From positions 18,915 through 82,914 of the IMG/VR virus record IMGVR_UViG_3300043313_002348: a stretch of 64,000 nt of DNA; one strand, written 5' to 3'. The position numbers and the translations under genes are program-made. Below, in pieces: positions 1-64,000 of this stretch (positions within the stretch are counted from its first letter, which is position 1; each line of letters starts with the position of its first letter). The notes beneath the pieces were generated by a model. That model did no database searches, was not told the DNA's origin, and worked only from the letters and a program-made list of their open reading frames with translations. Origin of the DNA: a virus.

Positions 1-138
1 CCAGTAGGCGCCGGGACCACCCTGCCGCTGCCACACCTCGTAGATCGGGTTAAGATTAAGACGGAGCACTAACCTAACACCTTCTTCATTGACGTGTGAG
101 AAGATCGAGGTATATCTACATCACCTAGAAGATCTTCA

Positions 139-444
139 CTACGCTTCCTCTTTCCTCGAGAGTAAGCTGGAGATGGCCTGCCACCTCTGCCGCGTGACAA
201 GTCGACGCACCTCGTCCACCTCGCGGTACCGCGGATCGTCTTGCCGGTACATCTGGAGGAGGGCGCAGGTCGTGAGCGTGACACGCTCGTCCTGGGTTAG
301 GTAGAGCGTGATAGGCACGGTCTTCTCCCCCAGCTCTACCTCGGAAGTCGCCTCGTGATCGATCACGACGTCAACCTGGGAGGACAGGAACACGGATATG
401 ACTCGCTCCTCGTGCGTCCGCAGTCCGGGCACACGTACACGCAC
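139..444 (-). CDS. hypothetical protein
   Basis: 101-aa ORF co-oriented with neighbours; the true start may be downstream; no motif recognised. Confidence 0.45.
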   Translation of the reverse strand: MRVRVPGLRTHEERVISVFLSSQVDVVIDHEATSEVELGEKTVPITLYLTQDERVTLTTCALLQMYRQDDPRYREVDEVRRLVTRQRWQAISSLLSRKEEA

Positions 445-575
445 GTGCAGTTAGCCGGCTCCTCCGCGCACCCGTGGCATAGGAACACGCCACTACCGAG
501 ATATAGCTCCGTGGCCATGTTTGTGCAACCTACCCGTGTACACAGTCCCGCTTCACCGTCGAGGGCCATCGTCAC
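363..575 (-). CDS. small Cys-rich (possible Zn-binding) hypothetical protein
   Basis: Several CxxC/CxC motifs; GAGGAAG RBS upstream of the GTG start. Confidence 0.45.
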   Translation of the reverse strand: MTMALDGEAGLCTRVGCTNMATELYLGSGVFLCHGCAEEPANCTCVYVCPDCGRTRSESYPCSCPPRLTS

Positions 576-612
576 TTCCTCGATCCCTCCTCAGAGGTCT
601 GCTGCGGAGAGG

Positions 613-1254
613 TCACACGTACCTCCGCGCTTCCGCGTACACCCGCGCCAACTCCTCCCACTCTCCCCGTGCCAGCGACCCGTAGTGAGTTAAGACACGG
701 ATCAGCGGAGGACTCAGGATCTCGGGGTGCGCGCCGAAGAGGTCGCGCCCTTGCCTCGTGATCTTCTCCTGGACCGTGGAAAACTGACCCAGCTCGGGTG
801 TGCGAAGAAGATCACCAAGTGTGTCACGGAGTACGGAGATCACACCGCAGCAACGAGGTAAGAGGTTACCCTCCGGGTTGAGCACGTCTACCCACTCGTG
901 ATCGGCGAGCGGCTGGACGTGCACGGTCTCGAGCTCGAGCACCCGCGCGCAGAGCTGATCCAGGAGGTCTTCCTGGGCAAAGCGTCGCCGGGTCTCAGAT
1001 TGTGAGTTTTCCTTGATGGACCACCCCGCGGAGTCGCTGGCGCCCAGCTCGTCCGCCCACTCGGCGTCGGCCGCTAACTCCTCGGCCAGCCGCTGCACCG
1101 AGTTCAGCACCTCGTCCCGGTGGGTCACGCAGGTGGAGCGGGGACGGTGGATCGAGACGTCGTCACGCCAACAGCCGCGGGCCGTGCCATGCTGGCCGTC
1201 TTGGTCACCGGTACCCTCTGCGCTACCTAGTGATCGCGCGTCGCCGATCGTCAT
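613..1254 (-). CDS. hypothetical protein
   Basis: 213-aa ORF with strong RBS (GAAGGTGAGGAG) before the ATG. Confidence 0.6.
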   Translation of the reverse strand: MTIGDARSLGSAEGTGDQDGQHGTARGCWRDDVSIHRPRSTCVTHRDEVLNSVQRLAEELAADAEWADELGASDSAGWSIKENSQSETRRRFAQEDLLDQLCARVLELETVHVQPLADHEWVDVLNPEGNLLPRCCGVISVLRDTLGDLLRTPELGQFSTVQEKITRQGRDLFGAHPEILSPPLIRVLTHYGSLARGEWEELARVYAEARRYV

Positions 1255-1489
1255 CTCCTCACCTTCCTTCCTACTCCCTCACCAGTCACGTACCCGGTCG
1301 GTTTGAGGTTGCAGGACTACCCTACCAGGTACCCCGGCGGGTATCTTCACACCGTCGTGTACGTCCGCTGATGGGATTTTCGACGGGAGATCTGACGTCT
1401 TGTGTGGGTATCCGCAGGAGGTCACCCGGCACCCACGGGAGCACCGTCCAAAGTAGACGGTGGGCGCTAGTCCGTTTGGTCTACGGCCT

Positions 1490-2110
1490 TGATCATTGTA
1501 AGCTTGTAAGCTTGTAAGCAGCCACTCCCAATTGGTTCTGGCGCGCGTCAGGTACGCGCGTACGAGTGCGAGCACGAGCGTATGTATAGCGTTCCACAAG
1601 GGGTGGTCGCGTAGCGTACGAGAACGCGTATATCGCGTAGTTGTACTGGTAGCTTACAAGCTTACAAAAATCAAGGAAAATAATAAAATAGATATATAGA
1701 CTCTCCCCTGACGTCGCCATTTCCGAAGAGTTGATCTTGTAACCAACCTTGAAACTCTCCCAAAACTTCCTTTCAAACCTACGGTGGGCTTACGCACACA
1801 CAGCCATATGATAACGCCATTAGTAACGAAAGAGCAACGATATGGTAACGAGCATCCTCATCCTCATCTCTTAAAGAGCTCTTTTATCACCATAAGAGCG
1901 GATTACGATACGGTTCCTGTAGCGTAACTCATCCTCATTTTTCCCGTGACTTAGGCACTCTTAGGTGTCCTTACCTCGGGACCCTCTCGATGAAAGTTGA
2001 CACTTCCTTGATCGTTTGTGGAAGAAAGTGGACATTGTAACCTAGATTAGTCCCATATGTACAGGTCCTCTTACAACATCTCTCAACTGTCCAATGTAGA
2101 CGGTCAACAC
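1490..2110. other. AT-rich non-coding region, candidate replication origin or genome-end region
   Basis: Marked GC drop; tandem GTAAGCTT x2-3 at ~1498-1519 with inverted copy AGCTTACAAGCTTACAA at ~1651-1667; A/T tract at ~1665-1700; lies downstream of the primase/helicase genes. Confidence 0.45.
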
Positions 2111-2255
2111 GCCGAAACACCCGCGGAAGATCGCTAACGGCGGCCGATGAAGATCCACTACGGACGCCGAAGGCCGCCCAGACCCACCTGCGAACCGCGG
2201 ATCTGGACGGCCACGTCCGGCGCGCGACGCCGGATCACATCGTTACTTCACGTCA

Positions 2256-2417
2256 CTACTCGGGTCGATCCAACTCGATCATGTACTTGCGGCAGTCCAC
2301 CGTCTCATCTTGCTCGTACGTGACGGTAGCTGACGTAAGTTCTCCGTCGATCGTCACAAAGAAGTGATCAGACATGTTACGTGGGTAGATCGTGTGCTGA
2401 AGTTCGATCTTCATCAT
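2256..2417 (-). CDS. small hypothetical protein (53 aa, MMKIELQHTIYPRNMSDHFF...)
   Basis: Read by hand; GAGAGGGAGAAG RBS; below the ORF-track size cutoff. Confidence 0.5.
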   Translation of the reverse strand: MMKIELQHTIYPRNMSDHFFVTIDGELTSATVTYEQDETVDCRKYMIELDRPE

Positions 2418-2467
2418 TTCTTCTCCCTCTCGATTCTCTTCTAGTGATGTTAAGCTGGATCACACTT

Positions 2468-2779
2468 CTACCCGCAGTTAGGGTGACACTTACCACCTCG
2501 GATGTGTGCCATGCAGCCACGCACGTGAACGACGCCGCGAGGTGCCCTGCTCGTGCCACCACTCTTCAGGTTCTCGGCCTTCTGAGGTTGGCGACCCTTT
2601 CGCTTAATCGGAATGTCCTTCTCCGCGAGGACTTCCTTGATCCGCTCAGGGTGAACCTTGTACCGCTGCGCGAGCTGGTTGAGGTTCTTCTTCTGGTTCT
2701 CGTAGTCACTGGCGATCGTGTTCTTTTGCTTGTTGCTCAGTGGCTTTCCACCCGGGGTGCCACTTCCCTTACCTCCCAC
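2468..2779 (-). CDS. basic HTH-like DNA-binding protein
   Basis: LNQLAQRYKVHPERIKEVL resembles an HTH; Lys/Arg-rich; own promoter upstream. Confidence 0.55.
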   Translation of the reverse strand: MGGKGSGTPGGKPLSNKQKNTIASDYENQKKNLNQLAQRYKVHPERIKEVLAEKDIPIKRKGRQPQKAENLKSGGTSRAPRGVVHVRGCMAHIRGGKCHPNCG

Positions 2780-2814
2780 GACGCGTGAGGCCTCGCTTCC
2801 TCCCCGCTTCCTAC

Positions 2815-2862
2815 GTGTTCCTGATCTACGATCATAGTACCAGATAACTCAAGACATGTCAA
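2815..2862 (-). promoter_or_regulatory. SigA/HrdB-type promoter with CAGGAAC leader motif
   Basis: Minus strand TTGACA-17 nt-TACTAT followed by ATCAGGAACACG. Confidence 0.65.
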
Positions 2863-4321
2863 CGGCGGGCTCGCCGATCCTCAAGATCTTCCCGAGCCAC
2901 CGGATGCCTGCGGACGGCTTCGACTCCCAGCCCATCGACTTCAGCACCCGCCCGAAGTCCGACATGTTGAGCATCTCCCTGCGGTCCTGGTCGGAGCCGT
3001 GCATGCGGATCCACGTGACGTACGTCGAGTGTAGGTCGGACGCCTTGACGTAGTACGACGCGGGGTGGTCCCCGGGATGCTCCTCGAGGAGGTGGTTGGT
3101 GTTACGCATGTGATCGAGGAAGTCAGCCACGTGAGTCATGCGGTCGAACGTCTCCGCGGTCCGCAAGAGGAACTGCGGTGGGATGTCGCTGAGCCCCTCC
3201 TCGACCGCGGCCTTGCACCCGAGGACGAGCTGCGCCAGCAGCGCGCGCCGCACCTCGCGATCTTCCACGAAGCGCGTCTTCCACGTCACATCCTCGCGGT
3301 CAGGAGGAAGTGTCACGTCGAACGGGAGCACCCGAACCCGCCTCCGTACCGCGTCGTCGGCTCCCTTGATGTGAGGCATCTCGTTCGTGACGATGACCGG
3401 GGTAAACATGGGTACCCGCTCGATCATCACGTTCGACTGCATCCCCCGGACCGGCACGGGGTCCCCGCCGGTCATCCGCTTGACCATGTCTCCGTGAAGC
3501 TCCCAGGACCGCGCGGCCTCGGAGGCGTAGATCACCCGGGCGTCCAGCGCGCGCATGATGTCAGGTCGCGGCTTGTCGTCGTGAGACCCCCGGAACACGG
3601 ACACGTTCACGGGACGCATGTAGGAACCCAGCGTCGCGGCGATACCCTCCGCCAGGGTGGACTTACCGGATGTGGTCGAGCCGTGCACGATCAGGAGGTG
3701 ACGGAACACGTTCCCGCCGAGCAGCGTGGAACCGAGGATCTTAAACAAGTACCTAATGTGTTCAGGATCGGGGAGGAACGTCTGGAAGAACTCGTTGAGC
3801 ATCGGCGCGTGAGCCTTCGGGTGAAAGTCCACGGTCGTCTGGTTCGTGATGAGGTCACGCGGGTCGTGTGATCTGAGGTCGCCGGACCGCAGGTCGAGCG
3901 TTCCCGCCGGCGTGTTCAGCGACCACCGGTCCGCGTCCAGCTTACGCACCACCTTCGTGAGTTCGATGTCGGCGAACTCGAGCGCCGCGTCGAGTCCTCC
4001 GCGCGACTCGAGTCGGCGGACCCGCTGCCGCAGCAGCTCGTTGTCGTCCTGGATCGCCTGCAGCTCGAGCGCGTCGAGCCAGTCACCTACCCACCGCTGC
4101 GCGTGACGTTCCTCGTCGAGCTGCCACCGCCCGTCGACGTACACGTGACGCCCGACGCCCGGCACGTAGATCATGCGGTCCGCGAGCTCGCGTGCGATCT
4201 CGAGACCGTTGACGCGGTCCGTCATACGGGTAGGAAGTTGGTCGAACATCTCGGTGGGATCGAGGTTCGCCACGAGTTCGTCGTCCGGGGTGTGAGTTCC
4301 TGGGACCTGGGGCTCGGTCAC
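2849..4321 (-). CDS. P4/D5-family primase-associated SF3 helicase
   Basis: D5_N-like LNTPAGTLDLRSG; Walker A GSTTSGKST; KRMTGGD; TNEMP; RR motifs. Confidence 0.9.
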   Translation of the reverse strand: MTEPQVPGTHTPDDELVANLDPTEMFDQLPTRMTDRVNGLEIARELADRMIYVPGVGRHVYVDGRWQLDEERHAQRWVGDWLDALELQAIQDDNELLRQRVRRLESRGGLDAALEFADIELTKVVRKLDADRWSLNTPAGTLDLRSGDLRSHDPRDLITNQTTVDFHPKAHAPMLNEFFQTFLPDPEHIRYLFKILGSTLLGGNVFRHLLIVHGSTTSGKSTLAEGIAATLGSYMRPVNVSVFRGSHDDKPRPDIMRALDARVIYASEAARSWELHGDMVKRMTGGDPVPVRGMQSNVMIERVPMFTPVIVTNEMPHIKGADDAVRRRVRVLPFDVTLPPDREDVTWKTRFVEDREVRRALLAQLVLGCKAAVEEGLSDIPPQFLLRTAETFDRMTHVADFLDHMRNTNHLLEEHPGDHPASYYVKASDLHSTYVTWIRMHGSDQDRREMLNMSDFGRVLKSMGWESKPSAGIRWLGKILRIGEPAVDMS

Positions 4322-4327
4322 CGCGCG

Positions 4328-5365
4328 TCACCACCGTCCTTCACGTCTCAGCCGCGCGGAGAGCTCGCGGTAGCCGTCGAGTTTCACACGTTCCTGCGCG
4401 ACCGCGCGGCGCATGCGGTCACGTGCGCCGCGCGCGGTGTACTCAGCCTCTTGCCACGTGAAGTCAACCTTGTCCTCCGTTCGCTCCCAGACCTGACGAA
4501 TGATCTCGAGGACGGCGGCGTCCACTCCCAGCTTCGTGTACAGCCTGCAGGCCAGGCGGAAGCAGTCCCGGTTGCGCGACCCGGCGCGCCAGAACCCACG
4601 CTGCGTGAACTCACCCGTAGGCGGTAGCTGCTCGTCCGCGGAACCTCCGAACTCTCCGCTAGGACCTCGCAGCCACGCCGCACCCTCGCGCCGGGTCGTC
4701 ACGTCCTCGACGAGCCACCCCGGAGCGACCGGGATCGAGCCGACGTGAACGGTGTCCCACGTGTACGCCACGACGGCGACGTCCTCGTAGAGTGCTCCCG
4801 TGTACGAGTCTTCTTGCGTGACCTCGACGTCGCGAACGGACGGTGGCACGGCCACCAACCCGCCACAGGCCTTGACCTCGACGCCGGGAATGAAGTAGTC
4901 GTTGCGGGGGAGGTGCTCCACGTCCGGCGGGAGAAGGAACCAGTGGTGCCGACCGCCGTGAGGACTGGAGACACTCGGGTGCGGAGGCACCGTGAGACCT
5001 TCGGCCTCGCGCGCTCGGCGCCAGTCCCGCAGGGAGGCGTGACCGTCGACGTGCTTCACGTCCACGTCGAGGACGAGTAGTCGTGACCGGCCGCCGACCA
5101 CGACGCCAAGGTTAGCTTCGGGATCGAGCTGCCACCACCGCGCCACCTGGTCGAGGTCGCGCGTACCTACCACCGGCTCACCGCCGGTGCACGTGCAGAA
5201 GTGCCAGCCTCGTCCGTTGAGCCGGTGAGGTTGGTTGCCGTGACGAGTTAGCGGAAGCACGACGAAACCCCGCGACGCGTAAGACATTGCCCACGCGCCG
5301 GTGTTACGTTCACGTCCTGCTTCGCCGCCGTCACTCCCCCCGCCAACTCCCGTGGGTTGGGTCAC
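4328..5365 (-). CDS. bifunctional DNA primase/polymerase (Prim-Pol)
   Basis: YASRGFVVLPL, WW..PEANLGV, LVLDVD, SPHGGRHHWF, VAVPPS; C-terminal PriCT-like GSRN. Confidence 0.9.
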   Translation of the reverse strand: MTQPTGVGGGSDGGEAGRERNTGAWAMSYASRGFVVLPLTRHGNQPHRLNGRGWHFCTCTGGEPVVGTRDLDQVARWWQLDPEANLGVVVGGRSRLLVLDVDVKHVDGHASLRDWRRAREAEGLTVPPHPSVSSPHGGRHHWFLLPPDVEHLPRNDYFIPGVEVKACGGLVAVPPSVRDVEVTQEDSYTGALYEDVAVVAYTWDTVHVGSIPVAPGWLVEDVTTRREGAAWLRGPSGEFGGSADEQLPPTGEFTQRGFWRAGSRNRDCFRLACRLYTKLGVDAAVLEIIRQVWERTEDKVDFTWQEAEYTARGARDRMRRAVAQERVKLDGYRELSARLRREGRW

Positions 5366-5535
5366 ACCGATCTCATCTCTTTTTCCTAGCTTCGTGTGTC
5401 CCGCCCGAGGCGGACCAGTCGACTCTATACGAGGGATGATCGTTTACCTTCTCATCAGGCTGTGTATGAGTGGCGGAAGTTTGTTACCGTAGACCTCGAA
5501 CGTAGACCGCAGGAACGCGCGAAGGCGAGGCTATC

Positions 5536-5811
5536 GTGAGTGAAGGTACGGGCAAGGCTACCACGGTTCCGTTTAACCCGTCGCTGAACGGGCCGGGATT
5601 GCGGGCGGCGCTCACCGCGAAGAAGAGCGAGCGAGGAAACGTCCGCGGCTGCACTCCTCTGTGCGTTCGAGTCTCAGGTCTTAGCCGGTGCTGGTGCGGG
5701 TGCGCGGCCTGCGAGGCTAAGACCGTGATTAACGGTAAGATCTGCGCGTGGAACGTATGTCCACACGATCCTGACGGACGCCTCAACGCTCACGTGCGAG
5801 CCGTCGCGTAG
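5536..5811 (+). CDS. Cys-rich hypothetical protein
   Basis: First ORF of the rightward unit; GAGG RBS; several Cys. Confidence 0.45.
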   Translation: MSEGTGKATTVPFNPSLNGPGLRAALTAKKSERGNVRGCTPLCVRVSGLSRCWCGCAACEAKTVINGKICAWNVCPHDPDGRLNAHVRAVA

Positions 5812-5833
5812 CCCCCGAGACGAGAGAGTTGAG

Positions 5834-6415
5834 ATGACGATGACCGAGATCCCCGGGAACCTTCCCGAGGTGCTGGCGCTCCCTCGCCGCGGTGAGGTAA
5901 ACGCTCGGCGGCTTTGGAGGCTTCCTACGGTAAACCGTCAAGATCGTGACGGTCCGCCTAACTTCGTGGAGTTCAATGGGAAGTTCCTGGGCTTCTCCTC
6001 CAGTCACCGCGAGGTGCACGGGGTACACACCGGTGGCGACACGTACGCGCGCGCCCGGATCGACCGCTGCGCCGCGTGTCGCTGGTTCGAGCCTCGTATC
6101 TTCCGCGTGGACGACGTCGCGGAGGACTACTCAGGTGCCGAGAACGCGCGGTACCTCGTGCACTTCGGAGGCTTCTCGATCGTTCCCGGTGAGCAGATCC
6201 GCGTGCGTCACGAGTGGCTCACGAGCGCGTTCGAGGTGGTGGAGGCTCTCACCACACGTCGGTCAAACCGGTTCGAGGGTGAGGTGGACGAGGACGACCC
6301 GCGACCTCCGAGTATGAGTAGCTACCTCACTCCGCCGGCCGCGCGCGCGCTGGCGATGGCCGCCGCGAACGACGACGATCTTCAGCACGCGTACGTGAAT
6401 CGGGCCGTGTCGTGA
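5834..6415 (+). CDS. hypothetical protein (CAACRW motif)
   Basis: 193-aa ORF with coding-like composition. Confidence 0.65.
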   Translation: MTMTEIPGNLPEVLALPRRGEVNARRLWRLPTVNRQDRDGPPNFVEFNGKFLGFSSSHREVHGVHTGGDTYARARIDRCAACRWFEPRIFRVDDVAEDYSGAENARYLVHFGGFSIVPGEQIRVRHEWLTSAFEVVEALTTRRSNRFEGEVDEDDPRPPSMSSYLTPPAARALAMAAANDDDLQHAYVNRAVS

Positions 6416-6470
6416 CCGAGGTCGAAGACTACCCTGGCGTCGAGGTGAACCCGAGAAGGAGGAATGAGGA

Positions 6471-6764
6471 GTGGATCCTGACGTGGAACCGCAACCTAAC
6501 GACGTGATGTCGTCGGAAGACGAACACGTTCGGCGGGCGCTCGAGGTCGCGCGCGACGCCCGCGAGGTCGATCACGAGTTTCTCGTCGACCCCGGTTCCC
6601 ACTGCTGCCTGTTCGAGGACGACCTGTGTAATCTTCCAGGTCTTCACGGAGGTCACCAGGAGCAGTTGACGGTGGCCGAGTACACCGCGGTCGAAGATCA
6701 CTACGGCGAGACGGGTGTGGCCGCGGTCACGTTCCTACTCGCACTTCGGCACGGTGAGTCGTGA
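6471..6764 (+). CDS. acidic hypothetical protein
   Basis: GAGGA RBS; stop overlaps the next start (GTGA). Confidence 0.55.
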   Translation: MDPDVEPQPNDVMSSEDEHVRRALEVARDAREVDHEFLVDPGSHCCLFEDDLCNLPGLHGGHQEQLTVAEYTAVEDHYGETGVAAVTFLLALRHGES

Positions 6765-7300
6765 CCACAACCCTCGAGGTCGGACTTGAGCGTGAACGTG
6801 AGTTTCTCCGGGCGGTAGGTCGGCACCGCGTACTCGGGTTCACGGGTACACAGCGTGGGCTCAGTCCCCAGCAGATCTTCTTCGTGCAGATGTTCGTGAG
6901 AGAGTTTACCCGACAGTGTGATCTCCTGCGCGAGGCGGCGCTAGGTCGTCACGGATGCTGCGTCGGCGCCGACGAGCAGTTTCACCGCATGGGTACGTTC
7001 GGGAACGTACCTATGATCACTCATCCTGGTCACATTCCCGAGAAGACCTCGACGTCGTGCTCAGGTGTGTTTCACCACCTACCGCGAAACACCCTCGAGC
7101 GTAACCAGCTCGTGGTAAGTCGCTCGTGGGCACTGCTGGTGTGTCCTAGTACCGACGTCGAGCAGGTTCGCTCGGGCACGTGGGCCACGATCCGCTACGC
7201 GCGCCGGGTCAGGAAACCTCACGTTCAGGTGAACCTTGACGGCACGTCACTCGTCCGTCACGCCGACGCCGCACTGAGTGAGATCATGAGACGAATGTGA
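6761..7300 (+). CDS. SLOG/DprA-like nucleotide-binding protein
   Basis: GFTGTQ, HGCCVGAD, LERNQLVV, RSGTWATIRYA motifs typical of the SLOG fold. Confidence 0.7.
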   Translation: MTTTLEVGLEREREFLRAVGRHRVLGFTGTQRGLSPQQIFFVQMFVREFTRQCDLLREAALGRHGCCVGADEQFHRMGTFGNVPMITHPGHIPEKTSTSCSGVFHHLPRNTLERNQLVVSRSWALLVCPSTDVEQVRSGTWATIRYARRVRKPHVQVNLDGTSLVRHADAALSEIMRRM

Positions 7301-7410
7301 CGCACGAGTGGTGGTGCGAGTATCCCGTGTTCTTAGTGAACCACAGTCATCCTCGCCGTCCGCGCTACGCTAACACCGACCAGGAACATTTGAACATCGG
7401 AGGTGAGATC

Positions 7411-7506
7411 GTGAACCGCAACGACTGGATACTCACCGCTCTGATACTCGGCGTGATCACGCTACTGGGTGCGGTCAGCTTCGTCGTCCTCGTGGCGACG
7501 TCGTGA
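7411..7506 (+). CDS. small membrane protein
   Basis: GGAGGTG RBS; hydrophobic segment WILTALILGVITLLGAVSFVVLV. Confidence 0.5.
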   Translation: MNRNDWILTALILGVITLLGAVSFVVLVATS

Positions 7507-7721
7507 CGGCGTCGGGTTGGCCGCAGTGCCCAACCTGCGGCTACGAAGGTCCTCAGGTACCGTTCGAGACGGACGACATCGGCGGTCTCGAGATCTACTT
7601 CGAGTGCGGTAACCCGACGTGTTCCACCCAGTTCACCGCCGACGACTCGGCCGACAACGTGGTGATACTCGGGTGATAAATCCCGACGCTGACCACAACT
7701 TTGTAGGAAGAAGGTAAGCAA

Positions 7722-8480
7722 GTGACCACCCGTTCACCTTGGATCGTTCCTTCACGTGAGGAGCTGCTCGGCGACACCGGACCGTGTCTTCGCCGCGACG
7801 ACTGCGTCTTCGGTACGAACCACATTAGCCCGTGCGTTCCCTGTCACGAACGTGACGAGTACGTTCTCGCCCGGGTTGAGGGTAAACTCGCCACGATCAC
7901 CTCGACGCCGCACATGGCGCTCGGAAACCTCACGCCTCGAGGCCTCGCCGAGTCGGTTCTCGAGATCATTCGCAGTCCGCAGACGCTCGTGGACCTCGCC
8001 GGCAAGCGGTGGAGTGACGAGACCCGCCGCGTCCTGCGCTGGGCAGTTATGAAGAACGCCGATCAGTTCTCATCTGTGGACCGGCCGTTCACCCTGGATC
8101 TGGTGTGGAACTGGCGTGGGTACTTCGACCAGGCAGCTCTCTGGCGTCGAGGAAGTAACCAAGTCGTCACACTCGGGGATATGCATCCCGTTCACCGACA
8201 CAACGCGCTCAAGTATCTTCTTCAACACGCACCCAAGTACGCCTACGCGGTCGCCTCCGAGTCCGAGGTGTCGACCGCGGAGGCCTCGATGGAGCACGAC
8301 TACATGGTGGACGACCCGCAGGCGTGGATCCGGAGTACCACCCTCTTCCGGGGTCTCGCGGCGTCCGTCGAGGGTGGTGACTGGTACCTCACCGCGTCGG
8401 TACCGATGATCCCGCTCGACACGGCGTCCGAGCACGACGATCTTCTCGACGACGTGATCAATGAGGCCACGTACGACTAG
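7722..8480 (+). CDS. hypothetical protein
   Basis: 252-aa ORF with RBS, in operon context. Confidence 0.65.
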   Translation: MTTRSPWIVPSREELLGDTGPCLRRDDCVFGTNHISPCVPCHERDEYVLARVEGKLATITSTPHMALGNLTPRGLAESVLEIIRSPQTLVDLAGKRWSDETRRVLRWAVMKNADQFSSVDRPFTLDLVWNWRGYFDQAALWRRGSNQVVTLGDMHPVHRHNALKYLLQHAPKYAYAVASESEVSTAEASMEHDYMVDDPQAWIRSTTLFRGLAASVEGGDWYLTASVPMIPLDTASEHDDLLDDVINEATYD

Positions 8481-8578
8481 CTTCGAAGACCGCGCGCGAG
8501 GTCTCACGGCTGTGTTACCTCGCGCGTGGTGTTCGCTAGGCTAGCTGGAAGTCAGACGGCTGACGATAAGGAACGCAT

Positions 8579-9589
8579 GTGCTGATCATTCTCGAGGGTC
8601 CCGACCGCTCGGGTAAGTCGACCGTCGCGCGCGCGCTCGCCGACCGACTTAAGAAATTTGATCCTAACTGCTCGGTGGACATGCTTCACCGCGGACCTCC
8701 ACGCCGACACCCACTCGCAGAGTATGAGCAGGATATCCAGGACTACCGGCCGCAACTGTGGCCCGGGCAGCTCGGAGATCTCCCCCGACGACACGTGATC
8801 TGCGACCGGTGGCACCTCGGTGAGGTCGTCTACCCACCCGTTCGGGGTCGTGGGTCGCTTCTTACTCACGAGGCGTTGTGGCACATCGAGCTGTTCCTGC
8901 AGGCGCGCGGCGCGCTCGTCGTCACGTTCGACGTCCCAACGGACGTGCTCGTTCGGCGGACCGAAAAGGAGACCGGACAGCCCGTGGGTGACGCCGAGAG
9001 GCGTGTGATCGACCGGGTACGCGCCCGGTTCTTTACAGCTACCGTAAACTCGCGCGTCACCACACTTCGGTTCGCTCCTAGTGATCTCGTCGACACGTCC
9101 TTCGTCGTGGACCGCGTCGTCCAGCTCGCCTCGACCGTCGAGGCCTACTCCGCACCGGTTCGCGACTTCGTCACGTACGTTGGGCACCCAAGTCCCAGTA
9201 TCCTCGTCCTCGGAGACGTCCGCAAGCGCGCGAACGACGACCCAGGAGGTCCCGCGTTCGTGCCGTACGGTGGCACGTCGGGCGCGTACCTCCTGCGTGC
9301 GCTCGGCGAGGCGACCCGCGACCAGCGCGTAGGCCGTCTGGGACTCGCGAACGCCTGCGACGTCGACGACCCACTCGACCTGTGGGAGATGTTAGGTAGG
9401 CCGTGGCGCGTCACACTTCTCGGCCGAAACGCCGCACTCGCGGTCGAGAGAAAGTTCCGGGACTTAGGTGTGTCGGTCGGCGTCGTCGACCACCCGCAGT
9501 ACGTGCGTCGGTTCCATCACGACCGTGTGAACGAGTACGGGCACGCGATTCTCTCAAGCCGATCTTCGTCGTTCGCGGGAGTGCAGTGA
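8579..9589 (+). CDS. dNMP (thymidylate-like) kinase fused to a uracil-DNA-glycosylase-like domain
   Basis: N-term LEGPDRSGKST and CDRWHLGEVVY; C-term LGD..PAFVPYGGTSGAYLL..NA..LLGRNA..HPQY resembles the UDG superfamily. Confidence 0.75.
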   Translation: MLIILEGPDRSGKSTVARALADRLKKFDPNCSVDMLHRGPPRRHPLAEYEQDIQDYRPQLWPGQLGDLPRRHVICDRWHLGEVVYPPVRGRGSLLTHEALWHIELFLQARGALVVTFDVPTDVLVRRTEKETGQPVGDAERRVIDRVRARFFTATVNSRVTTLRFAPSDLVDTSFVVDRVVQLASTVEAYSAPVRDFVTYVGHPSPSILVLGDVRKRANDDPGGPAFVPYGGTSGAYLLRALGEATRDQRVGRLGLANACDVDDPLDLWEMLGRPWRVTLLGRNAALAVERKFRDLGVSVGVVDHPQYVRRFHHDRVNEYGHAILSSRSSSFAGVQ

Positions 9590-10521
9590 TGTCGTTTCTG
9601 AACATGTCGGTCACACTCGACGACAACCGCCGCGGTTACCGTAAGCTTGTGAAGATGCTTCTCCGCGACGGGGACGAGGTCGAGGTCCGCGGGTTGAAGA
9701 CCCGTGAACTTCTCGGACTAACCGTCTTCTTTCCCAACCCAAGAGGACCACTTCTACCGATCGGCGTCGGGCGCAAGGTGAACACCGCGCTCGCCGCGGT
9801 CGAGACCCTGAGCATGCTCGGCGGGGTGTCGCGACCCGATCTCGTGACGAAGGCAGCTCCGACGTACCGCGACGTTCTCGTGAATCCCGACGACCTCGAC
9901 TACGGGGCTTACGGTCTCCGTGTCGAGACCCAGTTCGTGGAGGTGGCGCGCCAGTTGGCGACCACCCGGGATCCGATGAGTCGCCGCGCCGTGATGACGA
10001 TCTGGCGTCCCGAAGATCTCACGCACGACGGCGACCGACCGTGCACACTGTCAGTGCAGTTCATTCGAAGATCAAACCGGTTCGACGCGCGAAGTCCCGA
10101 CGAGCTTCACATGATCGTGACGATGCGGTCGCAGGACGTGTGGTTCGGCGCGGCGTACGACATGTTCCTCTTCGGTCAACTTCGCGACACCCTCGCCCGG
10201 ATCGTCGACTGCACGCCCGGTTGGTACGCGCACCAGGTCGGCTCGTTTCACCTCTACGAGCGTGACTACGAGAAGGCCGAGAAGCTCGTGAGCGCGGGCA
10301 ATCACGAGTTCATTAGACATCATGGACAGCTACCGCGAGGAATCACAATCGGTGATCTACCCCGTGAACACCTCAGCCCGGTCGGCGCGCAGCGCGTCGC
10401 ACGCGCGCTGCTCGGCGAGACGCACAAGACGTGGGTGACGCGCGCGTTAGCGGCAAGTCGAAACCCGTGGTACCAGCAGGCACTCGCGAAGATCTTACCC
10501 GTCGAGGTAGGTATCGCGTGA
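9589..10521 (+). CDS. thymidylate synthase-family protein, probably dCMP hydroxymethylase-like
   Basis: YGAYG, SRRAV, PCTLSVQF, MRSQDVWFGAAYD, GSFHLYE; Asp at the site where ThyA has Asn; start overlaps the upstream stop (TGATG). Confidence 0.85.
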   Translation: MSFLNMSVTLDDNRRGYRKLVKMLLRDGDEVEVRGLKTRELLGLTVFFPNPRGPLLPIGVGRKVNTALAAVETLSMLGGVSRPDLVTKAAPTYRDVLVNPDDLDYGAYGLRVETQFVEVARQLATTRDPMSRRAVMTIWRPEDLTHDGDRPCTLSVQFIRRSNRFDARSPDELHMIVTMRSQDVWFGAAYDMFLFGQLRDTLARIVDCTPGWYAHQVGSFHLYERDYEKAEKLVSAGNHEFIRHHGQLPRGITIGDLPREHLSPVGAQRVARALLGETHKTWVTRALAASRNPWYQQALAKILPVEVGIA

Positions 10522-10979
10522 CCGTCGCGCACCGGCCGTCGATGGAGGCCGTGCTGCTCGCCTGCGCGTACGCGATGTCCCGCCGGTCCACGTGTCCTAA
10601 CCTGCAGGTCGGCGTCGTGATCGCGCTTGACCTCCGGATCATGAGCACGGGCTACAACGGCGCGCCTCGAGGCCTCCAGCACTGCACGCACCCGTCGCGC
10701 GTCGACGTACCGGACCAACCTCCCTGCGTGACTACCGTGCACGCGGAGGCGAACGCGGTGGCGTTCGCGGCGCGCGAGGGTATCAACCTCGGAGGTGCGA
10801 CGGTCTTCGGAACCCACTCACCCTGCCGTACCTGCGCGCAGCTTCTCGTCGGCACCGGGGTGGTCCGCTACGTCGCACTTGACCGCTATCACGACGGCAG
10901 TGGGATAGACGTACTCGAGGCAGCTAAAATCGAGTTTGAGGTACGACGTACGCCGGTCGCGGATCTTCTAGGAATGTAG
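10518..10979 (+). CDS. dCMP deaminase
   Basis: RSTC..VG, STGYNGAP, HAEANA, SPCRTC. Confidence 0.9.
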   Translation: MTVAHRPSMEAVLLACAYAMSRRSTCPNLQVGVVIALDLRIMSTGYNGAPRGLQHCTHPSRVDVPDQPPCVTTVHAEANAVAFAAREGINLGGATVFGTHSPCRTCAQLLVGTGVVRYVALDRYHDGSGIDVLEAAKIEFEVRRTPVADLLGM

Positions 10980-10983
10980 GTCG

Positions 10984-12846
10984 ATGACAGCCCAACTTCT
11001 CGAGGTTGTTGAGCATCCTCCGGGACTCGCCGACGTCAAGCTTCACCTCGTGGAAAACACGTCGGATGTGTTCGACTTCTGGCGGTGGCTCTCGGAGCAG
11101 AGTGAGGTCTGCCTCGACACCGAGACGACCGGTCTTAGCATTGAACGTGATCACGTTCGCCTCGTGCAGTTCGGTAACGAGGTCGAGGGTTGGGCGATCC
11201 CAATGGAGTTGTGGTCGGGTCTCGTCCGCGACGCGGTCGCGAGGTACGCCGGCTGGTACAACCTACACAACGCGCCCTTTGATGTCGGCATGCTTGATAA
11301 ACACGGGATTCACGTGCCGATTCACAAGACGACCGACACCCGACTTCGCGCCCACACCCTGTGGTCCACCGGCTCGTTGGCGCTTAAGAAGCTCGGCGTG
11401 CAGCACGTCGATCCCGCGGCGGCGGTCGGGCAGGAGATCCTCGAGGACGCGATGCGTCGGAACGGGTGGACGTGGGCGACCGTACCGTGGAACTTCGAAC
11501 CCTACTGGGCTTACGGCGCGCTCGACACGGTGATTACACGGCGTCTCGAAAGAAAACTTAAACCACTGGTCGACGCCGACGCGCCCGCTGCCTACGAGCT
11601 TGAGCACGCGGTGCAGTGGGTGACCATGAAGATGGAGCGTCGCGGCACACCCGTGGATCTCGAGTACGTGCGAACTCTTGCGACGGAGATGAGGCAGTAC
11701 GTCGCGCAGGTGGAGGAGTGGTGTCAACAGGTCTACGGCGTCAAACCCGGTTCCAACGACAAGATCGTGGAGATCCTCCGGCGCGACGGCGTCAACCTCG
11801 TGAAGCGAACACCGAACGGCTCAAAGCTCGCGCTGGACGCGGAGGTGTTGAGTCGGGTGATGGAGGAGACGGGTCACCCACTCGCCGGCGCGGTCTTGGG
11901 TCGACGTAAGGCCGACAAGGCCGTGGGTACGTACCTCGACAACTACCTGCAGCTCACCGACGCCGACGGTCTCATTCACCCGTCGATCAACACGGTGGGT
12001 GGTACCGATCAGAACATGTTCGAGCCAGGTGGTGGTCAGGGGGTTCGCACCGGACGCATGTCGATGTCGGATCCTAATCTGCAGAACGTACCGACTCGCA
12101 CCGTCATGGGTGATCGGATCCGCAACAGCTTCAAGGCTCGCGAAGGTTACAGGTGGTTGAAGGCGGACTTCTCGCAGATCGAGATGCGCGTCATTGGCTT
12201 TCTCGCGAACGGGTACGATCAGTCTCTCCTCAACGCGTTTCTCACACCAGGTGACTTCTTCGTCAACATGGGCCGTGAGATCTTCGAAGATCCTAAATTC
12301 GCGAAGTCAGATCCTCGACGACAATATGTGAAGAACGGCGGGTACGCCCGCGCGTACGGTTCGGGAATCCGGAAGTTCGCCTTGACGGTTGGCACGGACG
12401 AGGAGACCGCCGCCGCGTTCCTACAGCGCTTCGACGCGACGTACCCGGGTATCAAGGCGATGCAGCGCGCCACCGAGCGTCAAGCCCGGGAGAACCTGGC
12501 GAACGAGGGAGTCGCGTACGTTCGATCTCATATCACCGGACGTAAGCACACGAGTGACGAGTCGAACCTCTACAAGATCGTGAACTACCTTGTGCAGGGT
12601 ACCGCGGGTGAGCTACTGAAGATCAAGATTCTCGAGGCGGACGCCGCGGGACTTGATCCGTACATGCTCTTTCCGGTGCACGACGAGCTTGACCTCGAGG
12701 TTCCTGAGCAAGAGTTCACGGAGGTGTTTCACACACTTCACGGAATCATGAACGACGATAAGATCTTAGCACCTGTGCCGGTCACCGCGTCGATCTCGGC
12801 GGGGGAGCGGTGGGGTTCACTTGAAGATGTGAGGTTAGCGGCGTAA
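10984..12846 (+). CDS. polA: DNA polymerase, family A, with 3'-5' exonuclease
   Basis: DTETTG, HNAPFD, YGALD, TGRMS..PNLQN, DFSQIEMR, KNGGYARAYG, QGTA, VHDEL. Confidence 0.95.
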   Translation: MTAQLLEVVEHPPGLADVKLHLVENTSDVFDFWRWLSEQSEVCLDTETTGLSIERDHVRLVQFGNEVEGWAIPMELWSGLVRDAVARYAGWYNLHNAPFDVGMLDKHGIHVPIHKTTDTRLRAHTLWSTGSLALKKLGVQHVDPAAAVGQEILEDAMRRNGWTWATVPWNFEPYWAYGALDTVITRRLERKLKPLVDADAPAAYELEHAVQWVTMKMERRGTPVDLEYVRTLATEMRQYVAQVEEWCQQVYGVKPGSNDKIVEILRRDGVNLVKRTPNGSKLALDAEVLSRVMEETGHPLAGAVLGRRKADKAVGTYLDNYLQLTDADGLIHPSINTVGGTDQNMFEPGGGQGVRTGRMSMSDPNLQNVPTRTVMGDRIRNSFKAREGYRWLKADFSQIEMRVIGFLANGYDQSLLNAFLTPGDFFVNMGREIFEDPKFAKSDPRRQYVKNGGYARAYGSGIRKFALTVGTDEETAAAFLQRFDATYPGIKAMQRATERQARENLANEGVAYVRSHITGRKHTSDESNLYKIVNYLVQGTAGELLKIKILEADAAGLDPYMLFPVHDELDLEVPEQEFTEVFHTLHGIMNDDKILAPVPVTASISAGERWGSLEDVRLAA

Positions 12847-12873
12847 GATCTTGCCACTGCGAGTGAAAGAGAC

Positions 12874-13317
12874 GTGAAAGAGATGGCCAACCGAAGACCT
12901 GCGCGAAAGACGACGCAGGTTCGACGACACGTTCGGAAGTTGAAGTCAGGTAAGCACGTCGTGGTCCGGCAGCACGTCCGCCAAGACGTCGTCGGACAGA
13001 AGCTCACGAGCGCGCTCAACAGATCTCACCGCACTCCCGCACCGTACCGTTACATCGCGAACCGGAAACGTGCGTGGCAGCGCGTACGCCGGTCCGCGCG
13101 GCACTTCGGTCGACGACGTAAGACCGCAGGTCTCATGCTCGCGGTCGGCGCGTTGGTCGAGTTCATCATGTGGCTCCTCCTGCGGGGTACCGGCGTGATC
13201 GTAGGCGCCTTGGTACTTATCTTAGGCACGGTAGCCGCGTTCGGCATCTCGCGTTCGACGTTCGACGCGCCGCGGTACGGCGGTAGTCACCGTAAGAAGG
13301 GTCGGTTTGACGAGTGA
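12874..13317 (+). CDS. basic membrane-associated hypothetical protein
   Basis: Arg-rich N-terminus (VRRHVR..VRQHVR) and two hydrophobic segments. Confidence 0.55.
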   Translation: MKEMANRRPARKTTQVRRHVRKLKSGKHVVVRQHVRQDVVGQKLTSALNRSHRTPAPYRYIANRKRAWQRVRRSARHFGRRRKTAGLMLAVGALVEFIMWLLLRGTGVIVGALVLILGTVAAFGISRSTFDAPRYGGSHRKKGRFDE

Positions 13318-13796
13318 CAGATCAGGTCTTTATCGTGGGCTGCGATCCAGGTACCAGCGCCGGCATCCGCATACTCGATCCCGACGGATACTCTCACCTT
13401 GCGTGGCAAGGTGCGTGGGAGAACGCCGGCACGATCGTTCGTGATTTTCTTCGCGATCTCTCTCACGCGGCGACCGCGGTGCTCGTGACCGAGCGTTTTA
13501 CCGTCGGCTCGCGAGGAAAAGTCATGACGCGGCAGACGATCCCGCAGGAGCTTAACGCGATACTTCGGGGGCTTACGCGGAACTTCGACGTTACGTATCT
13601 CGAGCAGGGACCGAGTGATGTGAAGAAGTTAGCGAACGACGCGCTTCTTCGTGACCTAGATCTCTACCTCACCGGTAAGATGATCGGTCAGGGTGACGCG
13701 AACGACGTGAACGACGCGACACGTCACGCCGTGTACTACCTCGCGACGAAGCGTGCTACCGTGTTCACTCAACGACTCGGAGTGCGAGTGAAGTGA
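13314..13796 (+). CDS. RuvC-like Holliday junction resolvase
   Basis: IVGCDPG, VTERF, PSDVKK, NDATRH. Confidence 0.75.
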   Translation: MTDQVFIVGCDPGTSAGIRILDPDGYSHLAWQGAWENAGTIVRDFLRDLSHAATAVLVTERFTVGSRGKVMTRQTIPQELNAILRGLTRNFDVTYLEQGPSDVKKLANDALLRDLDLYLTGKMIGQGDANDVNDATRHAVYYLATKRATVFTQRLGVRVK

Positions 13797-13849
13797 GGAC
13801 GCGCCGTACCTCGGCGTTACGATCGACGTAGCTGGAATCGACGTTAGGA

Positions 13850-14272
13850 ATGACGATGGGTTTTCCTCACTACTCCACAGACTGTGACGAGTATCACGAC
13901 GTGGTGTTCGATCATCCCGGGCATGCTGACGACGCCACGCAGCGACTCGTGTACGGGCTGAAGTACCGCGCCACCCTCTCGAGCGCGACGCTGCAGGCCC
14001 TCGACGCCGAGGCCGTGCGCGCACACCTCAAGCACGTTCAGCCTGAGCACGGCGGGGGCTCGATCTTCGATCCCGAGCTCCCGGTCCTTACGAAGCTCTC
14101 CGCGCTCGGTGAGGAGTTCGGTGAGGTCTGCCGGCTACTCACCTACGACGGCGGTCGCGTGTACAAGCTCGACGACCGGGAGCGACGGCAAGAGCTTATG
14201 AAGGAGCTGCTCCAGACCGCGAACGTCGCTCTCACGTGGTATCAGTCGCTCGCGGGCGACGAGGAGGACTGA
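13850..14272 (+). CDS. MazG-like nucleotide pyrophosphohydrolase
   Basis: LGEEFGEV...KELLQTANVALTW. Confidence 0.7.
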   Translation: MTMGFPHYSTDCDEYHDVVFDHPGHADDATQRLVYGLKYRATLSSATLQALDAEAVRAHLKHVQPEHGGGSIFDPELPVLTKLSALGEEFGEVCRLLTYDGGRVYKLDDRERRQELMKELLQTANVALTWYQSLAGDEED

Positions 14273-14275
14273 ACT

Positions 14276-14479
14276 GTGGGTGATGATCGCACAGAGGCTC
14301 AGGAGATCTTGGGCGAGGGTGTTCACACGGCGTTCCGCAAGGCAACAGACGCGCCTCAGGCAGCGAAGATCCACCAGCTCATTAACGAAATGGGCCCACT
14401 GGCCTGGGGTGAGTACGTTTCTTGGCTCGATGACGCGCTCTGTGTGATGGGATACAGTGCGATAGCCAAGGAGGACTAG
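14276..14479 (+). CDS. hypothetical protein
   Basis: Tightly packed in the operon; GAGGA RBS. Confidence 0.55.
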   Translation: MGDDRTEAQEILGEGVHTAFRKATDAPQAAKIHQLINEMGPLAWGEYVSWLDDALCVMGYSAIAKED

Positions 14480-14481
14480 CG

Positions 14482-16392
14482 GTGGCGGTAGCCCAGCTCG
14501 ACCCGGAGGCACCTGACAAGTTCATACTACTTGAGACGGGCTGGAGTGAGCAGGCGCTCGCCCGCCAGATCCCCGGGTCTCGCTGGGATACCACACGTAA
14601 GAGGTGGACGATTCCGCTTACCTGGAACGCCTGCCTCGCACTCCAGGGTATCATTCCGGGCGTGGACGTCCAACCCGACCTACTCACGTGGTCCGCGCGC
14701 GAGCGCACGACGCGCGTGGACGCGTGTCTCACCCTCCGTGACCTCATCGACTGGCCCGCGGACTGGAGCGATCCTGGCTTCAACCCGGATCTCTACCCGT
14801 ACCAGAAGGTGGTCAACTACATGGCCATCCTCGCGGGACGTTCGTTTATCTTCGGTGACGAGGTCGCGTGTGGTAAGGGTGTCCAAGTTTTGACCACTCT
14901 TCGTCTACTCTATCAACTCGGTCAGCCGGTCTTGCGTGGGATCATCGTCTGCCCGAACAGCGTGAAGCGTCACTGGTCGCGAGAGATTCCTCGGTGGTTC
15001 CCGGAGGCCGTTCCGTACGTGATCAGCGGTACGGCGAGGCAGCGTAAGGACACGATCGCGCTGGCGTCCGCGGATCCCAACTCGATCATGATCGTGAACT
15101 ACGAGGCGATGCGTCTACTGAGTCGACTCGCGCCGTACGGCTCGATCAAACTTAAGCGATGTCGCGACTGCGACCGCTACACGGGAGATGAGACACTTAC
15201 ACCCGCGCGCTGCGAGGTACACCCGAAGGTCTTCAACTCGATCCCATTCGTGACGTTTATCGTCGACGAGGCGCACCGGCTGAAGGATCCCGTGGCGAAG
15301 CAGACGCGCGCGTGCTGGGCTGTCGCCCACCAGTCGTCCGTGAAACGTGCCTGGGCGATGACCGGAACCGCCATCGCGCGGCACGTCGGTGACCTGTGGT
15401 CGATCCTGCACTGCGTCGACCCCGCGAAGTATCCCGTGAGATCGAAGTGGCTCGACCGCTACGCGCTCATGTCGTACGGCACTCACGGCGGGTTGGAGGT
15501 CATCGGCCTACGCCCCGACACGGCGGCCGAGTTCTACGCCTCCCTCTATCCTTCTTACCGTCGCATGACCGCCGCGCTGGTGGACGAGCAGCTCCCGCGG
15601 ATGATCTACGTTCCGCGTACCGTCGAGATGCCACCCGCGCAGCGTAAGCGTTACCACGAACTTGACACTAAGTTAAAGACGTACACCGAGGACGGTCAAC
15701 TCTTCATCGCACCTAACAACCTCGTGGCGAAGACGCGTCTCATGCAGCTCGCCGCTGGTAACGTGACCATCGAGCTACCACCCGGTAAGAATCCCGATGA
15801 CGTAAGTGACTGGGAGGTACACATCACCGAGCCGTCGCCGAAGCTCGACGAGCTTGCCCTTATTCACGAGGAACTCGACGGCGAGCCGTACGTGCTCGGC
15901 GGTATTCATAAGGAGTTACTCTACCTCGCCGCGAAGCGGTATGAGAAGCAAGGCGTTCGTTACATGATGGCGACGGGTGACCAGTCTGAGTACGAACGTG
16001 ATCAGGCGCTGCAGGCTCTCAACGCCGGTCGCATTCAAGTGTTGATCACGACGATCAGCGCGAGCAAGGAGGGCATTAACTTCGCCGAAGCTGTTACCAC
16101 TATGGTGAAGTTGCAGCGGTCGTGGTCACTTATCGAGGAGATCCAGTTCAACGGACGTCACGCTCCCGCGCGGCGCGTTGGCGAGGGTCGACTTCGGGCA
16201 TCACGTATCATCGACGTCATTACCGAGGGAACGTGCGAGGAAGCTCAGTTGGTACGATTGGCCCAGCGACGTGAGCAACTTGAGCAGATCAACCGCGACC
16301 GACTCGCGCTGGTGAAGCAGGGTCGCGACACGACCGCACTTGACGTGGCTTACCAAGACGTTCTCAACACCGACGTCGGCACTCCCACCTAG
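14482..16392 (+). CDS. SNF2-family helicase with divergent motifs
   Basis: LYPYQ, GDEVACGKG, VCPNSVK..W, VNYE, VDEAH, MTGT, EGINF. Confidence 0.85.
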   Translation: MAVAQLDPEAPDKFILLETGWSEQALARQIPGSRWDTTRKRWTIPLTWNACLALQGIIPGVDVQPDLLTWSARERTTRVDACLTLRDLIDWPADWSDPGFNPDLYPYQKVVNYMAILAGRSFIFGDEVACGKGVQVLTTLRLLYQLGQPVLRGIIVCPNSVKRHWSREIPRWFPEAVPYVISGTARQRKDTIALASADPNSIMIVNYEAMRLLSRLAPYGSIKLKRCRDCDRYTGDETLTPARCEVHPKVFNSIPFVTFIVDEAHRLKDPVAKQTRACWAVAHQSSVKRAWAMTGTAIARHVGDLWSILHCVDPAKYPVRSKWLDRYALMSYGTHGGLEVIGLRPDTAAEFYASLYPSYRRMTAALVDEQLPRMIYVPRTVEMPPAQRKRYHELDTKLKTYTEDGQLFIAPNNLVAKTRLMQLAAGNVTIELPPGKNPDDVSDWEVHITEPSPKLDELALIHEELDGEPYVLGGIHKELLYLAAKRYEKQGVRYMMATGDQSEYERDQALQALNAGRIQVLITTISASKEGINFAEAVTTMVKLQRSWSLIEEIQFNGRHAPARRVGEGRLRASRIIDVITEGTCEEAQLVRLAQRREQLEQINRDRLALVKQGRDTTALDVAYQDVLNTDVGTPT

Positions 16393-16408
16393 CGAGTAGG
16401 AAAATTAC

Positions 16409-16528
16409 ATGCCTGAGCGTTACCGCCCAAGTTGGGAAACACACTCCTTCGAGAGTGACATGTACGGTATGGCCATCGGCGTCGTGGTCCTCCTTCTCGC
16501 CCTAGCTGTGATCGTCTTCATCTTCTAA
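16409..16528 (+). CDS. small membrane protein (39 aa)
   Basis: Read by hand: MPERYRPSW...IGVVVLLLALAVIVFIF. Confidence 0.45.
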   Translation: MPERYRPSWETHSFESDMYGMAIGVVVLLLALAVIVFIF

Positions 16529-16539
16529 GAGGTGATGTA

Positions 16540-18240
16540 GTGCTTCCCGCAGGTCCGAACCAACTCACCGGCGCGTACGTCGCCGCGTTCCGTGAGCATC
16601 ACAAGATCTCACGTGACACGTGGGCCGAGAAGGTAGGCATCACCGGTGGTCCGCAGTGGCGGATCGAGAAGAAGAACACCTTCAAGGAGTCCGAGCGCGC
16701 CGTGACGTGGAGCGCCGTGGAGGCACTCGGCGGTCCGATCGAACTTGACGTGATCGGTGAGGTAGCGCCGACGAACTTCCGCGGCGGCGACGGCGCCACC
16801 GGTAGCGGTGAAAAGAAGAAGTCAACCCGGCGAAGTAGCCTACCGCAGGTCGACCTCACCACTCCCGTGGTCTGTATCTCACCCGAGTTCGTCCCTCCCG
16901 CGTTCACCAACGACCACGGTGCGCCGACCGACCCGGCCGACGAGGAGGAAGTCTCGCCGTCCTTCGTCGTCACGACGGAGACACTGCCGATCGCGGAACC
17001 CGCGAACGTCATACCACTCCCCGCCGGCTGGGAACACTTCTACCCACCTTCCGATCCCCGTCACTTACATAGGTTTCTCCGCAACGAGAACCGATGTCTG
17101 AACGCGACCTGCGCGGCGACCGCGACCGGGTTTGACTCGGTAGCGGATCCGGACGAGATCACTCCCGAGAAGATCAAGGAACTTATCCGGGTCGCCTCGG
17201 AAGTCGACACACCCTACGAGGGTCAAGTTCTCCCGGTGAAGGTCAGCGGTGACGTTCGCGCGCTGAGTAACTCCGAGATGGAGGACGCACGCAGGTGTCG
17301 CCGGCGGTGGTGGTTGAGCTGGTACCTCGGCCTGCGTGAGAAGAACGAAGATAAGTTCGGTCACATGGCCATCGGCGACCGGGTTCACCGCGCTCTCGCC
17401 GGCTGGTACGTGCCCGAGGGTCAGACACGCGTCGACCCGCGTGACGGTCTGGAACGTGCCATCGTCGAGGACTGGACCGTCGTCAACGCGTGGGCGAACG
17501 ACGCGGGTATGGACGCCGAGTACCTCGCGGGACTCGCCACACGCTACATGAAGGTGAACTCACTCGAGCGTGCCATGGTCGAAGGTTACGTGGAGTGGAT
17601 CGCGGAGACCGGCGCCGACTCTCAGCTCGTGATTACCGGGTCGGAGGTCGCGCTGGCCGCGCCGGTTCAAGTTCAGGTGAACGGTGAACCGGTACCGGTC
17701 GAGATCATCGGTAAGCTCGACGCGCGCTACCACCGACTTAGCGACGGTCGCCGCGGGTTCATGGATCACAAGACCGTCGGGAGTCTCAAGGAGCCACTGC
17801 TCACGCTCGTAGGTAACAACCAGATGTACCAGTACATCCTACTCGAGTTTTTGAACACTCCGGACGGCGAGCTCGCCTGCGACACCGCTCTCTACAACAT
17901 GCTTAGGCGTGTGAAGCGGACGGCGACGGCGAACCCACCCTTCTACGACCGGGTCGAGGTTCGTCACACCGTTCCTGAGCTTGAGTTCTACAAGACGGAG
18001 GTCGAGCAGGTCGCGACCGAGATCGTCGAGATGACCCGCAAGCTCGACGCCGGCGCCGACCCACTCAAGATCGCGTACCGCACGTGGCGTACCACGTGCA
18101 AGGACGACTGTCCACACTTCATGATCTGCCCGCTGTTCAACGACCGAGGTTCACGTGCCAACGACGCCCTCGCGGAGCGGTACGTGCAGACCGATCCGCT
18201 TAGGCGTTACGAAGGACTTGAGGTAGTTCGCCCGACGTAG
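16540..18240 (+). CDS. N-terminal HTH plus Cas4/RecB-like PD-(D/E)XK exonuclease
   Basis: SNSEM..RCRRRWW, GDRVH, GKLDAR, MDHKT, QMYQY, C-terminal CKDDCPHFMIC cluster. Confidence 0.8.
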   Translation: MLPAGPNQLTGAYVAAFREHHKISRDTWAEKVGITGGPQWRIEKKNTFKESERAVTWSAVEALGGPIELDVIGEVAPTNFRGGDGATGSGEKKKSTRRSSLPQVDLTTPVVCISPEFVPPAFTNDHGAPTDPADEEEVSPSFVVTTETLPIAEPANVIPLPAGWEHFYPPSDPRHLHRFLRNENRCLNATCAATATGFDSVADPDEITPEKIKELIRVASEVDTPYEGQVLPVKVSGDVRALSNSEMEDARRCRRRWWLSWYLGLREKNEDKFGHMAIGDRVHRALAGWYVPEGQTRVDPRDGLERAIVEDWTVVNAWANDAGMDAEYLAGLATRYMKVNSLERAMVEGYVEWIAETGADSQLVITGSEVALAAPVQVQVNGEPVPVEIIGKLDARYHRLSDGRRGFMDHKTVGSLKEPLLTLVGNNQMYQYILLEFLNTPDGELACDTALYNMLRRVKRTATANPPFYDRVEVRHTVPELEFYKTEVEQVATEIVEMTRKLDAGADPLKIAYRTWRTTCKDDCPHFMICPLFNDRGSRANDALAERYVQTDPLRRYEGLEVVRPT

Positions 18241-18322
18241 CTCACGACATTCGCGTAGGTTCGCGTCGGTGATCTAGTAAGATGTAACTGAAGTTGCCGA
18301 GAAAAGTGGAAGTGAGGAACCT

Positions 18323-19105
18323 GTGACAGCAGGTACCGCGCAGCTACCACCTCAACCTACGTTCGGGGTGGACCAACGTCTCTCGGTGCTCGTTCACGCG
18401 GGGGCGAAGGTGGGAAAGTCGACGTTCTCGGCGACCGCACCTGGACCTATGCTCGTGCTCGACGCCGAGGGATCGTGGCGGTTTATCCCGCTTCGAAAGT
18501 TCTACTGGGATCCCATGAGTGGTCCGCCGCCGCAAGACGACAGTACGTGGGACGTGTGCGTGGTGACGGTCCGCACCTGGGAGGTGGTGCAGCGGACGTA
18601 CGTGTGGTTGACGCAGTACATCACGCCGTTCGTCAGTGTGATCATTGACTCGATCACCGAGATTCAGCGCCGGTGCCGCGAGAACCTGGTCGGCACAGAC
18701 GCGATGAAGATGCAAGACTGGGGCGTGCTGCTCGCGCGCATGGACAACGTGATTCGCGGGTTCCGCGACCTGACCCTCTACCCGCAACTTAACATCCGCT
18801 GCGTGGTGTTTGTCGCCGAGACCCGCATGATCGACGGCAAGTATAAGCCGTCTATGCAGGGTCAGATCGGCGTCAGTCTTCCGTACTGGGTGGACATCTG
18901 CGGCTACCTCATGCCCTTCCAACTCCCGGACGGCAACGGTCAGTCGACGGTCGAGGCGCGTCAACTGATCATTGTGCCGAACCCGATGTACGAGGCAGGT
19001 GAGCGCGTCCAGGGTAAACTCCCACCGGCGATCCTCGTCCCGCGACCTGATCCGCAGCGGGTAGGAACCACGATCACAGAAATGATGACAGCACTCTACA
19101 GCTAA
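18323..19105 (+). CDS. AAA_24/Sak4-like ATPase (recombination or annealing)
   Basis: AGAKVGKST, LDAEG, IIDSITE, QDWG. Confidence 0.8.
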   Translation: MTAGTAQLPPQPTFGVDQRLSVLVHAGAKVGKSTFSATAPGPMLVLDAEGSWRFIPLRKFYWDPMSGPPPQDDSTWDVCVVTVRTWEVVQRTYVWLTQYITPFVSVIIDSITEIQRRCRENLVGTDAMKMQDWGVLLARMDNVIRGFRDLTLYPQLNIRCVVFVAETRMIDGKYKPSMQGQIGVSLPYWVDICGYLMPFQLPDGNGQSTVEARQLIIVPNPMYEAGERVQGKLPPAILVPRPDPQRVGTTITEMMTALYS

Positions 19106-19119
19106 AGGAGTTAGCCCAC

Positions 19120-20061
19120 ATGGGCGCAGTTGACTTCAGTACCCTGCTCCAGCAGGCGAAGACCGTTTCCTTCGACGCGCTACCGAAGGCCGACTACACG
19201 ATCCAGATCGTGGAGTCGGAGGCCACCAGCACGCAGGGTGGCAAGGACATGATCAAGGTGAAGGGTGCGGTCGTCGGCGGGCCGTACAACGGTAAGAAGG
19301 TCTTCAACAACTTCGTCCTCTCCCCGGAGTCGGACGCGGCGCTCGCGATCTTCTTCCGCCAGATGGGTGCCCTCGGTGTGGACGAGGGAACGATCCTCCA
19401 GTGCTCTGGCGACGGAGGCATGGCCCGCTTGGCCGCCCTCCTGCAGAACCGCACGGCCGTGTGGTCTCTCGACACCCGCGAGTGGGGTGGCACCACGCGC
19501 AACGAGGTCAAGGCGATCAAACCGCTGCCCGCGGGTTCGGGTGCGCCGCCGGTCGCGGGACTTCCAGCCCCCACACCCGCGGCTCCCACCGGGATTCCGG
19601 CGGCGCTTCCGGGACTCCCCGGAATGCCGCAAGCGTCGCCGACCCCGACCGGCTTCGCCTCACCCACGGGTCTTCCGGGTCTCCCAGGTACTCCCGCCGC
19701 TCCCACCGCGGCGAACGGCGCCGCGACACCGCCTCCCGCACTCCCGGGTATGCCGGCGCTCGCCGGGATCCCACCGCAGGCGACGCAGCCGGATCCCGCC
19801 GCGCCGCAGGTGATCGCACAGCCTCAACCCACTCAGGTGGTCGCACCTCAGGTGCCGGCGCAGCCGGTCACGCCACCCGCGCCGGCGGCGCTGGTGCCCA
19901 TCGCGGTACCACCGGCGGGCTACGAGGCCTACGCCGCGCAGTGGCCAACCTTCACCCCGGAGCAGCAGCACCAGGTGTACCAGGCTGCCGGCGTCCCGGT
20001 ACCGGCGTCGGAGGTTCCGGCGCCACCCGCCACACCCGCACCACCCCCACTCCCGTTCTAA
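19120..20061 (+). CDS. DUF669-like single-stranded DNA-binding protein with a long Pro/Ala-rich tail
   Basis: FDALPKADY, GPYNGKKVFNN, RNEVK; located after the Sak4-like gene; ends PPPLPF. Confidence 0.7.
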   Translation: MGAVDFSTLLQQAKTVSFDALPKADYTIQIVESEATSTQGGKDMIKVKGAVVGGPYNGKKVFNNFVLSPESDAALAIFFRQMGALGVDEGTILQCSGDGGMARLAALLQNRTAVWSLDTREWGGTTRNEVKAIKPLPAGSGAPPVAGLPAPTPAAPTGIPAALPGLPGMPQASPTPTGFASPTGLPGLPGTPAAPTAANGAATPPPALPGMPALAGIPPQATQPDPAAPQVIAQPQPTQVVAPQVPAQPVTPPAPAALVPIAVPPAGYEAYAAQWPTFTPEQQHQVYQAAGVPVPASEVPAPPATPAPPPLPF

Positions 20062-20147
20062 CGTCCCTCGTTCGTCGACTAGGTCGGGTGACGGAACCGT
20101 GACGCCGGGTGCCGTCACCTGATCACTTACTAAGATAAGGAGTTCAC

Positions 20148-21515
20148 GTGCGCGTCGGGTACGCTAAGCTCGGGCAGCGCATCGCGCTCGGTGCGGGAGA
20201 CGACTGGTCCTCGATCGGCAGCGACCGCGACGAACCTACCGTCCTGCGGCAACTCGCGCAGCGCAACCCGCATCACGAGTTCGTACTCGTAGGAATGAAC
20301 ACGGGACCTCCTCTCGCCGACCTCGGATTTCCCTCGAACATCGTGAATCCGTGGGAGGAAGGTCTCCGCGGCGAGGTACGTGATGGTCTCGCCGTGGTGA
20401 GGCGTCAACACATGAACGGCGCTAAGGGTCTCACGCCCACTGGCCGGAACGAGGTCATTAGGCTGTACGACAACCTCACGGCACACCTCTTCAAGGGTCT
20501 CGACGCTCTTGTGATCTGGGCGGGAACGCACGGCACCTCGAACTCACCTATGCCGGGTATCGTGAAGAGTACGCGCGGACGCTGGACCTATCCGCAAGAT
20601 CAGTACGTCACGTACGGCGCGTACCTCCTGCGTGGCATAAGCGTCTGGCGTGAACCTGATCCCCTCGGCCGAGAGGAGATCTGGCTCTGCCCCGACGCGC
20701 GTAACATACTTAAACATCACGACGCGAAGTGGCCTCGTCGTCACCCCGTCCTCGGCCAGTTTAACCTCCGCTACCGCTCGGTGTGCTGCCGTTACGGGGA
20801 CGAACGTGAACCCGAGGCCTGTGGCTTCCCAGACGCGCGGTGGCACTCCGGACGTGATTACTGGGTCGCTACTGACACGTATGTCGGCTCGACGTTGGAG
20901 ATCTGCGGGGTACACCCGGGAAGTTTTGAGGGTGGCTACGCGTGGCATGACCGCTGCCGGTTCGGCATGTTCGTCAACGAAGCCGGGACGAACGTGCCGG
21001 ATTACCTGAGCCGCAAGGTGGCCCTGCGTGACTGGGTACTCCCACTCGGCTACGACTGGCTTCACGGAAACTGGACCACGCGATCACTTACCGAACTGGG
21101 TGTGAGCATCGAACCCGCGCCTACCGCGGACTACTACCCCATCCTCTGCTCCGCGCGGTCGACGTTCACCACGCCGTCGTCCGGGTCGGGGTGGGCGACC
21201 GCGAAGCCGTGGGAGGCGTTCGGCGTCCGCACCGTCTGCTTCTTTCATCCCGAGTACGATACCCAGGGTCACATTATTCCGACACTCGCGCAGGTCGAGG
21301 CGGGTACAGTGGAAGACGTCGAGCTCGCGCACCTCGCGCGCTGGCTTCGGGTCAGCACGCCCGAGCAGCTACGCGAGCGGGTCGACTGGGTCAACCGGGA
21401 TGAAGGTGTGTGGTCCTGGCTCACTCAAGCACAGTACAATCTGTTCAGGCGTACGTACGACGCGCGGCCTTACCTGAGGAAGATCGAGGAGAGAATTAGT
21501 GGGAAAGCATCGTGA
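20148..21515 (+). CDS. putative GT-B glycosyltransferase (DNA-modifying candidate)
   Basis: MRVGYAKLG N-terminus, DARN, GWATAKPWEAF..VCFFHPEYD; sugar-nucleotide gene context. Confidence 0.55.
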   Translation: MRVGYAKLGQRIALGAGDDWSSIGSDRDEPTVLRQLAQRNPHHEFVLVGMNTGPPLADLGFPSNIVNPWEEGLRGEVRDGLAVVRRQHMNGAKGLTPTGRNEVIRLYDNLTAHLFKGLDALVIWAGTHGTSNSPMPGIVKSTRGRWTYPQDQYVTYGAYLLRGISVWREPDPLGREEIWLCPDARNILKHHDAKWPRRHPVLGQFNLRYRSVCCRYGDEREPEACGFPDARWHSGRDYWVATDTYVGSTLEICGVHPGSFEGGYAWHDRCRFGMFVNEAGTNVPDYLSRKVALRDWVLPLGYDWLHGNWTTRSLTELGVSIEPAPTADYYPILCSARSTFTTPSSGSGWATAKPWEAFGVRTVCFFHPEYDTQGHIIPTLAQVEAGTVEDVELAHLARWLRVSTPEQLRERVDWVNRDEGVWSWLTQAQYNLFRRTYDARPYLRKIEERISGKAS

Positions 21516-22656
21516 TAGTTCGTTGAAGTTCGCGCTGATCACCACCACCGTTCACGTGCCGAAGAACCTTCACGCGTGGACAGCGTTCTTGCGTGACGGA
21601 GATCTGATCGTGGTTGCCGGGGACCTGAAGACACCTCACGAGGAGGTTATCGCACTCCTCGACGACGTCACGCGACCTCATCCGAAACTCACGGCTCGCT
21701 ACCTCAGTCCTACGCGTCAAGATACCATGTACCCGCTGCTGTCGGAACTCACCGGGTGGAACACGATCCAGCGGCGGAACTTCGCCACACTCTACGCTCT
21801 TCAGCTAGGTGCTGACGTCATCATCACCGTGGATGACGACAACTGGCCTACCACTGACGCCCTCGACCACGCCGACGAGTTCCGCGCCCAGTTCACCGAC
21901 GACGCCGTCGTACCACTCCTCGACGGCGGTGACTGGTACAACCCGTGTCACGTCTTACTCGTTCAAGGTCCGACCGAGCTCATTCAAGGTGCACCTCAGT
22001 TTAGGCGGCTCTGGCACCGCGGGTTCCCGCGCTGGCTACGTGAGTCGTACGTGCCGGTGGTCTACCCGATCACGCCAGATCCATATCTGGAGACGGGACG
22101 TGTCGGCGTCGTCGCCTCACTCTGGCTCGGCGACCCGGACGTCGACGCGCTGGACCGACACCCGGTTGCACTCCGCGTCAACTACAACTCGATTCCCGAA
22201 ACCGACCGAAACGTCACGATCAACTCGCGAACCACGTGGGCCCCGTTCAACTCGCAGGCTACCGCGTTCCGCGCCGAGCTCGCACCTGCCCTACTCTACT
22301 GGCCACACGTGGGTCGGTACGACGACATCTGGGCGTCGTTCATCGCGCAGAAGATCATGTCGACCTACGACCTCCACGTGTCGTTCGGACACCCGGTCGT
22401 GGAGCAGCAGCGAGGTGAACACACCGAACGTGACTTCACCGCGTTCCTGAACGACCTCGAGAACGAGATCTTCGGCATGAGGCACAACCGCGAGGTGGTC
22501 GAGGCGATCCGCACCTGGACCGCCGACCCGACGTTGAGCATTCTCGAGAACACCGAGCGGCTGTTCTACCACGTCGCCACGACGTGCGACTTCATACCTG
22601 ACTCGACGGTCAAGATCTTCGACGAGTGGCTGCGAATCTTCAAGGCGCTGTCGTGA
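21499..22656 (+). CDS. RGP/UDP-arabinopyranose mutase- or STELLO-like GT-A protein
   Basis: VVAGDLKTP, RRNFA, TVDDDN, HRGFP, LWLGDPDVDA, PFNSQAT, GRYDDIWASFIAQ. Confidence 0.7.
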   Translation: MGKHRDSSLKFALITTTVHVPKNLHAWTAFLRDGDLIVVAGDLKTPHEEVIALLDDVTRPHPKLTARYLSPTRQDTMYPLLSELTGWNTIQRRNFATLYALQLGADVIITVDDDNWPTTDALDHADEFRAQFTDDAVVPLLDGGDWYNPCHVLLVQGPTELIQGAPQFRRLWHRGFPRWLRESYVPVVYPITPDPYLETGRVGVVASLWLGDPDVDALDRHPVALRVNYNSIPETDRNVTINSRTTWAPFNSQATAFRAELAPALLYWPHVGRYDDIWASFIAQKIMSTYDLHVSFGHPVVEQQRGEHTERDFTAFLNDLENEIFGMRHNREVVEAIRTWTADPTLSILENTERLFYHVATTCDFIPDSTVKIFDEWLRIFKALS

Positions 22657-23570
22657 TGAGGGCCGTCGTCACAGGTGATCTCGGGTTCCTAGGTCGTCAC
22701 TTCACACGTAAGTTGAAGGCGTGTGGTTTCGACGTCCTCGGCGTGGACGTCAAGCGTGGTGGCATGCGGACGAACGACTGCCGCTACCTCTTCAACACGT
22801 CGACGGACCGGTACGACCTCGCGATCCACGCCGCCGCGGTGGTCGGAGGTCGTGAGGCCATCGAGGGGAGACCCCTCGACCTCACCGTGAACTTCGACCT
22901 CGACCTCGCGTATATGAGGTGGTTGTTAGCCACGCGTCCTCGCCACGCGGTGTACTTCTCGTCGTCGGCGGTCTACCCGATCACGCTGCAAGACACCGAC
23001 CTCGTACCGCGACAACTCTGGGAACACGACCTTAACACGGTGAAGTACGTGGGTGTGCCGGACGAGATCTACGGGTGGACGAAGCTGGTCGGCGAGGAGC
23101 TCATGCGCCGCGTACGCGACGCCGGGGTCGACGTCACGGTGGTGCGACCGTTCAGCGGCTACGGCGCGGATCAAGATCTCACGTACCCGTTTCCTACGTT
23201 CATCCGGCGCGGACTTGCCTGCGCCGCGGATCCGGAGTTACCCTTCGACGTATGGGGACCGGGAACTCAGGTACGCGACTTCGTTCACGTCGACGACGTG
23301 GTAGCAGCGACCCTCAACGCCGTCGCACGTCCCGACGTGCAGGTGACCAACGTCTGCACCGGGATCGCCACGAGCTTCGTCGACCTCGCGCGCGAGGTTC
23401 TCAAGCAGGTGGCTCCCACACGGGAGCCAAACCGGATCGTAACCCACCCCGCTAAGCCTACCGGCGTCGCGTACCGCGTCGGCTCTCCGCGGCAGATGTT
23501 CAAGTTCTACGCACCGAAAGTATCACTACCCGAGGGAATCACGAGTGCGCTGGAGGTAAGTCGTGGTTGA
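22656..23570 (+). CDS. NAD-dependent NDP-sugar epimerase/dehydratase
   Basis: TGDLGFLG, SSSAVY, YGWTK, RDFVHVDD. Confidence 0.9.
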   Translation: MRAVVTGDLGFLGRHFTRKLKACGFDVLGVDVKRGGMRTNDCRYLFNTSTDRYDLAIHAAAVVGGREAIEGRPLDLTVNFDLDLAYMRWLLATRPRHAVYFSSSAVYPITLQDTDLVPRQLWEHDLNTVKYVGVPDEIYGWTKLVGEELMRRVRDAGVDVTVVRPFSGYGADQDLTYPFPTFIRRGLACAADPELPFDVWGPGTQVRDFVHVDDVVAATLNAVARPDVQVTNVCTGIATSFVDLAREVLKQVAPTREPNRIVTHPAKPTGVAYRVGSPRQMFKFYAPKVSLPEGITSALEVSRG

Positions 23571-24054
23571 GTTCGACGTCGTGGACCTATCCGATTCCGG
23601 TTGGCAGTGGCTCAAGTCCACCGCGGACCTCCAGCGCGACACGTACGGGTACGACCTCCCGATGCCACCTGGCGAGAAGATCGCCAACTACGCTGTGATG
23701 AATCACACCGCGGGTGTGAAGGAGTTCGGCGAGCTACTCGACGAGTTCGGGTGGAAGCCGTGGGCGTCACCACGAGGCTGGTTCAACCGTGAGGCCGCAC
23801 TGAGTGAGGCCGTCGACGTCGCGCACTTCCTCGCGAACATACTCGTGGCGATCGGCGTCACCGACGAGGAGTGGGAACTCGCGTACCGAATGAAACAAGA
23901 GATGAACCGACGACGTCAGCGCGCTGGCTACACCGGCCGCGACAAGTGTCGCTCCTGCGGTCGCGCGTACGACGATCCCACCACACGCTGCCGGCTCGAC
24001 TCGGACTACTGCCAGGACGCGGCCACTCACGCGACGCGCAACACATTCGCCTAG
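23563..24054 (+). CDS. dimeric all-alpha dUTPase/dCTPase
   Basis: EFGELLDEFGWKPW, EAVDVAHFL, KQEMNRRRQ..GY. Confidence 0.8.
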   Translation: MVEFDVVDLSDSGWQWLKSTADLQRDTYGYDLPMPPGEKIANYAVMNHTAGVKEFGELLDEFGWKPWASPRGWFNREAALSEAVDVAHFLANILVAIGVTDEEWELAYRMKQEMNRRRQRAGYTGRDKCRSCGRAYDDPTTRCRLDSDYCQDAATHATRNTFA

Positions 24055-24097
24055 TACGGTTAGATCGACGACGAAAGCGCCTACTTGGGGGTCATCA

Positions 24098-25309
24098 GTG
24101 AGTCTTACGGCGATCGACTGCCAGGGCTTCGCCGGCGGGTTCACCCTAGGAACCGTCAAGGCGGGCTTCGAGCTGGTCGGTAAGCGTGAACACACCGGTG
24201 GCTTCGGTGTGAAGAACTGCGAGGTGAACCGCGCTCTTCTCGGTGACAACTGGTACTCGCAAGCAGGTGAGGCATACACCTGGCATCCTATGTCTGTGGA
24301 CCTGGTGTTTGGCAACCCGCCGTGCTCCGGCTTCTCCGTGATGTCCAACAAGGACTTTCGCGGCATGAACTCAAAGATTAACTCGTGTATGTGGGACTTC
24401 TCCGGGTTCGCGGCGCGCTGCCGGCCACCTATCGCGATCTTCGAGTCTGTGCAGGCGGCGTACAAGCAGGGTCGTGATCTCATGGTCGCGCTGCGCGCCA
24501 ACCTCGAGGAGCGGACCGGACTTCGCTACGACCTGTATCACGTGCTTCACAACGCGACGACGCTAGGTGGCCCGGCTGTGCGGCGTCGATACTTCTGGGT
24601 TGTCTCGGCGATCCCGTTCGGTGTGGAGTATCCCGAGCGTCGTCCCCCGATCCTGCGTGAGGTGATCGGCGACCTACTCGACACGCCACTCACGTGGACG
24701 AGTCAGCCGTACCGGAACCCCCCGACGTGGTGGTCCGAGCGCGTGCGTACGACTACGGGTACGGTCGACGGGCACACTTACGCCGACGTTCCGTACGTCC
24801 GGCGCGCGCTCGATCTCCTCGAGCAACTGGGCGGTTGGCCCGAAGGATCACATATTGGCGCGGAGGCGAAGCGTGCGTGGGAACGTGACGGTAAGCTCCC
24901 ACCGTCGTGGGATCACATCTGCGCTAAGTTGGTCGAAAATAAGTTTGAGATGGGATACACAACACTCACCCGCTGGCGTTGGAACACGCCAGGTCGTGTG
25001 ATCACGGGTGGTGCGATGCAGCTCGCGATGCACCCACTCGAGAACCGAACGTTTACCCACCGCGAGGTCGCCCGCATCATGGGGTTCCCGGACACCTGGC
25101 GGATCCTTCCACTTCGCGGGACTCCAGGTCTGGGTATGACGTGGGGTAAGGGCATCACGGTGACCTGCGGGGAGTGGATCGCGGGTCTCGCACGGCGCGC
25201 GCTAGCGGGACGACCGGCATCTTACCGTGGGAAGTTGATCGGGGATCGCGAGTACGAGGTGGACGAGATCTCCGCACGGCAGTTTGCTCGTAGTCACGTA
25301 GCCTGCTAG
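24098..25309 (+). CDS. DNA (cytosine-5)-methyltransferase
   Basis: FAGGFTLG (motif I), GNPPCSGFS (IV), ESV (VI), RRRYF (VIII), HP..NRTFTHREVARIMGFPD (IX). Confidence 0.85.
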   Translation: MSLTAIDCQGFAGGFTLGTVKAGFELVGKREHTGGFGVKNCEVNRALLGDNWYSQAGEAYTWHPMSVDLVFGNPPCSGFSVMSNKDFRGMNSKINSCMWDFSGFAARCRPPIAIFESVQAAYKQGRDLMVALRANLEERTGLRYDLYHVLHNATTLGGPAVRRRYFWVVSAIPFGVEYPERRPPILREVIGDLLDTPLTWTSQPYRNPPTWWSERVRTTTGTVDGHTYADVPYVRRALDLLEQLGGWPEGSHIGAEAKRAWERDGKLPPSWDHICAKLVENKFEMGYTTLTRWRWNTPGRVITGGAMQLAMHPLENRTFTHREVARIMGFPDTWRILPLRGTPGLGMTWGKGITVTCGEWIAGLARRALAGRPASYRGKLIGDREYEVDEISARQFARSHVAC

Positions 25310-25350
25310 AGTTGACGCTGTTACCACGAACACCGAGAGAAGGGAACCCG

Positions 25351-25704
25351 ATGAGCGAGACCACGATCGAGGCCACCGACGTGGCTACCGACGAGACCAA
25401 CGACGGCGCCGGACGAGGTCGACCGGGACGTCCGCGCTCCCAGGATACGCTGACCCGCGACGCGGTCGTGCAAAACGCGATCGCGCAGGGTGGGAAGACG
25501 AAGTCCGAGCTCGTCGCGGAGACGGGTCTCACCGCGAACGCCGTCTACCTGTCCCTGTTCCGGCTCAAGCGTGACCGCGTCATCGCGAAGACCTCCGTCG
25601 AGGGTCGCGGTCCGCACGTGTGGTACGCCGTCGGCTCGACGCCGGCACCGGCGCCGGAGCCGGCCAGCACGCAGGGCGTGGACGGTGACGTCGTCGACGA
25701 GTGA
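25351..25704 (+). CDS. wHTH DNA-binding protein with an AT-hook-like GRPGRPR
   Basis: TKSELVAETGLTANAVYLSLFRL; RBS before the ATG at 25351. Confidence 0.65.
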   Translation: MSETTIEATDVATDETNDGAGRGRPGRPRSQDTLTRDAVVQNAIAQGGKTKSELVAETGLTANAVYLSLFRLKRDRVIAKTSVEGRGPHVWYAVGSTPAPAPEPASTQGVDGDVVDE

Positions 25705-25724
25705 TCGTCAAGTTCACACCGACC

Positions 25725-25773
25725 GACGACCCGCGCGACGTCCCCCCCGTCCGCGCGGGTCGTCTCGTTTTTT
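25725..25773 (+). terminator. intrinsic terminator
   Basis: GACGACCCGCGCG / CGCGCGGGTCGTC stem followed by a T-run. Confidence 0.8.
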
Positions 25774-25807
25774 CCTGAAAAATCTTGGGCAAACCTAGGC
25801 AAACCTG

Positions 25808-25870
25808 TAGCTCGATCACATTAATCCTGCTAGAGTAGACGTATCAGGAACGAACGAGAACGAGGAAGGG
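25808..25870 (+). promoter_or_regulatory. cassette promoter with leader motif
   Basis: TAGCTC-17-TAGAGT (TG extension), then CAGGAACGAACGAG. Confidence 0.65.
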
Positions 25871-25877
25871 AACCACG

Positions 25878-26246
25878 ATGATAGCCACCACGATCACGCA
25901 CATAGCGGACATGAAGATCGACGTCAACGGCACCGAGCACGTCGTCGACCTGAAGATCACCGACATTCCGCGAGACGAGCGTCGCCAGACCGGTCGCGCG
26001 TACGTGTGGCTGAACGACAAGTTGAGCGCCCAGTTGGGCACTCCGCCTGACGACTTCACGTCAGCGGCGTGGCGTAGGTACCACCGCGCAATGATCAAGT
26101 TGATGAACGAGGTGCTGCAGGGCACGTGGAATCACGACGTTCCGCTGGTCGCGTCGTTCTCCCGCACAGCGGGTTGTTCCTGTGGCTGCTCTCCCGGGTT
26201 CCGCCTCCCGAACCAGCACGTCGACATCTACGTGAGTGTTAAGTAA
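25878..26246 (+). CDS. hypothetical protein (FSRTAGCSCGCSPGF motif)
   Basis: Promoter and RBS upstream; recurrent phage Cys motif. Confidence 0.65.
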   Translation: MIATTITHIADMKIDVNGTEHVVDLKITDIPRDERRQTGRAYVWLNDKLSAQLGTPPDDFTSAAWRRYHRAMIKLMNEVLQGTWNHDVPLVASFSRTAGCSCGCSPGFRLPNQHVDIYVSVK

Positions 26247-26283
26247 CCCACCAGGCCGTCGAGATCCTCTGAGAGGAGTAACC

Positions 26284-26520
26284 GTGCTGTACCAGGTGTT
26301 GGAACGCGCGCGTGAGGGTACCTCCTACTGGCACGTCTCTCTGGGCCTCGGTGGGATACCTGCCGAGCTTCACGACCAGACCGTCGTCACGATCCGGGAG
26401 GCGAACGGTAGGCTTGGGTGGACGAAGTACATGATCATTGGCGACAACCTCGGCTACGAGGCCTGCCTGCGGGCCGACGAAGACGACAGGGCGAGAATGG
26501 GAGTGAGGAGGGTTCGGTAG
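26284..26520 (+). CDS. hypothetical protein
   Basis: GAGGAG RBS before the GTG. Confidence 0.5.
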   Translation: MLYQVLERAREGTSYWHVSLGLGGIPAELHDQTVVTIREANGRLGWTKYMIIGDNLGYEACLRADEDDRARMGVRRVR

Positions 26521-27013
26521 TGAATCTCTTCAGGCTGTTCCATCACTGGCCTGAGCTGTTGTTTGTGATCACGGCAGGCTTCGTCGTCGGCTGCGTCATG
26601 TACTGGTTGAGTAGGTAAGAGTCAACGTCGAAGGAGGAAGCAGATGTCCACTACCCGTAAGCCCATGGGTGTGAAGGCTGCCGCCCGAATCCAGGCGCAG
26701 CGGCGGACGCGACACGCCGCGCGGCGCGCCGTCCGGACACTGGGTCGGTCGTTCACGCCGCGGGTGTCGCGACGTGGTCGCACCACGATGATGTGATGTC
26801 TCCTTTACGGAGATCGCCTCGGTGTCGGTTCTGCGGGTCGCGAAGGCATAACCTTGAGACCTGCGAGTCGTACCGTGAGTACACCGAGCTCTTCAGTGGA
26901 ACGGTGACGGCCGAGGAACTCGAGGCTCACGCCACTGACCGGTGGGAGTGGCCCGGACCTCACCGCCTACGGTGGGAGGGGATCACGTGCATGTTTAGGG
27001 AGAGGGGAGAGTA

Positions 27014-27316
27014 GTGACCGCAGAGGTACCGACGATCGACTGGTCACAGCCGCTGACACGCGCGGACGCGCGGGGGTGGGTTGCCGCCGCTCTCGACTGG
27101 TCACATGAGAACGAACTCGCGTTCAACGTCCAGATCACACCTGAGCTTCGTCGCGAGATGCTGACGTACGCGCTCGACCGGGCGGAGGTGGTGCGCTTAG
27201 AGTGGGTTAAGATGCGTAGCACGCGACCGGCGGTCGACCGCCTCCGCGTACTTGGTACCGTCGGCTTACTTAAGTCCACGCTCGTCGAGATGATGATCAC
27301 TACTCCGGAGGAGTGA
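27014..27316 (+). CDS. hypothetical protein
   Basis: GGAGAG RBS. Confidence 0.55.
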   Translation: MTAEVPTIDWSQPLTRADARGWVAAALDWSHENELAFNVQITPELRREMLTYALDRAEVVRLEWVKMRSTRPAVDRLRVLGTVGLLKSTLVEMMITTPEE

Positions 27317-27365
27317 AGATCGGGGGTGTCCACCCGCGTACGTGACTGGTCTCCGTGCGCGGGTG

Positions 27366-27412
27366 TAGACACCGAACCTGAGCTCCTGATATAATCACTA
27401 CATCAGGAACGT
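27366..27412 (+). promoter_or_regulatory. cassette promoter
   Basis: TAGACA...TGATATAAT, then CAGGAACG. Confidence 0.65.
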
Positions 27413-27437
27413 AGGGGAGCGGACGAGCGGAGGAACG

Positions 27438-27665
27438 ATGGTTAAGCAAGTTGACGAGGTTGACGGCGCGTTCGTGCATCCACTCGGGTTCATCTTTACG
27501 GTTGTGGGTGACGTCGCGCTGGTCACCGCGTGGGGTCACACCACGGCGTTAACCCGCGCCGAAGCCCGCGAGTGGTGGTCCGTCGCGAACGAGACCGCAC
27601 GTTACTGGAAGTTAACGGGTGTTCAGGTGAACCTGACGTCCGCTGATCACATTGGGAGGTACTGA
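27438..27665 (+). CDS. hypothetical protein
   Basis: GGAGG RBS after the promoter. Confidence 0.55.
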   Translation: MVKQVDEVDGAFVHPLGFIFTVVGDVALVTAWGHTTALTRAEAREWWSVANETARYWKLTGVQVNLTSADHIGRY

Positions 27666-27666
27666 G

Positions 27667-27888
27667 ATGGGACTCATCTTTCGGAAGCGGATCAAGATCG
27701 GCCCATTCGCGCTGAACCTGTCGCACCGTGGTGCGTCGGTGTCCGCAGGCGCGGGACCGGTGAGTGTCAACAGCCGCACGCGGCGTGTTCGCGTGAACCT
27801 GCCGGGTCCGTTCGCCTGGACGTCCGGTAAGACGCGTTCGAGGCGGAATCGTTCATCGTCATCTCAGGATGGTGCTCCCGATGCCTGA
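27667..27888 (+). CDS. DUF4236-like protein
   Basis: MGLIFRKRIKIGPFALNLSHRGASVSAG signature. Confidence 0.7.
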   Translation: MGLIFRKRIKIGPFALNLSHRGASVSAGAGPVSVNSRTRRVRVNLPGPFAWTSGKTRSRRNRSSSSQDGAPDA

Positions 27889-28222
27889 GTCCACCACCGC
27901 ACTGGAATTGGCGCGCGACTTCGCCGCTGGCGACGTACCCAGCATCGGCACGGACGACGTGGCCGGTGTGCTCGCCACATACGACGCCGTGATCGCGGTA
28001 AGTGGGCGAGTCGAGTTCGTCGTGGACTGTCCTAAGTACGGCGAGCAGGCCAGCGCCGGCATCACCTTATTCACCGATTGGGTGCCCGGCGCCCCGCTGG
28101 TCATCGACATGGAGATGGCCGCCGCGCAGACGACATACACCTGCGGCGCCTGCGGCAACGAGTGTTACTCAGGTGACTACGACTTGTACTACGACGACGA
28201 ACACGAGGACATCGAGATTTAG
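27881..28222 (+). CDS. hypothetical protein with CxxC
   Basis: YTCGACG; acidic C-terminus. Confidence 0.5.
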   Translation: MPESTTALELARDFAAGDVPSIGTDDVAGVLATYDAVIAVSGRVEFVVDCPKYGEQASAGITLFTDWVPGAPLVIDMEMAAAQTTYTCGACGNECYSGDYDLYYDDEHEDIEI

Positions 28223-28277
28223 CCTCTCGGGTACCTTAGCGGCTACAACCCACCTAACGTGACCACGACTACGTACC

Positions 28278-28351
28278 GCCCCCTTAGCCCAGTTGGCAGA
28301 GGCAGAGGACTTAAAATCCTCACAGCGTGGGTTCAAGTCCCACAGGGGGCA
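28278..28351 (+). tRNA. tRNA-Leu, anticodon TAA, no encoded CCA
   Basis: Acceptor stem GCCCCCT/AGGGGGC; D-arm TAGCCCAGTTGGCAGAGGC; anticodon stem GAGGA/TCCTC with loop CTTAAAA; T-arm GTGGGTTCAAGTCCCAC. Confidence 0.92.
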
Positions 28352-28387
28352 CGAGGTAAGATCGGATCGAATCTTAGGAGATCAAGG

Positions 28388-28939
28388 TTGAATAAGTTAA
28401 GTCGGTTTGTCATTGTAGCGGCAGCGGGTCTAGGGATGCTACAGAGTGGAGGGTCAGTGATAACTAACGCTGCCCCGGTTCACACCAACTCGATCGGTAA
28501 CCTGGTTGACACAACGAGCACTCGCTGTGACGCAACTGGTGGTCACTGCGCACGTTTACACGTGGTCGTCCAGGAGATAATCGGTACCCAGGGAGACACT
28601 TGGTTCCGGTCGTTTGCCTCGATCACCTGCACCAGCGCTAGTGGGGATGTACCCTGTGCACATCTCCAGGGTAATACGTGGCTAAACTGCAACCGAGGTA
28701 CGCTACTGTGCATTCCCGACGGTACCGGCCAACCCAACGGTGGTGACACTGTCGACGGTCCGCCTATCAACTGCAGCAACTGCTCCGTATCCGGTACGGT
28801 GACTCCGTGGTACCACCACCCCAGTGGAAACGGTCAGACCTATCAGGGTGTCGGATCGTTCAGCTTCACTACCGGTGCTGTCGGTGGGGGAGGTCCTTGG
28901 GGGATCTCGGCGGCAACTGTCCAGTTCACTATCACGTAA
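28388..28939 (+). CDS. secreted Cys-rich protein (paralog of 34245-34763)
   Basis: TTG start after AGGAG; signal-peptide-like N-terminus; RCDATGGHCAR motif. Confidence 0.65.
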   Translation: MNKLSRFVIVAAAGLGMLQSGGSVITNAAPVHTNSIGNLVDTTSTRCDATGGHCARLHVVVQEIIGTQGDTWFRSFASITCTSASGDVPCAHLQGNTWLNCNRGTLLCIPDGTGQPNGGDTVDGPPINCSNCSVSGTVTPWYHHPSGNGQTYQGVGSFSFTTGAVGGGGPWGISAATVQFTIT

Positions 28940-28985
28940 GAAAATCGGATGTGACCACTAACCCGTGTGAGATGAAGGAGGAAGA

Positions 28986-29213
28986 GTGAAGTTTACCGTG
29001 GAGTTAGACGCGGTCGAGGTCAACACACACGGTGAACCTATCGACGGCTCGACGCTGATCACTCCCGAGTTTGTGCTTACCTTCCTCCGAGAGTATATGT
29101 TTGACGAGGACGTCGGATTCGAGACCGAGCACCCGACCGACGACACGTCGTACGTGTACATGGGGTTTCGCAACGTAACGGTCACACCTATGATAGAGGA
29201 GGAAGAAAGATGA
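28986..29213 (+). CDS. acidic hypothetical protein
   Basis: AAGGAGG RBS. Confidence 0.55.
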   Translation: MKFTVELDAVEVNTHGEPIDGSTLITPEFVLTFLREYMFDEDVGFETEHPTDDTSYVYMGFRNVTVTPMIEEEER

Positions 29214-29605
29214 TCTCGGAGGAACTTCACACACCCGTTACGGTCGACGATTGGTCACGTACACCACCCGCGGTCGTAAGTGTGATACAACGAATCATGA
29301 AGGATCGTGACACGTTACGTCTCCGTGTGGCGACGTTGACCGCGCAGATTAAGCAGATCGTGGGCAATGATCGTTTGCTATCGAGTTTAACTACCACTAA
29401 CACGGTTGTGAATCCCGACACCGCTGGAGTGTTCGGGGTCGCTCCCAGTTCCGTCGTCCGCTTTAAGTTAGCGGACGGCCTCGAGGTCGACGTGTACGTC
29501 GATCTTCACGGGAAACTTCGGATCGACGGCACGGGTTCGATCGCCCTTGAACTTGGCGACGCGAACGGCTTCACCGTAGCGGTGCTTCCCGAGAGGGAGG
29601 ATTGA
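29210..29605 (+). CDS. hypothetical protein (distantly similar to 31205-31537)
   Basis: Coiled segment, then VVNPD..VRF.L..G.. as in 31205-31537. Confidence 0.55.
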   Translation: MISEELHTPVTVDDWSRTPPAVVSVIQRIMKDRDTLRLRVATLTAQIKQIVGNDRLLSSLTTTNTVVNPDTAGVFGVAPSSVVRFKLADGLEVDVYVDLHGKLRIDGTGSIALELGDANGFTVAVLPERED

Positions 29606-29660
29606 CAGATGTCGTGATTTATGATAGTATGGTTCCTAGCGGAGAAACGAACGAGGAGGA
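29602..29660 (+). promoter_or_regulatory. consensus promoter
   Basis: TTGACA-17-TAGTAT, then GAAACGAACGAGGAGG. Confidence 0.75.
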
Positions 29661-29664
29661 ACCG

Positions 29665-29781
29665 GTGGAGCAGCGGATAGACGTGACGAATGAAGACTGC
29701 TCCTCTTGCGGCGCGAAGCCAGGTCGCCACTGTCGCACGTGGTGTGAGTTGAACGGTACCTCGTGGGACGAGATCGAGTAG
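29665..29781 (+). CDS. 38-aa zinc-finger-like peptide
   Basis: DCSSCGAKPGRHCRTWC; own promoter and RBS. Confidence 0.55.
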   Translation: MEQRIDVTNEDCSSCGAKPGRHCRTWCELNGTSWDEIE

Positions 29782-29784
29782 TGG

Positions 29785-29835
29785 TTGACAAGTCTTAAGA
29801 CTTACGTTACAGTGGACGTACCAGGAACGAACGAG
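29785..29835 (+). promoter_or_regulatory. cassette promoter with a palindrome in the spacer
   Basis: TTGACA-17-TACAGT; AAGTCTTAAGACTT palindrome; CAGGAACGAACGAG. Confidence 0.75.
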
Positions 29836-29846
29836 ATGAGGAAGCA

Positions 29847-30665
29847 ATGACTGCGGGTACCCACTACGATACCGAGGACTACGTCCGCCGGATCACCGCA
29901 CTGCTCGCCCAGGCCGAGTCGACCAACACCCCGGCGGAAGCCGAGATGTACGTGTCGAAAGCCCAGGAGCTGATGCTCTCGCACGCGATCTCCGAGGAGC
30001 TGATCCGCGCCGCCCAGGTGAAGAAGGGTGTGGCGCAGGAGCCAGAGAAGATCATCAGGCAGTCCGTCAAGCTCACGGGTGTCTACCGCAAGGTCGAGAG
30101 TGACATCGTGGTGGCCGTGGCGTTCGCAAACGACTGCCGGTCCGTCGTTCACGATCAGACGTGGTCAACACCACATACCTACGTGATAACGGTCGTCGGA
30201 CACGAGTCTGACGTGGACAACGTGCTGCGGCTGAGCGCGTCACTACTGATCCAGCACAGTACCGCGAAGCGCACGTGGGAGCGTAAGGGTGGGGTACCGA
30301 CACACGTGTCGTCGATGGAGAAGTTCAAGATCCGCCGGCAGTTCACGATCTCGTACGCGCAAGGTGTGGGTTCTCGCCTCCAGCTCGCCCGCCGTGAGGC
30401 TAAGATCACCGTCGCCGAGGCGCAGGTGGAGGCCCAGCGGGTGACCATCGCCGACGCGCAGCAGTCCGTGGCGCTGGCGCTCGTGGATCGGAAGAAGCGT
30501 GTGGACAACTGGATCGACGAGAAGTACGGACGCAGCCTCAGGTCCGTGACGCACAACTACGCGGGTGGTGGATACTCCGCCGCGGAAGCCGGCTACGAGG
30601 CCGGCTCCCGCGCTGACCTCGGACAACCCCGCGTCGGTGGGACCCGTCCCGCGCTGGAAGGTTGA
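29847..30665 (+). CDS. DUF2786 domain protein
   Basis: RITALLAQAESTNTPAEAE..KAQELMLSH; C-terminal GYEAGSRADLG. Confidence 0.8.
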   Translation: MTAGTHYDTEDYVRRITALLAQAESTNTPAEAEMYVSKAQELMLSHAISEELIRAAQVKKGVAQEPEKIIRQSVKLTGVYRKVESDIVVAVAFANDCRSVVHDQTWSTPHTYVITVVGHESDVDNVLRLSASLLIQHSTAKRTWERKGGVPTHVSSMEKFKIRRQFTISYAQGVGSRLQLARREAKITVAEAQVEAQRVTIADAQQSVALALVDRKKRVDNWIDEKYGRSLRSVTHNYAGGGYSAAEAGYEAGSRADLGQPRVGGTRPALEG

Positions 30666-30673
30666 GACCCACG

Positions 30674-31114
30674 ATGAACACAGGTACCCAGCAGTTCACG
30701 TTGTACGACGCGGAGGCGAAGTTATCACGTGGTCGTGTGTTTCAGAAGCTCCCTGAACTTCAGGCCTGGGTCGACGAGCTCCGTGAGACGTGGTGGTGGC
30801 AGCGTTTCTACCCGCAGGTCGTGCGGGTGGAGGTCGGACCGGCGCGGAACCGACGTGAGTCGGTCGGCTGGTTCGAGGCCAAGCAGGGTGCGGGTCGGAT
30901 CGAGATGACTCCCACGGCCCGCGACGTACGTAGTATCACGCACGAGCTGGCGCACGTGATGACGGCAGCACTGCACGGTGACGGGCACGGACACGACCCG
31001 GTGTTCGCCCGCGAGTACGGGAACCTAACGTGGTTCATCTCCGGACCGCAGGCGTGGTTGAACCTGCAGGCCGCGTACGTGCGTCACGGTGTCGACTACG
31101 GCCAGGACGCGTAG
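30674..31114 (+). CDS. SprT-like/TIGR04338 zinc metallohydrolase
   Basis: HELAH...HGHDPVF; typical partner of DUF2786 genes. Confidence 0.75.
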   Translation: MNTGTQQFTLYDAEAKLSRGRVFQKLPELQAWVDELRETWWWQRFYPQVVRVEVGPARNRRESVGWFEAKQGAGRIEMTPTARDVRSITHELAHVMTAALHGDGHGHDPVFAREYGNLTWFISGPQAWLNLQAAYVRHGVDYGQDA

Positions 31115-31131
31115 GGGAGAGACAGCGCACG

Positions 31132-31180
31132 TTGCCAAGTCTTCCTACTTATGCTACGGTGGAACCTACCAGGAAACACG
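31132..31180 (+). promoter_or_regulatory. cassette promoter
   Basis: TTGCCA-17-TACGGT (TG extension), then CAGGAAAC. Confidence 0.6.
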
Positions 31181-31204
31181 AAATCTGATCGAGGAGGAAA
31201 TGTC

Positions 31205-31537
31205 GTGGATCAGCGTGAGAGTAAGCTCCCTGCGTGGGCCCAGAACGAGCTACGCGCCGCGCGCGTCGAGGCTCGAGCCCTACGGCGGCAGGTCGCTGAC
31301 TTGTCTCGTGAGGACTCACTCGTCGTCGCCAACCCAGACCGTGGCGAGCGTGACGTCGAGTCGATCAACTTGGGTGACCGCGCCACCGTCCGCTTCACAC
31401 TCGCGAGTGGCATGATCGACGTGTCACTTCGCGACGGGCATCTCCACGTCGACGCCTTCACGGGTGCGCTCGCGATCACGCCGTGGGTCTCGAACGTCGT
31501 TCACGTTCGGGTCGTTGACTTCCCACGCGGAACGTAG
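31205..31537 (+). CDS. hypothetical protein
   Basis: GAGGAGG RBS; ESKLPAWAQ N-terminus. Confidence 0.6.
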   Translation: MDQRESKLPAWAQNELRAARVEARALRRQVADLSREDSLVVANPDRGERDVESINLGDRATVRFTLASGMIDVSLRDGHLHVDAFTGALAITPWVSNVVHVRVVDFPRGT

Positions 31538-31548
31538 ATCTCTTTAGT

Positions 31549-31616
31549 CAAGTCACGTGACCTGTTGCCGGGTCACGTGACTTGTGCTATAGTGGTAGTA
31601 ACAGGAACGAACGAGG
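31549..31616 (+). promoter_or_regulatory. hairpin-overlapped cassette promoter
   Basis: Inverted repeat CAAGTCACGTGACC/GGTCACGTGACTTG around TTGCCG; -17-TATAGT; CAGGAACGAACGAGG. Confidence 0.75.
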
Positions 31617-31633
31617 AACCGAGGAAGGTCAAG

Positions 31634-32209
31634 ATGACCACCACCACCCAGCACGTGGCACCCACCGAGAAGCAGCTTAACTTCCTCTACGCGCTCGCGG
31701 GTGACCGCGTCGCGACGTCGCTGGGTACCTGTGGCGAGGAGCGGATCGAGAACGTCGGCGTGTGGGTCGAGAACACCTCTCCCTCCCACTCCGAGGTCTC
31801 CCACCGCATCGACTGGCTTCGCCGGCAACCGAAGGACACCGCGAGTGTCGACGCCCAACCGGCCCACACCTCGAGCGACACCGTCGCGGTCACCACCCCG
31901 GGTGTGTTCGAACTCGACGGCGAGGTCTACGTCGTTAAGCCCAACCAGGCCAAGACTCGGCTGTACGCGAAGCGCGTCGTGGAGATCACCGGTGACCGGC
32001 TGACCGAGGCCGACACCGTCGTCAAGATCGAGTTGGAGTACGCACCCGGCGTGATCTACAAGCTGACCGAGGCCCACCGCATGCCGCTGGCGCGCGCGGA
32101 GGAACTGACCGCGCGCTACAAGAAGTGCATCGTCTGCGGACGCGGGCTGAAGGCTGCCACGTCAGTCAAGCAGGGCATCGGCCCGGTCTGCGTCAAGTAC
32201 TTCCGCTGA
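31634..32209 (+). CDS. DUF6011-like zinc-finger protein
   Basis: PTEKQLNFL N-terminus; CIVCGRGL..TSVKQGIGPVC C-terminus. Confidence 0.7.
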   Translation: MTTTTQHVAPTEKQLNFLYALAGDRVATSLGTCGEERIENVGVWVENTSPSHSEVSHRIDWLRRQPKDTASVDAQPAHTSSDTVAVTTPGVFELDGEVYVVKPNQAKTRLYAKRVVEITGDRLTEADTVVKIELEYAPGVIYKLTEAHRMPLARAEELTARYKKCIVCGRGLKAATSVKQGIGPVCVKYFR

Positions 32210-32224
32210 CCGAGAGAATCTTGA

Positions 32225-32292
32225 GAGAACCTGGGTCTGCGTGTAGCCGCGGACCTAGGTTCTTGCTAGAATCGTAGTAACAGGAACGAGGA
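32225..32292 (+). promoter_or_regulatory. terminator hairpin overlapping a cassette promoter
   Basis: AGAACCTGGGTCTGCG/CGCGGACCTAGGTTCT stem; TAGCCG-17-TAGAAT; CAGGAACGAGGAGG. Confidence 0.7.
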
Positions 32293-32301
32293 GGACCTCA
32301 G

Positions 32302-32688
32302 ATGAGGCTTAAGTATCGCAGGCAGGGTGAGGGTAGTTTCGCCGCGTACTTCGCGTACGACGAGACCCGCCAGTACGCGATCGTTCGTCACGATGCGCGA
32401 CGCAGCAACGCTGGGTGGACCCTGCGGATCCGCACGTCGGTCGAGACCTGCGGTGTGAAACACGCGATCGACCAACCGACCCTTCACACATATATAACTC
32501 GGACACGCGCTGACGCGCGTGACGTCGCGCAGCGCTACCACGACCTCGGCGACGACTACCAGCCGAGTGAGCACGGCTACGCGAGCCGGTTCACGTTCGC
32601 GGTGCAAGCACACGACACCGCCACTACCGCGAAGCTTCGCGCCGAGGTCGACGCGCTCCGCGCCGAGGTCAACTCCAACAGGTCGTGA
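32302..32688 (+). CDS. hypothetical protein
   Basis: Promoter and RBS upstream. Confidence 0.6.
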   Translation: MRLKYRRQGEGSFAAYFAYDETRQYAIVRHDARRSNAGWTLRIRTSVETCGVKHAIDQPTLHTYITRTRADARDVAQRYHDLGDDYQPSEHGYASRFTFAVQAHDTATTAKLRAEVDALRAEVNSNRS

Positions 32689-32709
32689 CCACCACGACGT
32701 GGAAACCCG

Positions 32710-32756
32710 TTGCGGGTGTAGGCCATACGTGATATAGTGAACGTAGCAGGAACGAA
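32710..32756 (+). promoter_or_regulatory. cassette promoter
   Basis: TTGCGG-17-TATAGT; CAGGAACGAA. Confidence 0.7.
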
Positions 32757-32781
32757 GTGAAGCAAAATTCCAGGAGGAACG

Positions 32782-33210
32782 ATGACACACGACTTTAAGA
32801 TCAACGACACCGTCCGCATCCTCGACTCGCACACACGAACCCCGGACACCGGCAGGTTCACCGGCGTCGCGACCGTCGTGAAGGTCAACGCCGTGAACCT
32901 CAAGATCAACCTGAACGGCGTACTCGTCACCGTTTCTCCGGAACTCTTGATCCACGTGGACGAGCAGCCGGTGAACGTCGACGACATGATCACCGTCGCG
33001 GACGTCGGCAAGCTCGCGTACGTGCGAGGAGGCAGTGGGTCGAAGTGGACCTACGGACCCAACACGCTGTTCGTGATCATGAACGTTCACGACCGCATAA
33101 AGGTCGTGAAGCTGGGTGGCGACGGTGGCCGGACGTGGACCGTTCCGCGGCATCACGTGACGGTCGCGCCGCTGGAGTCCTTGAACATCGCGGTGAGTCG
33201 GAACGCCTAA
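32782..33210 (+). CDS. hypothetical protein, possibly tandem SH3/KOW-like
   Basis: FKINDTVRI..VVKVN; beta-rich; RBS. Confidence 0.55.
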   Translation: MTHDFKINDTVRILDSHTRTPDTGRFTGVATVVKVNAVNLKINLNGVLVTVSPELLIHVDEQPVNVDDMITVADVGKLAYVRGGSGSKWTYGPNTLFVIMNVHDRIKVVKLGGDGGRTWTVPRHHVTVAPLESLNIAVSRNA

Positions 33211-33263
33211 ATCTGAACTCATTCCTAAGATCCACTACGCACCCTCGAGAGGAGGGACGGTTC

Positions 33264-33614
33264 ATGACGAGTGTACACAACCCGGTCCGCGAACGTGCCT
33301 ACACCCACCCGTATAACTGGCGTCACCGCGCACGCTGCCGCGACGAGCGCTATGGGGGTGAGGGAGTTGACCCTGAGCTGTTCTTCCCCGTGAGCTACGA
33401 GGGTGCGTGGGCCGAGGCGCGGGTGGCGGAGGCCAAGGCGTTCTGCCGTGGGTGTCCCGTGATCGCCGACTGCCTGCGGTGGGCGATCGTTACTGGGCAG
33501 GACGAGGGCGTGTGGGGTGTGACGACCCCGGACGAGCGGCGCGCGCTGCGCGTCGCGCCTCGAGATCGACGTCGGCCTCGCGAGCGGTTCGTTGATCCTG
33601 ACAACCCACCATAG
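33264..33614 (+). CDS. whiB: WhiB-family Fe-S transcription factor
   Basis: WRHRARC..DPELFFP..AKAFCRGCPVIADCLRWAI..GVWG..ERR. Confidence 0.9.
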   Translation: MTSVHNPVRERAYTHPYNWRHRARCRDERYGGEGVDPELFFPVSYEGAWAEARVAEAKAFCRGCPVIADCLRWAIVTGQDEGVWGVTTPDERRALRVAPRDRRRPRERFVDPDNPP

Positions 33615-33618
33615 ATCC

Positions 33619-33651
33619 ACGACCCACGTACGACATCCGTACGTGGGTCGT
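33619..33651 (+). terminator. hairpin terminator
   Basis: CGACCCACGTACG/CGTACGTGGGTCG stem directly after the whiB stop. Confidence 0.6.
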
Positions 33652-33747
33652 CGGGTCTTCGTGGTACGTTGGCTACGACACATCGCGAACTCTCCGTGGC
33701 GGAGGTCTCAGGATCACGAAGTTTCCCAAGATTCTTCGGTAAACCTG

Positions 33748-33803
33748 TTGCTCGGTGTCGTGATATGAGATAGTATGGTCTAACTAGGAACGAAACGAGG
33801 AGG
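33748..33803 (+). promoter_or_regulatory. cassette promoter
   Basis: TTGCTC-17-TAGTAT; TAGGAACGAAACGAGGAGG. Confidence 0.7.
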
Positions 33804-33809
33804 AAGACG

Positions 33810-34205
33810 ATGCAGGTTGACTTGTCACCCGAGGCGATCTATCAGATCTCCACCGCTCTGGTGAACCGCGGCGACCACCGCAACCTGAAGTCCGAGTGGG
33901 CCGACACGGCGACGCGGTTCATCGAGCTTGAGAAGTTGACGCGCGACGCGCGCCTCGGCACCACGGACAACCTCACGATCTACGTGGTGGCGCGCGACAC
34001 GACGGTCGACGGTCAAGTGATCTACGACAGCTACCTCGGCTACGTCTGCACCGCGCACAACGAGGACGAGGCACGTAAGTTGGGTCTCGACCTCGACGGT
34101 GACCAAAGGCCTGACGTCTGGCTCCGCGACACCACGTCGGTGAAGGCGATCGGCTTCGGCGCCGGTCCCGTTCGGATCATCCGCACCGACGGTAACTTCT
34201 CATAA
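33810..34205 (+). CDS. hypothetical protein
   Basis: Promoter and RBS upstream. Confidence 0.6.
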   Translation: MQVDLSPEAIYQISTALVNRGDHRNLKSEWADTATRFIELEKLTRDARLGTTDNLTIYVVARDTTVDGQVIYDSYLGYVCTAHNEDEARKLGLDLDGDQRPDVWLRDTTSVKAIGFGAGPVRIIRTDGNFS

Positions 34206-34244
34206 CGAGAAGATCCGTAATGTATCACCCATGACAACCGAAAG

Positions 34245-34763
34245 GTGACTGTGATCACATCCAGAACACGCCGATTCTTACTACTGCTGACGGCCCTACT
34301 CGCGTTGTTACTGCCGACTGGCTTGAGCCACGTCGCCATCGCGGCGCCGGCTCCGCACTCCGTCGCCAACATCGTGGAAACCACCGTGCACAGGTGCGAC
34401 GCGACTGGCGGCCACTGCGCCCGCATGCACATCGTGGTCCAGGTTCAGGACGGCGCGCAGATGCGCACCGTGGCGTTCGTCGCGTGTTACGGCGCGACTG
34501 GCGACTTCCCCTGCGCCCACGTCGGTGGTAACGCGTGGCTGAACTGCACCACGCTGAACGGTACCGACTGCTCCACCAACGGCGCGCCGGCCAGTTGCAC
34601 CGGGAACTGCCCGCTGAGCTTCGGCATGCTGACCGGTTGGTACCGGCTGCCGGTGTCCAGTCAGCGGTACTCCGGCGCAGCGTCGATCGTGTTCACCACG
34701 GGCGCGGCCGGCGGTGGCTCGAACTGGGGGCTTGCTGGTGTCACCCGGACGTTCGGGTTCTAA
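34245..34763 (+). CDS. secreted Cys-rich protein (paralog of 28388-28939)
   Basis: Signal peptide (RTRRFLLLLTALLALL..AIA); RCDATGGHCAR; FTTGAAGGG..WG. Confidence 0.7.
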   Translation: MTVITSRTRRFLLLLTALLALLLPTGLSHVAIAAPAPHSVANIVETTVHRCDATGGHCARMHIVVQVQDGAQMRTVAFVACYGATGDFPCAHVGGNAWLNCTTLNGTDCSTNGAPASCTGNCPLSFGMLTGWYRLPVSSQRYSGAASIVFTTGAAGGGSNWGLAGVTRTFGF

Positions 34764-34791
34764 CGTCTGACCAAGAAAAAAAAATCATGAG

Positions 34792-34858
34792 AGTATGAGA
34801 CCCGGTTGGTTGACCGGGTCTCATACTTATGCTACGATGAGAACTACCAGGAACGAGG
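34792..34858 (+). promoter_or_regulatory. hairpin-overlapped cassette promoter
   Basis: AGTATGAGACCCGGT/ACCGGGTCTCATACT inverted repeat over TTGACC; -17-TACGAT; CAGGAACGAGG. Confidence 0.75.
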
Positions 34859-34867
34859 GAGAACACG

Positions 34868-34981
34868 ATGATCGTCTACGAAGATCAGCGCGGTGAAACC
34901 GAGCCCTGCGAGGCTGGCACCATCGGTTGCTGCGTTAACCACGTCAAGAGCCCGACCGGTACGTCGTGTGAGACATGGTGA
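34868..34981 (+). CDS. 37-aa Cys-rich peptide
   Basis: MIVYEDQRGETEPCEAGTIGCCVNH..SCETW; promoter and RBS. Confidence 0.55.
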   Translation: MIVYEDQRGETEPCEAGTIGCCVNHVKSPTGTSCETW

Positions 34982-35205
34982 TAGTGATGATCAGGGTTGT
35001 GAGTGGTAACTTCACCGAAACACAACTGATCAACATCACCGAGTTGGCCACCGACGGTCACGTTAAGCGGGGGAAGAATCACTTCTACCTGACACCCGAC
35101 GGTAACCTATCGTGGGTTACGGACCGACGGTACCGCGAGGGAGACTACGACCACCCACGGGTACTCAACGGTAACGTCAAGCTCGGTGTTGTGAGGGTGA
35201 AGTGA
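34975..35205 (+). CDS. hypothetical protein
   Basis: Overlaps both neighbours. Confidence 0.5.
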   Translation: MVIVMIRVVSGNFTETQLINITELATDGHVKRGKNHFYLTPDGNLSWVTDRRYREGDYDHPRVLNGNVKLGVVRVK

Positions 35206-35669
35206 CGATCAGCGAGCACTGCGCGCGCGGCCTACACGGGTTCTGCCGAGGTGATCACACGACGTGCTCCTGCGGGGAGTGTCACTTCGTCTGCGCGCGC
35301 TGCGCACAGCCGTGTCGGACGTTGAACGGACCTGACCACGACATCTGCGCACCGTGTGCGCGTCGGGACGCCCAGGCGTCGGGTGTCGCGCGCCGCGCGT
35401 CACAGGCTTGTGACCACTGTGGTGCCGGCGGAGCCATCCGAGACCCACGTACGCGGAAGAACGTTTACCTGTGCAGTGGCTGTCACGCCGGCGACCTATC
35501 GAGGCTTCCGGGTGTCGCGGTGGACCTCAACGCGGCGTGCGCAGGGCACGACGTCAGCGATCCCTTGCATGCCTGGTACCAGGTTAAGGGTCGTAAGCAC
35601 ATCTGTAGTCGTTGCACGATGACGTGGTACGTGGACTCACGTGAGGTTGCGGCGCGCACAGGATCCTGA
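35202..35669 (+). CDS. multi-CxxC zinc-finger protein
   Basis: Six or more CxxC pairs. Confidence 0.55.
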   Translation: MTISEHCARGLHGFCRGDHTTCSCGECHFVCARCAQPCRTLNGPDHDICAPCARRDAQASGVARRASQACDHCGAGGAIRDPRTRKNVYLCSGCHAGDLSRLPGVAVDLNAACAGHDVSDPLHAWYQVKGRKHICSRCTMTWYVDSREVAARTGS

Positions 35670-35701
35670 TATAGTGAACGTAGGAACAAACGACGAGGAG
35701 G
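35647..35701 (+). promoter_or_regulatory. cassette promoter
   Basis: TTGCGG-17-TATAGT; TAGGAACAAACGACGAGGAGG. Confidence 0.7.
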
Positions 35702-35707
35702 ACGAAG

Positions 35708-35971
35708 TTGATGATCACCGTAGGTGACGTCACGTGGACCACTGAACTGGACCCGCAGAGCGCGGCCGCGCTGTCGACCCGACACGTCGCCGTGGAGCTG
35801 CAGGAGCATGAGTCGAGCCAGGGTGGGTGGCCGACCCTCAAGCTGATCGGCGGTACGCGCGACGATGTGCGTGCGTGGTTGCTCACGAACTGGGACAACG
35901 ACGAAGAGACCGTGGATCACGTGCTCGAGGGTGCCACACCTACGCCCGATGTGCGGATTCTCACCCAGTAG
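35708..35971 (+). CDS. hypothetical protein
   Basis: Promoter and RBS; GGWP motif. Confidence 0.6.
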   Translation: MMITVGDVTWTTELDPQSAAALSTRHVAVELQEHESSQGGWPTLKLIGGTRDDVRAWLLTNWDNDEETVDHVLEGATPTPDVRILTQ

Positions 35972-35974
35972 AGC

Positions 35975-36046
35975 GGTAGTTACGTCTGAAGTCCGAGGGT
36001 AGTTACGTCTGAAGTCCGAGGTCGTGGACCTCGGGCTTTCGACGTA
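35975..36046 (+). repeat. 23-bp tandem duplication forming the arm of a terminator hairpin
   Basis: GGTAGTTACGTCTGAAGTCCGAG x2, followed by the complementary CCTCGGGCTTTCGACGTA. Confidence 0.75.
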
Positions 36047-36167
36047 CGAGAACACGTCTGACCTCCTCCCGGAACACACGACGTCGTGACCTGGTCGTAC
36101 GCGTCACAGCATCCGCGTGAGATGTCGAGGGAGGCGCTCAGAGTCACAAGATTTTTCCATCAACCCG

Positions 36168-36219
36168 TTGCGTCAACATCCTACTTAGGATAGTATGGTC
36201 TCAACAGGAACGAACGAGG
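36168..36219 (+). promoter_or_regulatory. cassette promoter
   Basis: TTGCGT-17-TAGTAT; CAGGAACGAACGAGG. Confidence 0.7.
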
Positions 36220-36233
36220 CGAAGGACGAGACG

Positions 36234-36491
36234 ATGACCAACACCGGCGTTCTGCACGAGGTCGAGGTTCACGACCGCATCGCGACCATACGGCACCTGC
36301 ACCCCGAGTCCGGGATCGAGATCGGTCGCGACGAAACGATCCTGGACACCACTGCCGGCGCGTGCCCGCTGTGGCTGCAGGTGGCGACGTGGTTGCAGAC
36401 CTTCGACCTGTGCCTGGTACTCCCGGACGAGGTCTTTCCGCGGCTGACTGCGGGGAACACCTGGACCGCCGAGGCTCGCGAGCTTCGGTAA
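36234..36491 (+). CDS. hypothetical protein
   Basis: ATG after the promoter and RBS. Confidence 0.55.
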   Translation: MTNTGVLHEVEVHDRIATIRHLHPESGIEIGRDETILDTTAGACPLWLQVATWLQTFDLCLVLPDEVFPRLTAGNTWTAEARELR

Positions 36492-36871
36492 GGTAGTGTG
36501 CACACGTAAGACAAGATCCACCATCAGGAACCGTAGGAGGAAGCAGTGAATCACGTAACCGATCTCACGGACGAGCAGCTTCAGCAGCGCTACGTCCCGG
36601 CCGCGTTCTTGCCCGCCGACCGACGCGCACGCCAGCGTCTCGCGGCGCGCAACGCCCAGGTCACTGCCGAGCTGCGACGTCGCGGCTACGTCCCTGTGGG
36701 GGTGTGACGTGGCGCAGAGCTCCAGCCAGCCGGCACCTGGGCACCCAGGTAACTGCGCCTGCAACGGTACCGGCCTCGTGATCGCGGGAACGCGCTACGA
36801 GCCGCAGCCCAACACCACTACTCCCGGCGTGCGTCGCGTGCGTCGGACCTGCAACCGAGAAGGAAGCTGAC

Positions 36872-37174
36872 GTGGCTGACAGCTTGGAACCCACCCCGTT
36901 GGTCCTAGGTCACTCTGTCGTGAACATCGTGTTCGCTCGCGTGCTGCTGGCCGTCGCGACGCCCATCGCATCCGACGCGGAGCTGACACCCGCGGAGCGT
37001 ATCCACGTGGAGATCGAGAACGAACTCCGGTGGTTGAGCCGCTACAACCCTGACCTTCACGACCTGGTCGCGAACCCACTGCGTAACGTCAAGTCACTTG
37101 TCAGCCGGGAGCAGCAAGACCCGTTACGGGACTCGATGTGTGAATCTAAGCATCGTTCCATCGCAGAAGACTAA
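36872..37174 (+). CDS. hypothetical protein
   Basis: AAGGA RBS. Confidence 0.5.
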   Translation: MADSLEPTPLVLGHSVVNIVFARVLLAVATPIASDAELTPAERIHVEIENELRWLSRYNPDLHDLVANPLRNVKSLVSREQQDPLRDSMCESKHRSIAED

Positions 37175-37188
37175 GAAGGAGGACGACG

Positions 37189-37359
37189 ATGGTAAGTCGA
37201 AGAACTACGCTGGCTCGCGCGGCGTACCAGGCTGCGCAGCGTCAGGCGGACCAGGCGCGGACGCCGGCGCAGGTCCGGAAAGCTAACCGGGCGATCGTGA
37301 CCGCGGCCGCGCAGCTTCCAGGCCGCGACTTCCTGTGGCGCCCGTTACGGCGTCGGTAG
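37189..37359 (+). CDS. small basic Ala/Arg-rich protein
   Basis: Read by hand: MVSRRTTLARAAYQAAQRQ...; AAGGAGG RBS; followed by a hairpin. Confidence 0.5.
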   Translation: MVSRRTTLARAAYQAAQRQADQARTPAQVRKANRAIVTAAAQLPGRDFLWRPLRRR

Positions 37360-37374
37360 CATCGAAGTGACAGA

Positions 37375-37458
37375 GAAGGGGTGATCACGAAAGTGGTCAC
37401 CCCCTTCCGTTGACGTCGTGTCATATCTATGCTATGATGGTACCATCAGGAACGAACG
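37375..37458 (+). promoter_or_regulatory. terminator hairpin plus cassette promoter
   Basis: GAAGGGGTGATCAC-GAAA-GTGGTCACCCCCTTC; TTGACG-17-TATGAT; CAGGAACGAACG. Confidence 0.75.
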
Positions 37459-37473
37459 ACCGAGGAGGATCCG

Positions 37474-37890
37474 GTGACGGCTTTCACGCTGAACCCGAAG
37501 GTACTCGACAAGATCCGCAACGCCCCGGTCCCCACGGTCGAGCAGGTACGCGCCGCGCGCGTCGCCGTCGCCAACTCCCCGCGTCACGGTGGTGACCGGC
37601 GCGGAAGCTCGACCAGCCGCCGCCGGCGCACCGAGAAGCTCCTTCACGAGTTTGGCGACGGGACCACCTGCCCGTGCTCATACTGCCACGTCGCGCTCAC
37701 CGCGGAGACGCTGACCCAGGACAAGATCTACACGACGAACGAAGGTGGCGGGTACCGCTACGAGAACCTCATCCCGGCGTGCATGGACTGCAACCGCCGA
37801 CGTCTCGACACCGCCATCTGGGAGATCGTCTCCGAGGTCGTCGTGGCCGCCGAGGCGATCACCGTCGAGGCGATCACCGTTGCGGCGTAG
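37474..37890 (+). CDS. HNH endonuclease-like protein
   Basis: CSYC...QDKI..GGGY..ENLIPACMDCNRRR; the first His of the HNH motif is replaced. Confidence 0.75.
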   Translation: MTAFTLNPKVLDKIRNAPVPTVEQVRAARVAVANSPRHGGDRRGSSTSRRRRTEKLLHEFGDGTTCPCSYCHVALTAETLTQDKIYTTNEGGGYRYENLIPACMDCNRRRLDTAIWEIVSEVVVAAEAITVEAITVAA

Positions 37891-37932
37891 ACGTCGTCAC
37901 CCAAACTTGATATGATGATACCGATCAGGAAC
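37888..37932 (+). promoter_or_regulatory. cassette promoter
   Basis: TAGACG-17-TATGAT; CAGGAACAC. Confidence 0.65.
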
Positions 37933-37957
37933 ACATGAAGTGAGGAGGAACGTGCGA

Positions 37958-38419
37958 ATGTTCGAGGTGAAGAACGCGGCGGGAGTCGTCGTCCGGAGTC
38001 TGGCCACCGGAAACGTGCTGCTGGTCAGAAACCGACGCCGAGGTGTCTGGGAGTACCCAGGTGGTCTGGTGCACGTCGGGGAGACGCCGAGGTGGTGTGC
38101 TATGCGTGAGCTTCGCGAGGAGACCGGACTTCAACTTCGGATCAAGTGGATACTCGGAGTTGACCGAGGCCAGCGACACCTCTACCTGTGGCCACTGAAC
38201 TACCAGACGTACGCGGCGTGGGTTCCGGACGAGCTTGCTTGCGCGATCACGTTGAGCGCTGAACACTCGGCGTTCCGCTGGTTTACCGTCGAGGAGGCGC
38301 GTACCCACCCACTGGTGTGGGAGCGTGTGAGGGAGCGATTCGTCACGTACCTGAACGACGATCACTGGCCTACGGTGGGTGGCTGGAGAACTCCCAGTCC
38401 CGCGCGAGGTGAGGACTGA
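37958..38419 (+). CDS. NUDIX hydrolase
   Basis: WEYPGGLVHVGETPRWCAMRELREETGL Nudix box; SAEHSAFRWF. Confidence 0.9.
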   Translation: MFEVKNAAGVVVRSLATGNVLLVRNRRRGVWEYPGGLVHVGETPRWCAMRELREETGLQLRIKWILGVDRGQRHLYLWPLNYQTYAAWVPDELACAITLSAEHSAFRWFTVEEARTHPLVWERVRERFVTYLNDDHWPTVGGWRTPSPARGED

Positions 38420-38985
38420 TGTCAAGACGGGGTGCTAGTGTAACACTTCTCGTGGCGCTGACCGTACTCTTCACGTCCGCGGCGAAGGGATGTGAAAAGC
38501 CTAGGGACACGCAACCGAAGAAGTCCAGCGTGGTATGCCACTCGACGTCAAGTGTCAAGTGTTGGCCGACCTTGACGGTCTACGTCGACGACCGGACGGG
38601 TGACGCGTGGCCAGTCCGCGAGCAGGTGCAGAAGTGGGATCGATTGCTGAAACTTCACTTCCTGTACGGCCCGTGTCACCGTGGTGCTGGCTGCGTGAAG
38701 GTTGTCGAGCGCAAGATGGGCGACACGGGAGTTGGCGCTACCACAACCTACGCGTGCGGTAGCTGTGGAATCATCGACGACACCGTCGTGGTCGCCGTCA
38801 ACACGACGTACGGCGACTCACCGGCGGAAGTGAGGAAGCGGACCATCTGTCACGAACTCGGTCACGCCGCCGGGAAAACTGCCCACAACGCGGCCACGTG
38901 TATGGAACCGGACGTTTCGATCCCTAACGGATCACCGAATCCGTCATCCAAGGACGCCGCCGTGATCAACGCGGTGTACGCGTAA
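38419..38985 (+). CDS. lipoprotein with a matrixin-like zinc metallopeptidase domain
   Basis: Signal and lipobox-like AAKGC; HELGHAAG..H; CM Met-turn; P...D. Confidence 0.7.
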   Translation: MSRRGASVTLLVALTVLFTSAAKGCEKPRDTQPKKSSVVCHSTSSVKCWPTLTVYVDDRTGDAWPVREQVQKWDRLLKLHFLYGPCHRGAGCVKVVERKMGDTGVGATTTYACGSCGIIDDTVVVAVNTTYGDSPAEVRKRTICHELGHAAGKTAHNAATCMEPDVSIPNGSPNPSSKDAAVINAVYA

Positions 38986-39145
38986 GGTAAGAAAGATGTG
39001 AAGATGGTCAAAAGGACGAAGAAGGTGATCGTCACCGTGACCCGCCAGGACGGCAAGCAGACCATAAGCGTCGTCGACGACAAGACCGCCCGTCACCTCG
39101 AGAACCAGTGCCTGAGCGGACACGGCGACATCGCGATCGTGAACG

Positions 39146-39217
39146 TCGAACCCGCCAAGTAGGCGGGTTTGACAAAGTCTTCTCATTATGCTATGATGGT
39201 ACCATCAGGAACGAACG
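39146..39217 (+). promoter_or_regulatory. hairpin-overlapped cassette promoter
   Basis: GTCGAACCCGCC/GGCGGGTTTGAC stem containing TTGACA; -17-TATGAT; 31 nt identical to 37428-37458. Confidence 0.75.
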
Positions 39218-39318
39218 GCGCGAGGAACGGAGATCGAGGAAGATGATCCGCCAGCCACGCCCACAGCGTAGGTTGTGCCGTTCTACGGGAACACACGTTT
39301 CAAGGAGGAAAGAGAACC

Positions 39319-40455
39319 GTGACTGAAACCACCACTCCCACTGAGCTGCCCACGCGCACGTTCACGAGCCGGCAGGCCCCGTGGATGACCGTCGGCCACG
39401 TCATCGACGAGCCGGACGTGGACTCCCAGACCGCCGCTCGCCTGGGTGGTCTGGACTTCGACGTGAAGTTGTACCCGGCCGGGTTCCGGGTCGGCGACGC
39501 CCTCGACGCGGAGACCGGTGAACTTCCCGGCGTTCTACCGCAAGGTGAGATCGCCAAGCTGGCCGACGAGGTCGGGAAGGCTCCGAACGCGGAGGCCATG
39601 CGTAAGTTCGGTCGCCGGGTGCCCGAGCTGCTGGCGCACATCGCCGCGCTGTCCGGTCACACCGCGACCGACGCGAGGTGGGTGGCGTTTCACGGCCGCA
39701 ACGCCGTGGTGAACGAGACGACCCAGATGCCGTACGACGTGGTGTCCGGTGACTACGTGCCCGTGCAGTTCAGCGAGGCGTTCACGTTCATGGACGCGGT
39801 CAACCCGCGCTACGTCGCGGCCGGCACTCTTAAGGGTGGGCGGCAGGGATTCATGGTCGCGCAGCTCTCGGAGCTGACCTCGCTCCAGCTCGACGGCCTC
39901 GGTCCCGACGGCGACTCCGACCCGCATGACATGTTCGCCGTCCTGCGAACGAGTCACGACCGGTCGCGTGGTCTCGAGGTGGCGCTCATGGGCCTGCGAC
40001 AGCGCTGCATGAACTCGCTGGGTCTCCGCTCGTTCACGCGCGGCGCGCCGCAGCGGTGGTCGATCCGGCACGTCGGCGACGTGGCCTCGAAGCTGCAGGC
40101 CGCCCAGCAGGTCATCACCAATATGACCAACTACGCCGCCGAGTACGAGCGTATGGCGCGTCGGCTCGCGGAGACCGAGGTCCTCCTCAGCGACGCGGAG
40201 GAGATCCTGACTCACGCGCTCGAGGACCGACCGACCCGGGAGACGACCGTGAACTCCATCATCTCCGCGTGGAACTTGAGCCCGTACGTGGGCTTCAAGA
40301 ACACCGGCTGGGGGCTCACGCAGGCTGTGTCCGAGTACTTCGAGTGGGGGCGTGACACGAACGTCCGCACGGACCAGTCGCGATTCCTCGGGGTGCTGGA
40401 GGGATCGACCGCGAAGGCCGTGAACCGGGTGGCGCAACTGGTGATGACGCGCTAA
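39319..40455 (+). CDS. DUF932 phage/plasmid-like protein (TIGR03299-like)
   Basis: RQAPW..G, GGLDFDV, VSGDYVPVQ..EAF, AGTLKGGR, TSHD.S, RCMNSL, IRH, TGWGL.QAVSEY. Confidence 0.85.
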   Translation: MTETTTPTELPTRTFTSRQAPWMTVGHVIDEPDVDSQTAARLGGLDFDVKLYPAGFRVGDALDAETGELPGVLPQGEIAKLADEVGKAPNAEAMRKFGRRVPELLAHIAALSGHTATDARWVAFHGRNAVVNETTQMPYDVVSGDYVPVQFSEAFTFMDAVNPRYVAAGTLKGGRQGFMVAQLSELTSLQLDGLGPDGDSDPHDMFAVLRTSHDRSRGLEVALMGLRQRCMNSLGLRSFTRGAPQRWSIRHVGDVASKLQAAQQVITNMTNYAAEYERMARRLAETEVLLSDAEEILTHALEDRPTRETTVNSIISAWNLSPYVGFKNTGWGLTQAVSEYFEWGRDTNVRTDQSRFLGVLEGSTAKAVNRVAQLVMTR

Positions 40456-40466
40456 CGTCTGAACGT

Positions 40467-40509
40467 CGGACCTGACCCCTTTTCCCCCTCCGGAAAGGGG
40501 TCAGGTTCG
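40467..40509 (+). terminator. hairpin terminator
   Basis: CGGACCTGACCCCTTT/AAAGGGGTCAGGTTCG stem. Confidence 0.7.
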
Positions 40510-40543
40510 ACCCCGTTGGAGATCAAGTAGGAACGGAGATGAG

Positions 40544-40807
40544 ATGGACGAGTTCGACGAGCTGTTCAAGGTTGTGAACGTCAGCGCCGAAGATATCACG
40601 TTCGAGCGTGGTGGTGGCATCACCCGACGCTACCGCATCACACTCGAAGGTCAAGGAGGCCACGGGATCGGACTCACAGGTCTGATCGTGTACACGTACG
40701 TCAACGCTGACAGCTTGAACTCGACCGTGCAGGGGCGGGCGTGTCAACACCTCCTGGAGGCGTACGCCGACGACGCCGCTACGTCGACCAGCGGCGGTGC
40801 CAAGTGA
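40544..40807 (+). CDS. hypothetical protein
   Basis: GGAG RBS. Confidence 0.55.
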   Translation: MDEFDELFKVVNVSAEDITFERGGGITRRYRITLEGQGGHGIGLTGLIVYTYVNADSLNSTVQGRACQHLLEAYADDAATSTSGGAK

Positions 40808-41286
40808 TCTCCGCGGAGGAGGACGTGGAGACCTCCGAGACGGACGACAGAGATGATCCGGTCGCGTGGATGAGTCGTCCGGCTCCCTTCGGTCCGGCGT
40901 GTCGCGCCGCGCCCGCGGGTCTGTTCTTCACCCCAGACTACTTCTACGCCGACGAGGTAAAACCCGGTGAGCGTCCCGTGCGCGACTCACGTGGTCATCT
41001 CATCGAGTACGACGAGGACGGCGAGCGGATCTACCCACTCCCCGAGGAGTCGGTGTTCTGCCGGGCGTGTCCGGTTCACACCGAGTGTCTCGCCTACGGG
41101 ATCACGACCGACCAGCCGGGTGTGTGGGGTGGCATGACGCGGTACCAGCGTCGGCAGCTCGGTCGCCGCCGCACGCGCGTGTCGTGTCCATCTTGCGCGG
41201 GTAGGTTCATCGTCGTGGAAGGATCACACCAGCTCTGCCTCGCCTGCGGGGTGTCGTGGACGTACGTGAGAAGTGGTGTAAGATGA
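40804..41286 (+). CDS. WhiB-like protein with an insertion and a C-terminal zinc ribbon
   Basis: ACR..LFF..(insert)..FCRACPVHTECLAYG..GVWGG..QRR; CPSC..CLAC. Confidence 0.8.
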   Translation: MISAEEDVETSETDDRDDPVAWMSRPAPFGPACRAAPAGLFFTPDYFYADEVKPGERPVRDSRGHLIEYDEDGERIYPLPEESVFCRACPVHTECLAYGITTDQPGVWGGMTRYQRRQLGRRRTRVSCPSCAGRFIVVEGSHQLCLACGVSWTYVRSGVR

Positions 41287-41597
41287 CGAACATCCCGTCT
41301 CACACCGCGTCCGACGAGGAGAGGTGGATACTCGAGGTCACGTTCGACCCACCTAATGTGCAGGCACACGCCAATCCTGAACTTACGTTTCCTTATGATG
41401 AGGTAAGTCGATTTGTGACGTACCTCTCCGAGTACTGGAGTCTTCTTCCCGAGGAACTCCAAGAGTTTGTGCGGTGGGATAACGTGAAGTTAACCGCGAC
41501 GGCCGAACTGATCGACAACTTCGTCGAACCTCTTCGCTTTCTCATGATGCATATGGTGCCCCAGGAGTTCACTTTAAGGCGTGCTGGTGCACGTTAG
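41283..41597 (+). CDS. hypothetical protein
   Basis: ATG overlapping the upstream stop region. Confidence 0.5.
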   Translation: MTNIPSHTASDEERWILEVTFDPPNVQAHANPELTFPYDEVSRFVTYLSEYWSLLPEELQEFVRWDNVKLTATAELIDNFVEPLRFLMMHMVPQEFTLRRAGAR

Positions 41598-41607
41598 GTA
41601 GTGAGTT

Positions 41608-41636
41608 AAGACACCGCGGGTGGCTCCCGCTACGAT
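41608..41636 (+). promoter_or_regulatory. putative promoter of the Tas/array unit
   Basis: AAGACA-17-TACGAT upstream of the AGGAAGGGAG RBS. Confidence 0.45.
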
Positions 41637-41685
41637 CGCGGTATAGGAGAGAAATCCGAAGGAACTAGGAAGGGAGAACGTTAAG

Positions 41686-42723
41686 ATGACCGAGATCGAC
41701 TTTGACCCGATCGCGCGACTCAGCCGCGAGGCGCGCGCGATGGCGGTCGGCATCGACCGCGACGCGGCCAGGTACCTCGTGGACACGTACTACAGGTGGC
41801 AGCGGCAGCGGATCGCGTTGGGAAACCAGGTGCGGACGCTGGAGAACTCCGGACAACCTACGGGAGTGCTGGAGCACTTCGGCGACCAGACCGCGACACT
41901 CGAGCGGCAGATGATCTCCAGCTTGCTGGCGTGGGTCGAAGATCGACCCGAGGGAAAGTGGGCGCTCGGCCAACTGGGGATCGGACCCGTTCTCGCCGCC
42001 GGCCTGTCTGCACACATTGACATCCGTAGGTCGCCGACCGTCGGCCACATCTGGCGGTTCGCCGGACTCGACCCGACACTCACGTGGCTGGGTCGCGACG
42101 CCGCTACCGCTCTCGTCGCGGAGATGTTCGGAACGCAGCGATCGTTCACGCCGGAGGACGTCGCCACGCTCGCCGAGCGGGTGAACCGCAAGGCCGAGAA
42201 CCTCCTCAAGATCATACGCGACGCACCCAGCGACGAGGACGAGGACGTCGCGCTGACCGAGGACGAAGACGAGGTGTTCCCGCGCAGCCGCGTGATCGCG
42301 ACCCTCGCCCGGCGCCCGTACAACGCCAGTCTCAAGGTGTTGTGCTGGAAGATCGGCGACTCGTTCGTGAAGATCTCGAACCGACCAACCGACCAGCAAG
42401 ACCACTACGGTCGTGTGTACCGCGAGCGGAAGGCGCAGGAGGTGGCGCGTAACGAGGCCGGCGCGTTCGCCACGACGGCCACTCAGACCCTCGCGACGAG
42501 GCGCATTACGGACGTCGCGCTGCGACGTACGTACGAGGAGGGTAAGCTCCCTCCGGGGCGTCTGGACCTGCGCGCGCGGCGGGTAGCGGTCAAGCTGTTC
42601 CTGGCACACTGGCACGACGTCGCATATCGCGCCGAGTTCAACACGCCGCCACCGGCGCCGTACCCGATCGCGCATCTCGGGCACACTCACTACATCCCGC
42701 CGTTCGCACCTAAGCAGGGGTAA
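41686..42723 (+). CDS. TIGR-associated Nop-domain protein (TasA-like; IS110-related, no nuclease domain)
   Basis: Coiled coil YYRWQRQRIALGNQ; GQLGIGPVLAAGL..HIWRFAGLDP; PYNASLKVLCWKIGDSFVK; YGRVYRERK; ARRVAVKLFLAHW; no DEDD RuvC or HNH domain; array directly downstream. Confidence 0.85.
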   Translation: MTEIDFDPIARLSREARAMAVGIDRDAARYLVDTYYRWQRQRIALGNQVRTLENSGQPTGVLEHFGDQTATLERQMISSLLAWVEDRPEGKWALGQLGIGPVLAAGLSAHIDIRRSPTVGHIWRFAGLDPTLTWLGRDAATALVAEMFGTQRSFTPEDVATLAERVNRKAENLLKIIRDAPSDEDEDVALTEDEDEVFPRSRVIATLARRPYNASLKVLCWKIGDSFVKISNRPTDQQDHYGRVYRERKAQEVARNEAGAFATTATQTLATRRITDVALRRTYEEGKLPPGRLDLRARRVAVKLFLAHWHDVAYRAEFNTPPPAPYPIAHLGHTHYIPPFAPKQG

Positions 42724-42726
42724 CCG

Positions 42727-44162
42727 GTCGAGCCACGAGAACCGCGATAGTCTAGTGAGACATAAGAGTCGACGAGAACCTAGTTAGGGATCGAGTCGTA
42801 CGTGTAGAGAGAACCGGTTGATAAAGAACGAGTCGTAGTTGTAGAGGAAACTTTTCCATCGACGAACGAGCCAGCCGATCAGTGAGAACCGTGATGCCCA
42901 ATCGAGACGCATTTGATGGTGAGAACCTTATCTTGAGATCGAACCGAAGTGGTTAAGTGAGACAAAGAGCCCGACGACGGTAACGTAATGATAGATCGAG
43001 ACGTGGAACAAGATTGTAACGCTTGTGGTTCGGATCGAGACGAAGAGTTTGACTGTGACGTACAACAGGGATCGAGACGAAGAGTTAGATGGTAACGCAA
43101 CTCACGAGATCGAGATGAGAGTAAAGAGAGATCTGTACAAGCTGATCGAGATGAGCTACTTGACAGTTCCACTTTAGTCGATCGAGTCAAATCGAGACGA
43201 AGTACAAGATGGTAACACGCGCAAGTGATCGAGACGTTTGACCCGGACCGTAACGCGATCATGAGATCGAGACCGAAGAGACCGACTAGGTACCCACTAC
43301 CATGAGTGAATCGAGAGATAAGTTAACATCGTTTATGCCGAATGAAGACCTTGTCCCCATCACTAGTGAACCGCACGTAGATGATCGAGGCAATGCGGAA
43401 GAGAGAACTGATCAGAGCGATCGAGACGACATCAGTAAGAGAACCGTACCAGATGATGATCGAGGCGAAGCAAACGGCGAAAGAACCGTATCTCATGATC
43501 GAGACGATGAAGATAAGAGAACCAAAGTATCAGGTCGAGACACATAGGAATAAGATAGAACCGACGTATCCGATCGAGACGATTCTAGTAAGAGAACCGA
43601 ACGACGCGATCGAGACACACGTGAGAAAGAGAATCGACAGATGAGATCGAGACGAAGCTCTCGAAAGTGAACCTAAGAACTTGATCGAGACGGACGTAAA
43701 CTTGGGGAGAGCACCGGAGTAGGGATCGAGACGAAGGGATCGAAGAAGATTCGATAAACGAGATCGAATCCGAGGTAAAAAACGTGAGACGACCGTCATA
43801 AGAGAACCGTACTAAGTGATCGAGCGCTAATGAAGTAAGTGAGCCGGAGATACAGATCGAGACACTTCTTCGGAGCGAGATGGAATGGAGCTAGTGAGCC
43901 GACACTCCAGATCGAGTCGTACAGAGTGAGAGTTACCACGTCTGAATGAGCGAGTCGCAAGTACCTGAGAAATACCGGAAAAGTAAACGAACCGTAGCAC
44001 GAGTAGGCATTCATAACCCCTGTGAGTGAGTCAAAGTCAACGGGTGTCAAGAGAGCCAACTACCCGAACGTGGACGTGGATACGAACCGAAGATCACAAG
44101 AGTACCGATCCGCACGAGTGAGTCGTGGATCTCACGAGAGAACCGAACACCTCAAACGAGAT
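42727..44162 (+). ncRNA. TIGR-like dual-repeat guide-RNA array (~35-38 units of 36-39 nt)
   Basis: GATCGAGAC-like repeats start at 42789, 42826, 42864, 42900, 42937, 42994, 43033, 43070, 43108, 43144, 43180, 43227, 43265, 43383, 43419, 43458, 43497, 43533, 43572, 43608, 43645, 43683, 43724, 43762, 43818, 43855, 43910, 43948; a second repeat (AGAGAACC or GGTAAC) lies midway; variable ~9-11 nt spacers. Confidence 0.88.
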
Positions 44163-44205
44163 CGCGTGAAACCTGCGCCAGGACATCTGGCGTGGGTTCT
44201 CGCGC
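44163..44205 (+). terminator. hairpin closing the array
   Basis: CGCGTGAAACCTGCGCCAG-GACAT-CTGGCGTGGGTTCTCGCG. Confidence 0.6.
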
Positions 44206-44288
44206 ATTCTAAGACGACGTCGTGATTCAACGTCGTGCCGCGTGACGGTCACTCCGCTGAAGTGAGCTCAAGTGGCCGATGTTTCTTG

Positions 44289-44346
44289 TTGCACTGTGAT
44301 GTGACTTATGCTAGTCTAGTCGTAGCAGGTAAGGAACGAGGAAGGG
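44289..44346 (+). promoter_or_regulatory. cassette promoter
   Basis: TTGCAC-17-TAGTCT (TG extension); CAGGTAAGGAACGAGGAAGG. Confidence 0.65.
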
Positions 44347-44353
44347 AAGTACG

Positions 44354-44533
44354 ATGAACCCGATCACCGTCCAGGTCTACCGAAGCCTCTCCGTCACCGA
44401 CCTCGGCACCCAGATCTTGCAGATCGAGCGTCAGAACGCACAGGATGTCAGGCGAGGTCGTCGGGTGTCCGCCCACTCCGCCCAGGTGCTCAGCACCGCG
44501 AAGTCGATCTACCGCGAGCGCACCGTGCGCTGA
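44354..44533 (+). CDS. 59-aa hypothetical protein
   Basis: Read by hand: MNPITVQVYRSLSVTDLG...; promoter and RBS. Confidence 0.55.
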   Translation: MNPITVQVYRSLSVTDLGTQILQIERQNAQDVRRGRRVSAHSAQVLSTAKSIYRERTVR

Positions 44534-44619
44534 CCACCGCCGCCACTAACAGAAGAAGGTAGGTCATCTGAGGAGGTGGCCCATCTTCCGCACATCGAGG
44601 TCCTCGACGCGGTTGTGAC

Positions 44620-46392
44620 GTGCTCGGCCACACCTATCGTACGCTAGTGGACGACATATCCGTCACACCTCACGTGAGGACTCACATCGTGGCTCGACCC
44701 GTCCGCGTCGTCTCAGGCTGGACCCTCGGTGGGGGCGGCCGCGTGCGTGAACTGATTACGCTGCCGTGGTGGCTGATCGTGTTAGGACGCGTACTGCGGT
44801 GGTTCGGCGTCAGCCACCCCCTCCTAACGGCGGACGGCGTTGGCGTCGTGTACGTGTGGATCAAGACGGGAAGCCTGGCGCTCGCGCTGGCGACGGTAGC
44901 TGTGGTTGACGTGGCGTTGCTAGCCTGCCTGATCGCGGTGCTACTGCGCCTCACCGGCGCGAGTCTGAGCGCGATCATAGCGGGCATGTCAAGGCGACGT
45001 CAACTACGGAGACAGTGGCCGGACGTAGCGGCGGCCGCCGGCCTGGTACGCACCGTCAGGGGCGACCAGGCCTACCCGCCGCTCAGGCGGGTACGTGTGA
45101 CGCAGACCGGCCTCAGGGCCGTGGCGTACACGGGACGAGTTGGTAAGACGGTGGAGAAGGCGGTGCTCGGGCGGGGTGCGATGGCGGCTGTAATGGGATG
45201 TCGAGAGGTCTACGTTCGCCAGGGAAAACACTCAGGAATTACATCACTAGAATTTGCCTGGGGTGATCCTCTTAAGAGAACACTCCGACTCCGTGATCTT
45301 CCCGAACCCACCAGCAGAGCACATCTTACCTTCGGTATCACCGAAGATCAGGAACCCGTCTCCATCGAACGTGACCTCAGCACACTCATCGTAGGACTTA
45401 CCGGCTCGGGAAAGTCAAGTACGGTGTGGGCCATGCTGGCCGCTCTCGTGAAGAGTGGTATTCCCTACCGTCTCGTGGTAGTTGACCCGAAGGGCGGCAT
45501 GGAGATGGCCGCACTCAAGGACGTAGCCTACAAGTACGCGGTGATGCCCGAGGACATCGCCCAGGTACTAGGTGATACCGTCACCGAGATGCGTGAGAGA
45601 ATGAACACACTCGGTGACCGTAAGACCCGTAAGTATAAGCCTACTCGCGAGCACCCGTTCACCCTGCTCGTCGTCGACGAGTTCCTCAGTCTTACGATGT
45701 TCATGAACTCGAAGCTGAAGAGTCGTGTCGAGCAGTCCGTTGGCCTACTCCTCACACAGGGTCGCGCGCCCGGGTACGCCGGCCTGTTCTGCTCACAGGG
45801 GTCGCAGGTCGACGCACTCGGCCGAATCCGCACGTTCATCCCCCAGCGCCTGTGCCACGCCACAGACGACGTGGAAACCACGGTGGCTGCGCTCGGCTCC
45901 GACGCGAGGCACTCGGCGCGCTGCGACAAGCTTAACCTGCGAACGCAGCAGGGGGTGGGCTTCATGCAGGTCGACGGCCAGCGAGGTTTCACTCGATTCC
46001 GCTCGGTGTACGTCACCGACCGCGAGACAGTGATGATCGCGAACGGGCAGCTTCCACCGGACGCGTACACAGGTCGTGGGTTCTTCGTGCCAAGCCGCCG
46101 CGACGCGCGCCGCGCGCGCCGGGAGCGGGTAGCCGTGTACCGCTGGGTGAGTCACGACGAGGAGGTGCTCTACATCGGGATCAGTAGCGACCCAGAGCGT
46201 CGCCTCGGCCAGCACATCTCCGATAAGCCGTGGGTGGAGGAGGCGGCCCGCGTCGAGCTCGTGGAGTGGTGCGACTCGCGCGAGGACGCGCTGATCCTCG
46301 AGGAAGACCTCATCCGCTCGGAGCAGCCTAGGTACAACATCGTTCACAACATGGACAACCCCGGCCGGGTCGCCTACGAGCTGGAGGCGTAA
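44620..46392 (+). CDS. FtsK/SpoIIIE (TraB-like) DNA translocase fused to a C-terminal GIY-YIG nuclease
   Basis: N-terminal TM segments; GLTGSGKS, VDPKGG, LVVDEF, QGRAPG; C-term AVYRW..VLYIGISSDPERRLGQH..EEDLIRSEQPRYN. Confidence 0.85.
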   Translation: MLGHTYRTLVDDISVTPHVRTHIVARPVRVVSGWTLGGGGRVRELITLPWWLIVLGRVLRWFGVSHPLLTADGVGVVYVWIKTGSLALALATVAVVDVALLACLIAVLLRLTGASLSAIIAGMSRRRQLRRQWPDVAAAAGLVRTVRGDQAYPPLRRVRVTQTGLRAVAYTGRVGKTVEKAVLGRGAMAAVMGCREVYVRQGKHSGITSLEFAWGDPLKRTLRLRDLPEPTSRAHLTFGITEDQEPVSIERDLSTLIVGLTGSGKSSTVWAMLAALVKSGIPYRLVVVDPKGGMEMAALKDVAYKYAVMPEDIAQVLGDTVTEMRERMNTLGDRKTRKYKPTREHPFTLLVVDEFLSLTMFMNSKLKSRVEQSVGLLLTQGRAPGYAGLFCSQGSQVDALGRIRTFIPQRLCHATDDVETTVAALGSDARHSARCDKLNLRTQQGVGFMQVDGQRGFTRFRSVYVTDRETVMIANGQLPPDAYTGRGFFVPSRRDARRARRERVAVYRWVSHDEEVLYIGISSDPERRLGQHISDKPWVEEAARVELVEWCDSREDALILEEDLIRSEQPRYNIVHNMDNPGRVAYELEA

Positions 46393-46458
46393 CCGTCGTG
46401 AGGTTTTAAGCTTACATCTTGGTAGACTAGCTTCAACTTATCAGGAAGCGAGGGAAGA

Positions 46459-46983
46459 ATGACGACTCGGAGACGTGGCACACACTCGGGCGCGGCGAGT
46501 AAGTCCGAGAGCCAACTCGGGCGGAACGCGTACCCGTGGTTACCTGAGCACAACACACCTCCTCTGTCGCCTATACTCTATAGCGCCGCCGTGGTGAAGG
46601 CCGCTGACCCGCACGTGCAGGCGGCGGTCACACGCTCCGAGATGATCACGCGAAGTGGTCTACCCGAGGAGGTGTGGTTAGGACCCAAGAAGACTCCCCG
46701 GAGTGACGTCGTCGACGTGACCGACGAGGCGTACCCACCTCACCGGCGCAAGGTCGCTCCTAAGCTCGTGGACGCGGCGGAGGCGAAGACGTTCGTGGAC
46801 CGGATCCTGGCCGTGCGTAACGCGGGCGGCTCGCGAGGCCGGATCGGCGAGCTCGCCGGTCTCGGCACGGGAGGTAAGATCTGGCGGATCGAACGCGGTA
46901 AGTTGTACGTGGACGAGGTCTCTCAGCTCGACTCCGCCCTGCGGCAGCTCGAACTTGAACTTAAGTTGGTGCCGGTGTCGTGA
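46459..46983 (+). CDS. XRE-like HTH protein
   Basis: SRGRIGELAGLGTGGKIWRIERG. Confidence 0.6.
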   Translation: MTTRRRGTHSGAASKSESQLGRNAYPWLPEHNTPPLSPILYSAAVVKAADPHVQAAVTRSEMITRSGLPEEVWLGPKKTPRSDVVDVTDEAYPPHRRKVAPKLVDAAEAKTFVDRILAVRNAGGSRGRIGELAGLGTGGKIWRIERGKLYVDEVSQLDSALRQLELELKLVPVS

Positions 46984-47177
46984 GTCGTGGTCACCAGTAC
47001 GTCGAGTCCGAGACACCCTGTCCCAACTGCGGCAACGCCGGACTTGCGATCGTGTACGACGACAGCGGTCCTGTACTTCAGTGCGACGAGTGTGGCGAGA
47101 TCTACGACGAGCACGAGACGTTTGACTCGAGTCGACGTCGAGGTGGACTTATCGAGTGGCTAAGGAGCTGGTGGTGA
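46980..47177 (+). CDS. zinc-ribbon protein
   Basis: CPNCG...CDECG. Confidence 0.55.
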   Translation: MSRGHQYVESETPCPNCGNAGLAIVYDDSGPVLQCDECGEIYDEHETFDSSRRRGGLIEWLRSWW

Positions 47178-47530
47178 CGGACGTCGACATGACCGCGTTT
47201 CAATCTAACGAGTTTGACAACGAGCTTAAGCGTCGGCAGGCCGAGGGGATCGGCGCGCGCTGTCGAGGGTGTGGCCTGTGGTGGTCCGGGACCAACACCG
47301 CGCACTGCTCGAGGTGTCACCAGACGTTCACAACGGTGTGGGGCTTCGACGCGCACCGGATCGGTGGCGACGACGACCGGGTGTGCGTGAACCCGGCGTT
47401 GATCCGCGACGGCGGGGAGCCTCTGCGTCTCGTCGAGCGTGGAGGCGCGCAGGCGTGGGCGCGTCCGATCGACGAGGCCGCACGCGACCGACTGGCCGCC
47501 TCGCGTCCCGGACGCACGCCGCAGGAGTGA
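47156..47530 (+). CDS. phage FDXHR-type zinc-binding protein
   Basis: CRGCGLWW..AHCSRCHQTF..FDAHR. Confidence 0.7.
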   Translation: MAKELVVTDVDMTAFQSNEFDNELKRRQAEGIGARCRGCGLWWSGTNTAHCSRCHQTFTTVWGFDAHRIGGDDDRVCVNPALIRDGGEPLRLVERGGAQAWARPIDEAARDRLAASRPGRTPQE

Positions 47531-47561
47531 GACGTCGAAACACGCCGAAGCCGCCACACGA

Positions 47562-47599
47562 GAAGCCCGCTAGTCGGTCGTATCGACTAGCGGGTTTGT
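47562..47599. terminator. bidirectional terminator between convergent arms
   Basis: AAGCCCGCTAGTCG/CGACTAGCGGGTTT stem. Confidence 0.75.
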
Positions 47600-47624
47600 G
47601 TGCCTGCTGCGTGTTAGCCAGGTG

Positions 47625-48737
47625 CTAGCTGGGTGCCGCTAGCCGATCAACTGACGCCACTACGGAGCTACGTCGACCGGTCTGGATGCGGTACGCCTCG
47701 TCCCACGCCTCGAGCCACCTCCACGCGTGATCGTCGAGCCGGAGGGTCTCCGCGACCTCACGACCCGCGTGTGATAGCTCGGCGCGTCGCGTCGGATCCC
47801 GCCGCAGGTCGCGGAGGACGCGGTACCAGTCCTTCGGTCGCTCGGCGAGGACCCCGCAACCTAGCTTGTGTAGTGCGGCGTACTCCGTTCGCGGTGAACC
47901 TACCCACGGAACACCCACGGCCGCAAGTTCAAGTGGTTTAAGCCAGCTCTTAGCACGGTTGAATCGTGTGTCCGCGAGGGGGGTGATTCCGATCCCGATC
48001 TTCGCGACCGCGGTCGGCCAGTCGAAGATGTTCGAGGCGCCACCGCCGGGAGGATCGTCCGGAAGCATGAACGCCCGGCCGCAGCCCTCGGGTCGACCGA
48101 CGATCCTAAATTCCGCTCCCTCGTTCACAAGTCTTGAAACCGCGGGTCCGACCACGTCGGGATCGTTCGGATGCGCGTGTAACATCGCCGGCCAAGCGAT
48201 CACGTCCGAGTCGTCGTGAGGTATCCCGAAGTAGTGAGGTGCCAGCACGTTCCGCAACACCGCTCCACGACCGTGCGGAGCGTAGATGCGAAGGAGAGCA
48301 GGTGAACTTACCGTCACAAGTGTCGCCTCCGCGCACGCGTCGTGCAGGTGCTGCCAGCCGTGAAGAAGTGGTTTGCCGAAGCCATCACGCTTACCCGAGG
48401 TCGACGGGTGAAGACCCGTGAAGGCGGGATTACTCGGATGTATGGACGTGAGGTCGTCGTCGATATCCACCACCGTGGCGATGCCTCGTTCACGTATGAA
48501 CCTAATGACGCCTGAGAGCCACTGATGTGTCACGCGCTGGAAGACCACCACGTCGACGTCTGGGGGTAGGTCGACGCTCTTCACTTCACCCGTGTGAGAG
48601 AGTCCTACGCGGACGCGGCGGTCTTCTTGCGGTATCACGGTAACGTCGTGACCCTGCCGGATGAGAGCTTCACCCGGCCAGATCAGCCTGTGGTAGCCGC
48701 AGCCCTGCTGGTCGGCCGGGTAGACGAGAACCCTCAC
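47625..48737 (-). CDS. GT-B (GT4-like) glycosyltransferase
   Basis: GCGYHRL, VVFQR, DIDDD, IGITPLADTRFNRAKSWLKPLE..GVP; start reassigned to the GTG at 48737. Confidence 0.85.
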   Translation of the reverse strand: MRVLVYPADQQGCGYHRLIWPGEALIRQGHDVTVIPQEDRRVRVGLSHTGEVKSVDLPPDVDVVVFQRVTHQWLSGVIRFIRERGIATVVDIDDDLTSIHPSNPAFTGLHPSTSGKRDGFGKPLLHGWQHLHDACAEATLVTVSSPALLRIYAPHGRGAVLRNVLAPHYFGIPHDDSDVIAWPAMLHAHPNDPDVVGPAVSRLVNEGAEFRIVGRPEGCGRAFMLPDDPPGGGASNIFDWPTAVAKIGIGITPLADTRFNRAKSWLKPLELAAVGVPWVGSPRTEYAALHKLGCGVLAERPKDWYRVLRDLRRDPTRRAELSHAGREVAETLRLDDHAWRWLEAWDEAYRIQTGRRSSVVASVDRLAAPS

Positions 48738-48741
48738 GTAG

Positions 48742-48993
48742 CTACCTCGTACTCTTGGCGCCCGTGGACTTCGTCGAGGACCTCGGTGCCTCCTTGGTGG
48801 GCTCGTCGGCCTTCGCCGGGGTCGACGTATCGGACGTCGGGGCGGTCGCCTTGGAGGAGGACTCAGCGGACTCCGGACGCGTGGTCTCGAGCTCACTCAC
48901 ACGTCGCTCCAGCTCGTTCACGACTTTGGTGAACTCGTCGCGGAGCTCGGTAAGTGCGTTACTTATCCTCATATCGATTCCCACTTCGGTCAC
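48742..48993 (-). CDS. small hypothetical protein
   Basis: Coiled coil plus low-complexity tail; fills an operon gap. Confidence 0.5.
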   Translation of the reverse strand: MTEVGIDMRISNALTELRDEFTKVVNELERRVSELETTRPESAESSSKATAPTSDTSTPAKADEPTKEAPRSSTKSTGAKSTR

Positions 48994-49017
48994 TCTCCCT
49001 CACTAGGTGGATCTTCT

Positions 49018-49611
49018 TCACATCCGAGTAACGTGTGCCGTCCAGATCCCGTACAGGTACGGCTCGCCGTACGGCCGCGAGTCGACCTCGTCCGTCTTCA
49101 CAACCGTGAAATCTACTCTCTGTAACATCTTCGTCACGTCGTTCGCGGACCACGCCCAGTAGTGCTCGGCGTTCGTGTCGTTCCAGTTCTCGACCGGGGT
49201 GCTGAGCACGAGCCACCGGGTGACGTCGTGAACCTGTCTTAAGACTGCCTCGGGATCGTCGAGGTGTTCGATCGTCTCGCCGCAGACGAAGAGATTCACC
49301 TGCGACAGGCGATCGACCGTCCGCTCGATCGGACCTACGTATGGGTAACCCGGCGCGAAGTCACCGAGGATGACGTGCACGTCGGAGTTGCACTCGGCCG
49401 CGATCGTCCGCGCCACGTGACCGTTGCCACAGGAGAGATCCGCAATCGACGTGATAGGTTCACCGGCGCGGACGAGCGCGACGCCGTGATCGATCATCTT
49501 CTGCACACGCTCACCGTGACCACGTCCGTAGAGGTTGTGATCGTGAGGTTGCGCGTACAGGGTGGCGAGGACGTCGTCCGACCACCTCGGGCGGAGTCGG
49601 GTAGGTGTCAC
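49018..49611 (-). CDS. class I SAM-dependent methyltransferase
   Basis: IADLSCGNG, ETIEHLDDP, LVLSTP, EHYWAW. Confidence 0.85.
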   Translation of the reverse strand: MTPTRLRPRWSDDVLATLYAQPHDHNLYGRGHGERVQKMIDHGVALVRAGEPITSIADLSCGNGHVARTIAAECNSDVHVILGDFAPGYPYVGPIERTVDRLSQVNLFVCGETIEHLDDPEAVLRQVHDVTRWLVLSTPVENWNDTNAEHYWAWSANDVTKMLQRVDFTVVKTDEVDSRPYGEPYLYGIWTAHVTRM

Positions 49612-50312
49612 CTTCTCACAACCGAACGGTCGTGACCGCGCAGCTCGATCGCCGGGATCGCCTCAGGGAAGTGTCGACCAACAACATCCTTGCGGACGTA
49701 CGTGAGTAGGCCGTGATACCGCTGCGCGTCGTAGTAGAGACACGGATCATCACTCATACCCGCGTCACGATCCCACCGCCAGCGAATGAAGCGAAATAGA
49801 TCACGTCTGAGCATCACGTACGCGGCCGTGGCCATATGCTCCTCGACCGGGTAGTTGGGATACCTCTCCCGCTGCCACGGACCCGTGAGGCAGTAGGTGG
49901 AGCACTCACCACCCACGATCGGGTGATCCATCTCGACGAGCTTCGGGATCGTGTCCTCTTGCGGTAGGAGGTCCGCGGCGAGGAATAGGAGATGTGAGTA
50001 GTCACCCTCGCAGGCGCGATCTGTGACGAGGTTCTGACCCATCGTGATATGCCGCAGGCGGTTCGCCGTGGTAACCTCGGTGCGCCCGTCGTCGAGGCTG
50101 AACGTCCACCACGACCCGTTCACCTCGCGGAGGCGCTCGAGTAGCGGTGCGAACGGCTCGAGTCCTCGCGCGTCCACCTCGATCGCGGCGAAGAAGTCAA
50201 CGCCGTCGGGCCACGACTCTCGCATCTTCTCCGCGCGCCGCAGCCACGAGGACCAGGTGAACTCGTTGTCCATGACGTACGCGGCGAGCGTCGTCCCCAC
50301 CAGAACACGCAC
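49608..50312 (-). CDS. GT-A/GT2-like glycosyltransferase
   Basis: GQNL, HLLFLAAD, PIVGG, SDDP, GRH. Confidence 0.6.
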   Translation of the reverse strand: MRVLVGTTLAAYVMDNEFTWSSWLRRAEKMRESWPDGVDFFAAIEVDARGLEPFAPLLERLREVNGSWWTFSLDDGRTEVTTANRLRHITMGQNLVTDRACEGDYSHLLFLAADLLPQEDTIPKLVEMDHPIVGGECSTYCLTGPWQRERYPNYPVEEHMATAAYVMLRRDLFRFIRWRWDRDAGMSDDPCLYYDAQRYHGLLTYVRKDVVGRHFPEAIPAIELRGHDRSVVRR

Positions 50313-50320
50313 GTGACCTC

Positions 50321-51037
50321 CTACGGGATTCCCATGCAGTACGCGTCTAGCGTAACGGGGGTAGCCGTCTCGGGTGCTCGTATGGACACCTCACCGCCAC
50401 CGGCGATGCGGACGATCGAGGCACCTACGATCAGGCTACCACTCGATGCCGCGGTGAAGTAGCCGTAACCGTGACACGCTTGCTCACCACCGCCACCCGC
50501 GATCGAACTAAATCCTACGGTACCACCCACCTGCGTGCTCGCCGTCGTCGGGTTACTGGGCGCGCCCGAGATGGCACTGGTCCGGAGACGTTGAGCCCAC
50601 GCGGTCGCGTTCACGCTGACGTCGATGCGCCCGTGGAGTTCAACCTTGTACTTAAGACCCTGTATGACGGGAACCGATAGCCACATGTCAGTGTCAAACG
50701 TCTCAGCTCCCGCGACCGTGGTGAAGGTGTTCGCACCTACACTCTGCTTCAGCCACGTCACCGTCCCGTACAGTGAATTGTGACCACCGATCACGAGTAA
50801 GTCAGTGTCGTTCTGGAGCACCCACACCGTGTCGTTAACCGTAGGTAGGTAGCCACCGCGCATGAAGGCGACACCGAGGACCGGGTTTGAGTCGTCACCT
50901 CCGAGTGAGATGTCACACGTGGACGTCGAGACGCTCACGTTGAGGACGACCGCCTGGCGGATCCGTGCGTAGACCTGCGGGCTTCCCACCAGTGCTTGAG
51001 AGAGCTCGTGGTGTATCCGCTGTAGGCTGGACGTCAC
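50321..51037 (-). CDS. minor tail protein
   Basis: YLPTVNDTVWVL..LLVIG OB-like N-terminus; position in the tail operon. Confidence 0.65.
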   Translation of the reverse strand: MTSSLQRIHHELSQALVGSPQVYARIRQAVVLNVSVSTSTCDISLGGDDSNPVLGVAFMRGGYLPTVNDTVWVLQNDTDLLVIGGHNSLYGTVTWLKQSVGANTFTTVAGAETFDTDMWLSVPVIQGLKYKVELHGRIDVSVNATAWAQRLRTSAISGAPSNPTTASTQVGGTVGFSSIAGGGGEQACHGYGYFTAASSGSLIVGASIVRIAGGGEVSIRAPETATPVTLDAYCMGIP

Positions 51038-52182
51038 GTCACTGTCACCACCAGCCGGGCGCGCGTCGTCAATGACATGCTCTGTGAGCCGCGCACGGGA
51101 ACCTCGAGCGTGTCGAGGATGAAGTACTGGGCGATGCCGCGCGATGTAGACGCCACGTACACGATGTCACCGGTGTCCAGCGCCGGGTGTCCCCACGAAC
51201 TGAAGTTCACCTGCTGCGCGATGCCTAGTTGCGCCTGCAGCTCCTTAAGGGCGCGCGCCTCGGCCTGCGCCTTCGACGCTACCTTCGAGTCCGTGATGAT
51301 CGGCATCGGACGCTTACCGAACGGACCCCCATACCTAGTCACACTCGTCGGCTCGAGGTCACGTACGGTCGCTCTCACGGGTGCCGTCAGCGACGTGTTC
51401 TCACCCGTCACCGTGACGGAGTTGTAGTTCTCGCCGGTCCACGTCTGGATAGGACCCGGCAGTAGCATGCTAGTGGCGCTTGAGTCGTCGAACGACCACG
51501 CTACCGGGTCAGAAATGGGATCCGGTTCGGGTTTCATCTGCGCGACGCCCATCGGATCGAAGAAGAGTCTCATACCGATGTTTGCCGCGAGGTCTTGCGC
51601 GACACCCCACGGATTCGTGTTCGGGTCATAGGTCATTAACGCGGTAACCTCGCCCGTGGTGGGGAAGTTGTACGTGACGTCAGGGTACGCGGTGGTAATG
51701 ATGCTGGTGACGGCTGTAACCACGTCCGTGCCCGCCGCGATCGTGAACGTGTCCTCGAAGAGCGCCCCCTCCACGATCCACGCGCGGTCGTAAACGTGAT
51801 CAAGTACGATCTGGCCGGACTGTGTCTGCACGGCTGTGAAACGAAACGTTCCCAGAGGAACGTACTCGCGGTCGGTTCCGCTCAACACCTCCGTCGCGGT
51901 AGCGTCACGGTAGATCAAGCCGCGCCAGAGCCGCAGTTGGCGACCCACAGGTATGAGTAGGTCGTTGATCGCGTCGGGTGTAAGAGTGCCGTCGCGATCC
52001 ACGAGTGTGAGTCGCGCCGAGCGCTGCACGGCCGACCGTGACACACTTACGACACCGTCGACGACGACTCCCATGTCGGTGAGGTCGGCGATCACCTGAT
52101 CATCTTGAATGATCTCAACCTTCTGCAACACCGTATGACTATAGGGTAGTGAGTCCGCGAACCTCGACGAGATCGGCCACAC
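51034..52182 (-). CDS. minor tail protein (DUF5047/hub-like)
   Basis: MWPISSRF, EYVPLGTF, YNSVTVTGE, HPALDTGD. Confidence 0.8.
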   Translation of the reverse strand: MWPISSRFADSLPYSHTVLQKVEIIQDDQVIADLTDMGVVVDGVVSVSRSAVQRSARLTLVDRDGTLTPDAINDLLIPVGRQLRLWRGLIYRDATATEVLSGTDREYVPLGTFRFTAVQTQSGQIVLDHVYDRAWIVEGALFEDTFTIAAGTDVVTAVTSIITTAYPDVTYNFPTTGEVTALMTYDPNTNPWGVAQDLAANIGMRLFFDPMGVAQMKPEPDPISDPVAWSFDDSSATSMLLPGPIQTWTGENYNSVTVTGENTSLTAPVRATVRDLEPTSVTRYGGPFGKRPMPIITDSKVASKAQAEARALKELQAQLGIAQQVNFSSWGHPALDTGDIVYVASTSRGIAQYFILDTLEVPVRGSQSMSLTTRARLVVTVT

Positions 52183-52183
52183 G

Positions 52184-54862
52184 TCAAACCGCCGGAGCCT
52201 GGACGATGCGGCCGGTCCACGTGTACTTAAAGATCGCGGGTCGTAGTCGCGTGACCGGGTAGTCCGTGACGCGGACGTACCACTGCCCGCCGTCCGCCCA
52301 CTTAATTAAGACACCCGTGTTGGTGCGTATGAGCTGATCAAGTCGAAGGAGCTCCTCGTTGCTGGCCGCAACCACCGAGAGGCTGACCTGGTGCCCGAGC
52401 CAGTCACGCAGGAAGACCGGGTCGTCATCCCGACCGAGTGGGTGAAACTCCGCGAAGTCCTCAACCGGTGACTGCACGTCGTTGTACTGAACGCTCACCA
52501 CATACGAACGCTCAGGCTGTAGTGGATCTAAGATCAGTGAGGCTGTCGGCGCGTTTAAGTAGATGACACCGAAGACACTCGGGTTTGACGCGATCGTCAC
52601 ACCACCGACCGTCACACTCTGTCGCATTCGGTAGTACACAGGTCTCGCTGGAGGAATCTCGTAGTCGCTAAACGTGATGGTCTGACCGAGGTCGTAGCCG
52701 AACGGTAGGCCGACGGTCTGCGCCTGGTCGACGAAGCGCACCGGCTTCCACACGATAGGACCACCTCGACCTACGTGATCGTCGGTCGCGGTTGAGCCGA
52801 GCCAGAAGCCTACGCGTGTCACGTAGATGCCGACCGGCTGCGCTGACGTGTGGTTAGTGAACACGCCGCGCGCCGAGGTAGCGAGCGCCGTCGCGACGCC
52901 GGTTACGATCACCTGCTGAGGTGTCGTCGTCAGTGTGACAACACTGCCGGTCGAGGTGCCACGTACCGTGGTCGCGTCGTCAGCCATCCAGTCGATCTTA
53001 GGTGTCATGTCTACGGTGCCGGTGACGGTCCACGCCCAGAACGACAACACGTGTTGAAACCCGGCTAACGCCGGGAACTGCCAGTCACCGTCGTAGGCAC
53101 CCGCGTACGCCCACGAACCGATGAGTAGACTCGCGGCCGCCGCGCTGCGCGGTGACCAGAGGATCGCACCTGACGGCTGGTTGTCGTGTGTGCCGTTGCA
53201 GGGAAGACCCGCGACACCTACACCACGCTGGAGGTTGTTTATGATCGGCTGGTAAATGATCTTATCTAGGCCGGCGTCGTCGACGACGCGGAACCCGTAC
53301 GTGGCGGTACGAAGTTCGGATCCCCCGGAAGCGACCTGCGACGACGCCCAGTTGTACGCTTGACCACGTATGTTATCGATGCGCTCACCACGCTCGAGTG
53401 TGATGACTTGCGTCGTGCTGTTACCTCCTACCGTCCACGTCGTACTCGAACCGATCATTAAGCTGACCTTGTCGACGCGGTGTAACTCGGCCGCGCCACC
53501 GGTCGCGGCGACGTTGACTCGTATCACCGCGCTGACGGCGTTCGAGGGTGATGTGAACGTCGCGCTAGCTTGCGTGTATCCAGCGTTCGTGTCGGTGACA
53601 GCGACACCCATGTCGGTCTGGATGGTCGCACCCGCTCCGTTCAGCCACCGGATACCGACGGTGCAGGATCGTCCCGTGGTGCCGGCGCGGAACGACGCGA
53701 GCGCGGTGTACTGCGTCCCACCTTTAACGTGGTAACCAATGGTAGGATCTTGACCACTGGTCGCGGACATGGCACCCGCAGCGGTTGAGCTAAGTTGTAG
53801 TGACCACGAGCCGTCCGCCGCGTCCGTACTCACGCGCGAGATCGAGCAGTTAGTCTCGGCGGTCCACTGGTTCACCGACGTCTCGAACGAGGCCGTGTCG
53901 GCGGTCAGTAAGTTAAGCGGTGCGGTTGCGGTAATGACAGCTCGGTAGCCAGGGGGTCCACCGGTAGCGGTAAGACTGATGAACGGTGTCGGCGGTGGGG
54001 TGAGTGCGATCGTAAACGCGCTCGACAGCGCCCACGGCGAGAACCAGTCGTCACCGTTGAAGTCCTGTGCTGCCTGCACGTACGCCTTGTAGGTAGTGCC
54101 GTTCACGAGGTCCACACCGACCGTGATCGTCGCCGCGTCGCCGGCGAGGATCGTCGAGTCCCACGTCGCTACGGATGTGCTAGGATCGAATCCCGTCGTA
54201 CCATACTGCGCCGAACTGAAGATCTTAACCCGGTAGGCGACCTGCTGGTCGCCGTCCGCGTTCGCGTTGAAAGACCACGTGATCGTCGGCCTCGTCGTGG
54301 TAGTGTGACCACTCTCGACGACACCGGTGACCGTAGGTTGGTCACGCACGTCCACGTCGAAGTACAACTCACTCACACGGACGTTCTGGTGACCCGTTCC
54401 GAGAGAGTACCAGAACGAGAGAAACGCCCACGTCGACTCGACGAGCGTCTCGGTCCACTCGGTACCGTGCCCACTCTGCGGGTGGGTGCGCCAAACACCC
54501 GTGAACTGCGTGAAGGACGTCGAGTTTGCGGTCTGCACCTTCTCGATGAAGGTATCTGAGCTGTCAGAGAGCCGGGTACTCAAGCCCAGCGTCGAGGCGT
54601 GACCTCCGTCAGCCGCGTTCTGCCGGATCCGCGCGCGGTAGCGCACCTGCTTAATCCGTTGAGTCGCCGAGACCGTCAGCGTCGCGGTGGGAAATCGGAC
54701 GAACGCCTTGCAGTTCGGATAGTTGGACCCGGTGGTACCGACGACGTACGTCGCGTCGTCGTCCGGACTGTCGTCGATGAGTGACCACATCGCCGCGCCG
54801 GCCGAGAGTGTCATATTCGTCTTCGAGATGTCGCCACTCGGACGCAAGGTGGTGACCGTCAT
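52184..54862 (-). CDS. minor tail protein with carbohydrate-binding-like modules
   Basis: Follows the tape measure; NLLTADTASFE CBM-like module; DYEIP. Confidence 0.75.
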   Translation of the reverse strand: MTVTTLRPSGDISKTNMTLSAGAAMWSLIDDSPDDDATYVVGTTGSNYPNCKAFVRFPTATLTVSATQRIKQVRYRARIRQNAADGGHASTLGLSTRLSDSSDTFIEKVQTANSTSFTQFTGVWRTHPQSGHGTEWTETLVESTWAFLSFWYSLGTGHQNVRVSELYFDVDVRDQPTVTGVVESGHTTTTRPTITWSFNANADGDQQVAYRVKIFSSAQYGTTGFDPSTSVATWDSTILAGDAATITVGVDLVNGTTYKAYVQAAQDFNGDDWFSPWALSSAFTIALTPPPTPFISLTATGGPPGYRAVITATAPLNLLTADTASFETSVNQWTAETNCSISRVSTDAADGSWSLQLSSTAAGAMSATSGQDPTIGYHVKGGTQYTALASFRAGTTGRSCTVGIRWLNGAGATIQTDMGVAVTDTNAGYTQASATFTSPSNAVSAVIRVNVAATGGAAELHRVDKVSLMIGSSTTWTVGGNSTTQVITLERGERIDNIRGQAYNWASSQVASGGSELRTATYGFRVVDDAGLDKIIYQPIINNLQRGVGVAGLPCNGTHDNQPSGAILWSPRSAAAASLLIGSWAYAGAYDGDWQFPALAGFQHVLSFWAWTVTGTVDMTPKIDWMADDATTVRGTSTGSVVTLTTTPQQVIVTGVATALATSARGVFTNHTSAQPVGIYVTRVGFWLGSTATDDHVGRGGPIVWKPVRFVDQAQTVGLPFGYDLGQTITFSDYEIPPARPVYYRMRQSVTVGGVTIASNPSVFGVIYLNAPTASLILDPLQPERSYVVSVQYNDVQSPVEDFAEFHPLGRDDDPVFLRDWLGHQVSLSVVAASNEELLRLDQLIRTNTGVLIKWADGGQWYVRVTDYPVTRLRPAIFKYTWTGRIVQAPAV

Positions 54863-57651
54863 CGGCGAACACCTCCCGTCTGAATCTTACGAAGTAGGTC
54901 GGCGAACGCGCGTCCGATCATCTCCTCGATCTCCTCACGCGTATGGTTATCCCAACTCCCGCCACCCGCGTGAACGGTCAGTTGCACCGCACCCGGCGCG
55001 ATCGTGATCGAACCACTCCCCGCGACACTACTTGTCGGTGAGGTGGGTCGGGTGTTGACGAGACCACCTAGCTGACCGGTCGGTGACGAGCCGATCGTTC
55101 GGAGGGTTGAGGTGAAATCATTTGACCTATTAAGACGTTCGAGGAACTGGCGGACACCCGGTCGACTCACGGCGTCGGCGTTCACCATGAACTCACCTGG
55201 TGCGGCGCCGATGAGTAGTGAGTCAATACCTCTCTTACCAGGTCCGCTGATGTACCCACCTGCAGCCTGAAGTCCGGCGAGCGCGGGTGCGTTCAGAGGT
55301 GGGTGCCACTGCGACAGGTCGGTGACGTAGCGACCCGTGATATGCACGGTGTGGTCACGCAGGTTCTTGAGGTCGTGCTGGATCGTCGCGAGCACGCTGC
55401 GTGCCTTCGTGACGTTGACGTTGACCGTCGCGGTAGGATGCTGCTGACCGAAGACACCTAGTGAGGAGATGATCTGGTTCACGGCCGCGTCGTTAAAGCC
55501 GAGCTGGTGGTAGTGCGCGCGAAGGGCTCCTAGGTCTGCCTGCAGCGTCGCGGTCGCTCGACTGATACCCACACCGCGCTTAATCTGCGCGTCGTAGTCG
55601 GCTACCGCCGCCTTCACATTTGAGATCAACGTCTGCCGCGCGGAGTTACCGGCCACTGTGTTACCGTTCAGCGCGAGTGTCTGGCTTCGCTCGGTGCTAC
55701 TTAAACCCTTGAGTGAGACGTCCAGCGCGAGCACCGCGGCCTGGAACTGGAGGTGAGTGGACTGGGCGTCGAGGTTCACGTTCGCGAGGTTCTCCAGCGC
55801 GGCGCGGACGGCGTCGATCTTCGCCCGCTCGTCGGCTAACGCCTGGGCGGCCGTCTTCGTCGCGGTGGTCTGCCCGCCGGTCGCAGTCGTCGTCCCCTGT
55901 GTTGCCGTGGTGACACGTTGGTTCGCGGCGGTCGCCGCGTCGTACAAGCCAAGTTGATTCACCAAGGCTGCGGAGTTCTTCTCCGTGGTGAAGACGTCGT
56001 CGTTCTTAGTGCCGACGTACGCGACGATCGCGGCGTTCACCTGGTCAACGGCAGACTTATTACCCAGAACCGCGTTCGTGTACGTACCCGTGGCAATGCC
56101 GAGGTGCTGCGCGATCTCGAGCAGACCTTTCTGCTCGAGCTGCTGCGCGACCATCGCGCGCACGTTATCATCCACCACGCCGTTACTCGCCCTTAAGGCG
56201 TCGGCGAGGGTGCCTACCGCATCCTTATGTTCCTGCACGCGCGCCTTCGCCTCGGCGTGCTTCTGCGCCCAGATGCCGATGCCGATCGCGGCAAGTCCTA
56301 TGATCGCGTTGAGGCCGAACGCGCGCGCCTGCGCGACCGTCATCGACACGCTGAGTGTCCGCATTCCGGCGGCCGCGGCGACAGTCCGCGCATACATACT
56401 CTGCACCGCAGTGCTGATGTAAGTGAAGAGTTGACTTACAAGTGTAAGACCCTTCGAGATGACGATGAACGCGGCAAGCGCCGTGCCGATCCCGATCAGC
56501 GTAGTCTTATGATGACCTAACGTCTCGAGGACGTTACCGATCCCGTGGAACACACCGGTCACAACGGTGCCAACACCGCTGAGGTTACTTATGAGACTTG
56601 TCGTACCGCCAATGATCGCGTTCGTCGCCTGAAACACCTTAAGCATGACGGGAATCACCGCGTTGCCGATGCGTGCCTGGAGGTTCTCAAACTCAGCACG
56701 TAAGATCCGCTGCTGGTTCGCGGCCCCGCTGGACGTACGTGAGAAGTCTCCTAGAGCGGCTCCCGCACCCTTCGTTAGGAGTGTGAACGTCGCGAAGGCG
56801 AGCTGCTGCTGGGTAAGTTGACTCGTACTCTTAAGACCCGTCTCACGCAGGGCCTCCTGCTGCACCGTCGCGGCCTGAAGTGTAGGCACAAACCGCTGAA
56901 CCGAGTCGTACTCGCCACGAAACGCGGCGGTGATCGACTCGATGACGTCGCTCGGGTCGGCGTTGTGAAACGACGCGAAGTCAGAGGCTAGCTTATCGAG
57001 TTGGATCGACATGTCCGCCGCGACCTGCGGACCAATCTTAAGTCCTTGAAAGAGGTTACCGAACGTTGAGATCGCGTCTTCGGCCTGCTTCTTCGACTGG
57101 CCGAGTGCCCTGTCGGCCGTCGCTGCGAACGTCTCAACACTGGCGGCCGCAGGACCGAACACGGTCCGCGTCTTCGACACGGTCTCGTTAAGATCGGACG
57201 CCGCGCTAAATGATCCTTTGAAGAACTGAAACACCGCGGCGCCAGCCGCGGCGCCTGCTGCCATCTTACCGAACGAGTTGGTGATCTCCTGACCGGCACT
57301 CTTAAAGTGGCCCTTAATCCTACCGGTCGACTCACGTGTGTCGGCCTCGACTCGCTTTACTGCCGCGCTAGCGCCCTTAAACGACGTGGACGCCTTCGTC
57401 CCTGCGTCAGTAAACGCCCGCGTGGTGGTAACACCTACGCGACGTGCGGTCTGCTCGACCCCGCCGAGAACGGTCTTGACCGACTCGCTACTCTTTCGAA
57501 ACGACGTGCCGACGTTCGTTCCCGACTGGTTGACGCGAGTGTCGACCTTGCCGAACGCGGCGTCAACCTCGGCCTTAAGCTGCCGGTTGAACTTATCGAG
57601 CTTAGGTAGGAGCTCGACGTACGCCTGACCGATCACACCACCCGACGTCAC
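54859..57651 (-). CDS. tape measure protein
   Basis: IGQAYVEL N-terminus; AASDLNET..VFG, LASDFASFHN, GDFSRTS..ANQQR; AAGGYISGPG..D..GEFMVNA. Confidence 0.92.
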   Translation of the reverse strand: MTSGGVIGQAYVELLPKLDKFNRQLKAEVDAAFGKVDTRVNQSGTNVGTSFRKSSESVKTVLGGVEQTARRVGVTTTRAFTDAGTKASTSFKGASAAVKRVEADTRESTGRIKGHFKSAGQEITNSFGKMAAGAAAGAAVFQFFKGSFSAASDLNETVSKTRTVFGPAAASVETFAATADRALGQSKKQAEDAISTFGNLFQGLKIGPQVAADMSIQLDKLASDFASFHNADPSDVIESITAAFRGEYDSVQRFVPTLQAATVQQEALRETGLKSTSQLTQQQLAFATFTLLTKGAGAALGDFSRTSSGAANQQRILRAEFENLQARIGNAVIPVMLKVFQATNAIIGGTTSLISNLSGVGTVVTGVFHGIGNVLETLGHHKTTLIGIGTALAAFIVISKGLTLVSQLFTYISTAVQSMYARTVAAAAGMRTLSVSMTVAQARAFGLNAIIGLAAIGIGIWAQKHAEAKARVQEHKDAVGTLADALRASNGVVDDNVRAMVAQQLEQKGLLEIAQHLGIATGTYTNAVLGNKSAVDQVNAAIVAYVGTKNDDVFTTEKNSAALVNQLGLYDAATAANQRVTTATQGTTTATGGQTTATKTAAQALADERAKIDAVRAALENLANVNLDAQSTHLQFQAAVLALDVSLKGLSSTERSQTLALNGNTVAGNSARQTLISNVKAAVADYDAQIKRGVGISRATATLQADLGALRAHYHQLGFNDAAVNQIISSLGVFGQQHPTATVNVNVTKARSVLATIQHDLKNLRDHTVHITGRYVTDLSQWHPPLNAPALAGLQAAGGYISGPGKRGIDSLLIGAAPGEFMVNADAVSRPGVRQFLERLNRSNDFTSTLRTIGSSPTGQLGGLVNTRPTSPTSSVAGSGSITIAPGAVQLTVHAGGGSWDNHTREEIEEMIGRAFADLLRKIQTGGVRR

Positions 57652-57652
57652 G

Positions 57653-57990
57653 TCAGGTCACACCCATCTCGGCGAGGAACGTCTGACTCGCGTCCTCGTC
57701 ACCAAACCACCACGCGGGTGCGTTAAGTGGAACGTCATCGAAGGTAGCCGGCACCGCGACGTTCACACCACTTCGAGGTACGATCCAGCGGCGAACGCCG
57801 AGCACGTTGTCGAGGCGTTGTCGGTCCGTGTCACCCACCCCCCGAACGACGGCGGCGTAGATTAAGTTAAGAAAGCGGTCGAACGTCAGGGTGAGTGGGT
57901 CAACTCCCCGAGTGGCAAGTTCACCGTCGAACCGGTGCCATCGCCCGGGTTCGAAGATCCATCCGAGGAGCTCTCGGATGGCCCGGTAGG
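57653..57990 (-). CDS. tail assembly chaperone extension (probable frameshift product)
   Basis: -1 frame ORF overlapping the end of the chaperone, directly upstream of the tape measure. Confidence 0.6.
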
Positions 57991-58287
57991 GCGTTGACCG
58001 TACGACTCGAGTAACCACTCAATGATGCTGTCGACCTGCTGAATGTCGATCGGACTTTCCATGCTGCCGAGACGCTTACCGAACCGCGCGGCACTCTCAG
58101 GTTTAAGCATTATCTCGAAGATCCGTCGGATCGCCGTCCGGTCGCTGTTCGCGAAGATCTCGGCTGACGTCGCGAGCGTCTCGAGCAGCACCTCGACGGG
58201 CAGCGCGGGCCACGCCTCGAACTCCTCGCCGTCGACCGTAAACCTAAGATCAACGCGGGGCTTCGAGAAGTCCTTGAGCTGGGTCAC
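57886..58287 (-). CDS. tail assembly chaperone
   Basis: FTVDGEEF..IIEWLLESYGQRPT; position. Confidence 0.75.
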   Translation of the reverse strand: MTQLKDFSKPRVDLRFTVDGEEFEAWPALPVEVLLETLATSAEIFANSDRTAIRRIFEIMLKPESAARFGKRLGSMESPIDIQQVDSIIEWLLESYGQRPTGPSESSSDGSSNPGDGTGSTVNLPLGELTHSP

Positions 58288-58334
58288 CCATCATCACCTC
58301 ACGTCGATCGTACGGGAGACGACGTCGCGCTCCG

Positions 58335-58742
58335 CTACGAGGTCCTAGCCGCGGCCAGCGCCTCGGTTAGGAAGGGCTTACCTGGCGTCCCGCGAACGCT
58401 CTTCGCGAAAACGATCTTCGATCCACCTCGCGGGGTGAACACCAGGAACCGACCGGATTTCGGTAAGATCGGTCGTCCTCGAGGACCGTAGATCCCGGTA
58501 CCCTCGTGCACGTACAGCGCGTAGTCGAGGCTCGATCCGATGCGTACTCCCGTTACGGATCCACGTGTAACCACGTCGAGGTGAATATCTGACCGCAAAC
58601 GTCCGTGATCAACCGGGCAGAGACGCTTCGCAAGCGTTTCCACCTTCTTACCACGTTTAACCATCTCACGGACGACGACACCCGAAGACGAGTGAAGAAG
58701 TTGGTTGACCGCACCCGCGTCGATCCGCACGCTAACTGGCAT
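58335..58742 (-). CDS. HK97 gp10-like neck/tail protein
   Basis: CPVDHGRLRS, YALYVHEGT, GTPGKPFL. Confidence 0.85.
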   Translation of the reverse strand: MPVSVRIDAGAVNQLLHSSSGVVVREMVKRGKKVETLAKRLCPVDHGRLRSDIHLDVVTRGSVTGVRIGSSLDYALYVHEGTGIYGPRGRPILPKSGRFLVFTPRGGSKIVFAKSVRGTPGKPFLTEALAAARTS

Positions 58743-59256
58743 CGTTCGTCCTAATCAACGACACCTGCACCAGCAACTCGGAACCTACGCATCCGCCGTC
58801 AGGTCCGCGCGTAACCGAAGGACCTATCGCGTAGTCGGCGATCACGCGATCATCTTTCAACTCCGTCAACCCGCAGGTCACACCGTTAAGCACTAACTTT
58901 GCGTCCACCACGTTGACCAGCGCAGCCTGCTCGAGCCGTGCGCACGGCACCGTGGTCGAGTCTCCCTGCGGTAGCGGCGCGCAGCGAATGATCTGCACGA
59001 GGTACTCGCCGACGAGCTCACCCGCGGCGCAGGGTGTGTCGAGAACGCTCTGGTTAGGAAACGTGTCGGTGAGAAACAGTCGCGTGAGCGACACCGAGAG
59101 CTGACCACACTCAGTGTCGCAGGTGTCCCACGCGATCGCGCCGGGAACGACACACTTAACCGCGGGTTGACCCGCGGGTGACGTACTCAGTGAGTCCCAC
59201 GCGAGGTCGCGGAGTATCACACCGACCTGGTAGTAGGCGTCACTTCCGGTGATCAC
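58732..59256 (-). CDS. tail terminator / head-tail connector protein
   Basis: VPG.IAWD.C..GQL, RC.P, GPDGGCVG. Confidence 0.7.
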   Translation of the reverse strand: MITGSDAYYQVGVILRDLAWDSLSTSPAGQPAVKCVVPGAIAWDTCDTECGQLSVSLTRLFLTDTFPNQSVLDTPCAAGELVGEYLVQIIRCAPLPQGDSTTVPCARLEQAALVNVVDAKLVLNGVTCGLTELKDDRVIADYAIGPSVTRGPDGGCVGSELLVQVSLIRTNDAS

Positions 59257-60038
59257 TAGTTGACCACCCGGTGAACGGGACCGTCGACGCGGTACGTGCG
59301 CGCACGCGATCGTAGGCCAAGTGGGTTCACACTACGTATGAAGATGTCGGTGAGGTAGAGACCGAGAAGACCCTTACCGAGGTTCTCCGTGAACGAGGGA
59401 AAGCTAATCGTCACACCCTGTCGCGCGAGCTGGGTAATGTGTCGTGGCAGTCGGCAGTCTTCACCTCCGAGAGCCTTAAGAAACTCACACGCCAGCTCGC
59501 CGAGTGCGAGCTGGCCGATCGTCGGAACGGGTCGACCCATCACCGCGGTCACGGACCACGTACCGACGTGTGTGTCGTCTTGCGCGAGGTCGTTACACCG
59601 AGGCCACGCACCACCGTCGAGACGAACGAGTAGGTCGTGGCCGTCGAGGCGGTACGCACCCGTGACGAGAACCGCGCCGTCGACCCGCACCTCAGTGATC
59701 GACTCGATAGGTCCCGGTAGCCGCACCTGCTCGAGTGTGGAACATGAGCACGCGTCGTAGCAGGCACCGCAACTTACGATCGAGTACCAGGAACCACGCC
59801 ACGAACTAGACCATCCAGTGGTCCAGGCAGTCGGCCAGGGATTCCACCCGAAAGGAAAATCACGGTAGCACTCGTCGCGACACGGTCGAATCTTTACTGT
59901 GCAGATACCGAACTGCATACCCGTAAGTTCGTCGAGAACCTCCTGCGCGGCCGCGGCCGCGTACGCGAGAGCGGTCACCGGCTGCGACGTGACGTCGCAG
60001 CTCCAGATGATCGGCCACTCGTCGCAGGCTACCGACAC
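59256..60038 (-). CDS. head-to-tail adaptor
   Basis: FGIC..IRPC, LPGPI, WPRC, LACEF, CRLP, RQGV. Confidence 0.75.
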   Translation of the reverse strand: MSVACDEWPIIWSCDVTSQPVTALAYAAAAAQEVLDELTGMQFGICTVKIRPCRDECYRDFPFGWNPWPTAWTTGWSSSWRGSWYSIVSCGACYDACSCSTLEQVRLPGPIESITEVRVDGAVLVTGAYRLDGHDLLVRLDGGAWPRCNDLAQDDTHVGTWSVTAVMGRPVPTIGQLALGELACEFLKALGGEDCRLPRHITQLARQGVTISFPSFTENLGKGLLGLYLTDIFIRSVNPLGLRSRARTYRVDGPVHRVVN

Positions 60039-60054
60039 TAGGCACCCACTTCTC

Positions 60055-60735
60055 TTACGTTAGTAAGGTGCGACCACACTGGTTGACGGGCGGCGCGTTC
60101 GTCGTGATGTTCCACAGCCAGTGCTCGGTTCCTACGACGTTGTTGGCGGCGCCGGTAGGTAGATAAGACGTACCCGTTCCGGGTCCGTCACCCCACTGCG
60201 TGGCCGCGGCAAACGTCTCGAACGTGAACTGAAGCTGCGACAGGCCGTTCTCGATCGTGTAGTTGCCGATCTTCGCGTTACCACCGTGTGGCCACGCGTT
60301 GTACACGTAACGCTGGAGCCCCGAAGCGTCACACGCGCCGGAACCCGCCACCTGCTGCCACACCTCAAAGCTAAACTTGTTCGTAGGCGTACCCTCCGAG
60401 AGGGCGAAGCCGTAACCCGAGACCGGTGCCGACGTCGCAAGCTCACGCGCCGAGAGAATGTACGCGATGCCGTCGGGGTCGATCGAGCAGAGGTCGACCG
60501 TGTTCTCCATACGCTTGAGTGTCGGCGCGTCCTTCTGGTTCACGCAGGCGTCGCCGCTCGCGGTCCGCTCGAAGAACTCCACGCCTTCCTCGTACTGCGG
60601 TGACATCTGCACCTGGATAAAGCTCTTGCTGACGATGACCTGGCTACTCGCACCGGTGACGGGAACACCGCAGACGTCGAGTGCCACCATGCGAAATACG
60701 GTGCCCTTGATCGGACTTGCGCAGACCGCAGCCAC
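60055..60735 (-). CDS. major tail protein
   Basis: LDVCG.P, YEEG.EF..ASG..C, FSFEVW, WGDGP. Confidence 0.75.
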   Translation of the reverse strand: MAAVCASPIKGTVFRMVALDVCGVPVTGASSQVIVSKSFIQVQMSPQYEEGVEFFERTASGDACVNQKDAPTLKRMENTVDLCSIDPDGIAYILSARELATSAPVSGYGFALSEGTPTNKFSFEVWQQVAGSGACDASGLQRYVYNAWPHGGNAKIGNYTIENGLSQLQFTFETFAAATQWGDGPGTGTSYLPTGAANNVVGTEHWLWNITTNAPPVNQCGRTLLT

Positions 60736-60749
60736 TTCGCCACCTCCCC

Positions 60750-61670
60750 CTAGACCGGTACGCTCACACTCGTGAGTACGCCGAACAGACAGCAGTCGTA
60801 CGCGAACACGTACGTCCGCTCCACGATCATCTCCAGCGTGTTCTCCGCGCGGTTGATCATGGCAGATCGCGGCTGGTCGAGGACCTTGATGTCGCTACGC
60901 CGCATACTCACCGCACCCGTGGCGTAGAGCCAGGTGGATCCGGCTGCGGGTGCGGCACCCGCGGGGCTAGTCCCAGGATAGCCGGAACCCGCCGCGATCC
61001 GGTTGCCGTTCGCGGTGTAGAGTACCGCACCTCGAGGATGAACAAGTCCCCACGCGTCCAGCGTCGGCAGCGCGGCCTGCGGAACGTGAATCACTCCGAC
61101 GCCGTTGTAGCACCTCGCGATCGCACCCTCGAGTAGACCTAGGGCCTCGGTTACGTGAAGTGGTGTCGCGCCACCGGTGACCGTTACCGTCGCGAGTTGG
61201 AGGACGATCGACTGCTGGTCGACCACCGCCGCGTTCGCCGCAAGGTGAGGAAACGCGACGACTTGCCCACCCGAGATACCCGTCCAGAACGAGTTCTCAA
61301 CTTGATAAGGCTCGGTCTGGGAGAGCGCCCGAAGTGCGTCCTCACGAGCCGTTTCGAGTCCACCCACGGGTGAGCAGTCAAACTTCGTCATAACCGTGAA
61401 CGGCGTCGCACCTCGGTAGGTGACGTCGACGTTGTCGGTCTTTGACGCCGGAGGTGGTGGCGCGCCCGCCTGGGCGGGAGACGTCCCGCCCGTCACGACG
61501 AGACACTCGTCGTACGTCGTGCTGTTGGCGCCGGACGCACACACGGACTTCCAGGTAATCCCGTTCATCCAGTGTGCGTCCGGCGTCCCCGGCTGATCCA
61601 CTACGGAGAGTAGGCCGTACGGAGACGGTGTGAACGTCGGTGGGTCGACCACGAGCCTAGGACCGGCCAT
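60750..61670 (-). CDS. capsid pentamer-like protein
   Basis: PYGLLSV, HWMNGI.W, PFTV..C, GVIH, GSGYP, WLYATG.V, ERTY; directly downstream of the major capsid gene. Confidence 0.65.
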   Translation of the reverse strand: MAGPRLVVDPPTFTPSPYGLLSVVDQPGTPDAHWMNGITWKSVCASGANSTTYDECLVVTGGTSPAQAGAPPPPASKTDNVDVTYRGATPFTVMTKFDCSPVGGLETAREDALRALSQTEPYQVENSFWTGISGGQVVAFPHLAANAAVVDQQSIVLQLATVTVTGGATPLHVTEALGLLEGAIARCYNGVGVIHVPQAALPTLDAWGLVHPRGAVLYTANGNRIAAGSGYPGTSPAGAAPAAGSTWLYATGAVSMRRSDIKVLDQPRSAMINRAENTLEMIVERTYVFAYDCCLFGVLTSVSVPV

Positions 61671-61718
61671 CGACGTTCACCCCCCACTCACCGTTGGTAC
61701 CCTCTCCTATGATTACCC

Positions 61719-63488
61719 TTACAGGTTCGGCGCCGAGGTCGACGCGTTCGGCAGCAGCGCCGAGACGCTGAAGGCGATCGTGTAAAGCCGGGACTCGTGA
61801 CCCACCATGGCGACGAGGTGGCACTCCTCGGACCACGCCGCGGTGAAGTCGTTCTCGGCGTTGAGTACCGAGTCGCGGATCACACCGAGGTCGAGACTGA
61901 GGCCGTCACCTCGAAGGAAGGTACCGGCCGCGTACACCAGGACCTGCGCGGACGTCGGCCACGCGGTTACCGCGGCCGACGTGTTGCCGAACTGACTTGC
62001 ACCTCGCTCCTGGAAGTCACGTACCCACTGCACCCGGATGTTCCGGTCCGAGAAGAACTGGTTGATCTGGGCCGGCGTGACAGAGGTCGTCTCCCACTCA
62101 CTTGACCGCCAGAGGAACGACGCCGTCATCACCGCGGTGAGCCAGGCAGGCGCGACGACCTCGATCACCGCGTTATTCGACATGCCGTACTTCGCGCGGT
62201 AGTCGGTGGCCGCGAGGGCGAGTCCGTTCAACACCTGCGTGACGGTGTCGTTGGCCTCGGCGTACCCGCCACCGCTGATCGCGACTCCCGAGAGACTCAC
62301 CATCGTAGAGATGATCCGCTGGTTCATCGCGTGATCGTGCGCCGCTACAAGGAGCCGTAGGAAGTTCTGCGTCTGCTCGGGGTAAGCGTCATCCGTGAGA
62401 TTACCCGCGGTCAGACACACCCCGTAGCACTCGAGTCGCCGCTCGTTGAACGTCGTGCACGGAACACGAATGCACGGCTTGTTGGTGGAGCCGGTGACGG
62501 TCGCGGCGTCGTCCTGCTCGGTCCAAAGCCACGGGTTGGTGGTGTTACCGAACGTGTTCGCGAAGCCGCCGAACCCGGGACTTGCGTCGGCCAGCGACGG
62601 CGAGGTCGGGAAGCGGATACCCCCACGCGTGACGCCGAACGTCGGTAGGTCGATCAGGCCGTCCACCTCGGCGATGTTGAAGAAGTCGTACCGGATCTCG
62701 GACGGCGCGCACCAGCCACCGCCCGCCACCAGGGCCTTCTGCTTCTCGGGTGTGGTGAGACTCTTGACGAGTTCCTCGATGGCACCAGGACTCGTGCGCT
62801 CGTCGACCGTGTGTTCGTACGTCTTGCGGATCGTCGCCACAAGCTGCTCGGACGGCGCGCCACGCGTGACCGGCATCGACCGTGCGCGCCGGTGGAACGC
62901 GTCGACCACGTGTTCGATCGTGGTGAGTTCGGCGCCGCGGGAGACACCCGGAATGTCCACACCCGCGGTGATGACGGCCGTAGGACGCGGGATCGGCAGC
63001 GCGGGTGCGTGCTGTCGCGCCGCGGCGAGACCCTCCGCGCGCTCACTGAGTCCCGCGTACGTACCCTGCCTACCTAGGCGCTGGTCCGCGGCCGCTACCA
63101 GGGCCGCTGCGGCACCACGCGCCGCGGCCGCGGCGATCCCGTCGAGTGTGTCACGTGGAAGCTCGGCGACCGCGGTAGCGGTCCCACCACCTCCACCGGA
63201 TCCCGGCGTGCCGTTCACACGGGTTGCCAGCGCAACCTTCTGCTGCTCCCGTGACAGGGTCTCACGCTTCGCCGCGTCGGCGGCGCGCACCTCGCGAGCG
63301 CTGTGCTCGGACCGCAGGCGGTCGAGGTCGTCCGCCAACTTCATCATTCGGTCGAGGGAGGCCGGCGAGACCTCGGGTTCACCTTGCAGCCGGTCGAACT
63401 CGTCCTGCGCACGCTCGATGTACGATCCCAGTTCGGCGTCACTCACAAGGGTGAGATCGCCCGGAACCTCGAGGATTTCGTCTGCCAT
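61719..63488 (-). CDS. major capsid (hexamer) protein with an N-terminal scaffold-like region
   Basis: AGGGWCAPSEIRYD, LIDLP..RGG, KPC..C..F, AGNLT..AYPE, LDLGVIRDSVLN. Confidence 0.85.
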   Translation of the reverse strand: MADEILEVPGDLTLVSDAELGSYIERAQDEFDRLQGEPEVSPASLDRMMKLADDLDRLRSEHSAREVRAADAAKRETLSREQQKVALATRVNGTPGSGGGGGTATAVAELPRDTLDGIAAAAARGAAAALVAAADQRLGRQGTYAGLSERAEGLAAARQHAPALPIPRPTAVITAGVDIPGVSRGAELTTIEHVVDAFHRRARSMPVTRGAPSEQLVATIRKTYEHTVDERTSPGAIEELVKSLTTPEKQKALVAGGGWCAPSEIRYDFFNIAEVDGLIDLPTFGVTRGGIRFPTSPSLADASPGFGGFANTFGNTTNPWLWTEQDDAATVTGSTNKPCIRVPCTTFNERRLECYGVCLTAGNLTDDAYPEQTQNFLRLLVAAHDHAMNQRIISTMVSLSGVAISGGGYAEANDTVTQVLNGLALAATDYRAKYGMSNNAVIEVVAPAWLTAVMTASFLWRSSEWETTSVTPAQINQFFSDRNIRVQWVRDFQERGASQFGNTSAAVTAWPTSAQVLVYAAGTFLRGDGLSLDLGVIRDSVLNAENDFTAAWSEECHLVAMVGHESRLYTIAFSVSALLPNASTSAPNL

Positions 63489-63567
63489 TTTCCCCCCTCG
63501 GGAAATCACGCCGAGCGACCTACGCCGCGACGATGAAAAGGTATACGGTTCGTGTGCGATCGGTCAA

Positions 63568-63708
63568 CTATGACATTGGTGAGGTCTGCTCGCCGGAGTT
63601 AGAAACTTCCTCTGTGTTCACCGTCCGCGGCTCGTCGGTGGTCACCACCGGGTTAGGTGCCGGCACCTGGTCCGGACGAACGACCTGCTTCGCGCAGCCA
63701 CAACCCAC
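63568..63708 (-). CDS. small MGCGC protein
   Basis: Read by hand: MGCGCAKQVVRP...; GAAGG RBS. Confidence 0.55.
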   Translation of the reverse strand: MGCGCAKQVVRPDQVPAPNPVVTTDEPRTVNTEEVSNSGEQTSPMS

Positions 63709-63713
63709 TACCT

Positions 63714-64000
63714 TCACTCCTCCCTAAACTTTCGCCCGACCTGAACACGATCACGCAAGCGGTCCGCCATAAGTCGGAGCGCCCGCTGGTTAAGCTCTTC
63801 CTCGGTGACGTCGGGAACCCGGTGCGTCGAGGTGAACCCACTCGAGACGAGTGACTGGATCTTGCCGGACGCGACGTACGCCCGCGCGCGCGGCTGCTGG
63901 AACCCGGACGCGTTCACAGTCAGCAGGCCGACCATGCGCAGTGACCCGCCGATGGAGCGCCAGTCAGGTGACACCTGCCCCGACGCGCGCAGCGCGTGAA
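63714..64000 (-). CDS. capsid maturation protease-like protein, C-terminal part (truncated by the window)
   Basis: LRASGQVSPDWRSIGGSLRMVGLLTVNASGF; position upstream of the capsid gene. Confidence 0.55.
   Translation of the reverse strand, partial: HALRASGQVSPDWRSIGGSLRMVGLLTVNASGFQQPRARAYVASGKIQSLVSSGFTSTHRVPDVTEEELNQRALRLMADRLRDRVQVGRKFREE

What the first reader, a model, noticed from the sequence alone, without database searches (positions are those of the whole stretch)
41608..44205. Phage-encoded TIGR-Tas-like RNA-guided system: nuclease-less Nop/IS110-type protein plus a ~1.4 kb dual-repeat array
Seen: a 345-aa ORF with IS110/Nop motifs (GIGPVLAAGL, WRFAGLDP, YNASLK, ARRVAVKLF). An A/G-rich non-coding tract starts within a few nt of its stop codon. 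In it GATCGAGAC recurs every 36-39 nt, with a second repeat (A)GAGAACC midway, e.g. 43572 GATCGAGAC-GATTCTAGTA-AGAGAACC-GAACGACGC-GATCGAGAC. A candidate promoter precedes the gene and a hairpin closes the array. Established: TIGR arrays have ~36-nt units with edge and loop repeats and two ~9-nt spacers, and are processed into tigRNAs that guide Nop-domain Tas proteins to DNA without a PAM; TasA lacks a nuclease. Inference: this is an actinophage TasA-like system carrying about 35-38 guides. Its repeats differ from the CCA/TG-box consensus I recall, so it may be a distinct subtype. With no nuclease, it may act by binding or repression against competing phages, plasmids or host genes.
Basis: partly seen in the sequence, partly recalled or inferred. 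Interest (0 to 1): 0.95.

Follow-up and report, generated by a model that had tools for sequence, protein, structure and literature searches.

The report
Soil actinophage TIGR-TasA guide-RNA system
An uncultured soil phage carries a nuclease-free RNA-guided DNA-binding protein (TasA) followed by a long array of two-part guide RNAs, a real but already described kind of system (TIGR-Tas, 2025) whose natural targets remain unknown.

Summary
A 345-aa gene (41686-42723) is followed 2 nt later by a 1.44-kb A/G-rich non-coding tract. In it GATCGAGAC recurs every 36-41 nt, with a second repeat midway. A strong hairpin closes the tract.

The protein passes NCBI's curated TIGR-Tas model (163 bits, cut-off 100). 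Its predicted fold matches solved TasH and TasR best (Z 17-19) and covers only their coiled-coil and Nop parts. It is therefore a nuclease-less TasA. It keeps a Tyr/His pair spaced as the pre-tigRNA-cutting residues of SpTasH.

Relatives in 55 of 80 viral loci carry similar periodic arrays on the tas strand, and one has the same two repeats. So this is a new member of the published dual-repeat TIGR-TasA kind, not a new subtype.

Its own oddities:
- About 23 well-formed units plus 10-15 degenerate ones.
- Unit length is not uniform, unlike most relatives.
- Two loop-repeat types occur in blocks.
- The protein has a roughly 65-residue "wedge" insertion.

No guide matches the phage's own genome or 123 related loci, so targets are unknown. 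This scan had already noted TIGR-Tas loci in at least 49 other genomes.

The parts
41608..41636 (+). Candidate promoter: -35-like AAGACA (41608-41613), 17-nt spacer, -10-like TACGAT (41631-41636) inside GCTACGAT
   Evidence: Read. GCTACGAT is identical to the extended -10 of the phage's own promoter cassette near 34848. The site scores 8 of 12 and was not reported by the consensus scan. Function is inferred.
41668..41676 (+). Ribosome-binding site GGAAGGGAG, 9 nt before the ATG
   Evidence: Sequence. A similar purine-rich leader precedes the next gene at 44354.
41686..42723 (+). tasA: 345-aa nuclease-less Tas protein. Coiled coil about residues 25-85, Nop C-terminal domain, wedge insertion about residues 129-210, C-terminal Tyr326/His333 loop.
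42726..42993 (+). TIGR array block 1: degenerate leader-proximal units. Edges GGTCGAGCC, GATCGAGTC, GAACGAGTC and the like; loop GAGAACC.
   Evidence: Four well-formed units lie at 42789-42936.
42994..43308 (+). TIGR array block 2: edge GATCGAGAC, loop (G/T)GTAAC or GTGAC
43309..43947 (+). TIGR array block 3: the best-kept units. Edge GATCGAGAC, loop (A)AGAGAACC, spacer B mostly 9 nt.
43948..44164 (+). Degenerate tail of the array, ending in a truncated edge repeat GATCG (44160-44164)
   Evidence: GAGAGCC, GAGTACC and GAGAACC half-repeats are still present. No unit-model hit lies beyond 43918.
44164..44205 (+). Closing hairpin: about an 18-bp stem, a likely terminator without a U-tract
   Evidence: The consensus terminator scan, which needs a T run, does not call it.

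Best explanation
This is a dual-repeat TIGR-TasA system of a complete 82.9-kb soil phage that probably infects an actinobacterium.

Shown here:
- The gene encodes a Tas-family protein with a coiled coil and a Nop domain and no nuclease domain.
- It is directly followed, on the same strand, by an array of about 23 well-formed and 10-15 degenerate units.
- Each unit reads edge repeat GATCGAGAC(G), spacer A, loop repeat ((A)AGAGAACC or GTAAC), then a 9-nt spacer B.
- The array ends in a truncated edge repeat and a hairpin.

Inferred from the published family:
- tasA and the array are transcribed together from a promoter upstream of tasA.
- A TasA dimer binds each unit through the box-like ends of the repeats.
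- The conserved C-terminal Tyr326/His333 loop cuts the precursor inside the edge repeats, giving guides of about 36-41 nt.
- Each guide pairs spacer A with one DNA strand and spacer B with the other, over about 18 bp in all.
- Because there is no nuclease, binding blocks transcription or replication of the target rather than cutting it.
- The targets are not in the phage itself, so they are most likely host genes or competing mobile elements.
For: Protein:
- NCBIfam NF052498.1 TIGR_Tas_endo (equivalog): E 7.5e-48, 163.3 bits, cut-off 100, residues 28-313.
- AF2 model: pLDDT 91, pTM 0.88.
- The Foldseek top 10 are all TasH or TasR chains.
- VIA-align: TasH 9vzx_A Z 18.8 (rmsd 4.5, 228 aligned, chain 65-309). 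TasR 9mty_B Z 17.3 (rmsd 2.5, 194 aligned, chain 111-322). IS621 Z 13.3. The match therefore starts after the HNH or RuvC part of the solved proteins.
- Profile of 50 relatives: TasR E 1.6e-21, TasH 1.7e-9, IS621 3.8e-4.
- Tyr326 is Y in 46 of 50 relatives and His333 is H in 50 of 50. They are 7 residues apart, like the catalytic Y289/H296 of SpTasH (passages of PMC13421893).

Array:
- A sequence model of 23 units finds 19 of its 21 window hits (E<=1) at 42757-43918 on the + strand.
- The array ends in a truncated edge plus a hairpin, as Faure et al. describe for TIGR arrays (section 4).

Family context:
- All 79 of 79 unit-model hits in 28 of 83 related loci lie on the tas strand.
- 55 of 80 viral and 19 of 40 genome loci have a 7-mer with at least 5 spacings of 30-48 nt, against 0 in shuffles.
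- L033 has the same edge and loop repeats in strict 36-nt units.

Published function: TasA binds DNA and represses transcription under tigRNA guidance (Xu et al. preprint, section 12).

Sequence check: two soil DNA runs carry parts of the array with 0 differences.
Against: - No RNA evidence exists for the array. The only RNA-library contig covers 41662-41862, the 5' end of tasA, and could be contaminating DNA.
- No consensus promoter was found.
- Unit length is irregular. The commonest length, 37 nt, holds for only 7 of 23 units. In 36 of 50 related arrays at least 80% of spacings share one length, usually 36. The Xu preprint ties Tyr/His processing to a fixed 36-nt unit (passage). Part of the array may therefore be poorly processed or decaying.
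- About a third of the tract is too degenerate for the unit model.
- The equivalence of Tyr326/His333 with SpTasH Y289/H296 rests on motif spacing and position, not on a residue-level alignment. A C-terminal query found nothing.
- No target was found.
Confidence: 0.85

Rival explanations
1. The locus is a decaying relic of a TIGR-TasA system. The protein may still fold, but much of the array has drifted beyond use and the system no longer serves the phage.
For: - Unit lengths are heterogeneous, 36-41 nt, whereas most relatives keep one length.
- There are irregular stretches of 44-74 nt and a 212-nt tail without unit-model hits.
- Several edge repeats carry 1-2 mismatches.
- No targets were found.
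Against: - The gene is intact and carries all 32 columns that are invariant in 50 relatives, including His333.
- 13 edge repeats are exact.
- Spacer B is 9 nt in 15 of 23 units.
- Degenerate repeats at array boundaries are described as normal for TIGR arrays (Xu preprint, section 5).
Confidence: 0.12
2. The repeats act at the DNA level, as iterons or centromere-like binding sites for a phage or host protein, and their position beside the Tas-like gene is incidental.
For: Direct repeats of 9 nt at regular spacing in an AT-richer tract resemble iteron or partition sites. There is no direct RNA evidence for the array.
Against: - The two-repeat, two-spacer unit matches TIGR anatomy.
- 79 of 79 unit-model hits in relatives lie on the tas strand, next to tas genes.
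- Periodic arrays accompany tas homologues in 55 of 80 viral loci.
- No ParB-like or replication-initiator gene lies beside the array.
Confidence: 0.02
3. The gene is a remnant of an IS110-family transposase, as PHROGs and some sources label it, or the tract encodes a repetitive protein.
For: - phrog_4285 is labelled 'transposase' (E 3.4e-38).
- Pfam Transposase_20 gives a weak hit: E 0.0013, 19.5 bits, below its cut-off of 21.3.
- One relative is named 'transposase' by NCBI.
Against: - No DEDD/RuvC domain is present. The protein aligns only to residues 125-320 of IS621, and Pfam reports no other family.
- Tas proteins match far better than IS621.
- The tract has no + strand ORF longer than 87 aa.
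- 14 of the 23 unit lengths are not multiples of 3, so no repeat protein can be read in one frame.
Confidence: 0.01

Closest known systems
Dual-repeat TIGR-TasA systems (for example the FpTIGR locus of Flavonifractor plautii; Faure et al., Science 2025, PMC12045711, sections read)
   Same: - A solo Nop-domain Tas protein.
- An adjacent array of alternating edge and loop repeats with two short spacers per unit of about 36 nt.
- The array ends in a truncated edge repeat and a hairpin.
- It is phage-borne.
   Different: - The array is long: 23 or more units, against 'most often 5 to 15'.
- Unit length varies from 36 to 41 nt within one locus.
- Two loop-repeat types occur in blocks.
- The repeat ends read (A/C)C followed by G rather than CCA.
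- The wedge region is about 65 residues longer than in TasR or TasH.
SpTasH of Salicola phage CGphi29 (PDB 9vzx, 9w03, 21kl; PMC13421893, passages)
   Same: Best structural match: Z 18.8 over its residues 65-309. It has the same coiled coil and Nop domain. Its C-terminal Tyr...His pair is 7 residues apart and cuts pre-tigRNA.
   Different: SpTasH has an N-terminal HNH nuclease and cleaves DNA. The protein here starts at the coiled coil. Sequence identity is only 15-19%.
TaTasR (PDB 9mty)
   Same: Profile E 1.6e-21. Z 17.3, rmsd 2.5, 25% identity over its residues 111-322. The conserved GIGPV...AGL, N..LK...DSF.K and C-terminal H motifs align.
   Different: TaTasR has an N-terminal RuvC nuclease. 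It has 15 residues where this protein has about 80, between the AGL and PYNA motifs. It has Trp where this protein has Tyr326.
MbTasA and PlTasA (Xu et al. preprint 10.64898/2026.09.09.750476; Guan et al. preprint 10.64898/2026.08.11.744272)
   Same: Both are nuclease-less TasA proteins shown to bind DNA under RNA guidance. MbTasA represses transcription. This is the likely mode of action here.
   Different: PlTasA uses a stem-loop array, and stem-loop Tas proteins lack the Tyr/His loop. I did not see which array type MbTasA uses. Here the array is dual-repeat and the Tyr/His loop is present.
IS110/IS621 bridge-RNA recombinases (PDB 8wt6)
   Same: They share the RNA-binding Nop-like domain: Z 13.3, profile E 3.8e-4, and a weak Pfam Transposase_20 hit.
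   Different: This protein has no DEDD catalytic domain and no single bridge RNA. It has an array of guides instead. It is not a transposase.

Membership tests
TIGR-Tas (Tas protein family) | Protein belongs to the Tas clade of Nop-domain proteins | tested here: met
   - NCBIfam NF052498.1: 163.3 bits against a cut-off of 100.
- Profile to TasR: E 1.6e-21.
- Foldseek top 10 are all Tas chains.
- VIA-align Z 17.3-18.8.
TasA subtype (nuclease-less) | No HNH or RuvC domain ahead of the coiled coil | tested here: met
   Model residues 21-24 onward align to TasH from residue 64-66 and to TasR from residue 111. Only about 20 residues precede the coiled coil. Pfam reports no nuclease family.
Dual-repeat TIGR array | Two distinct alternating short repeats separated by two spacers of about 9 nt, in tandem units of about 36 nt beside tas | tested here: met
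   - Edge GATCGAGAC and loop GAGAACC or GTAAC.
- 23 units of 36-41 nt.
- Spacer B is 9 nt in 15 of 23 units.
- Deviation: unit length is not uniform.
Dual-repeat TIGR array | Array co-oriented with tas, ending in a truncated edge repeat and a terminator hairpin | tested here: met
   - All 23 edge matches are on the + strand.
- The final GATCG lies at 44160-44164, followed by the hairpin at 44164-44205.
- 79 of 79 hits in relatives are on the tas strand.
Dual-repeat TIGR array | [quoted passage not shown] | tested here: inconclusive
   Edge and loop share a GAGA core and end in AC or CC, usually followed by G. Relatives end in CC(A/G). I could not assign box C or box D positions without a structure or the published alignments, because supplements are closed.
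Dual-repeat TIGR-Tas | C-terminal Tyr/His processing loop | tested here: inconclusive
   Tyr326 (Y in 46 of 50 relatives) and His333 (H in 50 of 50) are 7 residues apart in the low-confidence C-terminal loop. This is the same spacing as SpTasH Y289/H296. No residue-level alignment to SpTasH was obtained.
TIGR-Tas | Array transcribed and processed into unit-length tigRNAs bound by Tas | not testable with these tools
   Only assembled contigs of one soil RNA library were available, and one contig covers the 5' end of tasA.
TIGR-Tas | tigRNA-guided binding of double-stranded DNA through both spacers | not testable with these tools
   No target was found in the phage genome or in 123 related loci. 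This needs biochemistry.
IS110-family transposase | N-terminal DEDD (RuvC-like) catalytic domain plus C-terminal Tnp domain | tested here: not met
   Pfam reports only a sub-threshold Transposase_20 hit over residues 98-131 and no DEDD domain. The alignment to IS621 covers only its residues 125-320.

The most novel reading that the evidence does not exclude
This phage may show that dual-repeat TIGR systems are not bound to a uniform 36-nt guide. A TasA with an expanded wedge would work with guides of 36-41 nt. Their extra length sits between spacer A and the loop core. Two interchangeable loop-repeat types would also be used. Such an array would be a natural intermediate between the rigid dual-repeat form and the variable stem-loop form. 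It would be aimed at actinobacterial host genes or rival actinophages.
Probability: 0.2. Interest if true: 0.5.

Novelty: new member of a known kind. Interest (0 to 1): 0.3.

Why it matters
TIGR-Tas systems were described in 2025. The natural role of the commonest, nuclease-free form (TasA) in phages is still open: the Xu preprint's discussion names host silencing, suppression of rival elements or control of the viral cycle (passage).

This locus adds a complete phage genome with a single compact tasA-plus-array operon. It also has a likely actinobacterial host range, where model hosts and large phage collections exist. That makes it a usable case for asking what such guides target.

It also documents tolerated or decaying irregularity in a dual-repeat array, and it shows that current labels would mislead annotators. 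PHROGs calls the protein a 'transposase', and NCBIfam calls it an 'endonuclease' although it has no nuclease domain.

It does not reveal a new kind of system.

Tried and rejected
Searches that found nothing:
- Tandem Repeats Finder found no array, because the units are too divergent.
- Megablast of the locus and tblastn of TasA against 50,697 deposited phage records gave no match. No cultured phage in that set has a close relative.
- Rfam: 0 matches at E<=1.
- The sigma-70 scan found 0 promoter-like sites in 41200-44700. Its one terminator-like site lies upstream at 41426.
- phmmer of the last 76 residues against PDB sequences found nothing, so I could not align Tyr326/His333 to SpTasH residue by residue.
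- ESM Atlas look-up of the wedge insertion (residues 132-212) gave only weak leads. Feature scores were at most 0.84. Small helical or HTH-like models reached TM about 0.55. No conclusion was drawn.

Target searches:
- Self-targeting: the spacers of 23 units were combined by script in four arrangements with gaps 0-4 and searched in the 82.9-kb genome outside the array. There were 0 hits with up to 1 mismatch, 1 with 2 and 13 with 3. Twenty shuffled sets gave 0-2 and 3-11.
- The same search with gaps 0-3 in 123 fetched loci gave 0 hits with up to 1 mismatch and 7 with 2. Five shuffles gave 1-9.
- Single 9-nt spacers are neither avoided nor clearly enriched in the phage genome. Observed counts were A 15 and B 26. 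Markov orders 1-4 expect 9.9-12.9 and 16.3-19.6. Eight of B's hits come from one GC-rich word.

Growth by tandem duplication: two neighbouring pairs have near-identical spacer A, but order permutations reach the observed count in 319 of 5000 trials. This is not significant.

RNA run X4 shows no contig over the array. A hole in contigs proves nothing.

Not in print, as far as I searched:
- 'TIGR-Tas' together with 'actinobacteri' gave one unrelated paper.
- 'actino' occurs 0 times in the main texts of Faure 2025 and Xu 2026.
Full report
**What the window is.** The window is bases 18915-82914 of an 82,914-bp IMG/VR virus record. The record has direct terminal repeats and is rated 100% complete. 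It encodes a DNA polymerase, a helicase, an exonuclease, a tape-measure protein and a major head protein. Upstream of the finding, with one small ORF between, lies a WhiB-type regulator (Pfam 40.6 bits, cut-off 23.6). The head protein matches 877 deposited phage records by tblastn. By the first word of the organism name these are Mycobacterium 496, Gordonia 198, Microbacterium 131, Arthrobacter 18 and Streptomyces 17, plus smaller groups. All are below 60% identity, and the 15 listed rows are at 27-34%. From established knowledge, WhiB is confined to Actinobacteria and their phages. An actinobacterial host is therefore likely but not shown. The public runs that hold the stretch are soil metagenomes.

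**Checking the observation.** The 345-aa ORF at 41686-42723 is real.
- Two bases after its stop codon begins a tract that is 34% A and 28.5% G. Its GC is 48.7% against 62.0% for the genome.
- GATCGAGAC with up to one mismatch occurs 68 times in the window. Shuffles give 36.8 +/- 5.9, and none of 100 reaches 68. Of these, 23 lie at 42789-43918, all on the + strand, and they include 13 of the 14 exact copies.
- Cutting the tract at these copies gives 23 units of 36-41 nt: 36 x5, 37 x7, 38 x6, 39 x4, 41 x1. It also leaves irregular pieces of 10, 18, 44, 46, 56, 57, 63 and 74 nt and a 212-nt degenerate tail.
- The second repeat GAGAACC is exact ten times. In the central block 42994-43273 it is replaced by (G/T)GTAAC or GTGAC.
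- In the MAFFT alignment of the 23 units, the distance from the loop core to the next edge repeat is 9 nt in 15 units and 8-10 nt in 22. The distance from the edge repeat to the loop core varies from 12 to 18 nt. The extra length therefore sits on the spacer-A and loop side.
- A sequence-only model of the 23 units finds 19 of its 21 window hits (E<=1) inside 42757-43918 on the + strand, and nothing convincing elsewhere. A motif scan of the whole 82.9-kb genome shows no second array.
- The array ends with a truncated edge repeat (GATCG at 44160) that runs into an 18-bp hairpin at 44164-44205. The 86-nt fold is -39.6 kcal/mol, z -4.86.
- The tract cannot encode a repeat protein. The longest + strand ORF is 87 aa, and 14 of the 23 unit lengths are not multiples of three.
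- Contigs of two soil DNA runs reproduce parts of the array with no differences, including an irregular part. The irregularity is therefore unlikely to be an assembly artefact, although these runs may be the source samples.

**The protein.**
- Pfam gives only a sub-threshold Transposase_20 hit, and PHROGs calls the family 'transposase'.
- NCBI's curated model NF052498.1, 'TIGR-Tas system RNA-guided endonuclease', scores 163.3 bits against a cut-off of 100.
- By sequence alone the protein reaches TasR (9mty) at E 1.6e-4 and TasH at 4.6e-4. A profile of 50 relatives reaches them at 1.6e-21 and 1.7e-9, against 3.8e-4 for IS621.
- The AlphaFold model is confident, with pLDDT 91 and pTM 0.88. Its ten best Foldseek matches in the PDB are all TasH or TasR chains.
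- VIA-align gives Z 18.8 to TasH over its residues 65-309, Z 17.3 to TasR over residues 111-322, and Z 13.3 to IS621. The match thus begins after the HNH or RuvC domain of the solved proteins.
- Only about 20 residues precede the coiled coil here. This is the TasA architecture: a solo coiled coil plus Nop domain.
- The C-terminal loop carries PP.PY326PIAHLGH333. In 50 relatives Tyr326 is Y in 46 (W in 3, F in 1) and His333 is H in all 50. SpTasH cuts pre-tigRNA with Y289 and H296, also seven residues apart in a flexible C-terminal region (PMC13421893, passages). [quoted passage not shown] I could not obtain a residue-level alignment to SpTasH. The equivalence is therefore an inference from motif, spacing and position.
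- Between the conserved AGLDP and PYNA motifs this protein has about 80 residues, whereas TasR and TasH have 15. This is the segment that the Xu preprint calls the wedge (TaTasR G210-K230; passage). Here it forms three or four short helices and an acidic disordered loop.

**Relatives.**
- The family is large: 2,210 proteins at E<=0.001 among 8,000 scored, the closest at 57% identity.
- Of 80 IMG/VR loci that encode relatives, 55 have a 7-mer with at least five successive spacings of 30-48 nt. The same holds for 19 of 40 loci from bacterial and archaeal genomes. Composition-shuffled versions give none.
- The recurrent words are GAGAACC, GAACGAGTCA, GAGCGAGCC, GTGAACC and AGTAACA.
- The unit model built from this window hits 28 of 83 related loci, 79 times at E<=0.1, and every hit is on the tas strand.
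- L033 comes from a 188-kb viral contig whose Tas protein is 36% identical. It has the same edge repeat GATCGAGAC(A) and the loop repeat G.G.G.ACC(A) in strict 36-nt units on both sides of tas. L076 has GAGCGAGCC(G) and GAGAGCACC(G). The repeats of this window are therefore ordinary for the clade and do not define a new subtype.
- None of the 40 genome hits is titled as an actinobacterium. They are Gemmatimonadota, Acidobacteriota, Chloroflexota, Proteobacteria and others.
- No deposited phage record matches TasA by tblastn.

**How it most likely works.** The published work establishes the following.
- Faure et al. [quoted passage not shown] The two spacers pair with opposite DNA strands of one target. 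TasA is the nuclease-less and commonest form, and many loci are in phages.
- The Xu et al. 2026 preprint (sections 5, 10 and 12 and passages) reports 6,685 arrays around 20,096 tas loci. It shows that MbTasA binds DNA and reversibly represses transcription in a guide-dependent way.
- The Guan et al. 2026 preprint (passages) describes TasA as a coiled-coil dimer that unwinds the target, with both spacers paired.

By homology I infer the same here. Co-transcription of tasA and the array follows from the 2-nt gap and the single closing hairpin. Cutting within the edge repeats would be done by the Tyr/His loop. Guides of 36-41 nt would be loaded on a TasA dimer, which would block the target without cleaving it.

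The promoter is uncertain. The consensus scan finds none. However, the sequence GCTACGAT at 41629-41636 is identical to the extended -10 of one of the phage's own repeated promoter cassettes. One 201-nt contig of a soil metatranscriptome library covers 41662-41862 without differences. That is at most a weak hint of expression.

**Targets.** Scripts combined the two spacers of each of the 23 well-formed units in four arrangements.
- With gaps of 0-4 nt, no match with up to one mismatch exists in the phage genome outside the array. Counts at two and three mismatches (1 and 13) are close to shuffled controls (0-2 and 3-11).
- With gaps of 0-3 nt, the 123 fetched loci likewise give none with up to one mismatch.
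- Single spacers are neither avoided nor clearly enriched in the phage genome once its oligonucleotide usage is modelled.

The guides therefore do not regulate the phage's own genes by perfect pairing. Host genes or rival elements remain the candidates. I did not search public collections, for the reasons given under Tried and rejected.

**What is unusual.**
- The array is long. Faure et al. say most arrays have 5-15 units. The Xu counts average about 16 tigRNAs per dual-repeat array (65,635 in 4,126).
- More notably, the unit length is irregular. The commonest length holds for 7 of 23 units here. Among 50 related arrays the modal spacing is 36 nt in 40, and at least 80% of spacings share the mode in 36. 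The Xu preprint describes dual-repeat systems as having a 'uniform 36-nt guide' and a 'compact NOP core' (passages).
- The wedge region is long in all 50 relatives examined: 39-93 residues align to this protein's 82. It is therefore a clade feature and does not track the irregular units.
- Either this TasA tolerates variable loop linkers, or part of the array is decaying. Sequence alone cannot decide between these.

**Verdict.** This is a genuine dual-repeat TIGR-TasA locus and a new member of a known kind. It is useful as a compact example from a probable actinophage. Its interest is modest. Earlier notes of this scan already record TIGR-Tas loci in at least 49 other genomes.

Noticed in passing
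window 25808-39219 and about 44289: A repeated promoter cassette precedes many small + strand genes. It reads TTGAC-like -35, 17 nt, extended -10 such as TATGCTATGAT, then the leader CAGGAACGAACGAG. The leader motif is exact 4 times and has 1-2 mismatches 5 more times on the + strand in 25.8-39.2 kb. The tasA upstream region shares only the GCTACGAT -10 part. The leader's GAACGAG also resembles the edge-repeat variants GAACGAGTC and GAACGAGCC at 42826 and 42864, which may be coincidence.
   Followed up: partly
window 42070-42315 (TasA residues about 129-210): This is an insertion of about 65 residues in the 'wedge' of the Nop domain, relative to TasR and TasH. It forms short helices plus an acidic disordered loop (DEDEDVALTEDEDE). 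All 50 relatives examined have a long wedge of 39-93 residues. Atlas structure leads to small HTH-like domains are weak, with TM about 0.55.
   Followed up: partly
L033:1415-8780 (IMG/VR contig of 188 kb): This is a very large TIGR array with the same edge repeat GATCGAGAC(A). It has strict 36-nt units in several sub-arrays on both sides of tas and between neighbouring genes. 128 edge-like matches fall within 9 kb.
   Followed up: partly
window 42798-43927 (spacer A positions): The first base of spacer A is G in 18 of 23 units, and six spacers begin GAAG. The edge repeat is therefore effectively 10 nt or longer, and spacer A is less variable than spacer B. Neighbouring units at 43033/43070 and 42789/42826 have spacer A differing by 1 and 2 bases. 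A permutation test of neighbour similarity is not significant: 319 of 5000.
   Followed up: yes
window 44620-46392: The gene after the array encodes an FtsK/SpoIIIE-type ATPase fused to a C-terminal GIY-YIG nuclease domain.
   Followed up: no
L085-L124 (genome contigs): The 40 cellular-genome loci with relatives of this TasA come from Gemmatimonadota, Acidobacteriota, Chloroflexota, Proteobacteria, Firmicutes, archaea and others. None is titled as an actinobacterium, although this phage looks actinobacterial.
   Followed up: no
window 28278-28352: A single tRNA-Leu (anticodon TAA) gene lies in the early region.
   Followed up: no
window 41686-42723: Current labels would mislead annotation. PHROGs phrog_4285 calls the family 'transposase'. 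NCBIfam NF052498 names it an 'endonuclease' although this member has no nuclease domain.
   Followed up: yes
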